From the NCBI GenBank assembly GCA_964411565.1, contig CAYPLB010000004.1, positions 32,500 to 96,499 on the forward strand: 64,000 nt of DNA, given 5' to 3'. The notes beneath the pieces are model-generated. The model saw only the letters and a list, made by a program, of their open reading frames with translations. It did no database searches and was not told the DNA's origin. Position numbers and translations under genes: made by a program. How positions within the stretch are numbered: the stretch's first letter is position 1; each line of letters begins with the position of its first letter. Source of the stretch: Candidatus Woesearchaeota archaeon. GTDB taxonomy: Archaea > Nanobdellota > Nanobdellia > SCGC-AAA011-G17 > GW2011-AR17. This document shows positions 1-64,000 of the stretch, piece by piece.

Positions 1-659
1 TCTGATTTTGTTGCTTTATCAATAATATCATTAAATTGACCTACTAAGTTAGTACTTTCAAACTCAGAACCTTTCAAAGCATCTAATGCTTGAGAGATAT
101 ATTTCTTTTCGTTAACTTCACCATTTAATAATTTTCTAGTTAATTTTACAGATTTTCTTGATAACTTCAAATCTTTAGAATATTGTTTTTTTAGTAAAGT
201 AAATTCTTCATCTTCTCTTTCTATGTCTTTTGTTAATTTATCTAATATAGATCTAAGACCTTCTTTTAATGAAGTTATTTTTTCAGGATCAGCTTGAGTT
301 CCTTTAGCAAGTTCTTTTTCTTCATCACTAACCAAACTCTCAGCACTAGATAATTCTTCATCTATTTGTTTGTCTTCAACATCAGTAGCTTGCTCTCCAG
401 CTTTCTCTTTTTCTCCTCTATCTAAAGCTGATTTAAAATCACCTAAAAGAGAACCAGAAGATTTTAAATTGTAATTAGCAGAAGAAACAGCATCCTTAGA
501 TAAACCTAGAATTTTAAAGATTAATTGAAAAGGGAAAGCTATTATTTTTACCAATATCCCTAAGATACCAACCTTATAAGAAATAACAACTATAGCAATA
601 AATAGTCCAACCATTACAGGTAAAAATAGTTGTGTTGGAATTAAATCTAATAATGACAT
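1..659 (-). CDS. Hypothetical protein, N-terminal TM segment plus acidic helical/coiled-coil region (truncated by window edge)
   Basis: Manual translation from ATG at 659 (MSLLDLIPTQLFLPVMVGLFIAIVVISYKVGILG...) stays open to position 1; divergent from lig; not in the ORF track. Confidence 0.75.
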   Translation of the reverse strand, partial: MSLLDLIPTQLFLPVMVGLFIAIVVISYKVGILGILVKIIAFPFQLIFKILGLSKDAVSSANYNLKSSGSLLGDFKSALDRGEKEKAGEQATDVEDKQIDEELSSAESLVSDEEKELAKGTQADPEKITSLKEGLRSILDKLTKDIEREDEEFTLLKKQYSKDLKLSRKSVKLTRKLLNGEVNEKKYISQALDALKGSEFESTNLVGQFNDIIDKATKS

Positions 660-698
660 CACAAATCTTATATATTTATGAGTTTATAATTATTTCTA

Positions 699-2429
699 AT
701 GGAGTATCTAAAATTAGCAAAGTTGTATGAAGAGATTGAAAACACTTCTAAGAGAATAAAAAAAACAGAAATATTGTCAAATTTTTTAGAAAAAGTTAAG
801 AAAGAAGATTTGAAAGATGTTGTTTATTTGTTACAAGGAAGAGTTTTTCCGCAATGGGATGAGAAGAAAATAGGGATGAGTTCTAAGTTATTAGTAAAAG
901 TTATTGAGAAAGCTAGTGGAGAAAGTACAAAAAAAATTGATGCTATGTGGAATCAAGAAGGTGATCTTGGTTTAGTAGCTGAAAAATTAATGGTTAATAA
1001 AAAACAAAATACTTTGTTTAGTAAGAAATTAAATTTAAAGAAAGTAATTGACAATATTTCTAAATTAACCGAAATGGAAGGTGAAGGTACAGTAAATAGA
1101 AAAGTTGGTTTGGTAGCTGAATTATTAAGTTCTGCAAGTGCATTAGAAGCAAAATATATTGTGAGAACAGTTACTGAAACTTTAAGGAGTGGAATTGGAG
1201 ATAGTTTAGTAAGAGATACTTTAGTGTGGACTTATTATGAAGGAGCAAAAGAAATTATTATTGAGGATAAGGATAGAGAAGAGTTTAAAATTTATGTAAA
1301 AGAAGTGCAAGCAGCATTTGATGTTACAAGCGATTGGGGAGAAATTGCTATTACATTAAAAGAAAATGGAAGAAAAGGAATTGAAGAATTATCATTGAAA
1401 GTTGGAAAACCAATAAAAGTTATGCTTTATCCAAAGGCAAAAGATATCGAAGAAGCTTTTGAAACTGTTGGAAAGCCTGCAATGATTGAAGCAAAAATAG
1501 ATGGGTTTAGAGTACAAATTCATAGAGATAAAGATGAAGTTAAATTATTTACAAGAAGATTAGAAAATGTTAGTAAACAATTTCCAGATGTTATAAAAAT
1601 TGTAAAAGATTATGTTAGGTCAAAAAATGTTATATTAGATACAGAAGTTGTTGGTATTGATAAGGATACTAAAAGACCTGTACCATTTCAAAAAATTTCT
1701 CAAAGAATTAGAAGAAAATATGATATAGAAAAGTTAGCTAAGGAATTACCAGTTGTTGTAAATGTGTTTGATGTAATAGAATTAAATGGAGAAAGCATGT
1801 TGGAAAAACCTTTAGAAGAAAGGAAAAAGAAATTAAAAGCAGTTGTGAAAAATGAAGAAAATAAAATTGAAATTTTAGAACATATACTAACTTCAGATTT
1901 AAAGAAAGCTAAAAAATATTATTTAGAATGTTTGGATAAAGGATTTGAAGGAGTGATGATGAAAAGTGTTGAAGGAATGTATAAACCAGGAAAGAGAGTA
2001 GGACAAGGAGTAAAAGTTAAACCTGTAATGGAACCTTTAGATTTAGTAATTGTTGAAGCAGAATGGGGTGAAGGAAAAAGAGCAAAGTGGTTGAGTAGTT
2101 TTACAGTAGCTTGTAGAGATGGAGATAAATTTTTAGAAATAGGAAAAGTAGGAACAGGAATAAAAGAAAAAAGTGAAGAGGGAGTTAGCTTTGAAGAATT
2201 AACTAATGAGTTGAAAAAAATAATAATATCAGAAAAAAAACGAAGTGTTAAAGTAAAACCAAAGGTTATTTTGGAAATTATTTATGAAGAAATACAAAAA
2301 TCTCCAAGTTATTCTTCTGGATTTGCTCTAAGATTTCCAAGAGTTCATATGTTGAGAGAAGATAAGGATATCGACGAGATTTCTACTTTAGGTGAAGTTA
2401 AAAAATTCTATAAAGATCAAAAAAAATGA
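699..2429 (+). CDS. lig: ATP-dependent DNA ligase
   Basis: KxDG motif (EAKIDGFRVQIH), EGVMMK, K-VGTG and ALRFPR motifs; N-terminal DNA-binding domain. Confidence 0.97.
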   Translation: MEYLKLAKLYEEIENTSKRIKKTEILSNFLEKVKKEDLKDVVYLLQGRVFPQWDEKKIGMSSKLLVKVIEKASGESTKKIDAMWNQEGDLGLVAEKLMVNKKQNTLFSKKLNLKKVIDNISKLTEMEGEGTVNRKVGLVAELLSSASALEAKYIVRTVTETLRSGIGDSLVRDTLVWTYYEGAKEIIIEDKDREEFKIYVKEVQAAFDVTSDWGEIAITLKENGRKGIEELSLKVGKPIKVMLYPKAKDIEEAFETVGKPAMIEAKIDGFRVQIHRDKDEVKLFTRRLENVSKQFPDVIKIVKDYVRSKNVILDTEVVGIDKDTKRPVPFQKISQRIRRKYDIEKLAKELPVVVNVFDVIELNGESMLEKPLEERKKKLKAVVKNEENKIEILEHILTSDLKKAKKYYLECLDKGFEGVMMKSVEGMYKPGKRVGQGVKVKPVMEPLDLVIVEAEWGEGKRAKWLSSFTVACRDGDKFLEIGKVGTGIKEKSEEGVSFEELTNELKKIIISEKKRSVKVKPKVILEIIYEEIQKSPSYSSGFALRFPRVHMLREDKDIDEISTLGEVKKFYKDQKK

Positions 2430-2587
2430 AATTTTCATCCAAAGATTTAGTGAAAATATAAATTATTTACTACCATCCATAGATAAGTTTATATATCAGT
2501 GTTCATTATTGTTGTCTGTTACAGTAACAATACGTAACATCTATTGGGGAATTGTAAAAAGGGAGATACCCTTGGAGGGAAAAAAAT

Positions 2588-3415
2588 ATGATCGTAAAAG
2601 AAGATTTTTTAAATAAGTTGAGACAACTTTTCAGCCTTAATCTTTATGAAGTAAGAATCTGGACTGCACTATTATCTAGAGGTGTTTCAACAGCAGGAGA
2701 ACTTTCTGAAATTGCAGACGTACCAAGAAGTAGAACATATGATGTTCTTGAAAGCTTGGAAAAGAAAGGATTTATTGTTATGAAATTAGGTAAACCTTTG
2801 AACTATATTGCTGTTGAACCACAAGAAGTTGTAGACAGATCAAAAAAATTAGTTCAGAAGCATGCAAAACATCATGTAAAAAAATTAGATAATTTGAAAG
2901 GTGGGGAACTATTGAAAGAATTAGATACTTTGTTTAAACAAGGTGTAGAATTTATTGAACCTTCAGATCTTTCTGGTGCTCTAAGAGGTAGACATAATGT
3001 TTATACACATATGGATACAATGATGAAGAATGCAAAAAAAAGTGTTTACTTAATGACTTCTGCAGAAGGTTTAACAAGAAAAGCAGAAGTTCTAAAAAGT
3101 ACTATGCAAAGCCTGGCAAAGAAAGGTGTTGATGTAAGAGTTGCAGCACCAATGACAAAAGAATGTGCAGCTGTTGCTAAAGACCTTATGAGTTTTGCAA
3201 AAGTTAAATCTGTTGATAAAATAAGCGCTAGGTTCTGTGTTGTAGATGATAAGGAAGTGATGTTCATGGTTATGGACGATAAAGAAGTTCATCCAAGTTA
3301 TGATGTAGGTATTTGGGCAAATACACCATACTTTGCATCAGCATTAAGTGGAATGTATACAATGGCTTGGAAAAATATGAAAGAAGGTTCTGTAGCATTG
3401 AAAGCACTTAAATAA
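2588..3415 (+). CDS. TrmB-family transcriptional regulator (wHTH plus effector-binding domain)
   Basis: LNLYEVRIWTALL...AGELSEIADVPRSRTYDVLESLEKKG TrmB HTH signature. Confidence 0.9.
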   Translation: MIVKEDFLNKLRQLFSLNLYEVRIWTALLSRGVSTAGELSEIADVPRSRTYDVLESLEKKGFIVMKLGKPLNYIAVEPQEVVDRSKKLVQKHAKHHVKKLDNLKGGELLKELDTLFKQGVEFIEPSDLSGALRGRHNVYTHMDTMMKNAKKSVYLMTSAEGLTRKAEVLKSTMQSLAKKGVDVRVAAPMTKECAAVAKDLMSFAKVKSVDKISARFCVVDDKEVMFMVMDDKEVHPSYDVGIWANTPYFASALSGMYTMAWKNMKEGSVALKALK

Positions 3416-3418
3416 ATT

Positions 3419-4459
3419 TTATTTTTTTATTAATTTGTCTAGAATAATACTTCTTTGTTTTACAATTTCTGATTTTAAAGGTTTGAAATTTTTCTTGGAA
3501 AAAGTTCCAGGTCTTGCAGTGTACTTTGAAAGATTAACAACTTCAAATTCCATTTCTTCCAAAAGTTTCTTAGTTTCTAAAAAATCTTCTTCATTTTCAG
3601 TTGGATAACCAATGATAATGTCCGTAGCAATGTGAAGGTCTGGAATTTCTTTTCTTAATTTATTTACTAATTTTTTAAACTGTTCAATAGTATAGTTTCT
3701 GTTCATTTCTTTTAGAACTTTGTTTGATCCAGATTGTACAGGAATGTGTAAAAATCTCATAAACTTTTCATTTTTAAAAACTTCAATAAAATCATCTAAG
3801 AAAGTCAAAATGTGTTCAGGATTCATCATTCCAACTCTAATTATAAAATCTCCTTCAAGTTTTACTAATTCTTTAAGTAAACAAGCTAAGTTAGTTTCAA
3901 TATCAAAACCATAACAACCTGAATCTTGAGAAGTTAAGTTAACTCTTTGACCTTTGAAATTATTTATTGAATTTATAATATCATTAATAGGATAAGAAAC
4001 TAATTTACCTCTAGCAAATTTAGTTCCACAATAATGACAATCCCCTAAACAACCTTCAGAAATTGGAATAATCAATAAATCTTTATTATCCTGTTGAACA
4101 GGAAGTTTTAATTTGTTAATTTTGTCAGATGAAAAGTTTTCTTTGATCTCTTCATTAATTTGTTTTGGTAAATCCATAATTGTATTGGGATCAAAAACAC
4201 CTTTAACATTTTTAAGATTTTTTAGATCTAATATTTTAGGTAAGCAACCTCCAAGATAAACAGGTTTGTTTAATGATTCAATATAGAAAATTATTTTACT
4301 TTGAGTTTGATCTTTAACTCCACAAGAATTAACTATAATAATATCAGCTTTCTCCTCGGTATTTACAATTTCAAAGTCATTATTAGATAAAACTCCTTTT
4401 ATGTTTTCGGAGTCTCTTTTGTTGAATACACAACCAAAAGTTTTGACAAATATTTTCAT
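3419..4459 (-). CDS. mtaB: MiaB/MtaB-like tRNA methylthiotransferase (radical SAM), no TRAM domain
   Basis: UPF0004 N-terminus KTFGC..N, NSCGVK, GGC; CLGDCHYC; HIPVQSGS; likely ATG at 4459. Confidence 0.85.
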   Translation of the reverse strand: MKIFVKTFGCVFNKRDSENIKGVLSNNDFEIVNTEEKADIIIVNSCGVKDQTQSKIIFYIESLNKPVYLGGCLPKILDLKNLKNVKGVFDPNTIMDLPKQINEEIKENFSSDKINKLKLPVQQDNKDLLIIPISEGCLGDCHYCGTKFARGKLVSYPINDIINSINNFKGQRVNLTSQDSGCYGFDIETNLACLLKELVKLEGDFIIRVGMMNPEHILTFLDDFIEVFKNEKFMRFLHIPVQSGSNKVLKEMNRNYTIEQFKKLVNKLRKEIPDLHIATDIIIGYPTENEEDFLETKKLLEEMEFEVVNLSKYTARPGTFSKKNFKPLKSEIVKQRSIILDKLIKK

Positions 4460-4464
4460 AGAAA

Positions 4465-5037
4465 TCAAGGTTTTATAGATGGTTTAAAAAGGTTTTGTTC
4501 AAGCCTAAAAAATTCTTTTTCATACCCAGCTGGAAATGTAACATAAATCTTAGTTTTCAAATTAGTACCTTTCAAATATCTTAAAGCCCTTAACTTTTCA
4601 AGTTGCATAGCATCTTTACCAACTAATGCTGTGTAAATATGAATATCATTTAAAGTGTCTGACCTATGGGCTTTTTTTGAAGGATAAATATTTATCATGA
4701 AAGAATGACATTCCCCAAAATGAAGATTTTGACCTCTAATAGCATCAAGTAAATCAGAATATAAATATGGCAATTTTTCTAAATCTTCAAAAAATAAATT
4801 TACAGTTTCATAAGGAGTATAATCTTCTAAGTTTTCTTCTTTCTTAGAAAATAATCTTGAAAATAAACCTCTTTTCTCTGGTATTTTATGGATTATTGTT
4901 CCTGAAAAAATAAATCTTAAGGATTTTATTTTCTTTTCTTCTCTTAACTGTAATAAAAATAGATAAATTCTTTCTGCTATTGTATCAAAGTCTGTATTCT
5001 TGTAAACAATAGTATCTACTTCCTTAAGCTTAGCCAT
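4465..5037 (-). CDS. Hypothetical protein (paralog of 5075..5692)
   Basis: 190-aa ORF; shares motifs with its neighbour (see findings). Confidence 0.75.
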   Translation of the reverse strand: MAKLKEVDTIVYKNTDFDTIAERIYLFLLQLREEKKIKSLRFIFSGTIIHKIPEKRGLFSRLFSKKEENLEDYTPYETVNLFFEDLEKLPYLYSDLLDAIRGQNLHFGECHSFMINIYPSKKAHRSDTLNDIHIYTALVGKDAMQLEKLRALRYLKGTNLKTKIYVTFPAGYEKEFFRLEQNLFKPSIKP

Positions 5038-5074
5038 ATTTGTTTATAAGAAGATATAGTTTAAAAAGTTTCTG

Positions 5075-5692
5075 TTAAGCTACATCTTTATCAATTAAAG
5101 GATATAATAATAAGTTTTGAGTTGGTTCATCAATACTAATGTAAACAATTACATTACCATTAGATAATTTGTTACCTTCTAAATCTTTATAATGAGCTAA
5201 ATTAGATAAACCCTGAGCAGCTATTGAAGTAGTTATGTAAATTCTAATACTTTTTTTTCTTCTATATCTTTCATAATAAGATTTAAGGTCATTAGGAGTT
5301 TGATCTGTTAAATTAAAGGATACTGCAAAGTAAACTTCATGACAGTCACCAAAAGAAGGATTTGAAGATTTTGCAGCATTTAAGTGAGTAGTATAATCAA
5401 AATCTTTTAATTGTACTGAACCCATAGGAGAAATAACATAATCATATTTTTCATAACCTTTAGGAGCATTACCTTTAACTTTTGATTTTCCTAATAAGTT
5501 TGAAAAAAAACCTTTTTTTCGGTAATAGTTATATTTAGGATTTTTTGTAGTTCCATACAAAGTTATTTTTATGTCATTAATTGTCAATCTTTGTTCTGAA
5601 GTTAAGTAATTAATATATTCTTTTACTTCTTTGTATGCTTGAGAATCACAAATATTATCAAAATTTCCATTTGCAATAATTTTGTGTTCCAT
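5075..5692 (-). CDS. Hypothetical protein (paralog of 4465..5037)
   Basis: 205-aa ORF with TATA-like element upstream. Confidence 0.75.
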   Translation of the reverse strand: MEHKIIANGNFDNICDSQAYKEVKEYINYLTSEQRLTINDIKITLYGTTKNPKYNYYRKKGFFSNLLGKSKVKGNAPKGYEKYDYVISPMGSVQLKDFDYTTHLNAAKSSNPSFGDCHEVYFAVSFNLTDQTPNDLKSYYERYRRKKSIRIYITTSIAAQGLSNLAHYKDLEGNKLSNGNVIVYISIDEPTQNLLLYPLIDKDVA

Positions 5693-5728
5693 AAATGAAT
5701 ATGAAGCTAGAAGATTAATAAAGTTTTC

Positions 5729-6466
5729 TTATATTAATGGCCTTAAAACAAAATAAGGATAATCCTTTATTGAATCTATTTTATCTGAAACAATAACAGC
5801 TTCTGGATTCTCAGGCATTTTTTCAAGTTCTTTTATTCTAAAACCATATTCATACTCTTTTAATTTTGAATAGCCAATATCTTTTTCTTTGTAAACATCT
5901 AAAGAACAACCTCGCTTTAAAATTCTTAATCCTGCTTCAATAGAATCTTTATTTTGAAGTAAAAGAATTACATTTGAATCTGAGCCAACAGGTAAACCAC
6001 CAGCACCTTGATTAGTTTCTGTGTATAAATATGCAAAGTGATTAAATAATTCAACATTAATTTTGGTTTCTGGATTTTTTATATCAACAGGTGCATTTGT
6101 TTTTTCAATAATATAAGCACCAATCTCTGCAGCAAGTTCCATTGAATTTTTTAGAACTTTATCTGATCTTTTTACGAAAACTTTGAAAGTTCCTTTCTTG
6201 TAAAGTTTTAATGCTTCTTCCTTTATAGTTTGTAAATCTTGAGAATATCTTTTTGCATATGAAAAAGAAGCTATACCAAATACATTTTTTAATTGAGGAC
6301 ATTCTTTATCAGTATAAATCAATATTCTCCCTCTCATTCTTCTAACTTTTTCAAAAGGAATATTATTTCGCTTAATACAATCTTTAATATTTTCTCTTAA
6401 TTTTCTCTCAAAATCTACCCTATTCTTACCTTTGATTGCAATTTCAGCATATTTTACTATGATCAT
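5729..6466 (-). CDS. thiI: ThiI-like N-terminal half: NFLD/THUMP domain plus degenerate PP-loop remnant
   Basis: IVKYAEIAIKGKNRVDFERKLRENI, TFKVFVKR, GAGGLPVGS; SGGIDS replaced by QNKDS. Confidence 0.8.
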   Translation of the reverse strand: MIIVKYAEIAIKGKNRVDFERKLRENIKDCIKRNNIPFEKVRRMRGRILIYTDKECPQLKNVFGIASFSYAKRYSQDLQTIKEEALKLYKKGTFKVFVKRSDKVLKNSMELAAEIGAYIIEKTNAPVDIKNPETKINVELFNHFAYLYTETNQGAGGLPVGSDSNVILLLQNKDSIEAGLRILKRGCSLDVYKEKDIGYSKLKEYEYGFRIKELEKMPENPEAVIVSDKIDSIKDYPYFVLRPLI

Positions 6467-6526
6467 AAGATTGAAGAGAAATTTAGTGATATTTAAACTT
6501 GATGGTAAGATTTAAATAGAAGTTAT

Positions 6527-7222
6527 TTGAATTTTGAACTTATGGTTTTTGATAGATGTAAAGTCCAAGCAAGGGAATTATATTTAGAAAGTTATAGAAG
6601 AAATTCTAATGAAGAAAGAGATCTTGGAAGTAAAACTGAGAATGACCAATTAGTTTCTGAGGCATTAAGATATGGCATTTTGAATGGAAGACAAGGATTA
6701 TATCCATATGAAGTTGCTGTAATCTCATTAGAAGAATCTTTACACATGAGATTAGCAGAAGAACAAAGAGTTGAAGATGAAAGATATTTTTCAGACCTTG
6801 AAGTTATTAAGGAAGAAATAAATAAAAATTGGAAAAAACCATGCTGGGGAGGTACTACAATAGGAGTTTCAATTATTGATACAAATGAAAAAGTAATTTA
6901 TGATATTGTAGGAGATAATATCCATTACCAAAGTATGAGTACACTTTTAATGAGAATTAAAGAAAAAAGTAATGGTAATGGAATGATTAGTAATAAGAAA
7001 TATTTAGAATTAACAAAAAGAGAAGAAGATTTATGTTTTGGATTTTTTTATATAGATCAAGAAAAAGTTTTTCCAGGAGTAAAAACAAGGTGTATATTTC
7101 CAGATAAAATAGGATTTAATGATAGATATACAAATACTGAACTCGAAAAATTAAGAAATATGGCTTTAGAAGTAAGAAGAATTTTTGTTGTAGGTGAAAA
7201 GGTTATAGAACCTAAAAGATAA
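6527..7222 (+). CDS. Hypothetical protein
   Basis: 231-aa ORF (possible ATG start at 6542); no recognised motif. Confidence 0.65.
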   Translation: MNFELMVFDRCKVQARELYLESYRRNSNEERDLGSKTENDQLVSEALRYGILNGRQGLYPYEVAVISLEESLHMRLAEEQRVEDERYFSDLEVIKEEINKNWKKPCWGGTTIGVSIIDTNEKVIYDIVGDNIHYQSMSTLLMRIKEKSNGNGMISNKKYLELTKREEDLCFGFFYIDQEKVFPGVKTRCIFPDKIGFNDRYTNTELEKLRNMALEVRRIFVVGEKVIEPKR

Positions 7223-7335
7223 GATTTATAAACAGAACATTATTTTTCTAAACTATGAAATACTTAACTACAGACTCAGTAAGAAGGTCAGGTAGTTAGA
7301 ATTCTGTTAATAATTTATTTTTGGAGGTTTTTATT

Positions 7336-8277
7336 ATGAAAAAAGTTCAAGATTTTAAATGGAAAAAGAATATTACGGTTAAAGATTTAGTGAATGAGCT
7401 AGGTCATGTTGGGTTTCAGAGTATAGAATTGAATAAAGCTTCGGAAGTTTTTGTGAAGATGAAGAAAAATAATGCTAAGATTTTTTTAACATTTACTTCG
7501 AATATGGTTACTTCAGGATTGAGAGGATTCTTTGCACAATTGATAAAATTAGGAATAGCTGATGTTATTGTAACTACAGTTGGTGGTTTAGAAGAAGACT
7601 TTATGAAAGCTACTGGAGAAGAATTTAATATTGGAACTTTTAATAGTGATGATGTTGAATTACATGAACAAGGAATTAATAGAGTTGGTAATTTGACAAT
7701 CAATAATGAAAGTTATATGAATTTTGAAGATAAAATGTCTAGAATTTTACACAAGTTGTATGAAAAGAAGAAAAGATGGGCTGTTTCAGATTTATTGAAA
7801 GAAATAGGTTTAACATTAAATGATGAGAATTCTATTTTGTATCAAGCTGCAAAAAATGATATTCCAATATTTTGTCCTGCAATAACTGATGGAGCTTTTG
7901 GATTCCATTTGTATTTATTTCAACAGAACCATGAAGATTTTGTAGTGGATGTTGTGAAGGATTTTGGAAATATTTTATTGAGTACATCACATGATGAAAA
8001 GAAAGGTGTTATAGCTCTGGGTGGAAGCATTTCTAAGCATCATGCTATACTTTGTACTCTATTGAATGGAGGAGCTGAGTATGCAGTTTATATGACTACA
8101 GCGCAAAAGACTTCAGGTTCAATGTCAGGAGCTACAACTAATGAAGCAAAGTCTTGGGGTAAAGTGAAAGATGATTCAGATATTGCTACAGTTATAGGAG
8201 ATGTTACATTTACTTTCCCAATGGCAATGATTAGAGCTTTGGAAGTTTTAGATGAGGAGGGTTTAATTAATGCCTAA
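7336..8277 (+). CDS. dys: Deoxyhypusine synthase (or homospermidine synthase-like)
   Basis: FTSNMVTSGLR, TTVGGLEED, FCPAITDG, GSMSGA, EAKSWGK with catalytic Lys; SD GGAGG at 7323. Confidence 0.93.
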   Translation: MKKVQDFKWKKNITVKDLVNELGHVGFQSIELNKASEVFVKMKKNNAKIFLTFTSNMVTSGLRGFFAQLIKLGIADVIVTTVGGLEEDFMKATGEEFNIGTFNSDDVELHEQGINRVGNLTINNESYMNFEDKMSRILHKLYEKKKRWAVSDLLKEIGLTLNDENSILYQAAKNDIPIFCPAITDGAFGFHLYLFQQNHEDFVVDVVKDFGNILLSTSHDEKKGVIALGGSISKHHAILCTLLNGGAEYAVYMTTAQKTSGSMSGATTNEAKSWGKVKDDSDIATVIGDVTFTFPMAMIRALEVLDEEGLINA

Positions 8278-9298
8278 ATTTATTTTAGATAAAAATATTG
8301 TTTTAGAGAAATATAATGAAATTGAAGAAATTTGCGATTTAGTTTCATATAGTTCAAAAACAAATTCTTTAGTTACAAATATTTTAGAAGAAAAAAGTAA
8401 TTGTATGTTTAGTGTACATTTAGTAAATGAATTGAAGAATATAAAAGATAAATCAAGAGTTATATTTTTAGCACAAGGCTGGAATGAAGATGAAATAAAG
8501 GATTTAATTTCAAAAGGAATTGATTATTTTGCAGTTGATAATGAAAGAGATTTAGATATTTTATTAAAATTTTTAGAGAATTATGAAGAAAAAGTTAATT
8601 TGTTATTGAGATTAAAGTTAAAAGAACATAGCTTGAGAACTGAAAAATATTTTGTATTTGGAATGAGTTCAAAAGTGATTAATTCTAGAGTTAAAGAATT
8701 AAGAGAAAATTCTAAGATAGATAAATTAGGTGTGCATTTCCATAGAAAAACACAAAATATGAGTGAATGGAACCTTAAAGAAGAGATTTCTTTGGTACTT
8801 GATGAAGAGTGTTTGAAAAGTTTAGATTATATGAATATTGGAGGAGGTTTACCTTCAGTATATGCAAATACTAATGTGAAAGTTGTTGAAGGAATTAAGA
8901 AAAAATTGAAGGATTTTAGAGATTGGCTAAATTCTTATGAAATAAAAATGATTATTGAACCAGGGAGATATATTGCAGCTCCAGCAGTAAAATTAGTTAC
9001 AAAAGTTTTGAGAGTCTATGAAAATAATATTATTGTTGATGCTTCTGTGTACAATTCAGATATGGATGCTTTGATTGTTCCTGTGAAATTATTGGTAGAA
9101 GGAGAATTAAAGAAAGGAGAAGGAGAAGCATATGTAATTAAAGGTGTTACACCTTGTTCTATGGACCTATTTAGGTATAGAGTATATCTAAAAAATGTTA
9201 AAGAAGAGGATGAAATTGTTTTCTTGAATGCTGGAGCTTATAATTTTTCTACTGAATTTTGTGATCTGGAAAAGATTGAAGTTGAAGAATATCAATAA
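8270..9298 (+). CDS. PLP-dependent basic amino-acid decarboxylase (Orn/DAP/Arg, alanine-racemase fold)
   Basis: YSSKTN (PLP Lys), HFH, NIGGG, EPGRY, TPCSMD, NAGAYN; overlaps dys stop. Confidence 0.85.
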   Translation: MPKFILDKNIVLEKYNEIEEICDLVSYSSKTNSLVTNILEEKSNCMFSVHLVNELKNIKDKSRVIFLAQGWNEDEIKDLISKGIDYFAVDNERDLDILLKFLENYEEKVNLLLRLKLKEHSLRTEKYFVFGMSSKVINSRVKELRENSKIDKLGVHFHRKTQNMSEWNLKEEISLVLDEECLKSLDYMNIGGGLPSVYANTNVKVVEGIKKKLKDFRDWLNSYEIKMIIEPGRYIAAPAVKLVTKVLRVYENNIIVDASVYNSDMDALIVPVKLLVEGELKKGEGEAYVIKGVTPCSMDLFRYRVYLKNVKEEDEIVFLNAGAYNFSTEFCDLEKIEVEEYQ

Positions 9299-9683
9299 TA
9301 TCTTTTGTTGAATAAATAAGTATTTTATTTTGTTCTTTTAATTTTTTATCATTTGACCAAATTGGACAATTTAATTTCAAAGCTAATGCAAAATATAATA
9401 TATCATTTGGATCAGGTGAAATTTTTTCTGCTTTTTTTATAAAACAAGAATAATCTTCTTTAGGAATAATTATAATTATTTCTTTTAGAATATGAATAAT
9501 TTCAATAAATTCTTCTTTAGTTCTTTTTGTTTTCTTTAGAATATAATTTTCATATTTAAAAAATTCTTCAAGAATAAATTCAGGAGAATATAATTTTAGG
9601 TTATTCTTTAGCATTAATTCAGAAGTAAAACTATTTTTAATCAATGCAGAAAATAAAATATTTGCATCAATTACTAAGATCAT
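9249..9683 (-). CDS. PIN-domain ribonuclease toxin (VapC-like)
   Basis: LVIDANILFS, EEF, DPNDILYFALAL, IWSNDK acidic PIN tetrad. Confidence 0.9.
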   Translation of the reverse strand: MILVIDANILFSALIKNSFTSELMLKNNLKLYSPEFILEEFFKYENYILKKTKRTKEEFIEIIHILKEIIIIIPKEDYSCFIKKAEKISPDPNDILYFALALKLNCPIWSNDKKLKEQNKILIYSTKDIIDILQLQSFPDHKIQ

Positions 9684-9904
9684 TTTTTTCTATGTTTCTT
9701 AAGTGCTTTAGAGCTTACTTGTCTTCCTAAATTTAATGCATCTTCCTTAGTAAAAGTACTTTCTTTGGAAAATTCTTTAAATTTTTCTAACATTACTATT
9801 TTTCTCTTAATTGATTCTCTAGCAACAGCACTCCAATTAATTTCAGGGAAATGATCCATTTCTTGCTTTAATTCTTTTGAAACAGATAATGTTATGCTTA
9901 CCAT
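9680..9904 (-). CDS. Ribbon-helix-helix antitoxin (VapB-like)
   Basis: SITLSVSKELKQEMDHFPEINWSAVARESI; ATGA overlap with the PIN gene. Confidence 0.8.
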   Translation of the reverse strand: MVSITLSVSKELKQEMDHFPEINWSAVARESIKRKIVMLEKFKEFSKESTFTKEDALNLGRQVSSKALKKHRKK

Positions 9905-10102
9905 TTTTTATTCCACCTTTTTAAGTCTATTCTGTGTAATATGTTTAAATATTTAAATCTTTTGTTTTCTAAAAAACAAGATAAGATTCAGGTTTAAGAA
10001 AGTATGTGTAAATTTTATGAAATATTTTCAAATTTTGTAAAATAAAAATTTGATAGTAAGTTATATAAAATAATAAAATAGATATATTATAGAGGTGAAG
10101 AA

Positions 10103-11884
10103 GTGACTTCTAAGAAAATTGAGGAAGCGAAGATTAAAAGAATTAAAAATAATTCTAAAGACCTTAAGAATATTCTAAATTTAGAAAATAAATTAAGCCT
10201 AAATTTACATGCAATGACAGTTCTTAATGAAAGATATCTTAAAAGAAATAGTAAAGGAGAAGTTGTAGAAAATCCTGAACAAATGTTTAGAAGAGTAGCG
10301 AAGTATGTAGCAAAAGCTGAAAAGAAAGATAAGAAAAAATGGGAAAATGAATTCTTTGAAGTTATGAAGAATTTAGAATTTTTGCCAAATACACCATGTT
10401 TAACAAATGCAGGAACAACTAGAAAACAACTATGTGCTTGTTATGTTTTAGATCTACCTGACTCAATAGAAGATATATTTGAAACATTGAAAAAATCAGC
10501 TTTAATATTTCAGAGTGGAGGAGGAGTAGGATATTCTTTCTCAAAAATTAGACCTGAAGGAAGTTTGATAAAAAGTACAAATAGAGAAGCCTCAGGCCCA
10601 GTTTCATTTATGCATATTTTTGATAAAGCTGCAGAGACTATGAAAAAAGGTGGAATCAGAAGAGCAGCTATGATGGGAGTTTTAAATATTTCTCATTTAG
10701 ATATCTTAGAATTTATTTGTGCAAAAGAAAAAAATAAATTGAAAAATTTTAATATTTCAGTCGCTATTACCGATGATTTTATGAAAAAAGTAATTCATGG
10801 ACAAAATTATTGGTTAAAAGATGAAAAAGGAAATAGAGTGAAGAAATTTAGTTCAAGAGAAGTTTTTGATTTTATTTGTGCAAACTCTTGGGAAAATGGT
10901 GAACCAGGAGTTTTATTTATTGATGAGATTAATAGAAAACATTGTCTTAAGAAAATAAATAAGATTACAGCTATAAATCCTTGTGGAGAAGTCCCACTCC
11001 TTGAAAGAGAATCTTGTTGTTTAGGTTCAGTTAATCTTTCTAAGACTACAAAAAATGGAAAAGTGAATTGGGTAAAATTAGCAAAGTCTGTAAAAATAGG
11101 AGTTAGGTTCTTAGATAATGTTGTATCAGTAAATAAATATCCAACAAAAGAAATAGAATTAATGTGTCTAACAAATAGAAAAATTGGTTTAGGTGTAATG
11201 GGTTGGGCAGATATGTTAATTGAATTAGGAATATCATATGATTCTAAAGAAGCAGTAAAATTAGCTGATAGTGTAATGAAGTTTGTTAAAAAAACAGCAA
11301 TAGAAGAGTCTGAGAAATTAGCTAGAGAAAAAGGAGCATTTCCAAATTATAAAAGAAGTAGTATTAAGAAAAAAAGGAGGAATGCAAGTTTGTTAGCAAT
11401 TGCACCTACAGGTAGTATTAGTATTATTGCAGGTTGTTCATCAGGAATTGAACCTTTGTTTGCTGTAGCTTATATGAGAGAAATATTAAATGGAATGAAA
11501 CTATTGGAAATAAATAAAACATTTGAAGAAATAGCAAGATTTAATGGATTCTATAAAAAAGGTATGATGAAAAATATTGTAAAGAAAGGAACATTAAAAG
11601 GAATACTTAGTGTTCCAAAACCAGTAAAGAAATTATTTGCAACATCATTGGAGATTCCATTAGAGAGACATATAGAGATGCAGGCAGCTTTTCAAAAACA
11701 TGTTGACAATGCAGTATCAAAAACAATAAACTTACCAAATAAGGCAACTATAGGTGATGTAAAGAGAGCATATATGTTGGCTTGGAAGAATAAATGTAAA
11801 GGAATTACAGTTTATAGATATGGTAGTAGAGAAAAACAAGTTTTGTATTTTGGTCAAAAATATTGTAAGAATTGTAAAAATTAA
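10103..11884 (+). CDS. nrdJ: Class II (adenosylcobalamin-dependent) ribonucleotide reductase
   Basis: ERYL, PNTP..NAG, CACY, GGGVG, NPCGE, CLGSVNL, IAPTGSIS, SSGIEP, terminal CxxC; GTG start after SD GAGGTGA. Confidence 0.9.
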   Translation: MTSKKIEEAKIKRIKNNSKDLKNILNLENKLSLNLHAMTVLNERYLKRNSKGEVVENPEQMFRRVAKYVAKAEKKDKKKWENEFFEVMKNLEFLPNTPCLTNAGTTRKQLCACYVLDLPDSIEDIFETLKKSALIFQSGGGVGYSFSKIRPEGSLIKSTNREASGPVSFMHIFDKAAETMKKGGIRRAAMMGVLNISHLDILEFICAKEKNKLKNFNISVAITDDFMKKVIHGQNYWLKDEKGNRVKKFSSREVFDFICANSWENGEPGVLFIDEINRKHCLKKINKITAINPCGEVPLLERESCCLGSVNLSKTTKNGKVNWVKLAKSVKIGVRFLDNVVSVNKYPTKEIELMCLTNRKIGLGVMGWADMLIELGISYDSKEAVKLADSVMKFVKKTAIEESEKLAREKGAFPNYKRSSIKKKRRNASLLAIAPTGSISIIAGCSSGIEPLFAVAYMREILNGMKLLEINKTFEEIARFNGFYKKGMMKNIVKKGTLKGILSVPKPVKKLFATSLEIPLERHIEMQAAFQKHVDNAVSKTINLPNKATIGDVKRAYMLAWKNKCKGITVYRYGSREKQVLYFGQKYCKNCKN

Positions 11885-11904
11885 ATAAAAAATAAAAAAG
11901 AAAT

Positions 11905-12363
11905 TTATCTTCTCTTCTTCTTTTTAGCTTTTCTTTTAGGCTTTTTCTTTGCAGCTTTTCTCTTAACTTTTTTCTTAGCTTTCTTCTTCACTTTTTTCTT
12001 CTTCTTAACTTTCTTCTTTGCTGCTTTTCGCTTTACCTTTTTCTTTTTAGCCTTTTTCTTTTTAGCTTTTTTCTTGACCTTTCTTTTAACAGCTTTTTTC
12101 TTAGCTTTCTTTTTCTTAGCTTTTTTCTTTTTCTTTTTGCCGCCTCTAGCCATTTTTGTACAAGCTACATTACCTGCTTTATCGATATAGTATAACATTC
12201 CAGGCTCTCTTTTGACGCCACACTTAACAACAACTTGCTGTTTGAATGAACCCTTCATTCCAGGTCTTTTCATCTTTACTCTAGCAACATCACCCTTCTT
12301 ATTTAAGAAGTATAAGTATCCTGCTGCTCTTTTTATCCCACACTTTACAAGAATTTTTCCCAT
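11905..12363 (-). CDS. Tandem Cc1-like chromatin protein with Lys/Ala/Val-rich histone-H1-like tail
   Basis: Two repeats G[IV]KR..G.LY[FY][LI][ND]K.G[DN]VA..KM.R.G followed by ~80 aa of mostly K/A/V; SD GAGGTG before ATG 12363; Cc1 assignment from memory. Confidence 0.65.
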   Translation of the reverse strand: MGKILVKCGIKRAAGYLYFLNKKGDVARVKMKRPGMKGSFKQQVVVKCGVKREPGMLYYIDKAGNVACTKMARGGKKKKKKAKKKKAKKKAVKRKVKKKAKKKKAKKKKVKRKAAKKKVKKKKKVKKKAKKKVKRKAAKKKPKRKAKKKKRR

Positions 12364-12483
12364 TTTTTTCACCTCGTATATTCTAGTTATATAAACTAGT
12401 AAACATATATAGCCCTTGTTAGTATTTAAACTTTATGTTTTCTCGAGGGAAATCTTATATATTTCAAGAACTTGAGAGTTGTT

Positions 12484-13245
12484 ATGTGGGTACATGATTT
12501 GAATCCAGTCTTGTTAAATTTGGGAGGATTGGAGATAAGATACTATGGATTAGTATATGTAATTGGATTTATTTTGAGCATAGTTTGGTTAATGTTTTAT
12601 CGTCGAGAAATAGACTTAAAAAAAGATGAAGTTTATGACTTTGTTTTTTATTTGATGTTAGGTGTAATTGTAGGATCTAGATTGTTCCATGTTGTATTTT
12701 GGGAGCCTAATTATTATTTGTTGGAACCTTGGAAAATATTTTTTCTTTGGGAAGGAGGAATGGCTTACCATGGAGGTTTAGTTGGAGTTGTCGTTGCTGC
12801 TTATTGGTATTGTAAAAATAAAAAAATAAGTTTTTTGAAAGTTGCAGATATTCTAACAGTTCCTGGAATCTTAGCTTTAGGTTTAGGAAGATTAGCCAAT
12901 TTTGTTAATGGAGAGTTAGTAGGCAGAGTAACTGAAGTTGCTTGGTGTGTGGATTTTGGAGATGAGTCTTGTAGACATCCTTATGTTATTTATAGTGCTT
13001 TGAAAAGGTTTGCTATAGGAGGATTTTTGTGGAGTTTATCGTCAATAAAGTTTAAAGAAGGACTTATATTTTGGAGTGGAATTTTGTTGATGGGAATAGG
13101 TAGATTTGTCCTAGATTTCTATAGAGAAGATATATTATATTGGAGTTTTAGTGTTGGACAGTGGATGTCTTTAGCAATGATTATTGTTTCTTTGTTTGTT
13201 TTAGTAAAGAATTATAGCAAGAGTATGAGAAAAATATTTAAATGA
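12484..13245 (+). CDS. lgt: Prolipoprotein diacylglyceryl transferase
   Basis: IRYYG, GSRLFHV, WEGGMAYHGG, GRLANFVNGELVGR, RHP, GRFVLDFYR. Confidence 0.9.
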   Translation: MWVHDLNPVLLNLGGLEIRYYGLVYVIGFILSIVWLMFYRREIDLKKDEVYDFVFYLMLGVIVGSRLFHVVFWEPNYYLLEPWKIFFLWEGGMAYHGGLVGVVVAAYWYCKNKKISFLKVADILTVPGILALGLGRLANFVNGELVGRVTEVAWCVDFGDESCRHPYVIYSALKRFAIGGFLWSLSSIKFKEGLIFWSGILLMGIGRFVLDFYREDILYWSFSVGQWMSLAMIIVSLFVLVKNYSKSMRKIFK

Positions 13246-13251
13246 TAAAAT

Positions 13252-13671
13252 TTGAAAATGTCTCTTATGATAAATTGCGAACAATGTCCGGATGCAGCAT
13301 GTTGTAGAGATGTGACAGTAGAAATAGACGACCCAGATACAGTTGAAGATTGGGATGAAATTAGATGGATGGTTTCCCATAAAAATGTATCAGTTTACAA
13401 GGATGATGAGGATGATTGGTTAGTAGAATTTAAAACACCTTGTGCAAAATTAGATGAAAATGGTAAATGTACAGTTTATGATAAAAGACCTGATATTTGT
13501 AGAGGTCATGCATTAAGTTCTTGTGTGTATAATGGAGAAGGAGAAATTCATAAAATAAGATTCGAAAATGTTGAGGATGTTGAAAAATATATCAAAGAAA
13601 ATGTTCTTGAAAATATGAAAAAAGAAGCTCAAAAAGATCTTGATGAAGTTGAAAAGTGGAACTTAGGTTAA
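13252..13671 (+). CDS. YkgJ-like Cys-cluster (Zn/Fe-chelating) protein
   Basis: CEQCPDAACC ... PCAKLDENGKCTVYDKRPDICR. Confidence 0.85.
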   Translation: MKMSLMINCEQCPDAACCRDVTVEIDDPDTVEDWDEIRWMVSHKNVSVYKDDEDDWLVEFKTPCAKLDENGKCTVYDKRPDICRGHALSSCVYNGEGEIHKIRFENVEDVEKYIKENVLENMKKEAQKDLDEVEKWNLG

Positions 13672-13697
13672 GTTTATTTATTATTTCTTTTTTATGA

Positions 13698-14069
13698 TTA
13701 ATCAAGAATTTCAAAATTTATTTCATTAATATCAAATGTAGAATAATCAATTGTTAATTCTTCTCCAGGAGAAATGTCTCTTAAAGCAATATTTGATTCT
13801 AAAGGACTTATATTTTTTAAGTTAGGTTTCTTTGAATGATTAATAAAACGAGCATCATCTGTATTTAGAATTAAACTACCTGATTTTAATTCAACTCCAT
13901 ATTTTTCAAAAAAATTCTTAGCCTCCTTTGGAATTTTATTTTTATCTATATTTATATCTATAATTGGATTGTAAACCCAAACCTTTTGACCTTTTTTTAT
14001 ATGTTGATTAGAAACTAGACCAATCCCTTTACCTTTGAATTCCTTTAAATATGTATCAACAACTAACAT
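13698..14069 (-). CDS. Minimal SET-domain protein (lysine methyltransferase-like)
   Basis: GKGIGLV, ARFINHS..PN, ALRDI..GEELTIDY. Confidence 0.9.
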   Translation of the reverse strand: MLVVDTYLKEFKGKGIGLVSNQHIKKGQKVWVYNPIIDINIDKNKIPKEAKNFFEKYGVELKSGSLILNTDDARFINHSKKPNLKNISPLESNIALRDISPGEELTIDYSTFDINEINFEILD

Positions 14070-14070
14070 T

Positions 14071-15846
14071 TTAAGTATAATAATATTTTCCTTCTTTTTT
14101 TTGTTTAGCGTCTAATTGAGAATTTGGTTGGTTAATCCTAGGTCTGCCAAACTCAGGATCAATTCTAAAAGTAATGTCCAGCATCTTTAGAACTTCGTTC
14201 ATACCTTCTTCTTTTGTTAATGGACCTTTAACATGACCTTCTTTACTAGGCTCACCATTGAAAACTAACATAGAATCTCCAATATAATCTATAAATTGAA
14301 TATCGTGATCGACTACAATTGCACAAGTATCTTGTTTGTTCATAAAATCTCTAATAACCTCAGCTACATGAATTCTATCTTCAACATCAATGAAAGCTGA
14401 AGGCTCGTCAAAAGCATACACATCTGCATCTAAAGATAAAGTTATAGCAACAAATACTTTTTGTAGTTCTCCACCAGATAAATCTGCAATATTAGAGTTA
14501 ATTATTTTCTTTAAGTTTAATTTTTCTAAAATATTTTTCTCAAACCAACCACTCTCTTTGTCTTTAGCATATTTGTGTAACCATTCATTTACAGTTCCAG
14601 CTTCAGGTTTAATGTCTTGAGGTTTGTAAGCAATTTTAATAGTAGAATCAATTTTTCCTTTTGTAGGTTTAATAATACCAGCAAGCATTTTCAAGAAAGT
14701 AGTTTTTCCTAAACCATTTCCACCAGTAATAGTTAAAATCTCACCTTTTCTTAACTCACCAGCATTTACTTTTAATTTGAAAGTTTCAAATTCTTTTTCT
14801 AAATCTGGCCAGGAATATAGTACAGGTCTATTTACATATCTTTCAATACCCTTGTTAAATTTAATTTTATAATCTCTAAATCTAACATTGTCGTCAGGAA
14901 GATATCCATCTAAATATTCATTTATACCTCTTCTTACAGATTTAATTTGTGAAACAATACCATAAACAGCTGCGTCACCATATAAAATTTGTAATTGATC
15001 AGAAATGTAGTCTAAAGTTGCTAAGTCATGTTCAACAACCATAACAGAAGTCTCTTCATTTGCTAAAGCTCTAATTATTTTTGCAACCTTAATCCTGTAA
15101 GTAATATCTAAGAAAGAAGCAGGTTCATCAAAGAAGTAAAAGTTTGCATCTCTAAGTAAAGTTGCTGCAATAGCTAGCCTCTGTAATTCTCCTCCAGAAA
15201 GAGCTGAAACTTCTCTATCAAATAATTTTTTTAGATCTAATTTTTCTGAAATTTCTTCAAGTTTATTATTCTCATTAGATTTGTCTAAAAGTTCTTTAAC
15301 AGTCCCTTCAATTTGAGTTGGAATTAAATGTACAGCTTGAGGTTTGTAAGCAATCTTTACTTGTTTAGCTTTTAATTTTTTTAAGAAACTTTGAATCTCT
15401 GATCCCCTGTACATGTTGATAAGTTCGTCAATTTTTGGATCTTCTTTTTTTGAATCTCCAAGATTAGGAGTTAATGAATTTGATAATATTTTTAGAGCAG
15501 TACTTTTACCAATACCATTTCTACCTAAAATACCTAAAACTTTTCCTGAAGAAGGTAAAGGTAAATTGTATAATATAAAAGAATCTTGACCATATCTATG
15601 AATAGGTTTTTGAGTTAGTTTATCAGGAAGCTTAACCATGTGAATAGCTCCAAAAGGACATACATTTACACAAATGCTACAAACACCAGTACAAAGTTCT
15701 TCATTAATCTGAGCTTTGCCATCTGGACCTTTTGTAATAGCTTCCTGTCCTTGTCTATTTAGAGGACACATTCTCATACAAAGATAATCTCCACAAGACA
15801 AGGGATTACATTTATCCTTTTCTACTACAGCTATTCGTTTAACCAT
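14071..15846 (-). CDS. rli: ABCE1/Rli1 ribosome recycling ATPase
   Basis: N-terminal Fe-S cysteines (C..C...C..CP; CTGVC.IC..VCPF), two ABC cassettes (GRNGIGKS, LSGGELQ; GGNGLGKT); true start ATG 15846 (MVKRIAVV). Confidence 0.96.
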   Translation of the reverse strand: MVKRIAVVEKDKCNPLSCGDYLCMRMCPLNRQGQEAITKGPDGKAQINEELCTGVCSICVNVCPFGAIHMVKLPDKLTQKPIHRYGQDSFILYNLPLPSSGKVLGILGRNGIGKSTALKILSNSLTPNLGDSKKEDPKIDELINMYRGSEIQSFLKKLKAKQVKIAYKPQAVHLIPTQIEGTVKELLDKSNENNKLEEISEKLDLKKLFDREVSALSGGELQRLAIAATLLRDANFYFFDEPASFLDITYRIKVAKIIRALANEETSVMVVEHDLATLDYISDQLQILYGDAAVYGIVSQIKSVRRGINEYLDGYLPDDNVRFRDYKIKFNKGIERYVNRPVLYSWPDLEKEFETFKLKVNAGELRKGEILTITGGNGLGKTTFLKMLAGIIKPTKGKIDSTIKIAYKPQDIKPEAGTVNEWLHKYAKDKESGWFEKNILEKLNLKKIINSNIADLSGGELQKVFVAITLSLDADVYAFDEPSAFIDVEDRIHVAEVIRDFMNKQDTCAIVVDHDIQFIDYIGDSMLVFNGEPSKEGHVKGPLTKEEGMNEVLKMLDITFRIDPEFGRPRINQPNSQLDAKQKKEGKYYYT

Positions 15847-15896
15847 GCTTAGAAAGATAAATTGAAGATTTTTAAGTGTTGTGGGAGAGAAAATAC

Positions 15897-16949
15897 TCAT
15901 TTATGATAAACAGTTTGGGAAGGGAAAGCTAAATCTAATTTATTTTTATTAAATTGTTTTAAAATCCCCATATTAACTTCTGTTTGAGTTTCTAAAATAT
16001 TTGAAGATTTCTTAATAAAATAAGTTAAAGAAATGTTCATTGAAGAATCAGCAAACTCTGAAAATGCAACAGTTATTTTTTTCTCTAAATTTTTATTCTT
16101 TGAAGCTATTTCTTTTAAGATTTTCATAGCCTTTTCCATTTGTTTTTCAGTAGTATCATAAGTTAAACCTAAGATAATTTTTACCTTCCTAGAAGGTTCT
16201 AAAGAAATATTCTCAACAGGATTTTCTGAAAACTTAGAATTTGGAATTGTAACAACTCTTCCTTCTAAAGTTACTAACCTAGTACTCCTTAAACCAATTT
16301 CTTTTACTGTACCATCAATACCAGAAATAATAATTCTGTCTCCTATTTTGAAAGGTTTGTCTGCAAAAATAGTAAAACCACCAAATATATTTGAAAGAGT
16401 ATCCTTAGCAGCCATTGCAAAAGCTAAACCTCCAATACCTAAACCAGCTAACAAAGCTCCAACATTGTAACCAGCATTATTTAGTGCAATAATAATAGCA
16501 ATAGTCCATACAATAATCTTTACACCTTTTCTTAAAACAGGTAAAAGTTGATCATCTAAATCAGTTTCAGTTTTTTCAGATAAAGGAATTATGTATTCTT
16601 TAAAGAAAGCATCAAATAATCTTGTTAACAACCAAGCTATATTTGCAATGATCAAAGCTTGAAAAATACTTCCAATTACTGAATCTACAGCTGTTGAAAA
16701 AGATAAAAATCTTAAAGCAAACCAAATTCCTGCTAAAGTCAAAGCTAGAAGAATTGGTTCTTCAATCATATCTATAATAATATCATCAATTTTAGTTTTT
16801 GTTTTTTTAGTTAATTTTTTTAAAACATTAGAAGATATCCAATAAAGAATTTTTCCAGTTAATATAGCACAAAATATTAAAATAAATGCAAATAACCATA
16901 CCTCAATCTGATTACCATAAAAGGTTTTTGTTAAAATATCTTCAAACAT
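15897..16949 (-). CDS. mscS: Small-conductance mechanosensitive channel
   Basis: LLAGLGIGGLAFAMAAKDTLSN, KPFKIGD, GTVKEIGLRST, IPNS. Confidence 0.93.
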   Translation of the reverse strand: MFEDILTKTFYGNQIEVWLFAFILIFCAILTGKILYWISSNVLKKLTKKTKTKIDDIIIDMIEEPILLALTLAGIWFALRFLSFSTAVDSVIGSIFQALIIANIAWLLTRLFDAFFKEYIIPLSEKTETDLDDQLLPVLRKGVKIIVWTIAIIIALNNAGYNVGALLAGLGIGGLAFAMAAKDTLSNIFGGFTIFADKPFKIGDRIIISGIDGTVKEIGLRSTRLVTLEGRVVTIPNSKFSENPVENISLEPSRKVKIILGLTYDTTEKQMEKAMKILKEIASKNKNLEKKITVAFSEFADSSMNISLTYFIKKSSNILETQTEVNMGILKQFNKNKLDLAFPSQTVYHK

Positions 16950-17025
16950 ATAAGAAGAAAATTTATGGAGTGTTTATAAGGTTTTTGTAGGAAGATATTT
17001 AAAGTGAAATTAAGTAATTAGAAAC

Positions 17026-17163
17026 ATGAAATGTGTTTTATGTAAAGGAAAAATTGAAAAAAGTTTCTTAGGTAAGATTGTAGGAACTTTTGTTAAGAAA
17101 AAAGCAGTTTGTAGTGCCTGCCAAAAGAAACATGGAAAAGGTGTAGATGCACTTGTAGAATAA
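17026..17163 (+). CDS. 45-aa zinc-finger microprotein (CxxC...CxxC)
   Basis: MKCVLCKGKIEKSFLGKIVGTFVKKKAVCSACQKKHGKGVDALVE; TATA-like tttaaa upstream; below ORF-track cutoff. Confidence 0.75.
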   Translation: MKCVLCKGKIEKSFLGKIVGTFVKKKAVCSACQKKHGKGVDALVE

Positions 17164-17165
17164 AG

Positions 17166-17717
17166 TTATATCATAGAAACTTTATTCATTGTATCTCCAG
17201 CCCTTAACTCATCTACAACATCCATTCCTTCAATAACTTCTCCAAAGACAGCATAACCTTCATCTAAGAAAGTATTATCAGCTAAGTTTACAAAGAATTG
17301 AGAACTTGCACTATTTGGATCATTTGACCTTGCCATACCAACTGTTCCTCTGGAATGAGATTTGCCAATAACTTCTAATTCAATTGAATCTTCACTTCCA
17401 CCAGTCCCATCACCATTTGGATCTCCACCCTGAATTACAAATCCAGGTTCATATCTGTGGAAAGTTAAACTATCATAAAATCCTTCTTCTACAAGCTTAA
17501 GAAAGTTGTTCGTAGATATTGGTGTGTCTTCATATAAACCAATTGTAAAATCACCTTTATTGGTTTCAACCTTTACCTTGTAAGTATAATCCATTTCTTC
17601 TGTCTCCTCTTGAACTACTTCTTCAGTTTCTACTTCCTCAGTTTCTACTTCTTCAGTTTGTCCAGTAGAACAAGCTACTAAAAAAATTAGTAAGAATAAA
17701 ATTATTATCTTTTTCAT
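17166..17717 (-). CDS. Cyclophilin-type peptidyl-prolyl isomerase with lipoprotein signal peptide
   Basis: FYDSLTFHRYEPGFVIQGGDP, GTVGMAR, ASSQFFVN, YAVFGEV; N-terminal MKK-hydrophobic-LVAC lipobox. Confidence 0.92.
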   Translation of the reverse strand: MKKIIILFLLIFLVACSTGQTEEVETEEVETEEVVQEETEEMDYTYKVKVETNKGDFTIGLYEDTPISTNNFLKLVEEGFYDSLTFHRYEPGFVIQGGDPNGDGTGGSEDSIELEVIGKSHSRGTVGMARSNDPNSASSQFFVNLADNTFLDEGYAVFGEVIEGMDVVDELRAGDTMNKVSMI

Positions 17718-17887
17718 AATGTTTTGATTTCTTTTATCTTTAAAAAATTAATCTTTTCGATAAGTTTATAAAAATAAAATTTCCAGGTAATTGTCAATTA
17801 GGTGTGAAAAGGTAATGGCTTATACGTATAGGGTCAAAAAACTTAAAAAAAGTTTATTTCCTAAATCTATCTTATCAATAGCCTACC

Positions 17888-18262
17888 TCATAGACCTAAT
17901 TTTTTTTTGTAATAATACCAAATTTCAAAGAAAATACCAAATATAACTACAAAAACCCAAAGAATCTTTGGATAACCTTGGAAAATTGAAAGTAGTAAAC
18001 CTAAGATTGCAGTTCCTGACCAAATTAATTTTAAAGTTAGTAAAGTGTTGTAAGTTTCTTTAGACTTTTCTTTAGCTAATAATGAAATTCCACCAACTGC
18101 AAATAATGCTGCAGCTACTAATCTTGCTGTAACAGGATCTATTGTTTCTAAACCTAATAAAGTTAAAGAATAAACAGGGAAAAAGAATAAAGGAATTGCA
18201 ATAATATAATCAATAATGAAATGAACTAAAAACCAGGTTTTTAGAGATTTAGGAACTTTCAT
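17888..18262 (-). CDS. Hypothetical 4-TM membrane protein
   Basis: Hydrophobic 124-aa ORF. Confidence 0.7.
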   Translation of the reverse strand: MKVPKSLKTWFLVHFIIDYIIAIPLFFFPVYSLTLLGLETIDPVTARLVAAALFAVGGISLLAKEKSKETYNTLLTLKLIWSGTAILGLLLSIFQGYPKILWVFVVIFGIFFEIWYYYKKKLGL

Positions 18263-18301
18263 GTTAATGTCATAGACTTTCTTATTTAAGTATTTTTTTG
18301 A

Positions 18302-18574
18302 TTAGAAACCAAAAGAATCTGTGAATTCTTTTATTTGTTGGTAATCAGATAAGAATTTTAAACCTTTGTTAGTAATAGTATATTTCTTTCCTCTCTTTTC
18401 TTCAAGTTCTTCAACTAACTCCTTTTGAATTAAATCACCGACATATCGCTTCATAGAATCATGAGAAAGATTTGATTTGTAAAGTAAATGAGTTGGTTTA
18501 ATGGTTCCACCTTTATCACGAATGGATTCCAAGATGTCCTTTATAATATCAAGCTTTTCTCTTCGTGCTACCAT
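18302..18574 (-). CDS. Winged-helix DNA-binding protein (archaeal HTH_45-like)
   Basis: RREKLDIIKDIL...KPTHLLYKSNLS...YTITNKGLKFL. Confidence 0.85.
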   Translation of the reverse strand: MVARREKLDIIKDILESIRDKGGTIKPTHLLYKSNLSHDSMKRYVGDLIQKELVEELEEKRGKKYTITNKGLKFLSDYQQIKEFTDSFGF

Positions 18575-19220
18575 AATGTAAAACCCTCATAAACATATAA
18601 AATAAAACTAGGAAACCTAACAATTGAATTAATTGCCCAACAACATAAAGATACTCTGTAGTGAAAATGTTAATTATGTAAAATAACTCTGCACAAGCTA
18701 ATAAGTAAAAGGAAGTGAAAACTAAGTTTGAATTTTTATTCTGCTTTTCTTGATAGTTAATAAAAAATTGGAAAGATAAGAAAGATAACAATACTAAAGA
18801 AGTTAAATGATACTTCAAAGTATATTGGTGTGAAAATAAAATGAATAAAAGTAAAAGAGCTAATAATAAAGATACAACCTTAGGATCCTTTATTTTGAAA
18901 GTAATTATTATTAAAATCATGTAAGCTAACAAAGTTAGGAATACTTGAATGAAAAATGCAAAATCAAAAGCAGATAAAAGTAAATTTATTTTGTCCGAAA
19001 GATGGAAAATTAATATTGAATTAAAAATTGAAAATACTAAAAATGATAATGAAATTAAAATGAAGGATAAACTGAAAAATTTGTATTTAGGCTCTTTTGT
19101 TAACTTGTATGCCTTAAAACTCATTAAAGCAATTAGAATTGTTACTAGAGTAAATACAAGTGCAAAAATAACATCAATCCCCCAGAACCATGTTGGCCCG
19201 TTCAAAACTAAAATACCCAT
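18549..19220 (-). CDS. Hypothetical ~7-TM membrane protein
   Basis: 223 aa with seven hydrophobic segments; overlaps the start of the wHTH gene. Confidence 0.75.
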   Translation of the reverse strand: MGILVLNGPTWFWGIDVIFALVFTLVTILIALMSFKAYKLTKEPKYKFFSLSFILISLSFLVFSIFNSILIFHLSDKINLLLSAFDFAFFIQVFLTLLAYMILIIITFKIKDPKVVSLLLALLLLFILFSHQYTLKYHLTSLVLLSFLSFQFFINYQEKQNKNSNLVFTSFYLLACAELFYIINIFTTEYLYVVGQLIQLLGFLVLFYMFMRVLHYGSTKRKA

Positions 19221-19551
19221 TAGTACCTCGATTAAAAGTAATTACTTATAAGCTTTATGGAAAGACTGTATGTATATAGTATTCTATTTATTTATAAATG
19301 AAAATGAACTAATGTTCTCTAAGGTGGTAAAAAGAGGATGCAACACCTCACCTCCATTATACTGATGAAGGTTCAAGTCAATCTCCCCTTGGCTTGGACC
19401 TGATTATTTCTTTATGGAAAATTTTCAGAAAAATTGAAAAAATTTCAGAAACTCTTAGGAAGCTATTATTAAGTTTGAAATAAGTTATTAGATATGAAAT
19501 TCTGAACGAAACAAAAGTTTTTTAAATAAAACAAATAAATTGTAATGCAAT

Positions 19552-19751
19552 GCGGGGGTAGCAAAGTCTGGTCAAATGAAATCAAGGTTTTGGTTTCAGA
19601 CTATATGCGCAGGTAACTTGCACAAAGTACTTGTAGGTTTGCGAAACTTAAGACCAGAGTCTCATCTGAGATAGATTACATATGGATGTAATCAAATCGT
19701 AAGATATCCTGTCTCTTAGTGAGTTCGAGGGTTCAAATCCCTTCCCTCGCA
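19552..19751 (+). tRNA. tRNA-Leu(UAA) with three introns (21/22: 19576-19604; 30/31: 19614-19645; 37/38: 19653-19705)
   Basis: Removing the three introns gives GCGGGGG/CCCTCGC acceptor stem, GCA/TGC D stem, CAGGA-CTTAAGA-TCCTG anticodon arm, long variable arm and GAGGG-TTCAAAT-CCCTT T arm; each intron has a 4-bp central helix between 3-nt bulges. Confidence 0.9.
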
Positions 19752-19803
19752 TTTTTTATTTTTTCAAAACTCTTAAAAAGAGTTAATTTTCTTTTTATAC
19801 AAT

Positions 19804-20250
19804 ATGAAAACAATGAAAATAAAAGGAAACACAGTAATGGCAGTGATAGATGGAATTCTAAAAAGAAAAGGTTTAGAACCTATATATGTATTAGAAGAAT
19901 TTCTTAACGCTGAAACAAATGAACTAGAAAAGGGATTGATATTAAATGAAATAAAAGAGGTTGATAGTTCAAATTTCTCAGGTATACTTGTTTTTGTAAA
20001 TGGTGAAGAACCAGGTGAAGGTTCTAAAGCAATTGATGAAATAGAAATTAAAGTTGGTGATGAAGTTTCTATGGCTTTTGTAAAGCAAGGAGTTTACAAA
20101 GGAGACTTTAAACATTCAAAAGAAAATGCTATTGGTTTAGATGTTGTTCTTTTAGATTACAAAGTAAAAGAAGAAAATTTGAAAGAAGAAATTATTGTTC
20201 AGGTTCTTGAGGAATCAACCAAGAAAATTCTTTGTCCAAAGAAAGACTAA
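19804..20250 (+). CDS. Hypothetical protein
   Basis: 148-aa ORF downstream of the tRNA. Confidence 0.65.
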   Translation: MKTMKIKGNTVMAVIDGILKRKGLEPIYVLEEFLNAETNELEKGLILNEIKEVDSSNFSGILVFVNGEEPGEGSKAIDEIEIKVGDEVSMAFVKQGVYKGDFKHSKENAIGLDVVLLDYKVKEENLKEEIIVQVLEESTKKILCPKKD

Positions 20251-20389
20251 TTTTTCTTAAGTTTTGTTTTATTAATTGTAGTTTGTTTGTTGCTAATACT
20301 TGATTTGAAGAATTAATTGCTTGAATTAACTCATCACATGAACTTTGTAGCTGTGCTATGTCCTCTTTTATGTTATCTATTGGTTCCAT
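20192..20389 (-). CDS. Small coiled-coil hypothetical protein
   Basis: 65 aa, heptad-like, own TATA-like element; overlaps the convergent ORF by 59 nt. Confidence 0.5.
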   Translation of the reverse strand: MEPIDNIKEDIAQLQSSCDELIQAINSSNQVLATNKLQLIKQNLRKISLSLDKEFSWLIPQEPEQ

Positions 20390-20465
20390 ATTGATTTTTG
20401 AGTTTTTAAGGTATAAAAAGATTTAGGTAAATTTTATAAATGTAAGAAGAAAATAATGTTCTATT

Positions 20466-20556
20466 GCCCCAGTGGCTTAGCCTGGTATAGCACAGAAGAA
20501 ATTCGCTAAGTTGCTTGGTAAGCAAGAGATCCCGTGTTCAAATCACGGCTGGGGCT
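20466..20556 (+). tRNA. tRNA-Thr(GGU) with 17-nt intron at 27/28 (20494-20510)
   Basis: GCCCCAG/CTGGGGC acceptor stem; after splicing CTTGC-TTGGTAA-GCAAG; BHB central helix TAGC/GCTA, intron hairpin GAA-GAAA-TTC. Confidence 0.92.
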
Positions 20557-20653
20557 TTTTGTTGTTTCTTATCAGTAGTTACAAAAACGAAAGTTTTATA
20601 AATGATTAATTTGACCCTTATATTATTATAATAATAATAAATATAAGGAAAAA

Positions 20654-21307
20654 ATGAGAGAAACAATATTAACGTTAGGAATTGCAGTCGCAGGATGTTT
20701 AGAATCAGGTTGTTCAGATTATGCCCTGAATAGAGTTAATGAAAATGAGGTTTCTGAATATATAGAAGCTACTGAAGATACTGGAGAAGATTTAGAAAGT
20801 TATGATCCTTGTGATTCTTATGATGCTGGATGGAATGTATCTCCAAGTGGAGATGAAAGACCAAGTTGTTATGCAATTAAAAGTAATTTAGAAAGAATTA
20901 ATGAAGAAGATAATACAATTATTTGTACAACTATTGATTATAGAGCATGTTTTGATAATTATGGTACAATAGAAATGGTTATGAACAATAAAGAAATATT
21001 TGGTACAACTGGATATATAGCTTCACAAGCTACATGTAATGGAGAACCAGGATTTCTAAGTTTTTGTTTTATTGGAGATAATTATGAGAATGGAGAACAA
21101 ATGAGTACAGCAAATGCATATGCTGATTTTGATTTATGGCTAATTTCTCAAGAAGAAGAAGATAAAATGGAAGAAGAGGGAGTAGTATTTTTATCTGAGA
21201 AAGAAGAATATATTACAGAAAATCATGCAGGAGAACAATTATTTGGAGTTGTTGAATGTAGAAATGATGAACATTATGTTAGTGATTGTTCTGGTGCAAT
21301 TTATTAA
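20654..21307 (+). CDS. Acidic putative lipoprotein/exported protein
   Basis: N-terminal hydrophobic stretch with VAGC (and SGC); several Cys, strongly acidic. Confidence 0.65.
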   Translation: MRETILTLGIAVAGCLESGCSDYALNRVNENEVSEYIEATEDTGEDLESYDPCDSYDAGWNVSPSGDERPSCYAIKSNLERINEEDNTIICTTIDYRACFDNYGTIEMVMNNKEIFGTTGYIASQATCNGEPGFLSFCFIGDNYENGEQMSTANAYADFDLWLISQEEEDKMEEEGVVFLSEKEEYITENHAGEQLFGVVECRNDEHYVSDCSGAIY

Positions 21308-21388
21308 AACTTTTAATTTTTTTAGTTACTTCTTTTGAATTACATGCAAATTATATTCTAAAATATAAAAATCTTTATAAAGACAATA

Positions 21389-21436
21389 ATACGAGATATG
21401 GTAGAGTGAAGAGAGGAGATATACTATATCTTGTTG
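21389..21436 (+). promoter_or_regulatory. Tandem NrdR boxes upstream of nrdR-nrdD-nrdG
   Basis: ATACTATATCTTGTTG (21421-21436) and weaker ATACGAGATATGGTAG (21389-21404) resemble acaCwAtATaTwGtgt; 32 bp apart, just downstream of TATA-like TTTATAAA. Confidence 0.7.
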
Positions 21437-21446
21437 TTACTGAAAA

Positions 21447-21893
21447 ATGAAATGTCCATACTGCGCAAGCCCAGAAATCAAAGTTCTAGACAAAAGGAAT
21501 ACTGAAGAAGGGAAATCAATAAGAAGGCGAAGAGAGTGTTTGGGCTGTAACAAAAGATTTACAACATATGAAAGAGTTGAAGAATTTCCTGTTTATGTTA
21601 TAAAAAGAGATGGAAGAAAAGAACCCTTTTGTAGAGTTAAACTCAAAGAAGGTTTTGTAAGAGCCTTCGAAAAAAGACCAGTGACAATGGAAGTAATAGA
21701 TAATATTGTTGATGGATTACAGAGAAAAGTAAGAAACTATAAAGTAAATGAAATTGAAAGTAAAGTGTTGGGGAAATGGGTCTTAAGTTTGTTGAAAAAA
21801 ACTGATAAAATTGCTTATATCAGGTATGCTTCAATACACAAAGATATTGGAGATATACAAGAACTTGAAGCCGAAATACAAAAAATAATTTAG
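21447..21893 (+). CDS. nrdR: Transcriptional repressor NrdR
   Basis: MKCPYC...IRRRRECLGCNKRFTTYE Zn ribbon, ATP cone (VIKRDGRKEPF), AYIRYAS. Confidence 0.95.
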   Translation: MKCPYCASPEIKVLDKRNTEEGKSIRRRRECLGCNKRFTTYERVEEFPVYVIKRDGRKEPFCRVKLKEGFVRAFEKRPVTMEVIDNIVDGLQRKVRNYKVNEIESKVLGKWVLSLLKKTDKIAYIRYASIHKDIGDIQELEAEIQKII

Positions 21894-21903
21894 GGGAGTA
21901 AAA

Positions 21904-24900
21904 ATGGTATCACATGTAAAAAAAAGAGATGGAAGTATTATTCTTTTTAACAAAGAAAGAATAGCAGAAGCAATATTCAGTGCTATGAAAGCAACTGGAG
22001 TAGGCAATAAAGAAATGGCAAAAGAACTTGCACAGAAAGTTGCAAGAATAGTAGAAGAAAGAAATCCTTATCAAATTCCTTCAGTCGAAGATATTCAAGA
22101 TTGTATTGAAGATGTGTTAATAAAAGAAGGTGAACAAGGAATAGCAAAAGCCTTTATTATTTATAGAGAAAATAGAAGAAGAGAAAGAGAAAGTAAGAAA
22201 GTTCTTCTAGATGTTGAAGGTACTATGAAAGAATATCTTGATCAAATTGATTGGAGAGTAAATGAAAATAGTAATGTTGGTTTTTCTCTTGGTGGTTTGA
22301 TTTTATATATATCTGGAAAAATTACAGCTAATTATTGGTTGAATAATATTTATCCTGCTGAAATAAAAAATGCACATGTTAATGGAGATTTTCACTTACA
22401 TGATTTGAGTATGTTTAGCGGATATTCATTTTATAGAAATGAAGTTATTGTAGTTAGAGATAAGAAAACAAAAAGTCCATTAGTATTAAGTTTTGAACAA
22501 TTATATAAGTTAACTCAATCTAAAGTTGATCATGAAAATGGGTTTGAGATTAAGTATACAAATGAATATGAGATATTTGATGAAAAAGGTTGGACAGATC
22601 TTAAAAGAGTTCTTAGACATAAAACAACAAAACCATTAATTTCATTGAACACTTTTAATGGGAAAAACTTAGTTGTGACAAATGATCATCCTTTTATTAC
22701 ATTAGAAGATGAAAAACAAATTATTTCCTGTCCTGGATGTGAAGGAAATAATGTTATAAAGAATAGAACAAATAAAATTGGAAAAGATTATTTTAAGTGT
22801 AAATCTTGTGAACAAAGGTTTGGTTTAGATAAAGAAACTTTGCCAAATTTGAGTAAAAGAAAAGAGATAAAAGCAGAGGAAGTAAAATTAACTAACTATG
22901 CATTAACTCCTGCATTTGAAATTGAACAAAATTTTAAAGATAATTTAAGTGTAGAAGATGGATGGTTTGTAGGACTTTTTATTGCTGAAGGATATTTTAA
23001 AGATAAAAATTTAGTTTTTGAAATGTCAGATAGTAGAGAATTTAGAAAGTTAGTGAATTATTTAGTTTATTCTGAAGTAGATTTTAACTTGAATAGTAAT
23101 AAAAGTAATTCAGGAATGCAAATGATTCAAGAAGGGAATAATATCTTGTACATAAAAACTATTTCTTTATCTGAAGAGTTACAAGAGATAATATCACAAA
23201 TAAGACCTTATGCATATAATAAAAATTTGCCAATGAATATGTTAAGTATTAAGTCAGAAGTTATCGGAGCAATGATCTCAGGAGTAATTGACGGAGATGG
23301 AGTAATTAGAAATGATGACCCATGGGTTTCAAGAGCTAATTTAAGGATGACTTCAAAAACTCTTTTAAGTCAAATTCAATTTTGGTTAGAATTAGAAGGA
23401 ATAAATTCTTCTTTGTTAACTATTGATGGATATGGAGAAAGAGAATATAAAGGACTAATAATAAAACCAAGTAAACAACTATATTCATTAACATTCTATA
23501 TTCCTGAAAGAAAAAAGAAATTATTTACAGAATGTTTGAAGATAGATAGTAGTTTTAAATATTCTAAAAGAGATTCATATAAACTTAAATCTCATTCACA
23601 TTTTAGAAAGATTGAAGCTATCGAAAATGATGATGAATATGTCTATGATATTACAACTGAAACAAGAACTTTTAATTGTAATGGAATGTTAGCTCATAAT
23701 TGTGCGGGCTGGTCATTAAGACAACTCTTAGAAGAAGGTTTTGGAGGAGTTTATGGAAAATTACAAACAAAACAACCAAAACATTTTGATACAGTAATTG
23801 GACAAATGGTTAACTTCTTAGGTACTATGCAGAATGAATGGGCAGGAGCACAAGCTTTGTCATCTGTTGATACTTATCTTGCTCCTTATGTAAGAGTAGA
23901 TAATATGACTTACAAACAAGTTAAACAACAAATGCAAAGACTGCTTTTTAACATAGCTACACCTAGTAGATGGGGAACACAAACACCATTTATTAATTTT
24001 ACATTTGATTGGACAGTTCCTGAAGATATGAGAGAAGAAAAAGTAATAATTGCTGGACAAAGACAAGAATCAAAATATAAAGATTATCAAAAAGAAATGG
24101 ATATGATCAATAGAGCTTTTATGGAATGTATGATGGAAGGAGATGCTGATGGAAGAATATTTACATTCCCAATTCCTACATATAACATTACAAAAGATTT
24201 TGATTGGGATAGTGAAAATTCAAACATGTTATTTGAAATGACATCAAAATATGGTATCCCTTATTTCCAAAATTTTGTTAATAGTGAATTGAAACCGACA
24301 GATGTAAGAAGTATGTGTTGTAGATTGCAATTAGATGTTAGAGAACTGAGAAATAAAACTGGAGGATTGTTTGGTTCAGGAGAAAATACAGGATCTATTG
24401 GAGTTGTTACAATTAATCTTCCAAGATTAGGAGAAGTAAGCAAAAGTAGAGAAGAATTCTTTAGAAGATTAGGAATACTTATGGATATGGGGAAAAATTC
24501 TTTAGAAATTAAAAGAAAAGTTGTTACAAGATATATGGAATATGGATTGTTGCCATTCACAAAAAGATATCTAGAAAACTTAGACCACCATTTTTCAACA
24601 ATAGGATTAATTGGAATGAATGAATGTTGTTTGAATTTCTTGAAAAAAGATATGATTGAAAAAGAAGGAAGAGATTTTGCAATTGAAGTCTTAGATTTTA
24701 TGAGATCAAAATTACAACAATACCAAGAAGAAACTGGACATATTTACAATTTAGAAGCTACCCCAGGAGAAGGTACTAGTTATAGATTAGCTAGAATCGA
24801 TAAGATGAAATATCCAAATATTATTACAGCTGGAGATGAAGAACCATATTATACAAATAGTTCACAACTTCCAGTAAATGCAACAGATGATATTTTTGAA

Positions 24901-25164
24901 GCATTGGATAGCCAAGAAGAATTACAATGTAAGTATACTGGTGGAACAGTATTTCATTGTTTTATTGGAGAAAAAATAGATGATGTAGAAGCGTGTAAAA
25001 AATTAGTTAAGAGGATTGCACATACATATAGAATCCCTTACTATACAATAACTCCAACATTTAGTATTTGTCCAGAACATGGATACATTGCAGGAGAACA
25101 TCATGAATGTCCTTATGAAGCAGTTGTTAAAGTAAAAGGAGGTGAAAAAAATGAGCAAATGTGA
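21904..25164 (+). CDS. nrdD: Class III anaerobic ribonucleotide reductase large chain (ATP cone, intein-containing, lacks glycyl-radical C-terminus)
   Basis: VKKRDG ATP cone, HLHDL..GY|CAGWSL, QNEWAGAQA, RSMCCRL, GSIGVVTINL, EATPGE, YTGGT, TPTFSICPEHG. Confidence 0.93.
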   Translation: MVSHVKKRDGSIILFNKERIAEAIFSAMKATGVGNKEMAKELAQKVARIVEERNPYQIPSVEDIQDCIEDVLIKEGEQGIAKAFIIYRENRRRERESKKVLLDVEGTMKEYLDQIDWRVNENSNVGFSLGGLILYISGKITANYWLNNIYPAEIKNAHVNGDFHLHDLSMFSGYSFYRNEVIVVRDKKTKSPLVLSFEQLYKLTQSKVDHENGFEIKYTNEYEIFDEKGWTDLKRVLRHKTTKPLISLNTFNGKNLVVTNDHPFITLEDEKQIISCPGCEGNNVIKNRTNKIGKDYFKCKSCEQRFGLDKETLPNLSKRKEIKAEEVKLTNYALTPAFEIEQNFKDNLSVEDGWFVGLFIAEGYFKDKNLVFEMSDSREFRKLVNYLVYSEVDFNLNSNKSNSGMQMIQEGNNILYIKTISLSEELQEIISQIRPYAYNKNLPMNMLSIKSEVIGAMISGVIDGDGVIRNDDPWVSRANLRMTSKTLLSQIQFWLELEGINSSLLTIDGYGEREYKGLIIKPSKQLYSLTFYIPERKKKLFTECLKIDSSFKYSKRDSYKLKSHSHFRKIEAIENDDEYVYDITTETRTFNCNGMLAHNCAGWSLRQLLEEGFGGVYGKLQTKQPKHFDTVIGQMVNFLGTMQNEWAGAQALSSVDTYLAPYVRVDNMTYKQVKQQMQRLLFNIATPSRWGTQTPFINFTFDWTVPEDMREEKVIIAGQRQESKYKDYQKEMDMINRAFMECMMEGDADGRIFTFPIPTYNITKDFDWDSENSNMLFEMTSKYGIPYFQNFVNSELKPTDVRSMCCRLQLDVRELRNKTGGLFGSGENTGSIGVVTINLPRLGEVSKSREEFFRRLGILMDMGKNSLEIKRKVVTRYMEYGLLPFTKRYLENLDHHFSTIGLIGMNECCLNFLKKDMIEKEGRDFAIEVLDFMRSKLQQYQEETGHIYNLEATPGEGTSYRLARIDKMKYPNIITAGDEEPYYTNSSQLPVNATDDIFEALDSQEELQCKYTGGTVFHCFIGEKIDDVEACKKLVKRIAHTYRIPYYTITPTFSICPEHGYIAGEHHECPYEAVVKVKGGEKNEQM
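22426..23700 (+). mobile_element. Intein (425 aa) with LAGLIDADG endonuclease in NrdD
   Basis: Begins S (SFYRNEV), block B VTNDHPF, LAGLIDADG-like WFVGLFIAEG and MISGVIDGDG, ends VYDITT...GMLAHN, then extein Cys. Confidence 0.92.
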
Positions 25165-25375
25165 AAAAAAGTGTGAAGTATATAGTAGAGTAGTTGGATA
25201 CCATAGACCTGTTGAACATTGGAACAAAGGGAAAAAGGCAGAGTTTTTCGATAGAAAGACCTTTTGTATGAAAGCAAGTCTAGAAAGTAAATATGGAAGA
25301 ACTCTGGAGGCTTTCAATAGTAAAAAGGAAGTCTCTGAAACAGAGATTTTGGAAGTGAAAAATGTTGAAGTTTAA
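25151..25375 (+). CDS. Stand-alone NrdD glycyl-radical C-terminal domain
   Basis: CEVYSRVVGYHRPVEHWNKGKKAEF..R; own SD GGAGGTGA; overlaps nrdD stop. Confidence 0.85.
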   Translation: MSKCEKKCEVYSRVVGYHRPVEHWNKGKKAEFFDRKTFCMKASLESKYGRTLEAFNSKKEVSETEILEVKNVEV

Positions 25376-26057
25376 TGGGATAATTAGAAGTTCTTTGATA
25401 GATTATCCTGGACAGATTACTTCTGTTCTTTTTCTTTCTAAATGTAATTTTAGATGTCCTTTTTGCCATAATCCAGAATTAGCTTTGAATTCTAATGAAG
25501 GAGAAAATCTTGATGAAGAATTAATTCTAAAATTTTTAGATGATAGAAAAGGAAAATTAGATGCTGTTACAATAACAGGAGGAGAACCAACATTAAGTGA
25601 AGGACTTTTAGAGTTTATTATGAAAGTCAAAGAAAAAGGTTTTTTAGTAAAAATAGATAGTAATGGAACAAGACCGAAAATACTTAAAAAAATGATTCCT
25701 TATGTTGATTTTATTGCAATGGATATAAAAAGTTCATTAGATAAATATGAAGAAGCTTGTGGAGTTGTTTGTAATAAAGAAAAAATTAAAGAAAGTGTAG
25801 AATTGATTAAAAATTCTGGAAAAGATTATGAGTTTAGAACAACTTTAGTTAGAAGTTTAACTAATGATGAAGATTTAAAAGAAATATGTGAATGGTTGAA
25901 AGGAAGTAAAAAATATGTATTACAACAATTTGAAAAAAGAAATCCAATATTAAAAGAAGAATTAAAAAATGAAGCAATATATACTCCTGAGGAATTAAAT
26001 ATATTTAAAGAAATTTGTTCGGAATATTTTGAAGTAGTTGAAATTAGAGGATATTAG
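25362..26057 (+). CDS. nrdG: Anaerobic RNR activating enzyme (radical SAM)
   Basis: SLIDYPG, CNFRCPFCHN, ITGGEPT, DSNG, YEFRTT. Confidence 0.92.
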   Translation: MLKFNGIIRSSLIDYPGQITSVLFLSKCNFRCPFCHNPELALNSNEGENLDEELILKFLDDRKGKLDAVTITGGEPTLSEGLLEFIMKVKEKGFLVKIDSNGTRPKILKKMIPYVDFIAMDIKSSLDKYEEACGVVCNKEKIKESVELIKNSGKDYEFRTTLVRSLTNDEDLKEICEWLKGSKKYVLQQFEKRNPILKEELKNEAIYTPEELNIFKEICSEYFEVVEIRGY

Positions 26058-26652
26058 CTTCTGCAATTTTTTCTTGAATTAATTTATTTAAGTCTAATTT
26101 TTGAAGTTCTAATTCTATTCTATAAACTGAAGATTTTGTTGAAGGATTACTTGGACCTAATAATGAACATATCTCAGGACCTTTTGAAATCTCATAAGTT
26201 TCAATTTCTCTTGCAAAGTTAATAATTTCTTGTTTGTCAAAAGTAAGTAAAGGCCTTAATATTTTTAATTTGAGTTGAGATTCAATAGATTTTAAATTAG
26301 TTAATGTCTGTGAAGAAACTTGTGCAAGATTTTCTCCTGTGATTAGGAATTCTGCTTTTTCTTTTTCTGCAATAAACTCTGCTGCTTTAAACATTGCAAT
26401 TTTTGAAAGAATAAAATAGTCCCTAGGATTACATTTTTCTACTAAAGCTTTGAAAACATCAGCAAAAGAAATTAAATAAATCTTTTTAACATTAAGTTTT
26501 TTTGATAATTTTTTTACTTTTTCAATTTCATGTTCCCCAGTTAAAGGTAGTTGGTGGAAGTGAACAGCGACTATGTCAAAGTGTTCTTTCATTCTATGAA
26601 TTGCTACAGGTGAATCTATTCCACCAGATAAAAGAGCTATTGCTTTTTGCAT
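26044..26652 (-). CDS. ThiI-like catalytic PP-loop domain without THUMP
   Basis: LLSGGIDSPVA, ITGENLAQVSSQTLTNL, ILRPLLTFDKQEII..A..I.TYEIS...EIC. Confidence 0.85.
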   Translation of the reverse strand: MQKAIALLSGGIDSPVAIHRMKEHFDIVAVHFHQLPLTGEHEIEKVKKLSKKLNVKKIYLISFADVFKALVEKCNPRDYFILSKIAMFKAAEFIAEKEKAEFLITGENLAQVSSQTLTNLKSIESQLKLKILRPLLTFDKQEIINFAREIETYEISKGPEICSLLGPSNPSTKSSVYRIELELQKLDLNKLIQEKIAEANIL

Positions 26653-26699
26653 GAGATTTAGGATAAAATAAGTTTTTATAAACTTAACTAATAAAAAAA

Positions 26700-27293
26700 T
26701 TAAATAATCTTTGTCTGCACATCCATATCAATAATTTTGTTCGCCATAAACCTTGCTTGCCTAGTAGCATATTCAAGAATTTCATCAAATCTTTCAGCCT
26801 CAGACTTAGGTAACTCAATATATTTAATTTCTTTTTCTTTCAAATATTCTTTAATCTTGCGATCAATATCAAGTTGCCATTCTCTGTCAGTAGATCTAAC
26901 TTGATCTTCAATTAATCCTTGTTCAGAAATTGGAGTTTTAAATAAAAAGTTGTAAGTTTTTGCATGATGCATTACAAAAGGTTCAATCCATTGAGGTAAT
27001 TCTTGTTCTTCATTTTCATAAGCTTCTCTAGCATAAATAAAATTGTCAATAAGACTCCTATCACAAATTACAAAATCAAATTTATCTTGATACTCTCTTT
27101 CTAATTGAGATTGAGTTAATAAAATCCAATTCTGTGCTAAAATGTTTCCATGACCTCGCCTAAAATAAGGACATGATCTTACAACCTCTCTAATAATTCC
27201 AACACTTTTTCCTTTTGCTTTTAGTACCCCAGCTAAAAAATAAATTAAAGTTGTTTTGAATGTTCCATGTGCTCCAATTAATGCTACTTTCAT
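26700..27293 (-). CDS. P-loop NTPase/nucleotide kinase-like protein (AAA_28/NadR-type)
   Basis: GAHGTFKTT variant Walker A; CDRSLIDNFIY. Confidence 0.7.
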   Translation of the reverse strand: MKVALIGAHGTFKTTLIYFLAGVLKAKGKSVGIIREVVRSCPYFRRGHGNILAQNWILLTQSQLEREYQDKFDFVICDRSLIDNFIYAREAYENEEQELPQWIEPFVMHHAKTYNFLFKTPISEQGLIEDQVRSTDREWQLDIDRKIKEYLKEKEIKYIELPKSEAERFDEILEYATRQARFMANKIIDMDVQTKII

Positions 27294-28171
27294 TTTGATC
27301 TCCTTCTAAAGTATGTTTTCACCCTTTGTTCTGCTCTTTGTCTTAATTCTGTTATTAAATGTGAACTAGGATAATCAGCTAAAAAAGGACTATTATTTTG
27401 AAAATTATTATTAACCCTTTTTTCTAATTTTTCCCTAACTAAGCTTTGTCTTTGAACTAACCAGAAAGGCAATTCTTCTCTAGGAAGCCTTATTGGATCA
27501 GGAATAAAAATTCCTCCAGAATAAGATTTAGCTCTTGGTATATCAAACTCAAAGTGACCTCTACACCTTGGCTGATAATCTACTTTACCTTGTAGTTTTT
27601 CTTCTTTAGAACCATCAACATCTCCAGTTGCAATTATAGGACCTGCGTCTTCTATAACATTACCCTCACCATCAATTAATTGAGAATAAACAGCTTTTGA
27701 CCTACAAAGATCTGAATGTTGACAAACTCCAAAATGTTTTCTAATAGTTGCACCTCTAGACAAACAATAAGCAGCAATTGGAAATATTCTTGCACCAGTA
27801 TCATTTGTTAATGCTAAAATATTCATACTTACTCTAGCATCAATTAATTCTTCAAGAACACCTAGGAAATTAGCTGTATCTTCAACCATATGAGCTTCTT
27901 CAAAAATGTAATATTCAATATGAGGTTCTAATAAAGGATAAATAGAAGTTGCATCTTTTGTATCAAAAACTTCAGCATCAAAAAATAATTTTGAAGCTCT
28001 TGAACTTAAAGCAGGTTTTTCATTTTCTCTTATTGAATTGTTTGGCCTTAAAACTTTAAATGGAACTTTTGCATATTTTAGTTTAGAAACAACATATATA
28101 CCAATTAAACCTTTACCACCAGCCATACCTCCTAAATTTGCATTGAAAGAAAATCTGTTTAATATTCCCAT
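27290..28171 (-). CDS. Divergent thymidine kinase-like protein
   Basis: GGMAGGKG P-loop, IFEEAH Walker B, Zn-lasso-like GVCQ...C..KA...YQPRCRGHF. Confidence 0.6.
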   Translation of the reverse strand: MGILNRFSFNANLGGMAGGKGLIGIYVVSKLKYAKVPFKVLRPNNSIRENEKPALSSRASKLFFDAEVFDTKDATSIYPLLEPHIEYYIFEEAHMVEDTANFLGVLEELIDARVSMNILALTNDTGARIFPIAAYCLSRGATIRKHFGVCQHSDLCRSKAVYSQLIDGEGNVIEDAGPIIATGDVDGSKEEKLQGKVDYQPRCRGHFEFDIPRAKSYSGGIFIPDPIRLPREELPFWLVQRQSLVREKLEKRVNNNFQNNSPFLADYPSSHLITELRQRAEQRVKTYFRRRSK

Positions 28172-28267
28172 ACTTACACCTTTAACAATATTAGAAAGTC
28201 AGTTTATAAAATCTTATGTACGACAATATAGAAACTTATTTATATACATGAAGACGATTTGAAGAAT

Positions 28268-28888
28268 ATGAAAATCGTACTATTAGGAAAACCAATGTCA
28301 GGGAAAGGGACGCAAGCTAAATTATTGTCAAAAAGATTAAATTTGAAACATATTTCTACAGGAGATCTGTTAAGAGAAGAAGTAAAAAATGAAAGTGATT
28401 TAGGAAAAGAAGCAAAGGAGTTTATGGAAAAAGGAATGTTGGTCCCAGATGAACTTATTATTAGATTGTTGGCAAAAGGATTATCAGATGATGATTTTAT
28501 TCTTGATGGATTTCCAAGAACAATTGTACAAGCTAAAAAATTGAATGAAATAAGAACTATGAATATTGTAGTAGATGTTTTTTGTTCTGATGAGATTATA
28601 GAAAAGAGAACAGTGAAAAGAAAAATGTGTAAAAACTGTGGAGCGATTTATGGATTAGATGTGCCACCAAAAGAAGATAATGTCTGTGATAGTTGTGCAA
28701 GTGAATTGTATCAAAGACCAGATGATAATTTAGAAACAATTAGAAATAGGTTAAAAGTTTATGAAGAACAAACTTCTCCTTTAGTAGACTATTACAAAGA
28801 AATGGGAATCTATACACAAGTGAATGGAGAAAAACCTATACAAGAAATTGTTGAGAATATTGTAAAAGAAATAGAAAAGGTTAAATAA
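28268..28888 (+). CDS. adk: Adenylate kinase (bacterial-type, Zn LID)
   Basis: GKPMSGKGTQA, HISTGDLLR, LDGFPRT, CKNC...CDSC, YQRPDD. Confidence 0.95.
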   Translation: MKIVLLGKPMSGKGTQAKLLSKRLNLKHISTGDLLREEVKNESDLGKEAKEFMEKGMLVPDELIIRLLAKGLSDDDFILDGFPRTIVQAKKLNEIRTMNIVVDVFCSDEIIEKRTVKRKMCKNCGAIYGLDVPPKEDNVCDSCASELYQRPDDNLETIRNRLKVYEEQTSPLVDYYKEMGIYTQVNGEKPIQEIVENIVKEIEKVK

Positions 28889-28910
28889 TCCTTTTCCCTC
28901 TATTTTTTTA

Positions 28911-29258
28911 ATGAAAGTATTAACTCCAAAAAGAGGCCCATTATTTGGTAAAAGAAGAATAGTTTCTAAACCTATGGCTCCAAGAGTTCAAGTGCCACAA
29001 GGAATGCAACATAAAGTTCCAATTCAAAATAAAGGAATACCTACACAGAAAATTGAAGATAAAAAATATGTTGAACATGAAGAGCCAAAAGGATTTCAAA
29101 AGTTATTGGAAAATAAAAAAATACTGTTAAGTGCAGGAATATTATTTATCTCATTAATTGCAATCGTTGTTGTTGTTGCAGTCAGTTTATCTTATACAAG
29201 TGAAGTTGTAGAAAAAAGTTCTTTGTTAATACCATTTATGTTTAGAAAAAAAGATTGA
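28911..29258 (+). CDS. Hypothetical protein with C-terminal TM helix
   Basis: 115 aa; hydrophobic ILLSAGILFISLIAIVVVVAVSL. Confidence 0.6.
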   Translation: MKVLTPKRGPLFGKRRIVSKPMAPRVQVPQGMQHKVPIQNKGIPTQKIEDKKYVEHEEPKGFQKLLENKKILLSAGILFISLIAIVVVVAVSLSYTSEVVEKSSLLIPFMFRKKD

Positions 29259-29265
29259 AATCTAT

Positions 29266-29352
29266 TTATTTCTTTCTCTTAGCATATGTTAATGCCCAAA
29301 GTTTCTTCTCGTTTACAGCATTGATTGTTTCTGAAAAAAATTTATTCCCCAT
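29266..29352 (-). CDS. Possible 28-aa microprotein
   Basis: MGNKFFSETINAVNEKKLWALTYAKRKK; TATA-like tttataaa ~25 nt upstream. Confidence 0.35.
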   Translation of the reverse strand: MGNKFFSETINAVNEKKLWALTYAKRKK

Positions 29353-29420
29353 TATAATAATAAATCAGGAATTTCCATTTATAAAGGTTTTGTAGGACAA
29401 ATATTAAACTAAAAGTTGAA

Positions 29421-30002
29421 CTATTCAGCCTCATTTTCAAGGCCAAAAATGAAAGTAGCAATCCTTAAAATAAATTCAATCAAAATTGTGAAAAGTAAGT
29501 AGTATATGATGATATTAAAGTAATCTGGAATAGATAATAAAGTATTAGGAATTGTGTCAAAAGTAAAGAATGATATGTCAATTAGAAAAACACCCAAAAG
29601 AGCAAAAGGTAGCATTTTTGCTAAATCTTTGGATAAATCCTCATTATAATAAGAAGTTATCCTAATTGAACTAACTATAGCAATTGCCACTAGTAGAACT
29701 AAAGAAACATCTTGCTTTGAAAGGAATATTAATAATAATGAAAATACTCCAAACCATAAAGCTACTAATAGTGGAAAAATAACTAAATATTCTAGAATGT
29801 ATAAGATTATAGAAAGAAATTTTTCTAACCATGCCCAAGAAGATCTTGAGGAATATTGTTGTAAGTCTAACTCAAAGATATCTCTAGTAGCAATAAACCT
29901 ATAAAATTTGAAAATGAAAATTGCGTAAACAACCATAGTAACTACAAATATTGAAAGAGGTTTTATTGTTGAAATTGCTGTATCTAAAGATAATTCAATC
30001 AT
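29421..30002 (-). CDS. Hypothetical multi-TM membrane protein
   Basis: 193 aa, five to six hydrophobic segments. Confidence 0.7.
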   Translation of the reverse strand: MIELSLDTAISTIKPLSIFVVTMVVYAIFIFKFYRFIATRDIFELDLQQYSSRSSWAWLEKFLSIILYILEYLVIFPLLVALWFGVFSLLLIFLSKQDVSLVLLVAIAIVSSIRITSYYNEDLSKDLAKMLPFALLGVFLIDISFFTFDTIPNTLLSIPDYFNIIIYYLLFTILIEFILRIATFIFGLENEAE

Positions 30003-30008
30003 AAGATA

Positions 30009-30275
30009 TTAAGAGTTAGTGAGTTTTATATAATTTGCTAAAATTTTTTCAGAAATAATCATATCTTCTAAGGCTAAACTTATTGAATTAGATTTATTTC
30101 CTAACTTTTCAGATTCAAGTTGTAAGAGATATAATTCCATAGCTTCAAAAGCAGAATCTAAATGTCCTATATGACCTAATTTAGTGATTTGACCATAAAC
30201 AATTTGATAATTACTAACTAATTCTTCATGTAGTTCCCTTAAAGCATGAATATCACTTTGAGTTTCATAAATCAT
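30009..30275 (-). CDS. Hypothetical protein
   Basis: 88-aa helical ORF with upstream TATA-like element. Confidence 0.55.
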   Translation of the reverse strand: MIYETQSDIHALRELHEELVSNYQIVYGQITKLGHIGHLDSAFEAMELYLLQLESEKLGNKSNSISLALEDMIISEKILANYIKLTNS

Positions 30276-30368
30276 AATTTTGAATTTTATGAAAGACTAT
30301 TTAAACTTTTGCTTGTATCAAACAAGAATATTGACTTTATCCTTAAGGAAATTTAATATGATTATAAA

Positions 30369-30452
30369 TGCACGAGACAGGTTTCGAACCTGCGTAGGCA
30401 CTAAGCCACTGGATTTTGAGTCCAGCCCGTTTGACCACTCCGGCACTCGCGC
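30369..30452 (-). tRNA. tRNA-Leu(CAA), intronless
   Basis: Reverse complement GCGCGAG...CTGGA-CTCAAAA-TCCAG, long variable arm, GGTTCGAAACC, CTCGTGCA. Confidence 0.95.
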
Positions 30453-30493
30453 ATAATATAGCAAGAGAAATAATTACTATTTATAAGAATTTC

Positions 30494-31132
30494 TTATTTC
30501 TTTTTTGATCTTTTCTTAGAAGTTTTCTTTTTTACCTTTTTCTTTGAAACTTTCTTTTTGAATTTTTTCTTTTTTAATTTTAGTTTAGGAAGTTTCTTTT
30601 TTCTCTTTTTTTGCTTCTTTACTTTTTTCTTTGAAGAAGATTTCATTAAACCTACAATAGAAGTTATTATTTTTGATTTCTTCTTTGTTTTTTTTGGTTT
30701 TTTAATTTTCTTAATTTTTTTCTTTTCAATTTTTTTTAATACTTCTTTAATAACAGGAATTTGAGATCTTATCTCATTTAATCTTCTTGAGTAATAATCC
30801 ATCCTAATATTATAAATTGATGCTGATAATTTGAATTTCTCAAATCTATCTCTCTGAGTATCCTTCATTAATTGTTTTATGGAAATTCTTTCAGATTGTA
30901 ATTTTTTCAACTTTCTTTCCAAACGAATTCTTCTTAACAAATTATATGAATAAAATGAAATAATTACTAAAATAATAAAAATTATTGAAAATTCTATCAA
31001 AATATTCTGAGAATAAAAATGAATAGTTATATCATCAATTATAGCCATTGATGTTAATGAAATAAAAGTCAAAGCAAATATTACATATAATAAGATTAAT
31101 AAAAAAGTAAGTTTTTTAAAATTGATTTTCAT
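30494..31132 (-). CDS. Membrane protein with coiled coil and Lys-rich C-terminal tail
   Basis: Two N-terminal TM helices; C-terminal ~80 aa dominated by Lys. Confidence 0.65.
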   Translation of the reverse strand: MKINFKKLTFLLILLYVIFALTFISLTSMAIIDDITIHFYSQNILIEFSIIFIILVIISFYSYNLLRRIRLERKLKKLQSERISIKQLMKDTQRDRFEKFKLSASIYNIRMDYYSRRLNEIRSQIPVIKEVLKKIEKKKIKKIKKPKKTKKKSKIITSIVGLMKSSSKKKVKKQKKRKKKLPKLKLKKKKFKKKVSKKKVKKKTSKKRSKKK

Positions 31133-31225
31133 AGATTATTTAATAAGATAGGTATTTTTAAAGGTAACTATTAAAGTTGAAATAATACCACAAAGTTTAT
31201 TACTAAAGTTTAATTCTAATTAGTT

Positions 31226-31906
31226 ATGTCAAAGAAGAGTGCGATTAGAGTTCAGGATGCTTGGAAAATATATAAGTTAGGAGAAGTTGAAGTTCCAGCA
31301 ATTAGAGGAATTAATATTGAAATAAAAGAAAGAGAGTTTGTTTCTATTATAGGTAAGAGTGGTAGTGGTAAAAGCACATGTTTAAACTTAGTTGGTTGTT
31401 TAGATGTGCCAACAAGAGGAAGTATATACTTAGATGGAAAAAATATTGCAAAGTTAGATGAAGGTGAACTTGCAAGAATTAGAGGAAAGAAAATTGGTTT
31501 TATTTTTCAAACATTTAATTTGATTCCAAGTTTAACAACTGTTGAAAATGTTATGGTACCTATGATCTTTCAAAATTATGATGCAAAACAAAGACAAAGA
31601 AGAGCTGAAGTACTATTAAGGAAAGTTGGTTTAGGTCATAGATTAGATCACAAACCTTCAGAGTTAAGTGGAGGAGAAAGACAAAGAGTAGCTATTGCAA
31701 GATCTTTAGCAAATGATCCAGAAGTTATATTAGCTGATGAACCTACAGGTAATTTAGATACAAAAACAGGGGAACAAATTTTAGCTTTGTTAAGTGAGTT
31801 GCATATGAAAGAAGGGAAAACTTTAATAATTGTAACACATGATAATTATATTGCTAAGAAAGCAGAAAGAATTATTGAATTAAAAGATGGGTTGGTGGTG
31901 AAATGA
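31226..31906 (+). CDS. ABC transporter ATP-binding protein (LolD/MacB type)
   Basis: GKSGSGKST, LSGGERQRVAIAR, ILADEPTGNLD, VTHD. Confidence 0.95.
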   Translation: MSKKSAIRVQDAWKIYKLGEVEVPAIRGINIEIKEREFVSIIGKSGSGKSTCLNLVGCLDVPTRGSIYLDGKNIAKLDEGELARIRGKKIGFIFQTFNLIPSLTTVENVMVPMIFQNYDAKQRQRRAEVLLRKVGLGHRLDHKPSELSGGERQRVAIARSLANDPEVILADEPTGNLDTKTGEQILALLSELHMKEGKTLIIVTHDNYIAKKAERIIELKDGLVVK

Positions 31907-33300
31907 AAAAAGGAATGATATTAGGATTTTTTATGGTTTTATTGTTAGTTAGTTTAGTTAGTGCAAGTACTAGTTCAGTTACTATAAGTACAAGTAAACA
32001 AAATGTTATAGATGTTCAGCTAATTACATTAAAATATACACCAGCACCAGTTGCACCTGGAGAATATTTTGATTTATGGATGGCAGTTGAAACTGAAGAG
32101 TCTAGTTCTACTTCTATAGTAAGTCAAAGTGATGTTGACAATATTAAATTAGAGTTTCTTGAAGATTATCCTTTTGAATTAAAAGAAGGAGAAGATACTG
32201 TTTGGGATATTGGTGATTTAGGTCCAGGAGAACAAGTTATAAAAAAGTTTGTTGTTAGAGTTTCTGATGATGCTCCAGCAGGAGATAATGAATTAAGATT
32301 TATTTATACAAGTGAAGATGATCCTAATGGTGTTTATACACCTTACTTAGATATTAATGTACAAGAAATTGAAGCTACTCTAAATGTAGAAAGTATTGTT
32401 AGTGAACCTGAAATATTAGTTCCAGGTAATACTGCAGAATTAGATATCACAATTAATAATGGAGCTACAAGTGTATTCAAAAATATAGATGTAGTTCTAG
32501 CAATTGACTCATCTGATGTTCCAATTGTACCATATAAGTCAAGTAAAGAAAAAAGTTTAGGTTTATTAGAAGCAGGAAAAGATTATACATTTAATTTTGA
32601 TATTATTATTGAAGAAGATGCTGAAGCTGGAGTTTATAAAATTCCAATGAATATAAGTTACCAAAATTCTAATGGGTCAGAATTTATTAAACAAGATACA
32701 TTTGGAATTATGATTGGTGCTGAAGCAGATTTATCGTTTAATTTAGAAGATTTTGATACTTTTCAAGAAGGAGGAAAAGGAGAAATTGTTGTTTCTGTTA
32801 GTAACATTGGACCAACAGAATTAAAGTTTATGAATATTGAATTATTAGAAAATGATAATTATGTAGTTATTGGTGCAAATAAAGAATACTTAGGGAATTT
32901 AGATAGTGATGATTTTGAAACATCAACTTATGATATTTTTGTTAATGCGGAAGATGATACAGAGTTAAATTTTAAAGTAACTTACAAAGATGCGTATAAT
33001 GAAGAGTATGAAGAAGAGTTTAGTGTGAATTTACCTGTATATAGTAGTGGAGAAGTTTCAAAATATGGTCTTGATTCAAATGGTACAAAAAGCTCAATAA
33101 AATATTTAGTTTATCTGCTTATTGTGTTATTCATATACTTTGGTTTTAAATCTTGGAGAAAAGAAAAGAAGTTAGATCTTGCAGCTAAAACAGGATTAGT
33201 TGAAATAATAAAACTACCTTTTAGAATAATACTAATTTTTAGACCAAGTAAAGTAAAATTATGGCCAATGAAGATTAGAAATTTCTTCAAGAGTTTATAA
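31903..33300 (+). CDS. COG1361-like S-layer/Ig-domain exported protein
   Basis: Signal peptide, repeated Ig-like units (P.PVAPGE, IGDLGPGE, GNLDSDDFET), C-terminal TM. Confidence 0.8.
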   Translation: MKKGMILGFFMVLLLVSLVSASTSSVTISTSKQNVIDVQLITLKYTPAPVAPGEYFDLWMAVETEESSSTSIVSQSDVDNIKLEFLEDYPFELKEGEDTVWDIGDLGPGEQVIKKFVVRVSDDAPAGDNELRFIYTSEDDPNGVYTPYLDINVQEIEATLNVESIVSEPEILVPGNTAELDITINNGATSVFKNIDVVLAIDSSDVPIVPYKSSKEKSLGLLEAGKDYTFNFDIIIEEDAEAGVYKIPMNISYQNSNGSEFIKQDTFGIMIGAEADLSFNLEDFDTFQEGGKGEIVVSVSNIGPTELKFMNIELLENDNYVVIGANKEYLGNLDSDDFETSTYDIFVNAEDDTELNFKVTYKDAYNEEYEEEFSVNLPVYSSGEVSKYGLDSNGTKSSIKYLVYLLIVLFIYFGFKSWRKEKKLDLAAKTGLVEIIKLPFRIILIFRPSKVKLWPMKIRNFFKSL

Positions 33301-34493
33301 TGAAAGATTACATTACTTTTGCAATACAAAGTATAACTCATAGAAAAGTTAGAAGTTGGTTAACTATTTTAGGAATTATTATTGGTATTGCTGCTATTGT
33401 AGCTTTAGTTTCTACTTCGCAAGGTTTAGAAAATGCAATTACAACACAGTTTGAAGAACTAGGTACAAATAGAATATATGTTATGCCTGCAGGAGGATTT
33501 ACACAAGTAAGAGGAACAGGTGAACTTACAACAAATGATGTTGATGTTATTGATGATATTGTAGGAGTTGATTATGTAACATCTTATCTTTATGATAAAA
33601 AAACTATAACTTTCAATAATGAAGATGTATTTGCAGGAGTAATGGGTTATGAAACTGAAGTTGATGCAAAAACTATGTTTGAAGGTTTAGGAGTGAATTT
33701 AGAAAGTGGAAGATGGTTTAGTAAAAATGAAAAAGGTTCTATAATTTTAGGATATAAGTTAGCTAGAGATCCAGATAATTATTTTGATAAAGAAATTGTT
33801 GTTAATAATAAAGTTGAAATTGCAGGAGAGAAATTTGAAGTTATTGGAATTGCTGACCCATTAGGTAATGAAGAAGATGATACTAATACCTACATTGCAA
33901 TGGAAGATGCAAGAAGAATTTATGATGATGAAGATGGACTTACTTTTATTGAAGTTATTACAGTTGAAGGAGTTAATATAAATAGTATTGCAGAAGATGT
34001 AGAAAGACAATTAGAAAAAGCAAGAGGAGATGAAGATTTTACAGTACTAAAATTAGAACAAGTTTTAGAACAGTTTGGAGTTATTCTAGATGTTTTACAA
34101 GTTGTTTTAGGAGGTATTGCAGCAATTGCTTTAGTTGTTGGAGGAGTTGGAATTATGAATTCTATGTATACAAATGTTTTGGAAAGAAAAAAAGAAATTG
34201 GAATCTTTAAAGCAGTTGGTGCATCACCAGAAGATATTAGAAATATGTTTGTTGTTGAAGCAGGAATGATTGGTTTATTTGGTGGAATAATAGGAGCAAT
34301 AATTGGGATATTAATTTCATTTGGAATTGGTGAAGCTGCAAAAGCTGCAGGTTTTTTATATTTAGATATACAAATTGAATACTTTGTTGTTATCGGAGGA
34401 ATATTGTTTGCATTTATTGTTGGAATGATAGCTGGTTATCTACCAGCAAGAGAAGCATCAAAATTATATCCTGTGGAGGCATTGAGAGAATGA
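33300..34493 (+). CDS. MacB/FtsX-type ABC permease
   Basis: RSWLTILGIIIGIAAIVAL, GGVGIMNSMYTNVLERKKEIG, ASKLYPVEALR. Confidence 0.93.
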   Translation: MKDYITFAIQSITHRKVRSWLTILGIIIGIAAIVALVSTSQGLENAITTQFEELGTNRIYVMPAGGFTQVRGTGELTTNDVDVIDDIVGVDYVTSYLYDKKTITFNNEDVFAGVMGYETEVDAKTMFEGLGVNLESGRWFSKNEKGSIILGYKLARDPDNYFDKEIVVNNKVEIAGEKFEVIGIADPLGNEEDDTNTYIAMEDARRIYDDEDGLTFIEVITVEGVNINSIAEDVERQLEKARGDEDFTVLKLEQVLEQFGVILDVLQVVLGGIAAIALVVGGVGIMNSMYTNVLERKKEIGIFKAVGASPEDIRNMFVVEAGMIGLFGGIIGAIIGILISFGIGEAAKAAGFLYLDIQIEYFVVIGGILFAFIVGMIAGYLPAREASKLYPVEALRE

Positions 34494-35677
34494 TTGATGA
34501 ATTTATTATGTTTAGCTGGAATAATATGAAGCATAGACAACTAAGAAGTTGGTTAACAATTATTGGAGTTATTATTGGGATTGCAGCAATTGTTTCTTTG
34601 ATTAGTTTAGGAGAAGGTTTTGAAAATGCAATTGTAGAACAATTTAATGTTTTAGGTGCAGATAAGATTAGAATTACTCCAGCAGGTTTAACAGGCCCGC
34701 CAACAGGAGTTGAAGGTTTAACTACTGATGATCTTGAAGTTGTTGAAGATGTTAGAGGAGTTGATTATGCAGGAGGAGCTATTTTTGAGACGGCGTCAGT
34801 AAATTTTGATAATACAGATGGCATGGCTTTCCTAAAAGGTGTTGATAATGATCTAGTAGAAGATGGAAAAATTGATGTTAATTTAGATTTAGAAGAAGGG
34901 GATTGGTTTAGTTCTGGAGAAAGAAAAGTTGTTATTATAGGTAATGCTTTTGCAAAAGAATATTTTGATAAAGAAATTTTAGTAAAAAATAGTATTGAAA
35001 TTGAAGATGAAAAATTTAAAGTTGTAGGAATTTTAGAAACATCAGGAGATCAAGCTACAGATGGAGTTTTATATGTACCTTTAGAAGATGCTAAAGAATT
35101 ATATGATAAAGATGATGGAATTAATTTTATTTATGCAGCAGTTGAAGAAGGTGAGGAATTAAATGAAGTTGCAGAAAGAATAGCAGATAAATTAGAAAAT
35201 GCAAGAGATGATGACGATTTCCTAATAGTTACACCAGATAGTTTGTTAACTCAATTAGGTAGTATACTTTCAGTTGTGCAATTTATTCTTGGTGGTATTG
35301 CTGCAATCTCATTAGTTGTTGGAGGTATTGGAATTATGAATTCTATGTTTACATCAGTTTTAGAAAGAACAAAACAAATTGGATTGATGAAAGCTGTTGG
35401 TGCATCTAAAGAAAAAATATTGTTAATTTTTATCATGGAAGCAGCCTTAATTGGACTTGCTGGAGGAGTAATGGGAGTTTTATTAGGATATTTCTTTGCA
35501 TTTAGTGTGCAAGGAGTTGCTGCTTTGTTAGGATTTTCATATTTGAAAATTGTTGTGTTATGGAATGTTGTTGCTTTAAGTTTAATATTTGCTTTAGGAG
35601 TAGGAGTTATTTCTGGTTTGTATCCAGCTTACAAAGCATCAGGTTTGAATCCTGTTGAAGCTTTAAGGTATGAATAG
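34490..35677 (+). CDS. MacB/FtsX-type ABC permease (second paralog)
   Basis: RSWLTIIGVIIGIAAIVSL, GGIGIMNSMFTSVLERTKQIG, ASGLNPVEALRYE. Confidence 0.93.
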   Translation: MIDEFIMFSWNNMKHRQLRSWLTIIGVIIGIAAIVSLISLGEGFENAIVEQFNVLGADKIRITPAGLTGPPTGVEGLTTDDLEVVEDVRGVDYAGGAIFETASVNFDNTDGMAFLKGVDNDLVEDGKIDVNLDLEEGDWFSSGERKVVIIGNAFAKEYFDKEILVKNSIEIEDEKFKVVGILETSGDQATDGVLYVPLEDAKELYDKDDGINFIYAAVEEGEELNEVAERIADKLENARDDDDFLIVTPDSLLTQLGSILSVVQFILGGIAAISLVVGGIGIMNSMFTSVLERTKQIGLMKAVGASKEKILLIFIMEAALIGLAGGVMGVLLGYFFAFSVQGVAALLGFSYLKIVVLWNVVALSLIFALGVGVISGLYPAYKASGLNPVEALRYE

Positions 35678-35713
35678 AAACATTTATATTATTATTTTGT
35701 TAAGTACTATGTA

Positions 35714-36826
35714 ATGAAATATGAAAAGAGGTATATTCTATTTTTTGTTATAACATTTATAGGAATTATATTTCTTTCAGTAAATCCAAGTTTTACAGGA
35801 TCTAGTATAAAAGAAGGAAGTTCTGTTAATGAAGTTATTATCGAAGATGTTCTTGCAGGAACTAGTGTTATGGATAGTTTTAATTTGCAATTTAGTGATG
35901 AAGGATTAGTAAAGGGAGAAATGTATGTTAGTGGAGAAATAGAAGATTGGATTGAAATTGAAAAGAATTTTAAAGCCTTGCCTGATGAAGAATATAATTT
36001 TCCTCTGAAAATAAATGTACCTAAAAATACAGTAAATGGAAATTATAATGCTAAATTAATGATAATGGTGGTTGAAAAAGGAGGAGTTTCTTTGTTAGAT
36101 GATCAAATTATATATTATGTTGATGTAAAGCTGAAAGTTAATAATGAAGAAAAAGAAGGAACAAATATTGGAGATTTTGAAGTGTTTGATATTGAGAAAG
36201 GAGAAAATGTTTATTATAAGTTTGAAGTTAGTAATGAAGGAAATAGAGAGATAAATGAAGTTGCAAAAATAAAAGTTTATGACAATCTAGAAGTAATTTT
36301 TGAAGAAGAAATAAATCTGAATTTATTAGCTTATGAAAATAAAGAAGTAACAGGAAGTTTAGAATTAGAATTAGAAAAAGGAAAATATAATGTTGATTTA
36401 GAATTTGGTGATGAAACAAAAGGAGAAGAATTTAATGTTCAAAAAAGTATTAAGAAAGAAGGAGAAATTGTAGAAGTTAATTTAAATGAAAATCATGCTG
36501 AAGTTTATTTTAAAAATACAGGAAATAGTGTTATTGAAGTTTATTTACATACCAAACTAGAGAATAAAGGATCAATTAGTGGAAAATATGAAGTACTTCC
36601 TGGAGAAATAAATGTACTGGAAAAAAATTATGAATTAGGAAATGAGAAGAATGAGTTTAATATTGAATTAGAAATAATGTCAGAAAATTATGTTATTGAT
36701 GAAGTTAGTGATAAAGTTTACAAACAAAATGCAGTAAGCTTAGAAGTTAACTTCTACATAGTATTTGGTTTGATATTAGTGTTACTATTTACTTCACATT
36801 ATATTTTGAAAAGGAGAAAAAAATGA
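35714..36826 (+). CDS. Exported Ig-like domain protein with C-terminal TM and basic tail
   Basis: N-terminal hydrophobic segment, beta-rich acidic body, ends FYIVFGLILVLLFTSHYILKRRKK. Confidence 0.7.
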   Translation: MKYEKRYILFFVITFIGIIFLSVNPSFTGSSIKEGSSVNEVIIEDVLAGTSVMDSFNLQFSDEGLVKGEMYVSGEIEDWIEIEKNFKALPDEEYNFPLKINVPKNTVNGNYNAKLMIMVVEKGGVSLLDDQIIYYVDVKLKVNNEEKEGTNIGDFEVFDIEKGENVYYKFEVSNEGNREINEVAKIKVYDNLEVIFEEEINLNLLAYENKEVTGSLELELEKGKYNVDLEFGDETKGEEFNVQKSIKKEGEIVEVNLNENHAEVYFKNTGNSVIEVYLHTKLENKGSISGKYEVLPGEINVLEKNYELGNEKNEFNIELEIMSENYVIDEVSDKVYKQNAVSLEVNFYIVFGLILVLLFTSHYILKRRKK

Positions 36827-36888
36827 ATGCATTAATTGGAGCTATTGTAGGCTTAATTGTTTTGATTTATATTAGGAAGAAAAAATGA
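36823..36888 (+). CDS. 21-aa single-TM microprotein
   Basis: MNALIGAIVGLIVLIYIRKKK; SD AAGGAG upstream and ATGA overlaps with both neighbours. Confidence 0.6.
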   Translation: MNALIGAIVGLIVLIYIRKKK

Positions 36889-37430
36889 AAAAAATAATTA
36901 TATTTTTTACTGGAATATTTGTCGCTTTAGTAGGAATTTATGTTGCAATACCTAATGCAATTGATATTTTAGGATTTTCAGGATCAGCATTCTTTGCAGG
37001 AGAAATTTGGAGGATAATAACTTTCCCATTTGTTCATGTTTCAAATGCACATTTAGTTGAAAATTTGTTAGCATTGTTTATTTTAATTTTATTAGCGCAT
37101 GAATTTAAGTTTGGAGTAAAATCTTTTATCTCATTATTTTTTGCTTCTGGGATTTTATTAGCTTTCTTTGGAGGATTAGTATACCCTTATTTAGTAATTG
37201 TTGGTGCATCATTAGGAGTGTATAGTATTTTTGGAGCCTTAACATTAAAAGGACAAGACTATATTCCAAGATATTTGTTGCCTAGTTTATTTGTAATTTT
37301 TATTATTATTAATGTAGTCTATAATTATTTTGCTGGAGATAGCTTTGTACAACCAATATATCATGCCATAGCTTTTGTAGTCGGAGCAGGACTATATAGC
37401 CTTGGAAAAAAGGCAAATCTCTTCAAATAA
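36885..37430 (+). CDS. Rhomboid-family intramembrane serine protease
   Basis: WR motif, HLVEN (HxxxN), GASLG (GxS), YHAIAF (catalytic His). Confidence 0.85.
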   Translation: MKKIIIFFTGIFVALVGIYVAIPNAIDILGFSGSAFFAGEIWRIITFPFVHVSNAHLVENLLALFILILLAHEFKFGVKSFISLFFASGILLAFFGGLVYPYLVIVGASLGVYSIFGALTLKGQDYIPRYLLPSLFVIFIIINVVYNYFAGDSFVQPIYHAIAFVVGAGLYSLGKKANLFK

Positions 37431-37482
37431 GAGCATCTAGAGGGGTCGAAAGCTTTAAATATGGTTATTTTATAATATCTAT

Positions 37483-37743
37483 ATGTCAAAATACACAATT
37501 AAGTATGAAAAAAAACTTTGTAATGGATGTGGATTATGTGCTAATATTTGTCCTGAAAATTGGACAATGATTGGTGATGATGAAAGAAAAGCAAAGCCAA
37601 AGAAATTGTTTATTTCAGAAGATGATTACTACAGTAATATGGAAGCTGCAGATAGCTGTCCAGTAGAAGCTATTAGTATTAGTAAAAGTAAAGAAAGAAC
37701 AGTGGATTTAATTGAAGATTCTGGTGATTTTATAGATTTCTAG
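37483..37743 (+). CDS. Ferredoxin (single cluster)
   Basis: CNGCGLCANICP ... AADSCPVEAI. Confidence 0.9.
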   Translation: MSKYTIKYEKKLCNGCGLCANICPENWTMIGDDERKAKPKKLFISEDDYYSNMEAADSCPVEAISISKSKERTVDLIEDSGDFIDF

Positions 37744-37807
37744 TATAGCTCAGAAAAATATATAAAGAGAGTTATTTGATATTTGAAGGATTAGGGAGGA
37801 TTTTAAA

Positions 37808-38098
37808 ATGGAAGAAGAAAATAATCAAAACCTTGAAGTTCACGAGGAAGAAGAAGAAATTAATACAGAAGATGTAGCAGTTGATGCTTACAATAGAATT
37901 GATGCTTTAGTCGAATTATTGATCAAAAAAGGCATTATTTCTGAGCAAGAAATTGATGATATGGAAGATAAACTTCTTGAAGAATTTGAAAATGAAGATG
38001 TAGAAAAAAGTTCAGAAGAAAGTCAAGAAGAGAAGTCTGAACCAGTACAACAATCTTTTGGACATGAACATTCAAGTAGTTGTGGATGTGGCCAATAG
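37808..38098 (+). CDS. Acidic hypothetical protein with His/Cys tail
   Basis: SD GGAGG; IDALVELLIKKGIISEQE; ends GHEHSSSCGCGQ. Confidence 0.7.
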   Translation: MEEENNQNLEVHEEEEEINTEDVAVDAYNRIDALVELLIKKGIISEQEIDDMEDKLLEEFENEDVEKSSEESQEEKSEPVQQSFGHEHSSSCGCGQ

Positions 38099-38111
38099 AA
38101 AGCTTTTTATA

Positions 38112-38133
38112 GGGGTTTATACCCCCTTTTTTT
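38112..38133 (+). terminator. Possible hairpin plus T-tract terminator
   Basis: GGGGT-TTAT-ACCCC followed by C and a run of T, downstream of the 37808 ORF. Confidence 0.3.
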
Positions 38134-38814
38134 ATGAAAAGAGTAAAAATTAGAGATTATTTAATGGATAATTTAGATCTAAGTAGATTTGATAATGTTG
38201 ATGTAAAATATGTAGGAGGAGCAAAAATAAACCACCTTGTTCTTGAAAGAGATAATGATTCTTATTTAATAGTAATTAATGCACCAAATACTTACCCTGG
38301 AGGATTGGAAAGATTTAAACAATTTGCAGGAGAAGCTCATAGAGAAGGATATAAGATGTTACAAGTCTTTGGTATGGATGATTTTCCGGAGTTGTCTGAG
38401 ACAAAAAATGCTGATTATTATAGACAAGGAAGTTTTGATAGGGCTTGTGAAGTTAGAAGATTAAAAGGAGTGGCTAAAATTTGTGCACAAAATGGAATCC
38501 CGCTAAACTTTGTTGATCCAAATGCAGGAAATATTGAAGTTTATAATTTTGGAAAACTTTTTTCTTATGCTACTCATAGATCCGTTAGAGGAGAATTAAT
38601 AGAAATTCCTGAAGGAAGAAGAAAAACTAATCTTAAGGATAAAATGGAACCTCATTTAACTGAAACTTTAAGTGAGATGATAGATTTAGAAACTGATACA
38701 ATAAAAAAGGATGCAGTTATAGGGAAATTTAAACTGTGGGAAGCGCCAAAAGTAGAAATTCCAGCACCAAGAATTATTAGAGGAACTGGTGGAAAACAAT
38801 TGAGGATGTTTTAA
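38134..38814 (+). CDS. Hypothetical protein
   Basis: 226-aa ORF, no recognised motif. Confidence 0.7.
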   Translation: MKRVKIRDYLMDNLDLSRFDNVDVKYVGGAKINHLVLERDNDSYLIVINAPNTYPGGLERFKQFAGEAHREGYKMLQVFGMDDFPELSETKNADYYRQGSFDRACEVRRLKGVAKICAQNGIPLNFVDPNAGNIEVYNFGKLFSYATHRSVRGELIEIPEGRRKTNLKDKMEPHLTETLSEMIDLETDTIKKDAVIGKFKLWEAPKVEIPAPRIIRGTGGKQLRMF

Positions 38815-38850
38815 TAAAAGTTATAAATAGTTCTTATTTTATAGATTTAT

Positions 38851-39168
38851 ATGAAGGAATACTTGATGTTAACAAGTTTAGTCTTAAGTTCATGTTCATT
38901 AAGTCATAATATAATTGGTAGTTTTGATGATGCAAGAGATGTTATTATAATTGAAAATGTAGGAAAAGATAAAAATTTAAATCCTTGTGATGCTTTATAT
39001 TTTCCACATAGTCAAGATTGTATTGTAGAATGTTATGATAGATTTATGAATGAAAAATTGATAGGATTTCCTTTATATCCAGATTATGATAATTTGTATG
39101 AAAGATATTGTCCTGAAGATTTATATTTAAGAGATTCTATTTATTTAGCACATCAATTAAAACAATAA
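38851..39168 (+). CDS. Small putative lipoprotein
   Basis: MKEYLMLTSLVLSSC lipobox-like N-terminus. Confidence 0.55.
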   Translation: MKEYLMLTSLVLSSCSLSHNIIGSFDDARDVIIIENVGKDKNLNPCDALYFPHSQDCIVECYDRFMNEKLIGFPLYPDYDNLYERYCPEDLYLRDSIYLAHQLKQ

Positions 39169-39200
39169 AGATTATAAAGAAATTATTCTTATTACTTAAT

Positions 39201-40127
39201 ATGAAGTTTGTTTATGCTAACTCACCACAACAAGAAGCAGATTTTATTATAATAGGAGTTGCTGATGAAAGTGGTAGTCATTCTCCAAGGTCAGGTACGA
39301 AAAAAGGTGCAGATGCTATAAGAAAAGTTGCACATGAAAGATGTGTATTTAAAAGAAAAGGAAGATTTAGTCTTGCACAAGTTAGTTCTGGAAGAATTGA
39401 TAAAAAAATATATGATTATGGTAATGTTGATAAGAAAAAGATTTCAAAAGTTGTTGAAGTGTTTAAAGATAAAACTCCAATCGTTTTAGGAGGAGATCAT
39501 TCTATTACCGCAGAAGTTCTAAAAGGTATGAAAGATGTGACAGTTATTTATTTTGATGCACACCCAGATATAGTTTCCTCTATGCATGGATATTATGGAT
39601 CTGTTTTATCAGATGTAGAAGTAGATCTTGGACATAGTATTGAAATTGGAATTAGAGAACCTGAAATTGAAGAATTGAAAAATATAAAAAAGAAAAGATT
39701 AGAAATTGTTACAGCTGAAGAGATTTATGAAATAGGGTTAGAGAAAGTTTGGGAGAAAATAAAAAATAGAGTTAAAGGAAAAGTTTATGTTTCTGTAGAT
39801 TTAGATGTTTTTGACCCTTCTATAGCTCCAGGAGTTTCTGCTCCAGTCCCAGGAGGATTAAATTATAATCAAGTACTATATTTAATGAAAAGAATTATGA
39901 AAAAATTAGATGTTGTAGGTTTTGATATTATGGAATTGAATCCAAGATATGATTTAGATGAGAGAACGGCACATTTAGCTGTGAAATTATTATTAGAAAT
40001 GATTGTAAACTGTGAAAAGTGTTCAAAGAAAAAGTTAATAGTGAAAGAAGAAAAGAAAGAAGAGAAAAAAGAGACAAAAAAGAAAGATAAGAAGAAAAAA
40101 GATAAAGATCAGAAGACATTAATCTAA
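39201..40127 (+). CDS. Agmatinase/arginase-family ureohydrolase with Lys-rich tail
   Basis: GGDHS, FDAHPD, GIRE, DLDVFDP..APGV..PVPGG, ELNP. Confidence 0.9.
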   Translation: MKFVYANSPQQEADFIIIGVADESGSHSPRSGTKKGADAIRKVAHERCVFKRKGRFSLAQVSSGRIDKKIYDYGNVDKKKISKVVEVFKDKTPIVLGGDHSITAEVLKGMKDVTVIYFDAHPDIVSSMHGYYGSVLSDVEVDLGHSIEIGIREPEIEELKNIKKKRLEIVTAEEIYEIGLEKVWEKIKNRVKGKVYVSVDLDVFDPSIAPGVSAPVPGGLNYNQVLYLMKRIMKKLDVVGFDIMELNPRYDLDERTAHLAVKLLLEMIVNCEKCSKKKLIVKEEKKEEKKETKKKDKKKKDKDQKTLI

Positions 40128-40160
40128 AAGTTTTTAAATTTAAATTATTTCTATGAAGAC

Positions 40161-40847
40161 ATGAAGGTTTTGACATTAAATACTTGGCTTATTCCTTGGG
40201 CAAAGGATAAAAGAAAAAGAAGGAAGAAAATAGTTGAACATATTAAAAAAAATAAATATGATATTGTTTTTCTACAAGAAGTTTGGTTGAATAAAGATTT
40301 GAAATATTTAATAAAAAATTTAAAAAAATACAATTATATTTCTGGAGGAGGACTTATTGTGAATAAAACAGGATTATTGACATTGTTTAAAGGAGAAAAA
40401 ATTGGGAGAACAAGAATTTACCATTTTCCTTTTACAAAAAATTATTTATTTAAACAAAAAATAGCAAAAAAAGGATTTATTCATACAAAAATTAAAAATA
40501 ATGGAATTATTATTGATGCTACTAATACTCATTTAGTTGATTATTCAAAAAAATGGGCTAAAAAAGTTAATCAAAGAAATATTAAAGCATTAAAATATTT
40601 TTTACAAAGCCATAGAAATGCATTATTGTGTGGAGATTTTAATTATAAGTTTCCAGATATGAAAAAAATGAAATTTTTAAGAACAGTATCAAAAGAAAAA
40701 ACTTACAGAAAAGAGAATAAATATGTGAAAAATAATATTGATGAGAAATTAGATTATGTTTTTTATAGAAATTTAAAGGTTAAAAGTAATAAAATTGTCA
40801 AAAATGAGCTTTCAGACCATTATGGGATAGAAGTTAATTTTGAATAG
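40161..40847 (+). CDS. Endonuclease/exonuclease/phosphatase (EEP) family protein
   Basis: TLNTW, FLQEV, NTHL, CGDFN, LDYVF, SDHYG. Confidence 0.9.
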   Translation: MKVLTLNTWLIPWAKDKRKRRKKIVEHIKKNKYDIVFLQEVWLNKDLKYLIKNLKKYNYISGGGLIVNKTGLLTLFKGEKIGRTRIYHFPFTKNYLFKQKIAKKGFIHTKIKNNGIIIDATNTHLVDYSKKWAKKVNQRNIKALKYFLQSHRNALLCGDFNYKFPDMKKMKFLRTVSKEKTYRKENKYVKNNIDEKLDYVFYRNLKVKSNKIVKNELSDHYGIEVNFE

Positions 40848-40878
40848 TTTTAAAAAGAGACATATTTTCATTAAAGTT

Positions 40879-41970
40879 ATGATTATCAAAGAAACTCCTG
40901 AAGATTTTAGAGTTGAAGAAGTTCTAAATCTGGAGATCAAAAATAAAGGAAATTATGCCTATTTTATTTTAGAAAAAAAGGCCTGGACAACATTGAAAGC
41001 TATTAATTCTATTGCTAGAATATTAAGAGTTAGTGAGAAAAGATTTACATTTGCAGGGCAAAAAGATCGACAAGGAATTACAAGGCAATATGTTTCAGCA
41101 TATCAAATATCAGTTAGAAGTTTGTATAATATTAAGTTAAAAGATATAAAAATTGAATTTTTAGGATATGGAGATAAGCCAATTAGTTTAGGAGATTTAG
41201 AAGGAAATAAATTTGAAATTGTTGTTAGAGAAGTAAAAAGACCTTTGACAATTGTTCATTGTATTCCAAATTATTATGATGAACAAAGGTTTGGAGGATT
41301 TAGACCAAATATGCATCTAGCTGGAAAACAAGTTTTACTCGGAAACTATGAAGAAGCAGTGAAAATAAAATTGTTGAACCCGTTCCCAGATGAAACACCT
41401 GATTATGTTGAAGCAAGAGAAAGTATGAAAGAAAATTGGGGTAATTGGAGAAAAATTAAATTACCTAATTCTATGACAATTGAAAAAAGAATTGTTGGAC
41501 ATTTAGTAAATAATCCCAAAGATTTCAAAGGAGCATTGAGAGCTTTACCAAGACAACTATTTACTATGTTGACCCACTCATATCAATCTTATATTTTTAA
41601 CAAATCTTTATCAGAATATTTGAAGAGACATAATAAAGGATTTAGAGAAGTAAATTATGCTTTAGGAAAATTAATTTTTGTAAATAAATATTTTAAGAAA
41701 AATTGGCCAATTGTTGGATACGAAAGCAAGTTAGAAGGAGAAGAAAAAGAGATTATTGAGAAAATTATGAAAGAAGAAGGTATTTGGTACGATACTTTTA
41801 GATGTCAGATTCCAGCACTATCTTCTAAAGGATTAACAAGAAGAGCTATGGTCAAAGTAAAGGATTTTAAAGCAAGTCATTTGGATAAAAGAAAAGGAGT
41901 TCAAGATGTTTCATTCTTTTTGCCAAAAGGTAGTTATGCTACCATTGTGATTAAGGCAATGTCGTTGTAA
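40879..41970 (+). CDS. truD: tRNA pseudouridine(13) synthase TruD/Pus7
   Basis: IKETPEDFRVEE, FAGQKDRQGITRQ, GNKFEI, PNYYDEQRFG, LPKGSYAT. Confidence 0.93.
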   Translation: MIIKETPEDFRVEEVLNLEIKNKGNYAYFILEKKAWTTLKAINSIARILRVSEKRFTFAGQKDRQGITRQYVSAYQISVRSLYNIKLKDIKIEFLGYGDKPISLGDLEGNKFEIVVREVKRPLTIVHCIPNYYDEQRFGGFRPNMHLAGKQVLLGNYEEAVKIKLLNPFPDETPDYVEARESMKENWGNWRKIKLPNSMTIEKRIVGHLVNNPKDFKGALRALPRQLFTMLTHSYQSYIFNKSLSEYLKRHNKGFREVNYALGKLIFVNKYFKKNWPIVGYESKLEGEEKEIIEKIMKEEGIWYDTFRCQIPALSSKGLTRRAMVKVKDFKASHLDKRKGVQDVSFFLPKGSYATIVIKAMSL

Positions 41971-42035
41971 TTAACTAAAGAAAGAGTTAATTCTAGAAGA
42001 AAAGCTTTATAAATAATGACTTTACGATAAATTTT

Positions 42036-43100
42036 ATGGCTAGAGGAGAATCATTGTTGGATTTACCAGTAGAAGGAGTATTAACTTATGGTAGAGTTCT
42101 TGATAGATATTTTACTGGATTAACTACTCAAAGAGATTTAGAACCTATGATGCATGGATTACAAGTAATTAAAGAAGAAGGATTAGGAAGAGAATTCCAT
42201 AAAGAGTATCAACAAGTAGTTCTGAGAACACATAGAGCTAGAAAGATTATTGAATGGTATGAAAAAAAATATGGTATGGATGAAGAAGGAATGATTCTTG
42301 ATCCAATAAACCTTCATAGACAAATATTTAGAAAAAATCTTACAAGTGTTAGAGCAAGAAGTTATAATCTTTCAATTGGATTTAAAAAACAATGGAGATA
42401 TAAAAGATTTTTAGGTTATGTTAATCATGCAATATATGATGATTTAGATAAAGATTGGAGTTGGATAGAAAAAAATTTAGAAAGAGGAAAAAATATGAGT
42501 TCACATGGACTTGTATTCTTCGTAAAAAATAAATTAGTTCATAGAAATTTTCTTAAGACATTTATTGAAAGAGAAAGATTAGGAAAGGTTCCTCAAAAAG
42601 GTAATATTGAAGATATGGTATTTGAATTGAATTCACCAGAAGAATTTCAAAGTGCATCAACTGTAGACCATGAATTAAGACATGTTATTGATAATATTAT
42701 TGGAACAAAAGGAAAAGATGAACTTTTAAAAATAGTAGAAATACAAGCAGAATTAAATTGTAGAAAAGGGATTAGAGGAGTAGGAAGAGATTTAAGAGAT
42801 TTAAATGATAGTATTGATAGGAGTATTAAAAGAAAAGAAGAAATTATTGAAAATGCAAAAAAAATTAATCATGGTTATTTTAATGAGAATTTTAAAAAAC
42901 AAGAGAAAGTAATAGAAAGAGAGATTGAAAGATTAAAAAGAAGAAGAGAAGAAATAGGACAAGTATATAGTGAATTCAATGAATCTATTCAAAATATACC
43001 AAGAGATCATTGGAGAACATTATCATATGTATTTTCTTATACACCTGATATAGTAGTATTAGCACAATTAAAAAGAATTGAAAAGCATTTTAAACAATAA
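42036..43100 (+). CDS. Hypothetical protein with HExxH motif and coiled coil
   Basis: DHELRHVID; C-terminal heptad region. Confidence 0.65.
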   Translation: MARGESLLDLPVEGVLTYGRVLDRYFTGLTTQRDLEPMMHGLQVIKEEGLGREFHKEYQQVVLRTHRARKIIEWYEKKYGMDEEGMILDPINLHRQIFRKNLTSVRARSYNLSIGFKKQWRYKRFLGYVNHAIYDDLDKDWSWIEKNLERGKNMSSHGLVFFVKNKLVHRNFLKTFIERERLGKVPQKGNIEDMVFELNSPEEFQSASTVDHELRHVIDNIIGTKGKDELLKIVEIQAELNCRKGIRGVGRDLRDLNDSIDRSIKRKEEIIENAKKINHGYFNENFKKQEKVIEREIERLKRRREEIGQVYSEFNESIQNIPRDHWRTLSYVFSYTPDIVVLAQLKRIEKHFKQ

Positions 43101-43164
43101 AATTTTAGTCCGGACAGGACATAGGGCCGTGAGCCTTTTAAAAGAAAAATAATAAGAAATAAAG

Positions 43165-45780
43165 ATGATTAGAAATAAGAAAAAACCAGAGACAAGTAAG
43201 GCAGTTAAGGAGTTACTACATCCTATTGTAAAAAAATGGTTTTTTTCAAAATTTAAAGATTTTTCTTTACCACAACTTTATGGAGTAATGGAAGTCCATT
43301 CAAGAAATAATGTTTTAGTGTCTGCAGCTACTGGATCTGGAAAAACTATTACTTCATTTTTAGCTATTCTTAATGAATTAGTAGATTCTTCTGAGAAAGG
43401 AATTTTAGAAGATAAAATTTATTGTGTTTATATTTCTCCACTAAAAGCATTGAATAATGATATTCATAAAAATTTAATAGAACCATTAAAAGAAATGGAA
43501 GAAATAGCAGGGAAAAGTTTAGGAATTAGAGTGGGAGTGAGAACTGGTGATACTACAGCTTATGAAAAACAAAAGATGTTGAAAAACCCACCACATATAC
43601 TGGTAACAACACCAGAAAGTTTGGCAATTATGCTCTCTTCGTTTAAATTTTCAAAACATTTAGAAAATGTTGAATGGACAATTATAGATGAAATACATTC
43701 TATTGCAGAAAATAAAAGAGGAGTACATTTATCTTTGTCATTAGAAAGATTACAATATTTATCACCAGGAATGTGTAGAGTAGGATTATCAGCAACAGTT
43801 GCTCCATTAAAAAAAGTAGCTAATTTTTTAGTAGGAGATAAAAGAAAATGTAAAATTGTTGATGTTCAATACTTGAAAAAAATGGATCTGGAAGTTATTT
43901 CTCCAGTTGAAGATTTAGTAAATAACACTTATGAAAATATACAAATTGAAAGTTATAATTTGATGGATAAGTTGATTCAAGAACACAAAACTACTTTGAT
44001 ATTTACAAATACAAGAGCTGCAACAGAAAGTGTAGTTCATCATTTGAAAACAAAATTTCCAAAGAAATATTATGAGATAAAAGAAAATGGTGAAGAAAAT
44101 AGTTCTCTGATAGGTGCACATCATGGATCTCTTTCAAAAGAACATAGAATACAATTAGAAGATGACCTTAGAGCAGGGAAAATGAGAGCTGTTGTTTGTA
44201 GCACTTCATTAGAATTAGGTTTAGATATTGGGTACATTGATTTAGTTATTTGTTTAGGTTCTCCAAAGTCTGCAGCGAGAGCACTCCAGAGAATAGGGAG
44301 AGCTGGACACAAGTTGTATGAAACAGTTAAAGGTAAGATTATGATTACTGATAGAAATGATTTAGTTGAATGTTCTGTCCTGTTAAAACATGGAGTTGAG
44401 AAAATTATTGATAAGATACATATTCCAAGAAATTCTTTAGATGTTCTTGCACAACAAGTCTTTGGAATGGCTTTAGACCAAGTTTGGAAATATGAAGAAA
44501 TGTATGAAGTTATTAAAAAATCATATTGTTATTCAGAGTTAACAAAAAAAGATTTTAATGAAATTTTAGATTATTTAGCTGGGAATTTTATTTCTTTAGA
44601 AGATAGATATATTTATGCTAGAATTTGGTGGGATAAAGAAACTAATGAAATTGGAAAAAAAGGAAGATTGAGTAGAGTTATTTATATGACTAATATAGGT
44701 ACTATTCCCGACCAACAAGGAATTATTGTAAAAGATAAAAGTGGAAGAAAAATTGGAATGTTGGATGAAGGATTTTTAGAGAAATTAGATCGAGGAGATA
44801 TTTTTGTTCTCGGAGGAAATACTTACATGTTTTTGTATGCAAGAGGAATGGTTGCAAGAGTTAGTCCTGTTCCTGGGAAAAGACCAACAGTTCCTTCATG
44901 GTATTCACAAAGATTACCTTTATCTTATGATTTAGCAAATGGAATTCAAAGGTTTAGAAAACTCTTAGAAGAAAAGTTTAGAAAGAAAAAAAGTAAGAAA
45001 GAAATTTTAAAATTTATTAATACTTATTTGTATGTTGATGAAGTTGCAGGAGAAGCCCTGTATAATTATTTCCAAGAACAGTTTGATTATATTGGAATAC
45101 CCCATGAAAATAAGTTAATTGTTGAACATTATAGAGATGAGTATGAAAAGACATATGTTGTGTTCCATAGCTTATATGGGAGAAGAGTTAATGATGCTTT
45201 GTCTAGAGCAGTTGGATATGCTATAGCAAGATCACAGCATAAAGATGTAGAGATAGGAATTGATGATAACGGATTTTATATCTCATTTGATAAACATGTT
45301 AATGTGATGAAAGCTCTTTCTTTGATTAAATCAAAAGAATTTAGAAAAGTTTTAGAATTGTCAATTGATAAATCCGAGATTTTAAGAAGAAGATTTAGAC
45401 ATTGTGCAGGAAGAGCTATGATGATTTTAAGAAATTATGGTGGGAAAAGAAAAAGAGTAGGAAGGCAACAAGTTAGTTCTATGATATTATTGAGCGCAGT
45501 TAGAAGAATCTCAGAGAATTTTTTTATTATTAGGGAAACCAAAAGAGAGATTTTAGAAGATTTAATGGATGTTCAAGGTGCAAATGAAGTTTTTGAAAAT
45601 ATTGAGAAGAAAAAGATTAAAATCGAAGAAGTTAATACTTTGATTCCGTCACCTTTTGCAATGAATCTTGTAATGCAAGGATATTCAGACATTTTGAAGA
45701 TGGAAGATAAGCAGAAATTCTTGCAGAGAATGCATTATATGGTTAAGGCGAAGGTTGCTTTGAAGAAAGGTAAAAAATAG
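43165..45780 (+). CDS. lhr: Lhr-core SF2 helicase
   Basis: ATGSGKT, SPLKALNND, TTPESL, IDEIH, GLSAT, HHGSLS, QRIGRAGH, P.W. Confidence 0.95.
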   Translation: MIRNKKKPETSKAVKELLHPIVKKWFFSKFKDFSLPQLYGVMEVHSRNNVLVSAATGSGKTITSFLAILNELVDSSEKGILEDKIYCVYISPLKALNNDIHKNLIEPLKEMEEIAGKSLGIRVGVRTGDTTAYEKQKMLKNPPHILVTTPESLAIMLSSFKFSKHLENVEWTIIDEIHSIAENKRGVHLSLSLERLQYLSPGMCRVGLSATVAPLKKVANFLVGDKRKCKIVDVQYLKKMDLEVISPVEDLVNNTYENIQIESYNLMDKLIQEHKTTLIFTNTRAATESVVHHLKTKFPKKYYEIKENGEENSSLIGAHHGSLSKEHRIQLEDDLRAGKMRAVVCSTSLELGLDIGYIDLVICLGSPKSAARALQRIGRAGHKLYETVKGKIMITDRNDLVECSVLLKHGVEKIIDKIHIPRNSLDVLAQQVFGMALDQVWKYEEMYEVIKKSYCYSELTKKDFNEILDYLAGNFISLEDRYIYARIWWDKETNEIGKKGRLSRVIYMTNIGTIPDQQGIIVKDKSGRKIGMLDEGFLEKLDRGDIFVLGGNTYMFLYARGMVARVSPVPGKRPTVPSWYSQRLPLSYDLANGIQRFRKLLEEKFRKKKSKKEILKFINTYLYVDEVAGEALYNYFQEQFDYIGIPHENKLIVEHYRDEYEKTYVVFHSLYGRRVNDALSRAVGYAIARSQHKDVEIGIDDNGFYISFDKHVNVMKALSLIKSKEFRKVLELSIDKSEILRRRFRHCAGRAMMILRNYGGKRKRVGRQQVSSMILLSAVRRISENFFIIRETKREILEDLMDVQGANEVFENIEKKKIKIEEVNTLIPSPFAMNLVMQGYSDILKMEDKQKFLQRMHYMVKAKVALKKGKK

Positions 45781-45815
45781 TAAAATATATAAATAAAAAT
45801 TTTATTTGAAAAAGT

Positions 45816-46097
45816 ATGATAATTGAATCAATTGTAGAATCATTTAAGGTCAGGAATTTAGTTAGTATTATAGGCTCAATAAGAGAAGGTTGGGGATGTA
45901 ATGAAGGATTACAATATTTTAGACCAGAATGGAGCAAAAATAATTATTGTGCAACAAATAGAGAAGAATGTAAATATGCTGAAAGAGTTCCTAGGGGTAA
46001 AGAAGCAAATTTTTCTTTTGTAGGCCCAGAAAATGGTGGAAGACATGAAGAACATAAAGAAATAACAAATCAGTCCTGTTATTTTTGTAATAAATAA
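45816..46097 (+). CDS. Small Cys-containing hypothetical protein
   Basis: 93 aa between lhr and the MPE gene; five Cys including terminal CYFC. Confidence 0.5.
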   Translation: MIIESIVESFKVRNLVSIIGSIREGWGCNEGLQYFRPEWSKNNYCATNREECKYAERVPRGKEANFSFVGPENGGRHEEHKEITNQSCYFCNK

Positions 46098-46128
46098 TTT
46101 TATATTCTTTTAATTATTTTCTTATTAC

Positions 46129-46806
46129 ATGTTAATCCATAAAAATATTGAAATTAGAGATTTAGGATTGTATTTGATTAAAGAGAAAGTTCTTGTTATT
46201 GGAGATATACATATTGGATATGAAGAAGAATTGAATATCAAAGGTTTGATGATTCCAAGATTTAATTTTAATGATTTGAAGGAAAGAATTTCTAAAATTT
46301 TAGATGATGTTGAAACTGTTGTGATTAATGGAGATATTAAACATAAATTTGGTGGAATTATGAACACAGAATGGAAAAATGTTAGAGAATTTTTAAAAAT
46401 ATTTGAAGATAAAAAAATTATTTTAGTGCAAGGGAATCATGATAGGATTTTGAAGCCAATAATAAAAGAAATGGAATTAGTTGATTATTATAAAGTTGGT
46501 GATGTTTTGATTTGTCATGGAGATGAAATTAAAGATGTAGATTCTAAAGTTGTAATTATTGGGCATGAGCACTGTGCAATTGGTTTGAAAGAAAATGTTA
46601 GATTTGAAAAATATAAATGTTTTATTAAAGGAAAATATAAAAGAAAAGTTTTGATTGCTATGCCTTCATATAATCTGCTAGCTATCGGAACTGATGTCCT
46701 TAGAGATGATAAACTATCTCCATACTTACAAGGAAACTTAGATAAGTTTGAAGTTTTTGTAGTTTCTGATAAAGTTTATGACTTTGGAAAATTGAAAGAT
46801 TTATAA
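46129..46806 (+). CDS. Lhr-associated metallophosphoesterase (calcineurin-like)
   Basis: GDIHIGYE, NGDIKH, GNHD, CHGD, GHEH, MPSYN. Confidence 0.88.
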   Translation: MLIHKNIEIRDLGLYLIKEKVLVIGDIHIGYEEELNIKGLMIPRFNFNDLKERISKILDDVETVVINGDIKHKFGGIMNTEWKNVREFLKIFEDKKIILVQGNHDRILKPIIKEMELVDYYKVGDVLICHGDEIKDVDSKVVIIGHEHCAIGLKENVRFEKYKCFIKGKYKRKVLIAMPSYNLLAIGTDVLRDDKLSPYLQGNLDKFEVFVVSDKVYDFGKLKDL

Positions 46807-46829
46807 AAAGGTAATTTTTCTTTATATGA

Positions 46830-47891
46830 ATGTTTTACCATTTGATTATGCACACAGGATGTAATTTGAAATGTAAGTATTGTGATAAAGATGAGTTTAT
46901 TCCTTTTGATGATGAGACTTATGAATTGTGTATGCCAGAGAAACCAGAATATTCTATTGAAGATTTAAAAAAAATGGTTACAGATGAAGATTATCTAACT
47001 TTTTATGGAGGAGGAGAACCCTTACTGAATATTCCTAAGATAAAAGAAATAATAGATAATGTGAAATGTAAAGGTTTTATGATACAAACAAATGGAATGT
47101 TAATAGAGAAGTTAGGAGATTATGTGAAAAAGTTTCATACTATTTTAATTTCTATTGATGGAGATGAAGAAATAACAGATAAGAATAGAGGTCAAGGTGT
47201 TCATAAGAAAGTTATGGAGAATGTTGCTTGGGTGAAAGAAAAATTTGATAAGGAACTAATTGCAAGGATGTGTATTAGCGAAGGATCTAATGTTTATGAA
47301 CAAGTAAAGTGGTTGATGGATAATGGTTTTGAAAGTGTACATTGGCAGTTAGATGTTATGTTCTATGAAGAAGAAAAAACTGAATGGTTGGAAAATTATA
47401 ATCTAGAAATTACAAAGTTAATGGATTATTGGATGTCGAAATTGAAGGAAGGGAAAGTTTTGAGATTGTATCCTTTCTTAGTTATTATGGATTCTTTATT
47501 AAGAGAAGAAAAGTCTACATTAAGATGTGGATGTGGTATTGAAAATTTTACAATTACAACTCAAGGGAAAATTGCACCATGCCCAATTATGAGCGAAATG
47601 AAAAAGTATTATGTTGGAAATATTAAAGAAAAAGAAGTTAAGAAAATGTATGTAGGAGAACCATGTAACTCATGTGATGTTTTAGATTTATGTGGAGGTA
47701 GATGCTTGTATGCAAATCTTACTAAACTATGGGGAGAAAAAGGATGGGAAAAAGTTTGTGGAACTGTAAAACATTTGATTAAAAGTTTAGAAGAAAATAA
47801 AAAAGAAGTTCAAGAGTTAATTGAAAATAAAGTGATTTCTTTAGAAGATTTTGAACATGTGAAGTATAATGGTGTAGAAGTTGTTCCTTAA
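46830..47891 (+). CDS. Radical SAM/SPASM-domain protein
   Basis: CNLKCKYC, YGGGEPLL, ISIDG, SPASM CGCG...CP...CNSC..LDLCGGRC. Confidence 0.88.
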   Translation: MFYHLIMHTGCNLKCKYCDKDEFIPFDDETYELCMPEKPEYSIEDLKKMVTDEDYLTFYGGGEPLLNIPKIKEIIDNVKCKGFMIQTNGMLIEKLGDYVKKFHTILISIDGDEEITDKNRGQGVHKKVMENVAWVKEKFDKELIARMCISEGSNVYEQVKWLMDNGFESVHWQLDVMFYEEEKTEWLENYNLEITKLMDYWMSKLKEGKVLRLYPFLVIMDSLLREEKSTLRCGCGIENFTITTQGKIAPCPIMSEMKKYYVGNIKEKEVKKMYVGEPCNSCDVLDLCGGRCLYANLTKLWGEKGWEKVCGTVKHLIKSLEENKKEVQELIENKVISLEDFEHVKYNGVEVVP

Positions 47892-47906
47892 AAAAAAATA
47901 AAAAAA

Positions 47907-50900
47907 TTAATTGAATTCTTTTTCGAATTCAAATTCTTCTTCTCTATTTCTATCATCTCTTTCTTCGTCTTCTCTACCTTCACCATCATCAAAAACAAGA
48001 CCCATTAATTCCATTGCTCTACCCATATCACCAAATGAACTAACTCTTATGTCTCCAGTAGCTATTGCTGCAGCAAACATTGCACCTTGTTTTCCTCTAT
48101 TAATTGTCTCTTGTATAACTTCACCAAAACCCCTTTCAATCCAATCAGGATGCTCTAACCTAAGTTCTTTCTCTGTAGTAGAAATCATATTGTAAATGAA
48201 ATCAAATTCTATTGTAACTGAAACATCTTCCTGACCAGCAAAGTCTTCTCCAGGTGTAATTTGTAATAAATCTGCTTCTGAAACACTTACACCTACAACA
48301 TAAATATCTTCTCCTTCATCAACAAATCTAACAACACCATCTGTTGGACCATAGTCTTCTAAATAAAATTGGATATCTTCTATTTTTATTGGATCATATT
48401 TATAATCCTCAGGATTTTTTCTCTCAGGACCAGGAATCTCACCAGCAGCCATTGCATCTGCAAATTCTTGTTTTAAGAATTCTTCAGGAGGGAAAATCCA
48501 AACTTCCATATAAGGAGTATATATATCTAAATCAAATCGGTCAACATAGCCCCACTCTTCATAGATTTTAATTTCACCTGTTGAAGATTCATCTTTATAA
48601 GAAAGAGAGATAGGATTTACTTCTGGGAATTCCTGTCCTAAACATTGTGAAGACATAGCTAATTGTCTAGTGTTGTCAACTAAAGCAACCCAATAAATTT
48701 CATAAACACCAGAAATATATTTTTCCCATTCCTCAGAATTTGGATTTACATAGTTTGTAAAATACCAAGCAAATAATTCTTCATTTAAGGAAGCTTCTAA
48801 TTCTTCTCTTTGAAGTAAAGCATTTTCTAATTCCCATTCACACCAAGAGTTATGCCCATGACCATCCCTATATTGATTAATTTCATCAAAAGGTTCTCCC
48901 CAAGAATCAAAGTTTAAGTAACTATCAACTTGGCCATCAGTATGTTTAACACATCCTCCTGAGAATGAAACTGAACCTTTATTTTCTGTCCAGGAACCAC
49001 CTTGGAAACAACCATAATTTAATACAACTGAAGGATTGTTTTGATCACAAATAGGTGCTGAACAATCATCATTGGAAGTACAAGCTTGACACTGTTCTGT
49101 TGATTCACAAGTCCACCAAACACCATCACAATTATAGTAACCTTCTTCACATTGACAACTTCCACCTATCTCATCACAGTATTGGTTTTCTCCACAACCT
49201 CCTCCACAAATTTCTCTTTCACCACCACAAGTAGGATCTGCAGATTCACAACCATCTTCATCATAACCTCTACCATTGTTACTGTTACAATCAGTATAAC
49301 CATAGTCACAATAACACTCACCTTCAAATTTGTCACATTTTTGGTTTGCGTTACAATCATTATCTGATTCACATAAATCTCCTTCTTGGTAAAAATTTCC
49401 AGTTATTTTGAAAAAGTAACCAGTAATTGCTGAGAACATTCCTGTAACTTCATTTTCTACTGGAGTTTCTTCCTCAACTACTTCTTCAACTTGTTCTTCA
49501 ACAATCTCTTCCTCAACTACTTCCTCAACTACTTCCTCAACTTCTTCTTCAACTACTTCTTCAACTTGTTCATCTTCAGTAGGTAAATGTTCGGGTTCAA
49601 CTTCAGGAGCTTTAGGTCCTTCACCACAATCTTCTATACAATAAGATTCTTCACCTGAATCACAAATACCATCACCACAAATTATATCATAAAAACAATC
49701 ATCAAGACAAACTCCAGGTTCACCTTCTTCACAAATATTGTTTCCACAAACAGAAGAAGGTTCGCAATCATCATAACAAGTATCTTCTTCACCAAAGTCA
49801 CAAATACCATCACCACAATAAGATTCAATTTCTAAATCAACACAAACCCCATTAACACAAACATCACTAGGATTTGTACAGTCAGATGCTAAAGTACATG
49901 TTTCTCCTGTTGAATCATCATCAATACAATAACTATCTACACATATTTTTCCATATTCACAATCATCATCTATTTCACATTCATTTTGTAAAGTACAAAG
50001 ACCATATTGGCAGAAAGAACCTTCAGAACAATCTTCATCAAATTCACAAATATCTACACATTCGCCTTCGATAAGTTTTTGATTTTCTTCACAAATATTT
50101 ACAATACCTTCATCTTGACATTCACCTTCATAACAAATTAATGAAACACCACAAGATTGTAATCTACAATCAACTAAATCACTACAATCAACTAAATAAT
50201 CTTCATCGTTATCAACCCCATCATCACAAATTTCATCTGCTCCTCCACAAGAATCTGTAGATTCACAAGTTGCATCACCATCACAGTCATAGTAACCAGC
50301 TTTACAGACACAAATATCATCCTGTAACATTTGGTTTTCTCCACAGATAGAAGATTCGTCACAAGGAACTGTTTGTTTTACTTCTTCACCATTGAATTGA
50401 CAAGTATATATTGTACAAGGATAAGGTTGGGATACTCCATCACAAAAATAAGTTGTGTCTTCACAAGGATAATCTTGTTTTCCACCACCACAATAAAAAT
50501 TTACATTTTGATCACATAAACTTTTACATACTTCTTGTTGAGACCCAGTTTCAGAAATTTGTTCACAAACAGAATAACATTGTGCATTGTAAGGAGTCAT
50601 ACAATCAGAACAAGTTTGACATTCATCAATACAAGCTTCGGGATCTTCTGTGTACATTAATGTACATTCTTCACAAGAAGAACATTCTTCAGAACAATCA
50701 TCTTTGGAATGTTGAGAATTTTCACATTCAACACAAGCAGAACAAAAGTCTTGAGATTTACAATTGTTTACACATTCATTACAACCTGAACTTTCACAAA
50801 TGGAATCACAATCTTGAGTATCCCAATCACAATCCCAACATTCATCACAAGTGGATTTACAATTATCACCATAACAAGACCAACAACTTTCCTCACACAC

Positions 50901-52259
50901 AGGTTCACAAACTCTTCCACAATCATTAGCACAATCAGGATCATCACAATCTGTTACAGTATCTCCATCATTGTCTACACCATCATCACAAATTTCATCA
51001 CCACCTAAAGCATTTGTACATGAACCTTCAATACAAGCATCTTGTGTTATGTCACATTTTTCATAAGAAATTTCTCTACACCAAGCATTTTGATTAGTAA
51101 TAGTATTTTCAACTAATCTATTTTCCCATCTCATTTCAGTAACAGTTTCTTTATCATAACCATATTCTGAAAGAACATTTAAAATTCTTGATAACACATC
51201 ATTATAATTATCAATATTTCCATCTTCATGCCAAACGTTTTTTTCTAACATATGTCCAATAACAAAATTTAACTCTTCTACAACAGCATAAACTGAAGAC
51301 ATAGAACCTCTATCTTCATCAACTTGATTAGCATTTTTATAAATATCTTGTAACAAGTGTCTAAGTCTAGTTTCTAGTTCGTCAAGAGTGTAATCTTTAA
51401 ATTCATATTCTTCATAATTTAATTCATAACCATAATAATCACCTTCTTCTGGAAACATTCCTCCGAAGTATTCGTCTCTTCCCCAAGCATTTATCCAAGG
51501 ATGTTCGCAACCATTGTCACAATTTGGAGTTTGTAGTTCAATTATAAAATTTAAATTATCTCCCTCATAGATGTAGGAATTATAACGATCTCTTTCTTCT
51601 TCATATACAGCTCCAGAAAATAAGTTTGAAATTGAATCTTCACAATTATCTCTATTTTCTTCCATGTAAGAATCTAAAACACTTTGGTACTCTTGCATTC
51701 TATTTGCAACTTCTTCAGCTGAGACTTGACCATTATAATAAGCTGTTGCAATACTTTTTACATCTGAAACCATTTCAGAAGGATCTAAATCAAAATTATT
51801 TTTGAAGATTACTCTAAAATCAGTCCAATAAAAAACAGTTTGAGTTTCTTCACCAGTTAATACATGGGGCCAAGCATTAAAGGTGATTTTTATTTTGTGT
51901 CCATCATAAAGGACTTTTTCAAAAGAAGGTAAGGCTTCATCAAGAAATACATCTCTTTCTTCGTTCATACTCCAAGCATGTTTAGTATAATGTTGAGGCC
52001 GACCAAAGAAAGATTCAGCAGCTTCGGCAGTTATTCCTCCAGGACCATGTTCTTCAAATTTAAACTCACCAAGGTTTTGATTAATGTCATTTTTTATTAT
52101 TGTTGACAACATCATAAGTTGTGCATAGTTTAAATTTCCTCTTTCATACTCTAATGCAGTATCAGTGAGAACTTCGATTTGTTCATTTACTGTTTCTTGT
52201 GAAGAAACAAATGGTACGACCAACAATATTAGTATAATAAATAATAGCCCCTTTTTCAT
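47907..52259 (-). CDS. Large secreted Cys-rich acidic surface protein
   Basis: Signal peptide; CDDGVDND repeats, EGF-like and CGDGICD repeats, Glu-rich linker. Confidence 0.85.
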   Translation of the reverse strand: MKKGLLFIILILLVVPFVSSQETVNEQIEVLTDTALEYERGNLNYAQLMMLSTIIKNDINQNLGEFKFEEHGPGGITAEAAESFFGRPQHYTKHAWSMNEERDVFLDEALPSFEKVLYDGHKIKITFNAWPHVLTGEETQTVFYWTDFRVIFKNNFDLDPSEMVSDVKSIATAYYNGQVSAEEVANRMQEYQSVLDSYMEENRDNCEDSISNLFSGAVYEEERDRYNSYIYEGDNLNFIIELQTPNCDNGCEHPWINAWGRDEYFGGMFPEEGDYYGYELNYEEYEFKDYTLDELETRLRHLLQDIYKNANQVDEDRGSMSSVYAVVEELNFVIGHMLEKNVWHEDGNIDNYNDVLSRILNVLSEYGYDKETVTEMRWENRLVENTITNQNAWCREISYEKCDITQDACIEGSCTNALGGDEICDDGVDNDGDTVTDCDDPDCANDCGRVCEPVCEESCWSCYGDNCKSTCDECWDCDWDTQDCDSICESSGCNECVNNCKSQDFCSACVECENSQHSKDDCSEECSSCEECTLMYTEDPEACIDECQTCSDCMTPYNAQCYSVCEQISETGSQQEVCKSLCDQNVNFYCGGGKQDYPCEDTTYFCDGVSQPYPCTIYTCQFNGEEVKQTVPCDESSICGENQMLQDDICVCKAGYYDCDGDATCESTDSCGGADEICDDGVDNDEDYLVDCSDLVDCRLQSCGVSLICYEGECQDEGIVNICEENQKLIEGECVDICEFDEDCSEGSFCQYGLCTLQNECEIDDDCEYGKICVDSYCIDDDSTGETCTLASDCTNPSDVCVNGVCVDLEIESYCGDGICDFGEEDTCYDDCEPSSVCGNNICEEGEPGVCLDDCFYDIICGDGICDSGEESYCIEDCGEGPKAPEVEPEHLPTEDEQVEEVVEEEVEEVVEEVVEEEIVEEQVEEVVEEETPVENEVTGMFSAITGYFFKITGNFYQEGDLCESDNDCNANQKCDKFEGECYCDYGYTDCNSNNGRGYDEDGCESADPTCGGEREICGGGCGENQYCDEIGGSCQCEEGYYNCDGVWWTCESTEQCQACTSNDDCSAPICDQNNPSVVLNYGCFQGGSWTENKGSVSFSGGCVKHTDGQVDSYLNFDSWGEPFDEINQYRDGHGHNSWCEWELENALLQREELEASLNEELFAWYFTNYVNPNSEEWEKYISGVYEIYWVALVDNTRQLAMSSQCLGQEFPEVNPISLSYKDESSTGEIKIYEEWGYVDRFDLDIYTPYMEVWIFPPEEFLKQEFADAMAAGEIPGPERKNPEDYKYDPIKIEDIQFYLEDYGPTDGVVRFVDEGEDIYVVGVSVSEADLLQITPGEDFAGQEDVSVTIEFDFIYNMISTTEKELRLEHPDWIERGFGEVIQETINRGKQGAMFAAAIATGDIRVSSFGDMGRAMELMGLVFDDGEGREDEERDDRNREEEFEFEKEFN

Positions 52260-52291
52260 GTTGCTTATAAGGGTATATAATATTTATAAGT

Positions 52292-53401
52292 TTATAGATT
52301 TTTTAAGAATTTTTGAACTTCTTTTTTTGCCTTGATTCTTTTCTTTTGATGTTCTTCTAAAAATTTAGAAATCTTTTTAGCAGTATACTTTTTTAGTTCA
52401 CCAGAAAGTAGTTTTCCAGATTTGTAATCATTAAAAATTTTATTTAATTTTTTATCATCTTCTTCTAAACCATAAAGTAACATTTGAAAAGCAACGTCAA
52501 CATCAGGATTACCACCTTTTTTTCTATGTTCTTCTAAAGTTGCTCTGCCACCTGAGAAAGCATACTTCATTATTTTTCTTGTTGCTTCTTTTGGAGAATC
52601 TGTTAATGCAATAAAACTTGTTGGATCTGAAGAAGACATTTTATCTCCTTTTAATCCAGGTAAAAACTTATGATAAGTTGAACTCAATTGCATGAACTTG
52701 AAGAGTTTTATTCTATGTGAAAGATCTCTTGCTAATCTTATGTGAGGATCCTGATCTGATCCAACAGGAATTACTACAGGAATTACACCTTCAAATTCTT
52801 TTAATTGAGGATGAAGCATATCAGCAGCTTGTAAAAGTGCAGAAGCCATTTTTCCAGGAGAAATGTCTCCATAAATTGCCTTGAATTCATTGTAAGTTGC
52901 ATGTCTTGATAACATATTAGCTAAACTGTAATAAGCATTTGATTTTTTTCCATCTTTAGATCTTGAGGATTGAAAATAAAAGTCACATTTTTTTAAATCT
53001 AAACCTAAAGCAACATAATTTGTTAAGTATTGTTCTATAGCAGTTTTTCTTAATTCATCAAAATTTGAGTTTCTAGAATTGTAAGCTTCAATATCAGCTA
53101 CAGTTAAATAAATTTTTGCTCCAAGCTTTTGATAAAAAATAATTTGATCTGCAACCATTTTATGACCAAAGTGGAATCTACCTGAAGGCATAAGACCAGT
53201 CATCATAACAAATGGTTTTTTTTCTTTAATTGATTTTAATATTCTATCAAAGTCTCTATGTGCAAAAATAAGTTTTCTTCTAAATAAAACATTGTCATCA
53301 AATTCTTTTGGAAGTTTTTTTAAATGTTTTAATCCAAACTTTTTTATCAATTTATCATAATCAATATTTCCCTTAACTTCCCATGGTGTTACTGTTGACA
53401 T
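52292..53401 (-). CDS. trpS: Tryptophanyl-tRNA synthetase (archaeal type)
   Basis: VTPWEV, GLMPSGRFHFGH, DQDPH, KMSSS, AFSGG. Confidence 0.96.
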   Translation of the reverse strand: MSTVTPWEVKGNIDYDKLIKKFGLKHLKKLPKEFDDNVLFRRKLIFAHRDFDRILKSIKEKKPFVMMTGLMPSGRFHFGHKMVADQIIFYQKLGAKIYLTVADIEAYNSRNSNFDELRKTAIEQYLTNYVALGLDLKKCDFYFQSSRSKDGKKSNAYYSLANMLSRHATYNEFKAIYGDISPGKMASALLQAADMLHPQLKEFEGVIPVVIPVGSDQDPHIRLARDLSHRIKLFKFMQLSSTYHKFLPGLKGDKMSSSDPTSFIALTDSPKEATRKIMKYAFSGGRATLEEHRKKGGNPDVDVAFQMLLYGLEEDDKKLNKIFNDYKSGKLLSGELKKYTAKKISKFLEEHQKKRIKAKKEVQKFLKNL

Positions 53402-53440
53402 GTAAAGTTAAGTAAAGAAAGAAGTTATTAAAGATTTTGG

Positions 53441-54253
53441 TTAGTCATAAGAAAATTTACGATAAACAGTGTTTGTAGGTAATTTTTCATCTGTAGCAAT
53501 TAAAGCATTTCTTCCAGCATTCTTTGCAACATAAAGATTATTATCTGCTTTAGCTAATAAATTATCAATTTGCTCTTTAGATTTGTCAAGATTAAGATCT
53601 GATGGAATGAACCAATATAAACCAGCACTAAAACTAATATTCTTTACATCAGGAACAGAATATTTCCAAGATAAAGAATCTTCATTAATGTCTTGACCAA
53701 ATTGATGAATTCTTTCAATAGAACCAATGAAAGTTGGATCATATAAACCTAAAACAAATTCTTCACCACCAAATCTAGCTACCAAGTCTGAATCTCTAAG
53801 TCTTTTTCTAAAAAAATCTCCAAACTGAATTAAAGCTTCGTCACCAACTTTGTGACCATAAGTATCATTGAAAAATTTAAAATGATCAATATCAAGAAAA
53901 GTTAAAGCCATAGGAGATTTTTTTCTTAAAGCAATTGATAATAAAGATTCCATTTGTTGATAAAAACCTCTTCTGTTAGGAAGTCCAGTTAATTCATCAA
54001 TAGTTGAAGTTATTCTTAGTCTATCAATTTGTTCTTGCATCTTTTTATGTTCTAAATTTCTTTTTTCATTTAAAGCAAGTAATAAATCAAAATTTGAAGG
54101 ATCTCTTTGCTCTAGAATAGTAGAACAAGTTAAATCTAAAAATAGAGGTAAAGAATCAGGATCAATACCCTCTGAAATAGCATCAAAAGTTTCTATACTA
54201 GGGTCTTCTAAAAATACATTTAAATAAGCTCCTAGTTCAATTCTTGGTGTCAT
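53441..54253 (-). CDS. GGDEF-domain diguanylate cyclase
   Basis: DELTGLPNRR, DIDHFKFFNDTYGHKVGD, RDSD I-site, RFGGEEF, ADNNLYVAKNAGRN. Confidence 0.93.
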   Translation of the reverse strand: MTPRIELGAYLNVFLEDPSIETFDAISEGIDPDSLPLFLDLTCSTILEQRDPSNFDLLLALNEKRNLEHKKMQEQIDRLRITSTIDELTGLPNRRGFYQQMESLLSIALRKKSPMALTFLDIDHFKFFNDTYGHKVGDEALIQFGDFFRKRLRDSDLVARFGGEEFVLGLYDPTFIGSIERIHQFGQDINEDSLSWKYSVPDVKNISFSAGLYWFIPSDLNLDKSKEQIDNLLAKADNNLYVAKNAGRNALIATDEKLPTNTVYRKFSYD

Positions 54254-54387
54254 CTTAATCTTGGAAACTAAAGGATTTATTTATAAAAGTTTCTATTAGA
54301 AAATATATGAAATTTATCAGGAAATTCAGTGTGGACAGGACAAGGGTGCGCGTGAAGTTTAAATAGGTAAAAATTAATTTATAATTA

Positions 54388-55800
54388 ATGAGAAAAAAAT
54401 CAATAATATCAATAAAAGAAGAAGATTATATAATCAAAGTTAATCAAAATTTTCTCAATAATTTAATTGAATCTGCAATAGCAAAAACAGGTAAAGTTTC
54501 AAAATTAAGTGAAATATTGATAAAAATATATAAACTTAAGAGATATGATCAAAAAAGTTTGTCAGATAATTTAAGAAAATGGCAAAAAAATAGAGATATA
54601 GGCTTAAATTATTATTTGGTAATTGGAGATTTTCTTCAGGAAGAGAAAAATAAGTTATATTCAAAGATTAATTATGTTAAATTAAGACAAACTAGAAATG
54701 GCTTAAAATTAAAATTTCCTTTTGAAATTACTCCTGATTGGTGTTATTTATCTGAAGCTATAAAAGTTGAAGGCACATTAAATCGAAAAAGAGTAATATT
54801 TGAGAATACTGATACAGCATTAACTAAGAAAGTAAAAGAAAAATTGATTAATATAGGGATTGAAAAAGAAAAAATAAGAGAAAGTTTACATATCCGAATT
54901 CAAGTTCCAAAAAAATTTGAAGATAAAAATTTAAAAATTTTTAATGAGATTAATAAAAAAAAGGTAAATAATTTTTATTCTCGAATATTAAAGTTAAAAA
55001 GAGGAAATAAAAAATCAATTATTTTTTCTTTAAGTCATTTTGAGTATAATAAAAAATTAACTTTTAAGGTTTATCATAAAAATAAGTTTTTACTTCAAAA
55101 TGATATATTTATTCCAAAACAAGGGAAAATATTGTTTTTCAACTCTCTAAAAGATGAGAGATATAAGAAAGGATGTGTATCATTAAGGATAGAAGTTGGA
55201 AATAAAACATTATCTTATATTTTGAATGATTTTTTTAAAATTCCTTATGGAAAGAAAACGAGATCAATATATATTCCAACAAAAATTAAAGAACTTAACA
55301 AAGATTGTCTTAGAAATTTAATTTCAATAGTTATTGATTCAGAAGCAGGATTTTCAAATAATATGGCTATTTGTTCTCTTAGTAAAAAATATCTTTTAGA
55401 TTTTCAAGAAATATTATTGAGATTCAATATTACTTCTAAAATTTCTGGAAACTTATTAAAGATTTATGGAAAGAGAAATTTAATCAAAATAAAAGAGAAT
55501 TTTGAGATTTTTTCAAAAAATAAGGCTGATAAATTAGAACAATTAATAGTAAAAGGAGATAAATCTCCTAAAGGAATGTCTTTGTCTTTATATTTGCAGA
55601 GTTTGAATAAACTAAAAGTTGCAACTTGGATAGAAATTAGAAATAATGCTAATAGATCAGGTAATAGTTCAAGAAAATATAGAGATAAACTCCTAGAAAA
55701 AAAGCTAATAAGAGAGGTAAAATTAAAAAGACCTAGGACTTATGAGATAACTAAGCAAGGACAAAACTTTTTAAATGAGAACGAAATTTACTGGTTATAA
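54388..55800 (+). CDS. Free-standing LAGLIDADG endonuclease-like protein with C-terminal wHTH
   Basis: YLSEAIKVEG and LISIVIDSEAG LAGLIDADG-like helices, IPYGKK, C-terminal YEITKQG wing; very Lys/Asn-rich. Confidence 0.7.
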   Translation: MRKKSIISIKEEDYIIKVNQNFLNNLIESAIAKTGKVSKLSEILIKIYKLKRYDQKSLSDNLRKWQKNRDIGLNYYLVIGDFLQEEKNKLYSKINYVKLRQTRNGLKLKFPFEITPDWCYLSEAIKVEGTLNRKRVIFENTDTALTKKVKEKLINIGIEKEKIRESLHIRIQVPKKFEDKNLKIFNEINKKKVNNFYSRILKLKRGNKKSIIFSLSHFEYNKKLTFKVYHKNKFLLQNDIFIPKQGKILFFNSLKDERYKKGCVSLRIEVGNKTLSYILNDFFKIPYGKKTRSIYIPTKIKELNKDCLRNLISIVIDSEAGFSNNMAICSLSKKYLLDFQEILLRFNITSKISGNLLKIYGKRNLIKIKENFEIFSKNKADKLEQLIVKGDKSPKGMSLSLYLQSLNKLKVATWIEIRNNANRSGNSSRKYRDKLLEKKLIREVKLKRPRTYEITKQGQNFLNENEIYWL

Positions 55801-55802
55801 GA

Positions 55803-58193
55803 ATGGAAATGTCTAAGAAATATAATGCGGATTTAACAGAAAAAAAATGGAATGAATATTGGGAAAAGGAGAAGATCTATAAATTTAATCCAAAAAGTAA
55901 AAAACCAGTATTTTCAATAGATGTTCCACCACCATATGCTTCAGCAGGACATTTACATATTGGACATGCTTTACATTATACTCAATTTGAAATTATTGCA
56001 AGACAAAGAAGAATGGCTGGATTTAATGTTCATTTTGCACCTTGTTTTGATGATAATGGTTTACCAACAGAAAAATATGTTGAAAATAAGTTAGGAATAT
56101 CAAAAAAAGATGTTACTAAAGAAGAATTTAGAAAAATTTGTATGAGAGAAATTGCAAAAGTAGAGAAAGAATATTCTGAAAGAGTTTTTAAAAAATTAGG
56201 ACATAGTTATGATTGGGATTTGTTATATACAACTATTAGTAATGAAGCACAAAAAGTTGCACAAACTTCATTTGTAAAATTAGTGAAGCAAAATGATGCA
56301 TATAGGGCTGAAGAACCAACTATTTGGTGTACATATCATCAAACAGCATTAGCTCAAGCTGAAGTTGAAGACTTGAAGAGAAAAACAAAGTTAAATTATA
56401 TTAATTTTGAGTTAGAAAATGGAAAAAATATTGAAATTGCAACAACTAGACCAGAATTATTAGGAGCATGTGTAGCAGTTTTTGTTCATCCTGAAGATAA
56501 AAGGTATAAAGGTATTATTGGAAAAGATGTAATTGTTCCTTTGTTTAATAAAAAAGTAAAAATTTTAACTGATGAAACAGTTGATATGGACTTTGGTTCA
56601 GCAATATTAATGGTATGTAGTTGGGGAGATACAGCAGATATTGAAAAATGGAAAAAACATAAGTTAGATTTAGTCTTAGTTGTTAATGATGATGGAACTT
56701 TAAATGAAAATGCAGGTAAGTATAAAGGTATGACTTTGAAGGAAGGAAGAAAAGCAATTATTGAAGATTTAGATAAAGAAGGAAAATTAATAAAACAAGA
56801 AGAAATAGAACAAACTGTTGGAGCTTGTTGGAGATGTGATACTCCTGTTGAATATATTCACTCTAAACAATGGTTTATTAAAACATTAGCACATAAAAAA
56901 AGTCTTATTGAAAGAGGAAGAGAAGTAAATTGGTACCCTGAATTTCTTAGAACTAGATATGAAGATTGGGTGAATAATCTTGCATGGGATTGGTGTATCT
57001 CTAGACAAAGATATTTTGGAGTCCCTATACCTGTTTGGTATTGTAAAAAATGTGATGAGACTATTTTGCCTAATGAAAAAGATTTACCTCTAGATCCTGA
57101 ACAAGTAAAATGTAAGAAAAAATGTAAATGTGGTTCTGAGGAATTTGAAGCAGATCATGATGTTTTTGATACTTGGATGACATCTTCTATGACACCTGAA
57201 ATTGCAGTAAGATGGTTAGACAAACCAAAAGAATTTGATAAAATGTTTCCAACAACATTACGAGCACAATCTTCAGATATAATTAGAACTTGGTCTTTTT
57301 ATACAATCTTAAAATCAGATTTACATTTTAAAAAAATCCCATGGAAAGATATTGCAATAGGAACTTTTGTTTTAGGACCAGATAAAAAAGGAATGAGTAA
57401 GTCAAAGGGAAATGTAGTTTGGACAGATGAAATATTAGATAAATATAGCATAGATGCTTTTAGGTATTGGGTAGGATCAGCAAGATGGGGGACAGATATT
57501 CCTTTTAAGGAACAAGATCTAGTTGCTGGACAAAAATTTATAACTAAATTATGGAATGCTTCAAAGTTTAGTATAGGTATGCTTAAAGGATACGAAGATA
57601 AAAATTTAGAGTTGGAAGCTTTTGATAAATGGCTACTTTCAAAATTAAATAATTTAGTAAAAGAGAATAATTCATACTTTGAAAAATATAATACAGGAGA
57701 TGCAAAAAGAAAAACAGAATATTTTTTTTGGCATACTTTCTGCGATAATTATCTTGAAATAATTAAAGATAGAATGTATAATCCTGATAAAAGAGGAGAA
57801 AATGCAAAGACTAGTGCTCAGAAAACATTGAGTAATTCAATTTTAGTTATGTTAAAGTTATTTGCACCAATTACTCCTTACATTACTGAAGAGATATATC
57901 AATTGTATTTTGCAAAGAAAGAAAAAATGAAATCTGTGCACATTAGTTCATGGCCAGAATATAATTCTAAGTTTATAGATGAAAAAGCTGAAGAAATTGG
58001 AGATAAGTTAGTTGAAGTTATTGCATTAGTAAGAAAGAAAAAATCAGAAAATAATTTATCACTAAAAGAATCAGTAAAAGAAATTGTTTTAGATTTAAGT
58101 GAAGAGGAAGTAAAACCTTTCCTTGAAGATTTAAAATCTGTTACAAAAGCTAAAAAAATTAGTTTTGGTAAAAAAGTTAGTGTAAAACTGTAA
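55803..58193 (+). CDS. valS: Valyl-tRNA synthetase
   Basis: PPPYASAGHLHIGH, DDNGLPTE, ATTRPE, DWCISRQR, DTWMTS, GMSKSKGN. Confidence 0.96.
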   Translation: MEMSKKYNADLTEKKWNEYWEKEKIYKFNPKSKKPVFSIDVPPPYASAGHLHIGHALHYTQFEIIARQRRMAGFNVHFAPCFDDNGLPTEKYVENKLGISKKDVTKEEFRKICMREIAKVEKEYSERVFKKLGHSYDWDLLYTTISNEAQKVAQTSFVKLVKQNDAYRAEEPTIWCTYHQTALAQAEVEDLKRKTKLNYINFELENGKNIEIATTRPELLGACVAVFVHPEDKRYKGIIGKDVIVPLFNKKVKILTDETVDMDFGSAILMVCSWGDTADIEKWKKHKLDLVLVVNDDGTLNENAGKYKGMTLKEGRKAIIEDLDKEGKLIKQEEIEQTVGACWRCDTPVEYIHSKQWFIKTLAHKKSLIERGREVNWYPEFLRTRYEDWVNNLAWDWCISRQRYFGVPIPVWYCKKCDETILPNEKDLPLDPEQVKCKKKCKCGSEEFEADHDVFDTWMTSSMTPEIAVRWLDKPKEFDKMFPTTLRAQSSDIIRTWSFYTILKSDLHFKKIPWKDIAIGTFVLGPDKKGMSKSKGNVVWTDEILDKYSIDAFRYWVGSARWGTDIPFKEQDLVAGQKFITKLWNASKFSIGMLKGYEDKNLELEAFDKWLLSKLNNLVKENNSYFEKYNTGDAKRKTEYFFWHTFCDNYLEIIKDRMYNPDKRGENAKTSAQKTLSNSILVMLKLFAPITPYITEEIYQLYFAKKEKMKSVHISSWPEYNSKFIDEKAEEIGDKLVEVIALVRKKKSENNLSLKESVKEIVLDLSEEEVKPFLEDLKSVTKAKKISFGKKVSVKL

Positions 58194-58237
58194 CAACAAT
58201 ATTTTTAAAAGATAAAGAGAGAAGAATATTATATAAT

Positions 58238-59728
58238 ATGGCTGAAAAAACCAAAGAAAAACAGAAATTGAAAAGATTTGTTAGGAATCTTGAAAAGATT
58301 AGAGGTAGACATACTGAATTAGTTTCTGTTTATGTGCCAGCAGGTTATGATCTAAATAAAATTATTCAACATTTACAACAAGAACAAGGAACAGCTTCTA
58401 ATATTAAAGATAAAACAACTCAAACCCATGTTGTTGATTCGTTAGAAAAAATGATTAGACATTTGAGAACTTTTAAGAAAACTCCAAAAAATGGTTTAGC
58501 TCTTTTTTCAGGAAATGTTTCTGATAGAGAAGGAAAGACAGATATCCAAGTTTTTAGTATTGAGCCACCACAACCAATGAAAATGAGATTGTATAGGTGT
58601 GATCAAAGATTTGTTCTTGATGAATTAAAAGGAATGTTTGAAATTAAAGAATGTTATGGAATTATTGTACTTGATAAAAGAGATGCTGATGTAGGATTAC
58701 TAAAAGGAACAACTATTATTGAATTGAAAAGTATGCATTCAGCTGTACCTGGAAAAACTAAAGCTGGAGGACAATGTTTGCATCCAGAAAGTTCTGTACA
58801 TTTGGCTGATGGACAATATATTCCTATTGAAGAGATTCAAGAAGGAGATGAAGTTATAAGTTATGATTTTAATACACAAGAACTGAGTAGTTCAAAAGTT
58901 TTGAAGAAATGGGAAGAGAAAAAAAATAAGTTGTATAAAATTACAGCTGGAGAAAGTGTTATTGTTAGTTCAGGAGATCATATCTTTTTCTTAAGTGATA
59001 AAAAAGAAATTGCTGCTGAAGAATTAAAAGAAGGAATGGAATTGTTTAATGAAAAAGGTTTGGGTGTTGTTATTCAAAGTATTATTGTAGAAGAAAAAGA
59101 GATACCTTTAATTGATATTGAAGTTGAAAAAAAGAATTTTGTTGTTGAAGGAATTGTTGTTCATAATTCAGCTCAAAGGTTTGCAAGAATAAGAGAAGAA
59201 GCAGCAAAAGATTTTTTTGGAAGAGTTAGTGATGCAGCAAATAAAGCATTTTTAGGTCTGAAAGATATGAAAGGAATATTAGTTGGTGGACCAGGAATGA
59301 CAAAGAATACATTTGTTGATAAAGGACATCTTAATGAGCAATTAAAAAGAAAAGTAATTTCGGTACAAGATTTAAGTTATACTGGAAGTTTTGGAATGCA
59401 AGAATTAGTTGAGAAAAGTAGTGATATTTTAGCAGATGAAGCAATTGTTACAGAAAGAAAAATAATGTCAGAATTTTTTAGATTATTATCTCAAGAAGGA
59501 AATAAAGTTGCTTATGGTGAATCTGAAGTTGATAAGGCTCTAGAAATGGGAGCAGTTGATAAATTGTTGTTATCTGAATCTCTAGATGATGAAATGATTG
59601 AAAGATACGAAGATAAAGCAGAAGAGACTGGAGCTGAAGTTGTAATTGTTAGTACTGATACTTCAGAAGGTGCACAATTAAAAGATATTGGCAGAATTGC
59701 TGCTATTTTGAGATTTGCAATTAGTTAA
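58238..59728 (+). CDS. prf1: Archaeal peptide chain release factor 1, intein-containing
   Basis: RGRHTELVS, TASNIKD (NIKS-like), YRCD, GKTKAGGQ|SAQRF. Confidence 0.95.
   Translation: MAEKTKEKQKLKRFVRNLEKIRGRHTELVSVYVPAGYDLNKIIQHLQQEQGTASNIKDKTTQTHVVDSLEKMIRHLRTFKKTPKNGLALFSGNVSDREGKTDIQVFSIEPPQPMKMRLYRCDQRFVLDELKGMFEIKECYGIIVLDKRDADVGLLKGTTIIELKSMHSAVPGKTKAGGQCLHPESSVHLADGQYIPIEEIQEGDEVISYDFNTQELSSSKVLKKWEEKKNKLYKITAGESVIVSSGDHIFFLSDKKEIAAEELKEGMELFNEKGLGVVIQSIIVEEKEIPLIDIEVEKKNFVVEGIVVHNSAQRFARIREEAAKDFFGRVSDAANKAFLGLKDMKGILVGGPGMTKNTFVDKGHLNEQLKRKVISVQDLSYTGSFGMQELVEKSSDILADEAIVTERKIMSEFFRLLSQEGNKVAYGESEVDKALEMGAVDKLLLSESLDDEMIERYEDKAEETGAEVVIVSTDTSEGAQLKDIGRIAAILRFAIS
58775..59167 (+). 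mobile_element. Mini-intein (131 aa, no endonuclease) in aRF1
   Basis: CLHPESSVHLADG (block A), SGDHIF (block B), LIDIEV (block F), GIVVHN followed by Ser. Confidence 0.93.
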
Positions 59729-59855
59729 TGATTACTTCTAATGTATAAAAATAATTAAGCTGAAATAAATATGATGTAAGAGTTTATTAAATATAATTTA
59801 TTATATTTAAAAATAAGCATAATCTTTTTAAAGCTAGATTTCTTTTATCGAGAAT

Positions 59856-60554
59856 ATGCAGGAAATTAAGAATAAAATAGAAGCTGTATTGTTTATGACA
59901 GGACGACTTATGAAGATTGATGAAATTGCAGAACATTGTGGAATCAAAAGTGTTGGTGTTGTAAAACAAGCTATGAAAGCTCTACATCTAGATTATCAAA
60001 AAAAAGAAAGTGGACTTGAAGTCTATAAAGAACAAGATAGATATAAATTAAATATTAAAAAACAATATAATCATCTGTCAACAAAATTAGTTTCAAATAC
60101 AGAATTAGATGGACCATCACAAGCAACATTAGCTTTAATTGCATATAAACAACCAGCTGTTCAATCAGAAATTATTAAAATGAGAGGAAATACAGCTTAT
60201 GATCATATAAAAGCATTGAAAGAACAAGAGTTTTTAGTTTCTGAGAAATTTGGAAGAACTAGAATCTTAAAGTTAACACAGAAATTCTTCGACTATTTTG
60301 ATATTGTTGAAAAAGAAAAATTAAAAGAGAAATTTAAAGGAATTGCAGATAAACAAGAAGAAAAATTAGCTAATGAAATAAAAGAAGAAGCTAAAGAAGA
60401 AATGATAGAGAAAATTTCAAAAGATGAAAAAATAGAATTAGAGAATAAAGAAAAGAAAGTTGAAGCAATTGTTGAAGTGAAAACAGAAGAAGTAGAAATT
60501 GAAAAAAGTAATACTAAATTAGAAAGCCTAGATCCGGATGATTTTGGATCCTAA
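59856..60554 (+). CDS. scpB: SMC-Scp complex subunit ScpB
   Basis: IEAVLF, TLALIAYKQP..QSEII..RG, GRTRILKLT..FFDYF. Confidence 0.9.
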   Translation: MQEIKNKIEAVLFMTGRLMKIDEIAEHCGIKSVGVVKQAMKALHLDYQKKESGLEVYKEQDRYKLNIKKQYNHLSTKLVSNTELDGPSQATLALIAYKQPAVQSEIIKMRGNTAYDHIKALKEQEFLVSEKFGRTRILKLTQKFFDYFDIVEKEKLKEKFKGIADKQEEKLANEIKEEAKEEMIEKISKDEKIELENKEKKVEAIVEVKTEEVEIEKSNTKLESLDPDDFGS

Positions 60555-60561
60555 TAATCAT

Positions 60562-62028
60562 ATGAAATTCAAATTTGAAAAATTTATACTACCTTTTGTA
60601 TTTTTACTTAGTTTAGGATTTAGGCTTTATTATGAATTTAAAGTTCCTTTTTTTAGTAGTGATGATGCTTACTTTAATTTAAGACACTCAGAGTATATTT
60701 CAAATCATTTTGTACCTTTAGTTTATGACCCATTAAGTTATGGTGGAAATGTTATTTTGAATACTCATGTTTTTAGTTATTTTCTAGGAATATGGGATCT
60801 TTTTTTTAGTCAAGGAATAGTCTATAAAATAATTCCTGCAATATTTGCAAGTAGTTTAATCTTTATTGTTTATATATTAGCAAAGGATATCACAAACAAT
60901 AAAAGAACAGCTTTTTATGCTGCTTTGTTATCAGCATTTATCCCAGTATTTTTAAAAAATACATTAAATCAAATTTCTATTTTAAGTCTGTCAGTACCTA
61001 TGTTTTTCCTTTTGATTTATACCTTTTTAGATATCAAAAAAAGAAAAGGATTGTTTATGTTCCTATCATTTTTGTATATTATGTTAGAACCTTTGAATTT
61101 GTTAATGCTGTTTACATTAATTATATTTGCAATAATTATGATGGCAGAATCTATGAATCTCAAAATGGAAGTAAAAGAAGCTATAGGTATGCATATGGTT
61201 CTTTTTGTTTTAGTAAATTTAATTTTCTTTAAGAATATTTATCTAGATATAGGTCTTGCAACAGTATGGGGAAATTTCCCTAGCGAGTTATATGGATCAT
61301 TATTTCAAAACTTTAATATTTTTGAAACTGTATCTGTAATTGGGTTCATTCCTTTGATTTTAGGAGTTATTGGATTGATTTTGGCACCAAGAAAAAATAG
61401 AGTAATAAATTTGATTAGTGCAATAATTTTAGCATCATTTACATTGTTATTGTTAAAGTTAATTGTATTTGAATACGGTTTGATTATATTGGCAACAGTA
61501 TTTTGTATAACTTCTGCAATATGTTTTAATTCAATTATTGAATATTTAAGATTAACAAAAATTTCAAAATTTACAAGTTATATTATTTGGGGATTAGTTT
61601 TGATTAGTGTAATAAGTTTAGTTATACCATCTATAAGTAATGCACAAGAAGTTATTTATGAAGGAGTTAGTCAAGGAGAAGTTGATGTATTAACATGGAT
61701 TAGTATTTATTCAGAAGAAGATAGTGTTGTATTAGGAAATGTTTATGAAGGAAATTTAATTGCATATATTGCAAATAGAGCAAATGTAATTGATACACAA
61801 TTTTTTTATGCAGAAGATAGATTATTTGATGTAGAAAAAGTTTATACTACAGAATCATTAATTAATGCTGGAACAATAATGAATAAATATGGAGTTGATT
61901 ATTTATATTTCTCAAGTAAAAGTAAAGAAATGTATGATGTTGAGGAATTAGTCTATGCAAGTGATGAAACTTGTTTTGAAATAATGTACGAAAATGAAGA
62001 AGCAATTGTTTACAAAGTCTTATGTTGA
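60562..62028 (+). CDS. Multi-TM GT-C/AglB(STT3)-like membrane protein
   Basis: DDAYFNLR, YDPLSYGG, ~11 TM, soluble C-domain VVLGNVYEG.LIAY.ANR, YGVDY. Confidence 0.65.
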   Translation: MKFKFEKFILPFVFLLSLGFRLYYEFKVPFFSSDDAYFNLRHSEYISNHFVPLVYDPLSYGGNVILNTHVFSYFLGIWDLFFSQGIVYKIIPAIFASSLIFIVYILAKDITNNKRTAFYAALLSAFIPVFLKNTLNQISILSLSVPMFFLLIYTFLDIKKRKGLFMFLSFLYIMLEPLNLLMLFTLIIFAIIMMAESMNLKMEVKEAIGMHMVLFVLVNLIFFKNIYLDIGLATVWGNFPSELYGSLFQNFNIFETVSVIGFIPLILGVIGLILAPRKNRVINLISAIILASFTLLLLKLIVFEYGLIILATVFCITSAICFNSIIEYLRLTKISKFTSYIIWGLVLISVISLVIPSISNAQEVIYEGVSQGEVDVLTWISIYSEEDSVVLGNVYEGNLIAYIANRANVIDTQFFYAEDRLFDVEKVYTTESLINAGTIMNKYGVDYLYFSSKSKEMYDVEELVYASDETCFEIMYENEEAIVYKVLC

Positions 62029-63391
62029 AAATGGAATCTATGCAATAGGGTTCTTAATTTTAGTAGTGGTACAACTCTTAAGAGAATTTCCTTATGGTAC
62101 TGATCACTATCTAAATGTAAGATTAGCAGAATTGTTAAGTTTGTTTGACCCATTAAGTTTTAGTGGAAGATTTGCAGCATATTCTTGGGGGACACCTTTA
62201 GTACTTAGCCCGGCTCCAGAATTTTTAGCTTTATATTTACCAGTAATTATTGGAGTAATAAGCATTTTAATTTTTAGAAAAATAATTGAAAATTTTACAG
62301 AAGATGTAGCTTTAATTAATATAACTTCATTATTTTATATAGTTTCACCAGCTTTTATTTATCTTTTTAGTTCAGCAAATACATTATTTATGCCATTTTT
62401 TATTTCGTTGAGTATATTTTATTTATTTATTAAAAATAAATGGAAATATTTGAATTGGTTCTTAATATTAATTATGCCAATATTTAGTATTAGCTTGACA
62501 ATTTTGTTATTAGCCATATTATTTATATATGCTTTTACTTTTGAAAAGAAATTAAAGAATAATTTCTATTGGTTGTTTTTTATTGGTATTATTAGTAGCT
62601 GTTTATTTTTTGCTTTCATTGTATTTTATTCAGGATGGCCAAGTTTTATTGAAATTACAGAAAAAACAAGTTTTAGTTTATTCCAGAATTTATTCTATGA
62701 TTTTGGAAGCCTTTTAGGAATAGCAATATTTACATTTATTTTAGCTATTATAGGATTTATTAGTTTATGGAGTAAGAAATATGAAAATATGTTTGCATTT
62801 TTTTCAATTTTAATTTTATTTGTTATATCATATTTTTTTCAAAATGCATTAATATTTTTAAGTTTGTTTTTAACTTTTTTTGCAGCAACAGGATTTTTGA
62901 CTTTAATTACAAGAAGATGGAGTTCACAATATTTTAGAAATGTTACATTATTGTTGATTTTGATTGGAGTTATATTTTCTGGAGTTTCTCAAGAAATACA
63001 AATTATTGAAGCTTTACCAAATGCAGAAATTATGCAAACTGTAGAATTATTAAAAGAACATAATGAAGTTGTTATATTGTCAGATTATAGTAGAGGCGTA
63101 TGGATCAATTATGCAGGACATAAAAATGTTATAGATGAAAATTATTTGTTTGTGGAAGATGCGGAAGAAAGATTCCAAGATATTAACAATATATTTTATT
63201 TAAGAAGTTTAGATGAATCTGAAGAAATTATAAATAAGTACAATGTAAGCTACATTTGGGTAGATGAATGGTATAAGGAAGAAATATGGGAATATGATAC
63301 AGAAGGATTGTTATTTGTAGCCCAGTATACCAAAAACTTTAATAAAATCTATGATAAAGAGGGAGTTGTGATCTGGAGGATTGAAGAATAA
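61994..63391 (+). CDS. Multi-TM GT-C/AglB-like membrane protein (paralog)
   Basis: TDHYLNVR, FDPLSFSGR, VILSDYSRG.WI.Y, YNVSYI. Confidence 0.65.
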   Translation: MKKQLFTKSYVENGIYAIGFLILVVVQLLREFPYGTDHYLNVRLAELLSLFDPLSFSGRFAAYSWGTPLVLSPAPEFLALYLPVIIGVISILIFRKIIENFTEDVALINITSLFYIVSPAFIYLFSSANTLFMPFFISLSIFYLFIKNKWKYLNWFLILIMPIFSISLTILLLAILFIYAFTFEKKLKNNFYWLFFIGIISSCLFFAFIVFYSGWPSFIEITEKTSFSLFQNLFYDFGSLLGIAIFTFILAIIGFISLWSKKYENMFAFFSILILFVISYFFQNALIFLSLFLTFFAATGFLTLITRRWSSQYFRNVTLLLILIGVIFSGVSQEIQIIEALPNAEIMQTVELLKEHNEVVILSDYSRGVWINYAGHKNVIDENYLFVEDAEERFQDINNIFYLRSLDESEEIINKYNVSYIWVDEWYKEEIWEYDTEGLLFVAQYTKNFNKIYDKEGVVIWRIEE

Positions 63392-64000
63392 TGATTAAAT
63401 GGGTTATATGGGCCGTATCTTTTGTTAGTTTATATGTAGGAGTTTTTTGGCTGCATGTTGTTTTTTTCAAAGAAGAACCTAGAAAAGTTCTTTCTCAAAA
63501 GTTTCCTAAAGTTTCTGTAGTTGTTCCAGCAAGGAATGAAGAAAAAGGTTTGTGGAAAACGGTACATTCAATAGCAATGTCAGATTATCCTAAAGATAAA
63601 ACAGAAATAGTTATTGTAAATCATGGGTCAACAGATAATACAGAAAAAGTTGCTAACAAATTAATTCGATGTTTTTCTGAACATAATATTAAGTTAGTAA
63701 ATATGAAACATGAGAAAGGACATATGAAATCTCATGCTTTTAATGAAGGTTTGAAAGTTTCAACAGGAAAATATGTAGCATGTGTGGATGCAGATTCAAT
63801 AGTAATGGAAGATGCAATTAGAGGAATTATTCCTTTTTTTGATGATAAAGATGTAGGAGCAGTAATTAGTACAATTAAAGTTACAAATCCTACAAATATT
63901 TATGAAAAAATTCAACACTTAGAATATATGTTTGCTACATTTACTAGAACCTTAATGTCAAAAATTGATACATTACATATTAGTCAAGGAGCTTTGAGTA
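63391..64000 (+). CDS. GT2 processive-type glycosyltransferase (partial; cellulose/hyaluronan/PgaC-like)
   Basis: Manual translation: N-terminal TM, PKVSVVVPARNEE, NHGSTD, KSHAFN, CVDADS, QHLEY; TAATG coupling to the upstream gene. Confidence 0.88.
   Translation, partial: MIKWVIWAVSFVSLYVGVFWLHVVFFKEEPRKVLSQKFPKVSVVVPARNEEKGLWKTVHSIAMSDYPKDKTEIVIVNHGSTDNTEKVANKLIRCFSEHNIKLVNMKHEKGHMKSHAFNEGLKVSTGKYVACVDADSIVMEDAIRGIIPFFDDKDVGAVISTIKVTNPTNIYEKIQHLEYMFATFTRTLMSKIDTLHISQGALS

What the first reader, a model, noticed from the sequence alone, without database searches (positions are those of the whole stretch)
53441..54253. Apparently active diguanylate cyclase in an archaeal genome: possible c-di-GMP signalling
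All catalytic features are present: the DxLTGLxNRR wide turn after a coiled coil, metal-binding DID, NDxxGHxxGD, GGEEF, the RxxD inhibitory site and the terminal K..GRN. c-di-GMP signalling is regarded as essentially bacterial. The gene has an archaeal BRE/TATA (reverse-strand AAACTTTTATAAA near 54285) and lies between trpS and valS, which argues for a domesticated gene rather than contamination. A processive-type GT2 operon, the classical kind of c-di-GMP target, starts 9 kb away; that link is speculative. A host-directed signal is another possibility.
Basis: partly seen in the sequence, partly recalled or inferred. Interest (0 to 1): 0.8.

Follow-up and report, generated by a model that had tools for sequence, protein, structure and literature searches.

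The report
Bacterial-type diguanylate cyclase in a DPANN archaeon
A small marine archaeon of the Woesearchaeota/Nanoarchaeota group carries, as a stably inherited gene with its own archaeal promoter, an apparently working copy of the enzyme that bacteria use to make the signal molecule c-di-GMP, which makes it testable whether any archaeon uses this "bacterial" messenger.

Summary
ORF 53441..54253 (-) encodes a 270-aa soluble protein with a full-length GGDEF domain (Pfam E=4e-36). Every catalytic, substrate-binding and I-site residue is present.

The gene is archaeal, not contamination:
- The same valS-GGDEF-trpS arrangement occurs in four lineages and in dozens of independent assemblies.
- One 148-kb contig carries both this gene and the archaeal exosome superoperon.
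- GC content matches the neighbouring genes.
- The promoter matches this genome's own BRE/TATA consensus, and a 27-nt promoter block is conserved across lineages.

The catalytic half of the domain is under strong purifying selection (dN/dS 0.11). The rest of the protein evolves fast. The 84-aa N-terminal helical domain has no relatives outside this family among 1.84 billion representative proteins. Eighty-three trpS loci of related archaea lack the gene, and one shows an "empty" valS<->trpS site.

No EAL, HD-GYP, PilZ or MshEN domain and no c-di-GMP riboswitch was found in the DNA I could check. The nearby GT2 has no PilZ domain. No RNA evidence exists. So a cyclase-competent archaeal gene is well supported, but a signalling pathway is not shown.

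By-product: a 4.4-kb highly divergent tract covers GGDEF and valS and is centred on an inserted LAGLIDADG-like ORF.

The parts
53441..54253 (-). Gene for a 270-aa soluble GGDEF protein, a putative diguanylate cyclase
   Evidence: ORF. Pfam PF00990 E=4.3e-36. TIGR00254 E=9e-38. No transmembrane segment: maximum Kyte-Doolittle 19-residue mean is 0.87. AF2 model has mean pLDDT 94.2.
54101..54253 (-). Residues 1-51: three short helices forming a lineage-specific N-terminal domain of unknown ligand or partner
   Evidence: AF2 helices 4-16, 20-29 and 32-49. A profile of residues 1-84 searched against 1.84e9 representative proteins found only its own family. dN/dS about 0.45.
54002..54100 (-). Residues 52-84: long stalk helix leading into the GGDEF domain, the presumed dimerisation element
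   Evidence: AF2 helix 52-84. Among the best structural matches are coiled-coil-GGDEF proteins: DgcB 6ttr and the GCN4-WspR fusion 3i5c. Dimerisation itself is inferred, not shown.
53507..54001 (-). Residues 85-249: GGDEF catalytic domain. It holds the wide turn D86-R95, metal site D121/E164, transition-state K126, guanine readers N129/D138, I-site R153xxD156, GGEEF 162-166 and phosphate binders K244/R248.
   Evidence: Invariant or >=90% conserved columns in a 79-sequence alignment. Mapped to PleD numbering by constant motif spacing (offset 206), with residue roles taken from PMC12943098. The core, residues 82-167 of the sister protein (window 85-170), has dN/dS 0.11 at dS 0.79.
53441..53506 (-). 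Residues 250-270 plus the stop codon: C-terminal beta-hairpin extension, poorly conserved
   Evidence: AF2 strands 250-255 and 258-266. Only 10% of positions are identical in all three orthologues.
54277..54303 (-). Promoter block TTTTCTAATAGAAACTTTTATAAATAA: a BRE-like AGAAAC followed by the TATA box TTTATAAA, which ends 26 nt before the ATG. This predicts a leaderless or very short-leader mRNA.
   Evidence: The 27-nt block is conserved in the window, L002 and L083 (one C/T difference, in L083), although the coding DNA is only 67-75% identical. The same BRE-like+TATA element sits 30-44 nt before the start codon of 17 of 56 window genes, against 1.4% per gene by chance (P about 2e-18).
52292..53401 (-). 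trpS (archaeal-type tryptophan--tRNA ligase), the downstream neighbour with its own promoter in the 39-nt spacer. It anchors the synteny.
   Evidence: NCBIfam PRK12285 family. 93% identical to the sister species' trpS. Adjacent to GGDEF in all four lineages.
54388..55800 (+). 470-aa LAGLIDADG-like ORF inserted between GGDEF and valS. It is absent in the sister species. It is context, not part of the cyclase.
   Evidence: Pfam LAGLIDADG_3 at 24.0 bits against a cut-off of 22.5, a weak hit. Absent in L001-L008. Split into two ORFs in one population contig, L012. Centre of the divergence island.
55803..58193 (+). valS, the second synteny anchor. Together with the GGDEF gene it lies in the divergent tract.
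   Evidence: NCBIfam PRK13208 at 1013 bits. Only 52% aa identity to the sister's valS, while flanking genes are 77-93% identical.

Best explanation
The gene encodes a bona fide bacterial-type diguanylate cyclase. An ancestor of a small marine clade of Woesearchaeota-like DPANN archaea acquired it. It sits between the divergently transcribed valS and trpS genes and has been inherited vertically since then.

Proposed mechanism:
- Two copies pair through the long stalk helix (residues 52-84). This step is inferred.
- Each GGDEF domain binds one GTP. N129 and D138 read the guanine. K244, R248 and the backbone around F125/K126 hold the phosphates.
- Mg2+ is held by D121 and E164 of the GGEEF motif.
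- The two GTPs are condensed head-to-tail into c-di-GMP.
- The product binds the RxxD I-site (R153, D156) and shuts the enzyme off, which caps the c-di-GMP level.
- The small orphan N-terminal helical domain probably sets activity through a partner protein or ligant-free packing on the stalk, in the manner of sensor-less stalk cyclases such as SiaD. This is inferred.

Shown here: the gene is real, archaeal, carries a host-type promoter, keeps all catalytic residues and has a catalytic core under purifying selection. Inferred: enzyme activity, dimerisation, feedback inhibition, and any downstream target.
For: Family and residues:
- Pfam and TIGRFAM GGDEF hits lie far above their cut-offs.
- All 53 PDB sequence matches carry a GGDEF domain; the best are active cyclases (DgcR, WspR, PleD, DgcZ), the weakest include GGDEF-EAL proteins such as DosP and FimX.
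- D86, L88, N93, R94, D121, D123, K126, N129, D130, H134, G137, D138, R160, G162, G163, E165, F166, D237 and K244 are invariant. R153, D156, E164, G247 and R248 are >=90% conserved. This holds across 79 homologues including the three archaeal orthologues.
- Residue roles follow the PleD literature.

Fold:
- AF2 mean pLDDT 94. The top Foldseek hits are WspR, DgcZ, GCN4-WspR and DgcB coiled-coil-GGDEF.

Selection:
- For the matched pair L002/L083, dS is equal for valS (0.61) and GGDEF (0.58).
- The catalytic core has dN/dS 0.11, against 0.45-0.8 for the N-terminal domain and the C-terminal half of the domain.

Archaeal and native:
- eRF1, ABCE1, deoxyhypusine synthase, ATP-dependent DNA ligase, TrmB, and the exosome superoperon with RpoK lie on the same 148-kb contig.
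- The nearest named ABCE1 and TrpRS relatives are Nanoarchaeota and Woesearchaeota.
- GC is 0.283, against 0.28-0.30 for the neighbours.
- The promoter matches the genome consensus and is conserved between lineages.
- Identical contigs from four runs in two studies span the junctions.
- valS-GGDEF-trpS synteny is present in the window species, the sister species, a Tara lineage and a fourth lineage with a 317-aa GGDEF protein.
Against: - No biochemical data exist.
- No transcripts were detectable. The metatranscriptomes from the same studies contain nothing from this organism at all, not even valS or trpS.
- No phosphodiesterase (EAL, HD-GYP) or receptor domain (PilZ, MshEN) was found in about 84 kb, and no c-di-GMP riboswitch in the 64-kb window. 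The rest of the genome could not be read.
- Overall the protein evolves much faster than its neighbours (dN 0.25 against 0.035 for valS). That is compatible with a dispensable accessory gene.
- c-di-GMP has never been detected in an archaeon (PMC10249747).
Confidence: 0.7

Rival explanations
1. The enzyme is active, but its product is not an intracellular messenger of the archaeon. Instead c-di-GMP is released or transferred at the cell-cell interface to manipulate a host or neighbouring bacteria. This would be a symbiont effector.
For: No turnover or receptor domain was found in the about 84 kb examined. DPANN archaea are generally episymbionts; this is established knowledge and was not tested here. 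The periphery of the protein evolves fast, as is often seen for interaction-related genes.
Against: The protein has no signal peptide or transmembrane segment. No export system is linked to the gene. Known DPANN hosts are mostly archaea, which are not known to sense c-di-GMP. The conserved I-site suggests that intracellular concentration is being controlled.
Confidence: 0.1
2. The GGDEF domain is retained for a non-catalytic role, such as a GTP or c-di-GMP binding module or a scaffold, as in degenerate GGDEF proteins like PelD, CC3396 or LapD.
For: Overall substitution rate is high (dN/dS 0.44) and there is no visible partner pathway. The only earlier archaeal cases in the literature include an inactivated GGDEF domain (PMC5847659).
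Against: Degenerate GGDEF proteins lose the GG[DE]EF motif or the metal and base-binding residues. Here every one is kept in three lineages that are only 53-64% identical, and the catalytic core has dN/dS 0.11.
Confidence: 0.1
3. The enzyme makes another dinucleotide, such as cGAMP or c-di-AMP as Hypr GGDEF enzymes do, or a linear pppGpG, rather than c-di-GMP.
For: GGDEF enzymes with altered specificity exist (PMC12943098). The product was not measured.
Against: The specificity switch of Hypr enzymes is a Ser at the PleD D344 position. Here that position is Asp (D138), invariant in all 79 aligned sequences, and N129 is also kept.
Confidence: 0.06
4. The gene is bacterial contamination or an assembly or binning chimera.
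For: The nearest homologues outside the family are all bacterial, at <=42% identity. Earlier reviews warned that archaeal GGDEF hits might be contamination.
Against: - Identical junction-spanning contigs come from four runs in two studies.
- At least 24 contigs were read for each of two species, from ENA, JGI, NCBI and Logan, all with the same neighbours.
- A single 148-kb contig also carries the archaeal exosome superoperon.
- GC content and promoter are host-like.
- The position is conserved in four lineages.
Confidence: 0.01

Closest known systems
Canonical bacterial GGDEF diguanylate cyclases with I-site feedback (PleD, WspR, DgcR, DgcB)
   Same: Same domain, with all active-site, substrate-specificity and RxxD I-site residues. 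Same fold. A helical stalk runs directly into the DxLTGLxNRR wide turn, as in WspR, DgcB and DgcR.
   Different: There is no REC, PAS, GAF, HAMP or membrane sensor domain. The host is an archaeon. Identity to any bacterial protein is only 30-42%, over the domain alone. It also has an extra C-terminal beta-hairpin.
SiaD of Pseudomonas aeruginosa (small sensor-less stalk cyclase activated by its partner SiaC)
   Same: Similar size (252 against 270 aa) and layout: short N-terminal helices, a long stalk helix, then an I-site GGDEF domain. It is the second-best NCBIfam model. 7e6g is among the Foldseek hits. The SiaD mechanism is described in PMC8457831.
   Different: The score of 125.7 bits is far below the equivalog cut-off of 290. 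The N-terminal regions are unrelated in sequence and superpose poorly (rmsd about 25 A). No family resembling the SiaABC partners appears in the Pfam tables of the neighbourhood.
Previously reported archaeal GGDEF proteins (Methanocella arvoryzae CAJ37382; REC-GGDEF of 'Ca. Micrarchaeum acidiphilum')
   Same: Sporadic GGDEF domains in archaeal genomes, probably acquired from bacteria (PMC5847659).
   Different: The Micrarchaeum proteins are described as inactivated GGDEF domains, and the authors left open that bacterial-type proteins in unfinished archaeal genomes may be contamination. The present family has an intact active site and its archaeal context is verified. I did not compare the sequences directly.
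Dictyostelium DgcA (a GGDEF cyclase outside Bacteria)
   Same: A precedent for a functional, horizontally acquired GGDEF cyclase used by a non-bacterial organism without canonical EAL or PilZ partners.
   Different: It is eukaryotic and its product is a secreted morphogen. No sequence comparison was made here.

Membership tests
GGDEF diguanylate cyclase (Pfam PF00990 / TIGR00254) | Full-length match to the family profile above the curated cut-off | tested here: met
   PF00990 at 124.6 bits against 23.8, profile positions 2-160 of 161. TIGR00254 at 129.6 against 37.4.
GGDEF diguanylate cyclase (Pfam PF00990 / TIGR00254) | Intact GG[D/E]EF signature with the metal-binding and catalytic acidic residues (PleD E370/E371, D327) | tested here: met
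   G162-G-E164-E165-F166 and D121. They are conserved in all three archaeal orthologues and in 79 homologues.
GGDEF diguanylate cyclase (Pfam PF00990 / TIGR00254) | GTP recognition: guanine readers (PleD N335, D344), phosphate binders (K442, R446) and transition-state Lys (K332) | tested here: met
   N129, D138, K244, R248 and K126. Mapped by constant motif spacing (offset 206) to the PleD numbering given in PMC12943098.
GGDEF diguanylate cyclase (Pfam PF00990 / TIGR00254) | Palm-like GGDEF fold | tested here: met
   AF2 mean pLDDT 94.2. Foldseek probability 1.00 to more than 50 cyclase chains, TM (target-normalised) up to 0.90, rmsd 2.2-3 A over the domain.
GGDEF diguanylate cyclase (Pfam PF00990 / TIGR00254) | Allosteric I-site RxxD five residues upstream of GG[D/E]EF (defines the feedback-inhibited subclass) | tested here: met
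   R153-D-S-D156, then five residues, then GGEEF. The sister lineages have RGSD.
GGDEF diguanylate cyclase (Pfam PF00990 / TIGR00254) | Homodimerisation that brings two GTP-loaded domains together | not testable with these tools
   Only a monomer could be modelled. A 33-residue stalk helix precedes the domain. Dimerisation is inferred by analogy with WspR, DgcB and SiaD.
GGDEF diguanylate cyclase (Pfam PF00990 / TIGR00254) | Synthesis of c-di-GMP from 2 GTP | not testable with these tools
   This needs an enzyme assay or an in vivo reporter.
Hypr GGDEF (cGAMP-producing subclass) | Ser instead of Asp at the PleD D344 position | tested here: not met
   Asp138 is invariant. The criterion is taken from PMC12943098.
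SiaD equivalog (NF038266) | Score above the equivalog cut-off, plus SiaABC partner genes | tested here: not met
   125.7 bits against a cut-off of 290. No family resembling the SiaABC partners appears in the Pfam tables of about 84 kb.
Complete c-di-GMP signalling module | A c-di-GMP phosphodiesterase (EAL or HD-GYP) in the same genome | tested here: inconclusive
   None among the called genes of the window plus 10 kb on each side. A conserved Metallophos phosphoesterase (46129..46806) is the only nearby phosphodiesterase-like gene, and nothing links it to c-di-GMP.
Complete c-di-GMP signalling module | A receptor: PilZ, MshEN, a degenerate GGDEF/EAL domain, or a c-di-GMP-I/II riboswitch | tested here: inconclusive
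   No such Pfam hit at E<=0.1 in the unannotated window proteins, nor in the precomputed tables. No second GGDEF ORF in the window. Rfam at gathering threshold found only one tRNA. The whole genome was not searched.
c-di-GMP-activated processive GT2 synthase (BcsA/Alg44 type) | A PilZ domain fused to, or encoded next to, the GT2 | tested here: not met
   The 412-aa GT2 matches only GT2 and chitin-synthase-like models. Its operon partners (496, 465, 220 and 459 aa) have no PilZ even at E<=1.

The most novel reading that the evidence does not exclude
A clade of DPANN archaea runs a genuine c-di-GMP circuit built on non-canonical parts. It would have a bacterial-type cyclase with an orphan regulatory domain, but receptors and turnover enzymes unrelated to EAL, HD-GYP or PilZ. 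The circuit could control attachment or exopolysaccharide functions needed for the episymbiotic lifestyle. Alternatively the cell might deliver c-di-GMP to its partner. Either case would be the first c-di-GMP signalling system in Archaea.
Probability: 0.25. Interest if true: 0.85.

Novelty: new member of a known kind. Interest (0 to 1): 0.6.

Why it matters
c-di-GMP is treated as an essentially bacterial messenger. Reviews state that it has never been detected in archaea. They also say that GGDEF hits in archaeal contigs still need confirmation or may be contamination (PMC10249747, PMC10086821, PMC5847659).

This locus gives a clean, contamination-proof case of an archaeal gene that is catalytically intact, shaped by selection and driven by a native promoter. 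The protein is small and soluble, so it is easy to express.

That turns the question "does any archaeon make or use c-di-GMP?" into a direct experiment. The small DPANN proteome also makes a search for new kinds of c-di-GMP receptor tractable.

The limits are plain. The enzyme itself is an ordinary member of a very well-known family. The clade that carries it is small. No pathway is visible yet.

Tried and rejected
- **Genome-contig scan with the protein.** It returned only bacterial GGDEF loci. The organism's own genome is not among the GTDB representatives searched, so no organism title was obtained. I inferred taxonomy from ABCE1 and TrpRS neighbours instead.
- **Metagenome-contig scan with the N-terminal alignment.** 600 pattern matches, none confirmed.
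- **Viral origin.** Neither the N-terminal peptides nor the conserved promoter block occur in IMG/VR. Phage GGDEF families do exist in PHROGs, but they match only the common domain.
- **Defence-system role.** No PADLOC hit for the cyclase, the LAGLIDADG-like ORF or the 1450-aa protein.
- **Whole-gene dN/dS between the window and the sister species.** Uninformative, because valS gives the same ratio (0.57), so dS is saturated or the tract was exchanged. I replaced it with the L002/L083 pair, where dS is matched to valS.
- **Expression.** Six metatranscriptome runs from the same studies were listed with none of the gene's sampled words. The four I laid on 18 kb around the gene gave only short, partial matches, so there is no information either way.
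- **The 317-aa orthologue of the fourth lineage.** Its DNA was not retrievable, so its sequence could not be compared.
- **Bacterial donor.** It cannot be named. The best hits are spread over Desulfovibrionales, Methylococcales-like, Marinobacter, KSB1 and others at 36-42% identity.
- **CZB-like zinc sensor, as in DgcZ.** Rejected for the N-terminal domain. There are no conserved His/Cys residues among the three orthologues, and the DgcZ superposition is poor (rmsd about 10 A).
- **LAGLIDADG-like ORF.** It has no PDB sequence relative and no PHROG hit. Its assignment rests on one marginal Pfam hit.
Full report
**1.

The ORF at 53441..54253 on the minus strand encodes 270 aa. Pfam GGDEF matches residues 84-249 over almost the whole profile (124.6 bits against a cut-off of 23.8). 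TIGR00254 gives 129.6 bits. All 53 sequence matches in the PDB carry a GGDEF domain; the best are cyclases such as DgcR, WspR, PleD, DgcZ and DgcB.

- D86ELTGLPNRR95
- D121-I-D123-H-F-K126
- N129-D-T-Y-G-H134-x-x-G-D138
- R153-D-S-D156, five residues before G162GEEF166
- K244-N-A-G-R248-N

From residue 88 to 166 the spacing is identical to PleD with an offset of 206. Residue roles come from PMC12943098. On that basis:

| Window residue | PleD residue | Role |
|---|---|---|
| D121, E164 | D327, E370 | metal ligands |
| K126 | K332 | transition-state lysine |
| N129, D138 | N335, D344 | guanine readers |
| K244, R248 | K442, R446 | phosphate binders |
| R153, D156 | R359, D362 | I-site |

This mapping is my inference from motif spacing, not a structural alignment. 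In a 79-sequence alignment these positions are invariant or at least 90% conserved. Position 138 is Asp, not the Ser that marks the cGAMP-producing Hypr enzymes.

**2. Architecture**

AlphaFold2, run with that alignment, gives a confident model (mean pLDDT 94.2, pTM 0.83). It shows:
- three short helices (4-16, 20-29, 32-49)
- one long helix (52-84) that runs straight into the wide turn of the GGDEF domain
- the canonical domain
- an extra C-terminal beta-hairpin (250-266)

There is no hydrophobic segment, so the protein is soluble. Foldseek returns only diguanylate cyclases at the top. The best whole-chain fits are to constructs consisting of a coiled coil plus a GGDEF domain: DgcB 6ttr with target-normalised TM 0.83-0.88, and GCN4-WspR 3i5c.

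I searched a profile of residues 1-84 against 1.84 billion representative proteins. It found only the family itself, a 60-aa fragment of it, and one weak hit with nine repeated matched stretches. The N-terminal domain is therefore lineage-specific.

The closest architectural analogue is SiaD. That is a sensor-less cyclase of similar size whose stalk is the platform for activation by a partner protein. However, the SiaD equivalog score is not met, and no family resembling its partners appears in the Pfam tables of the neighbourhood.

**3. The genome is archaeal and the gene belongs to it**

The window and its flanks encode:
- eRF1 (with an intein), ABCE1/RLI, deoxyhypusine synthase, ATP-dependent DNA ligase, TrmB, TruD and Lhr
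- just upstream on the same 147,824-bp JGI contig, the archaeal exosome superoperon: Rpp14, proteasome alpha, SBDS, Rrp4, Rrp41, Rrp42 and RpoK

The closest named ABCE1 and TrpRS relatives are annotated Nanoarchaeota, Woesearchaeota or Nanoarchaeia. The samples are marine.

The exact protein was read on 24 contigs from ENA, JGI and Logan, always with the same neighbours. Contigs from four runs in two studies cover 50000-59000. Single contigs of 17,007 and 10,828 bp span the junctions without a single difference, and smaller contigs bridge the trpS/GGDEF and GGDEF/ORF470 boundaries.

The gene's GC content (0.283) equals that of trpS and valS.

This genome has a clear promoter consensus: an A-rich BRE-like element followed by (C/T)TTTATAAA about 30 nt before start codons. 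It is present at 17 of 56 genes, against 1.4% expected per gene (P about 2e-18). The GGDEF gene carries AGAAACTTTTATAAATA, with the TATA box ending 26 nt before the ATG. The 27-nt block TTTTCTAATAGAAACTYTTATAAATAA is conserved in three lineages whose coding sequences are only 67-75% identical.

Contamination or chimerism can be dismissed.

**4. Distribution and history**

Among 5.8 billion protein clusters, only two full-length relatives appeared in the 120 best hits: P0002 (265 aa, 57% identity by BLASTP, annotated "GGDEF domain-containing protein [archaeon]") and P0003 (264 aa, 52%). Everything else listed is bacterial and matches only the domain at <=42% identity.
- P0002 sits in valS-GGDEF-trpS synteny on contigs of up to 429 kb, from three NCBI MAGs and several ENA assemblies.
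- P0003, on a Tara contig, is likewise flanked by valS and trpS.
- A fourth, more distant lineage (trpS 79% identical) has ScpB-HAD-eRF1-valS-GGDEF(317 aa)-trpS-radical SAM-Metallophos-Lhr on a 128-kb contig. No DNA was available for it.

By contrast, two other relatives with trpS 79-81% identical lack the gene. An HMM scan of 83 trpS loci of related archaea (685 kb) found no GGDEF ORF, and the positive controls worked. One of these loci, L104 (trpS 74% identical), has valS and trpS directly back-to-back with a spacer of about 77 nt. It looks like an empty site.

The simplest reading is a single insertion of a bacterial GGDEF gene between valS and trpS in the ancestor of a small marine clade, followed by vertical descent. 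A loss in L104 cannot be excluded. The bacterial donor cannot be named.

**5. Selection**

Between L002 and L083, synonymous divergence is the same for valS (dS 0.61) and GGDEF (0.58). Non-synonymous divergence is 0.035 for valS and 0.25 for GGDEF. Within the GGDEF gene:

| Region (L002 numbering) | dN/dS |
|---|---|
| catalytic core, residues 82-167 (wide turn to GGEEF) | 0.11 |
| N-terminal domain | 0.45 |
| stalk | 0.58 |
| residues 168-247 | 0.81 |

A strongly constrained active-site half inside an otherwise fast-evolving protein is what an enzyme kept for its chemistry would show. It argues against a decaying or purely structural domain.

**6. What is missing**

I checked the called genes of the window plus 10 kb on either side (about 84 kb). 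None has an EAL, HD-GYP, PilZ or MshEN hit in the precomputed tables. Twenty unannotated or small proteins also gave no such hit when scanned directly at E<=0.1. The window holds no second GGDEF ORF and no c-di-GMP riboswitch at Rfam gathering thresholds.

The GT2 that begins at 63391 (412 aa) is a membrane GT2 with a weak chitin-synthase-like match. It sits in an operon of unknown proteins, and neither it nor its partners has a PilZ domain. The GT2 link therefore remains pure proximity.

Metatranscriptomes from the same studies contain nothing from this organism, so expression is untested. The remainder of the genome could not be read with the tools available.

**7. Interpretation**

Most likely (about 0.7) this is a working, product-inhibited diguanylate cyclase that dimerises through its stalk. 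Its orphan N-terminal helices provide regulation through a partner or intramolecular packing.

Whether the archaeon reads the signal, and with what, is open. The rivals are set out in their own sections: host-directed product, non-catalytic role, different product, and contamination. The last is effectively excluded.

**8. Comparison with the literature**

- Reviews state that c-di-GMP has not been detected in archaea and that cyclases are almost exclusively bacterial (PMC10249747).
- GGDEF proteins in archaeal contigs "need to be confirmed" (PMC10086821).
- The only GGDEF domain in a finished archaeal genome was that of Methanocella arvoryzae, and other cases were possible contamination or inactivated domains (PMC5847659).
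- A cold-seep MAG survey counted c-di-GMP-related genes in 6% of archaeal MAGs without verification (PMC12781772).

The protein is already annotated in GenBank as a GGDEF-domain protein, but I found no paper that analyses it. It is a new and well-verified member of a known enzyme family in an unexpected domain of life. It is not a new kind of system.

**9. By-product: a divergent tract**

Against the sister species, nucleotide identity is 85-94% on both sides. It drops to 55-75% from about 53,400 (the stop codon of the GGDEF gene) to about 57,800 (the 3' part of valS). Amino-acid identities are:

| Gene | aa identity to sister |
|---|---|
| trpS | 93% |
| eRF1 | 86% |
| GGDEF | 54% |
| valS | 52% |

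The tract is centred on the 470-aa LAGLIDADG-like ORF. That ORF is absent from the sister species and is split in one population contig.

A tract import from a distant relative that also had the valS-GGDEF pair would explain this. It may have been driven by a homing-endonuclease-like gene with co-conversion of the flanks. The endonuclease assignment is weak (24 bits).

Noticed in passing
window 53400-57800: Divergence island. Against the sister species (L002), nucleotide identity is 55-75% here but 85-94% on both sides. GGDEF is 54% and valS 52% identical at the protein level, against trpS at 93% and eRF1 at 86%. The island is centred on an inserted 470-aa ORF. This suggests import of a tract from a distant relative, possibly with homing-endonuclease-type co-conversion.
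   Followed up: partly
window 54388-55800 (+): A 470-aa ORF with a marginal LAGLIDADG_3 hit, a weak match to the PRK14845 (aIF-2) model over residues 161-395, and a C-terminal Sso10a-like winged helix. It is absent from the sister species. In population contig L012 it is split into 312- and 176-aa ORFs, as expected for a decaying selfish element. It has no PDB or PHROG relative.
   Followed up: partly
window 58238-59728 (+) and 21904-25164 (+): Inteins inside eRF1 (Hint and intein-splicing domains within a 496-aa protein) and inside the anaerobic ribonucleotide reductase NrdD (1086 aa, intein plus a faint LAGLIDADG hit).
   Followed up: no
window 47907-52259 (-): A 1450-aa acidic, extremely Cys-rich protein with an N-terminal signal-like segment and a DUF7107 repeat. 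Local GC is 0.32-0.345 against about 0.28 elsewhere. It is 80% identical in the sister species but absent between trpS and the radical-SAM gene in the fourth lineage. It may be a surface adhesin.
   Followed up: no
window 21447-21893 (+) and 12472-13245 (+): Other bacterial-type genes in this archaeal genome: an NrdR-like repressor (Zn ribbon plus ATP-cone) upstream of nrdD, and a prolipoprotein diacylglyceryl transferase (LGT) homologue.
   Followed up: no
whole window, upstream of start codons: Genome-wide promoter consensus: an A-rich BRE-like element followed by (C/T)TTTATAAA, with the TATA octamer starting about 30 nt before the ATG. This implies mostly leaderless mRNAs. 17 of 56 genes have it, against 1.4% per gene by chance.
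   Followed up: yes
window 9249-9683 (-) and the 74-aa ORF just upstream of it: A PIN-domain and ribbon-helix-helix pair, a typical VapBC-like toxin-antitoxin module.
   Followed up: no
L104 (CEPX01189314.1) 1-1744: In a related archaeon (trpS 74% identical), valS and trpS are divergently adjacent with a spacer of about 77 nt and no GGDEF gene. This is a candidate empty site for the insertion.
   Followed up: partly
window 46129-46806 (+): A calcineurin-like metallophosphoesterase (Metallophos) is conserved in the radical SAM-Metallophos-Lhr block next to trpS in all four GGDEF-bearing lineages. It is the only phosphodiesterase-like gene nearby. No evidence links it to c-di-GMP.
   Followed up: no
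window 52452/54859 and 54725/56152: read laying reported 'joints' that skip 2406 and 1426 bases in single contigs. Only 21-24 matching letters lie on the shorter side, and where the joint is reported at 43 (run X2) the local depth is about 12. I read these as chance matches of short AT-rich words from other organisms' contigs, not deletion variants.
   Followed up: no
L013 1469-2733: In one population contig, trpS is called as two ORFs of 106 and 304 aa. This is either a frameshift variant or an assembly error in an essential gene.
   Followed up: no

Follow-up and report, generated by a model that had tools for sequence, protein, structure and literature searches.

In a genome of Candidatus Woesearchaeota, the gene for the archaeal class-I release factor aRF1 is interrupted, directly after the codons of the catalytic GGQ motif, by an in-frame element having the anatomy of a class-1 mini-intein. 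The interpretation that we favor, and in which we place considerable confidence, is that this element is a fixed, vertically inherited, constitutively splicing and selfish mini-intein residing in the aRF1 of one clade of Woesearchaeota/Nanoarchaeota (DPANN), its homing endonuclease having been either lost or never present.

The sequences concerned are public and in part automatically annotated, what is new here being the identity of the intein host, aRF1, and the position of the insertion in its catalytic loop, GGQ/S (here and below a slash marks a splice junction). A translation termination factor, occupied at its catalytic loop, is thereby added to the list of intein hosts, and the case fits the rule that, in essential proteins, inteins occupy the functional sites under the strongest conservation. 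An earlier, sequence-only reading of this DNA had considered a translation factor to be a less usual host, an opinion in line with the statement of Novikova et al. (2016) that core translation components “contain few inteins” (PMC4760082). The main text of that article mentions neither release factors in general nor aRF1, and full-text searches of the literature turned up no account of aRF1 or eRF1 harboring an intein.

The host gene and its insert

The window (i.e., the whole stretch of 64,000 nucleotides analyzed) covers positions 32500–96499 of contig C4, belonging to a genome of 1.0 Mb in 19 contigs whose completeness is estimated at 100%. The open reading frame of the aRF1 precursor occupies positions 58238–59728 of the plus strand, stop codon included, and encodes 496 amino acids. 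The whole protein scores 394.5 bits with the aRF1 equivalog profile TIGR03676 (cut-off 234.7), contains all three Pfam eRF1 domains, eRF1_1, eRF1_2 (residues 310–400) and eRF1_3 (residues 403–495), and displays the NIKD, YRCDQRF and GGQ motifs; its closest named relatives are proteins of “Nanoarchaeota archaeon”, “archaeon GW2011_AR17” and “Candidatus Woesearchaeota archaeon”. The N-extein (58238–58774, plus strand; 179 amino acids) comprises domain N, where the NIKD and YRCDQRF motifs lie, together with the beginning of domain M as far as GGQ, and corresponds to positions 1–174 of the aRF1 HMM; the C-extein (59168–59725, plus strand; 186 amino acids) comprises the remainder of domain M and domain C, and here the HMM restarts at position 174. 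In a six-frame search of the genome the model is accordingly split at this one position, its two halves ending at 58777 and resuming at 59168 of the window.

A profile search of the same genome yielded a single aRF1 above the family cut-off; besides it there is a weak paralogue of the Pelota type (45.9 bits), and PF00472, the bacterial release factor domain, was not detected by this search. The gene at 58238–59728 is the genome's sole class-I release factor gene, so that all termination would have to depend on the spliced aRF1. The dependence of termination on splicing, put forward in the sequence-only reading, is thereby sustained, mature aRF1 being expected to arise only via splicing. Inteins are numerous in this genome: PF14890 matches are spread over eight open frames, and six of the hosts are MCM, RadA, GyrA, a HerA-like ATPase (two inteins), NrdD and aRF1.

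The insert lies exactly between the Gln and the Ser of the host sequence GGQS. The three codons of the motif, gga gga caa (58766–58774, plus strand), encode G177, G178 and Q179, which are invariant in an alignment of 49 homologues (52–88% identical overall), the Gln being the −1 residue of the intein. The intein proper extends from 58775 to 59167 (plus strand; 393 nt, 131 amino acids, 14.8 kDa) and is followed by the Ser of GGQS (Ser311; 59168–59170, plus strand), also invariant in this alignment, which represents the +1 residue and the candidate second nucleophile. The frame reads ...SAVPGKTKAGGQ/CLHPESSVHLADGQ...NFVVEGIVVHN/SAQRFARIREE... or, in a second excerpt, PGKTKAGGQ/CLHPESSV...EGIVVHN/SAQRFARIRE. 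The sequence-only reading had described a near-minimal mini-intein lacking a homing endonuclease directly after GGQ, and the break in the HMM, the intein profiles and the splice residues all agree with this; the span that it gave, 58766–59170, does contain the element, yet consists of GGQ, the intein and the +1 Ser rather than of the intein alone.

All four relevant profiles recognize the insert above their cut-offs, namely PF14890 (Intein_splicing, 48.7 bits), PT-HINT (49.4 bits), TIGR01445 (29.3 bits) and, for the C-terminal splicing region, TIGR01443 (16.6 bits, cut-off 15.6). A second set of homologues, consisting of 108 mini-inteins, served together with the 49-sequence alignment to assess conservation. 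Block A begins with Cys1, the putative first nucleophile (58775–58777, plus strand), invariant in 49/49 and 108/108 sequences. Block B, S66-G-D68-H69 (58970–58981, plus strand), is of the TxxH type with Ser in place of the Thr shown by most inteins; among the 108 mini-inteins neither S66 nor H69 ever varies, D68 is conserved in 96%, and the invariance of the Ser within the family makes it unlikely that this substitution constitutes a defect. Block F supplies Asp114 (59114–59116, plus strand) and block G the pair His130-Asn131 (59162–59167, plus strand), whose terminal Asn would form the succinimide; all three residues are invariant in both sets of homologues. The only invariant positions of the insert are thus those of class-1 splicing, namely Cys1, Ser66, His69, Asp114 and His130-Asn131, to which Ser+1 is to be added. 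The intein has no Cys besides Cys1, and the other Cys residues of the precursor, 121 and 139, belong to domain N.

Between blocks B and F a profile search of the insert detected neither LAGLIDADG, HNH nor any other nuclease domain. The corresponding position is the loop G95-L-G-V98 (59057–59068, plus strand), at which alignment with the large alleles places their LAGLIDADG domain: these alleles possess about 290–375 additional residues between intein residues 95 and 98, and an alignment of mini- and endonuclease-bearing inteins contains runs of 348 and 30 gap columns after residues 95 and 98, respectively.

Removal of the insert in silico gives a 365-amino acid protein reading AGGQSAQRFARIRE, and intein-free orthologues have AGGQSAARFSRLRE and AGGQSAQRYSRLRE at the same place, following the pattern GGQSA(A/Q)RF. 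The junction peptides of the precursor are AGGQCLHPESS... and NFVVEGIVVHNSAQR, while that of the ligated product would be AGGQSAQR. By the sequence criteria that define class 1 the element is thus confirmed as a genuine mini-intein, predicted to be self-splicing. As to annotation, genes of this kind are often called “hypothetical”, “polymorphic toxin-type HINT domain” or “LAGLIDADG endonuclease”, names under which the cell's only release factor remains hidden.

An AlphaFold2 model of the precursor, computed with the 49-homologue alignment, has a mean pLDDT of 87.4, with values of about 88–95 over the intein (residues 180–310) and below 50 only in the two junction loops (171–177 and 312–318), which are predicted to be disordered. 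In Foldseek comparisons the exteins match archaeal aRF1 structures (4af1, 3agk and 3vmf_B; E 1e-32 to 1e-29) and the insert matches solved inteins and HINT domains at TM 0.83–0.89, so that the HINT fold of the insert is confidently predicted. The model puts the intein, as a globule separating GGQ from Ser, at the tip of domain M; in eRF1/aRF1 termination complexes this tip is the part reaching the peptidyl-transferase centre, and we infer that the precursor would be blocked there.

The inteins gp41-1 (6riz), Npu DnaB (4o1r) and Ssp DnaB mini (6frh) share the HINT fold of the model (TM 0.82–0.89, rmsd 2.0–2.5 Å), gp41-1 being 31% identical to the aRF1 insert at TM 0.89, and the Spl DnaX mini-intein (7cfv) is matched by sequence only (phmmer against the PDB, E 4.7e-5). 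With natural and engineered class-1 mini-inteins the element has in common a size of about 125–150 amino acids, the lack of an endonuclease, Cys1, the block B His, the terminal His-Asn and a +1 residue supplied by the host, whereas it differs from them in its host, aRF1, its GGQ/S site, an identity of only 23–31%, and SxDH instead of TxxH in block B. The best sequence match, on the other hand, is a bacterial intein-like (BIL) domain of Clostridium thermocellum (2lwy; phmmer E 1.2e-9), whose structure also has the lowest rmsd (1.4 Å) and, jointly with gp41-1, the highest TM (0.89). BIL domains, however, reside in variable, non-conserved proteins and usually lack the +1 nucleophile, unlike the aRF1 element, which interrupts a universally conserved motif, is followed by Ser+1 and occupies a site known also in empty form and with endonuclease-bearing alleles; these three properties indicate that it behaves as a true intein and not as a BIL domain.

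Among translation factors a parallel is offered by the inteins of archaeal aIF2/IF-2 (COG0532), listed by Novikova et al. (2016), which likewise occupy a conserved functional site of an essential archaeal translation factor (PMC4760082). Their host, however, is a P-loop GTPase, a class of hosts that is enriched according to that survey, whereas aRF1 is no NTPase. The LAGLIDADG inteins found in the aRF1 of other DPANN archaea (for example in proteins P0103 and P0117 and in the allele of genome G023) have the same host and the same GGQ/C...HN/S junctions; these are 420–505 amino acids long as compared to the 131 of the window's intein, contain a LAGLIDADG_3 domain and in many cases also an XRE-type HTH. 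As a predicted cis-splicing intein of 131 residues with Ser+1 and a probably mesophilic source, the element may be regarded as one more candidate for protein engineering, of which many exist.

Alleles at the GGQ site and their descent

In a collection of 5.8 billion proteins clustered at 90% identity, all of the 120 best clusters carry an intein at GGQ/C...HN/S, 114 being mini forms (124–138 amino acids) and six LAGLIDADG forms (420–504 amino acids). With the large intein of P0103 as the query at least 287 clusters were matched, and every one of the 120 among the matches listed is an aRF1; some of these bear the automatic JGI label “eRF1/intein/homing endonuclease”, and some have NCBI names pointing to Woesearchaeota, Nanoarchaeota, Aenigmatarchaeota and Diapherotrites. 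Among the 50%-identity representatives of 15 billion proteins, aRF1 genes of the mini, large and empty types are intermingled. As a whole, public data hold hundreds of mini and endonuclease-bearing alleles at exactly this GGQ/S site, so that the novelty of the allele, which the sequence-only reading had made dependent on its not being already widespread, is correspondingly reduced.

The alleles were also counted in 41 related genomes, 25 from the window's family and 16 from other families of the order. Within the family 19 genomes have the mini form, five are empty and one has the endonuclease form, all 25 giving a match; in the other families no mini form is found, 11 genomes being empty, three having the endonuclease form and two giving no match. 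Empty and endonuclease-bearing alleles are both found in a single genus of this census. In an even sample of the phylum 31 of 401 genomes gave a match to the intein (E ≤ 1e-10), about 20 of them having aRF1 mini alleles and representing several families. Both same-site aRF1 inteins and alleles with a homing endonuclease, for which the sequence-only reading had proposed a search, are thus present in relatives, and the coexistence of empty, endonuclease-bearing and mini alleles at one site is what the homing cycle leads one to expect.

In the extein tree the window falls within a well-supported clade in which 48 of 48 clusters have the mini-intein, while outside this clade mini, large and empty genes are interspersed, with 12 changes of state overall. 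In the tree of the splicing domains a single branch with 99% support separates the seven endonuclease-bearing inteins sampled from the mini-inteins, and the splicing domains of the two lineages are about 35% identical. Taken together, the branch and the low identity indicate that two intein lineages share one aRF1 site, and they lend no support to the mini form being a recent deletion derivative of the endonuclease-bearing inteins sampled; the two lineages may have an older common origin.

Within the mini lineage the identities of intein and extein are correlated (r = 0.76; 5778 pairs), which indicates that descent has been mainly vertical. A recent acquisition of the intein is rejected in view of its tracking of the host gene and its host-like composition (GC 28.2% and GC3 13.0%, against 30–32% and 10–12% in the exteins). 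A different pattern is offered by the pair P0075 (mini) and P0103 (large), whose exteins are 95% identical and whose inteins differ except for the nearly identical C-terminal 20 residues; this looks like the outcome of recombination between alleles. In eight pairs dN/dS ranges from 0.19 to 0.27 for the intein versus 0.04 to 0.17 for the exteins. The intein evolves under purifying selection, a constraint that is to be expected if each copy must splice.

A stand-alone gene for an intein-like protein of 131 amino acids was encountered near aRF1 in genus g16 of the same family. It follows an intein-free aRF1 at a distance of 46 nt in genome G289 and of 1.7 kb in G017; in G023, where aRF1 has the endonuclease form, the two genes are about 5 kb apart. 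The g16 protein is colinear with the mini-intein save for a start Met and one gap of a single residue, and has kept neither Cys1 nor the His of block B, the Asp of block F or the terminal His-Asn. Eleven clusters of the stand-alone protein were found, ten of which are exactly 131 and one 146 amino acids long, and the dN/dS of the gene is about 0.2–0.3. To judge from its sequence, the g16 protein looks like a domesticated intein that is dead for splicing. A single order of uncultured archaea thus offers, at the aRF1 site, every stage in the life cycle of an intein, whether empty, endonuclease-bearing or mini, plus an apparently dead stand-alone derivative, which makes the site well suited as a natural data set on how inteins evolve.

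Predicted splicing and its possible regulation

The residues conserved in the element suggest the canonical class-1 pathway. Translation would give rise to a 55.7-kDa precursor in which the Hint domain would then fold; an N–S acyl shift by Cys1 at the Gln(−1)–Cys1 bond would be followed by a trans-esterification passing the N-extein to the hydroxyl of Ser+1, the cyclization of Asn131 would free the 14.8-kDa intein, and an O–N shift would finally establish a normal peptide bond, yielding a 365-amino acid, 40.9-kDa aRF1 with the catalytic loop GGQSAQRF intact. An unspliced precursor, on the other hand, would keep the domain that reads the stop codon and bear a globule of 131 residues at the very tip for which access to the peptidyl-transferase centre is needed.

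Splicing is most likely fast and constitutive, as argued for by the fixation of the intein in a clade whose sole release factor depends on it. The persistence of the intein without an endonuclease would reflect the fact that only a base-exact deletion can be tolerated in an essential catalytic loop, rather than a benefit to the host.

Could splicing instead be conditional, so that temperature, redox state, salt or some other signal gates the supply of active aRF1, the precursor perhaps acting meanwhile as a factor that binds stop codons and is dead for hydrolysis? Both the location of the insertion, at the catalytic tip of the genome's only release factor, and the clade-wide retention of an endonuclease-less intein under purifying selection would accord with such a gate, for which archaeal catalytic-site inteins such as that of Pyrococcus RadA provide a precedent (Topilina et al. 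2015, as cited in PMC4760082). However, retention throughout a clade and purifying selection are equally expected if the intein is purely selfish and its host gene essential, the empty alleles in five of the 25 genomes of the family show that the host thrives without the intein, and withholding the sole release factor would be very costly. Furthermore, the sequence offers no evidence for the conditional-splicing switch suggested in the sequence-only reading: known switch features are lacking, the intein has a single Cys, Cys1, its +1 residue is Ser and its catalytic residues are canonical and invariant. At position 65 the intein has Ser where 45 of 108 relatives have Cys, and none of the additional Cys residues in the family is conserved. 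With Cys1 as the sole Cys of the intein and Ser at +1 a disulfide trap within the intein is impossible, and a redox trap is thus ruled out for this allele. Conditional splicing is therefore, in our judgement, improbable.

Mutants of eRF1 in the GGQ motif are dominant-negative, and an aRF1 precursor could thus exert an effect of its own. In its most far-reaching version the gate would operate under stress, slowed splicing turning the precursor into a natural dominant-negative factor of the “AAQ” type that would stall ribosomes at stop codons genome-wide; this seems to us very improbable. The precursor would in that case retain the domains for binding the stop codon and aEF1-alpha, with its GGQ tip blocked. 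If true, stress-slowed splicing of aRF1 could be a dormancy switch in host-dependent DPANN cells.

Compared with these possibilities, fast and constitutive splicing of a selfish intein remains the preferred reading, and a degenerate insertion that does not splice at all, be it a dead Hint relic tolerated by the factor or part of an aRF1 pseudogene, deserves hardly any credence. Inactivation does occur in the family, as the dead stand-alone derivatives of the same intein in another genus suggest, but the window's copy keeps every one of the splicing residues missing from them, these residues are invariant in 108 relatives, the reading frame is intact and under purifying selection, and no other aRF1 exists in the genome, whose completeness is put at 100%; moreover, to judge from aRF1/eRF1 structures, a globule of 131 amino acids between GGQ and Ser would be hard to fit into the peptidyl-transferase centre.

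It is highly improbable, finally, that the mini-intein is still mobile in trans by means of the free-standing double-LAGLIDADG gene located at 54388–55800, 3 kb upstream: the second LAGLIDADG half of this gene is slightly nearer to the endonucleases of aRF1 inteins than to those of the genome's other inteins (30% identity over 143 amino acids, E 8e-5, the database searched being small and unbalanced), but the likeness is only at the level of the family (PF14528, 24 bits), the gene is absent from 18 of 18 other genomes of the family with the mini-intein, including both genomes of the same genus having the same intein, and it is otherwise found in only one genome, of another family. Distribution and family-level similarity thus contradict a role of this gene as helper in trans; an endonuclease for the intein is found neither in cis nor, judging by co-occurrence in relatives of the family, in the nearby free LAGLIDADG gene.

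Other variations of aRF1

Some aRF1 genes contain a second intein, inserted before the Cys of the decoding motif YxCxxxF. In Aenigmatarchaeota, furthermore, the sole aRF1 is often devoid of the “universal” Gln of GGQ: in 106 species genomes the motif is GGQ in 41, GGW in 42, GGM in 20, GGY in two and GGF in one, and reparsing of the full-length genes gave one further variant, GGA. The bacterial release factor domain is absent from all 24 Aenigmatarchaeota genomes tested for it. The variants of GGQ cluster on the aRF1 tree, and 52 of 57 genes without the Gln have a Gln two residues further on (GGxSQ), this being the motif given by Burroughs and Aravind for the VLRF1 families (PMC6514570).

A stand-alone gene derived from the aRF1 mini-intein

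In three genomes of genus g16, which belongs to the window's own family, a free-standing gene of 131 codons' worth of mini-intein-like protein lies in the neighbourhood of the archaeal release factor gene. In G289 and G017, where aRF1 is free of inteins, it lies on the forward strand downstream of aRF1, at a distance of 46 nt in the former (locus L041, 2966..3361, 131 aa) and of 1.7 kb in the latter (L039, 3296..3691, 131 aa); in G023 it is on the reverse strand, ~5 kb from an endonuclease-bearing aRF1 (L040, 2137..2532, 131 aa). Apart from the start Met and a single one-residue gap, its product is colinear with the aRF1 mini-intein, and all the splice residues are gone, C1 being replaced by A, the block B H by Q, the block F D by A or T, and the terminal HN by SE or NE. 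The gene is a derivative of the aRF1 mini-intein. Its homologues fall into 11 protein clusters, 55–100% identical to the query copy, and the length of 131 aa is kept in all of these except one, of 146 aa; the dN/dS ratio is ~0.2–0.3. Overall, the gene looks like a domesticated intein.

Endonuclease-bearing alleles and a second insertion site

In many endonuclease-bearing inteins of aRF1, found in alleles of ~860–920 aa (P0105 and P0148–P0250), an XRE-type helix-turn-helix (PF01381, HTH_3) precedes the LAGLIDADG domain; because of this extra HTH_3, some such alleles are named “helix-turn-helix domain-containing protein” by NCBI. A mini allele (P0075) and a LAGLIDADG allele (P0103) have exteins that are 95% identical and inteins of different lineages, the final 20 intein residues being near-identical (19/20), a pattern that suggests inter-allele recombination or co-conversion.

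A second intein site exists in aRF1, immediately before the Cys of the stop-codon-decoding motif YxCxxxF (YLYM/CLSP...VHN/CDDHY, the slashes marking the intein boundaries). Inteins at this site were seen in P0338 (1187 aa) and P0325 (1452 aa), in both of which they coexist with a large GGQ-site intein within one gene.

aRF1 without the catalytic glutamine and variation in related genomes

In the majority of the Aenigmatarchaeota sampled (loci L042–L157, genomes G418–G538) the sole aRF1 is devoid of the catalytic Gln, the motif being GGW in 42 cases, GGM in 20, GGY in two, GGF in one and GGA in one, as against 41 cases of GGQ. Most of the non-GGQ proteins have a Gln two residues later (GGxSQ), in which they resemble the VLRF1 families. 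The variants cluster phylogenetically, a 96-row tree entailing three changes between Q and non-Q, and the PF00472 domain was absent in all 24 Aenigmatarchaeota genomes searched for it. The variant genes also host an intein at the same site (GGW/C...HN/SQ).

Closer to the window, no aRF1 match was obtained at E <= 1e-20 in two genomes of the same order, G027 and G035, the latter being estimated as 97% complete; in both, aRF1 may have diverged strongly, contain many interruptions or be missing from the assembly. As to domain N of the window aRF1, NIKD occupies the place of the textbook NIKS (58397–58408), and NIKD is also the consensus of the relatives at this position.

Other inteins and a free-standing LAGLIDADG gene

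A double-LAGLIDADG ORF located upstream of valS (54388..55800, forward strand) was considered as a partner of the aRF1 intein and rejected in view of its sporadic distribution: among 40 relatives it is absent from the same-genus genomes and only G035 has a homologue (43% identity), so that it constitutes a separate mobile or orphan gene.

Throughout the 1.0-Mb genome containing the window, Intein_splicing matches occur in eight open frames, the hits other than aRF1 lying on contigs C1, C2, C3 and C11 and at 22561–23700 of the window. The hosts identified are MCM, RadA, GyrA, a HerA-like ATPase (with two inteins), NrdD, which is located inside the window, and aRF1; the two remaining frames encode a Lon/Mg-chelatase-like AAA protein and a 1297-aa ATPase-like protein.
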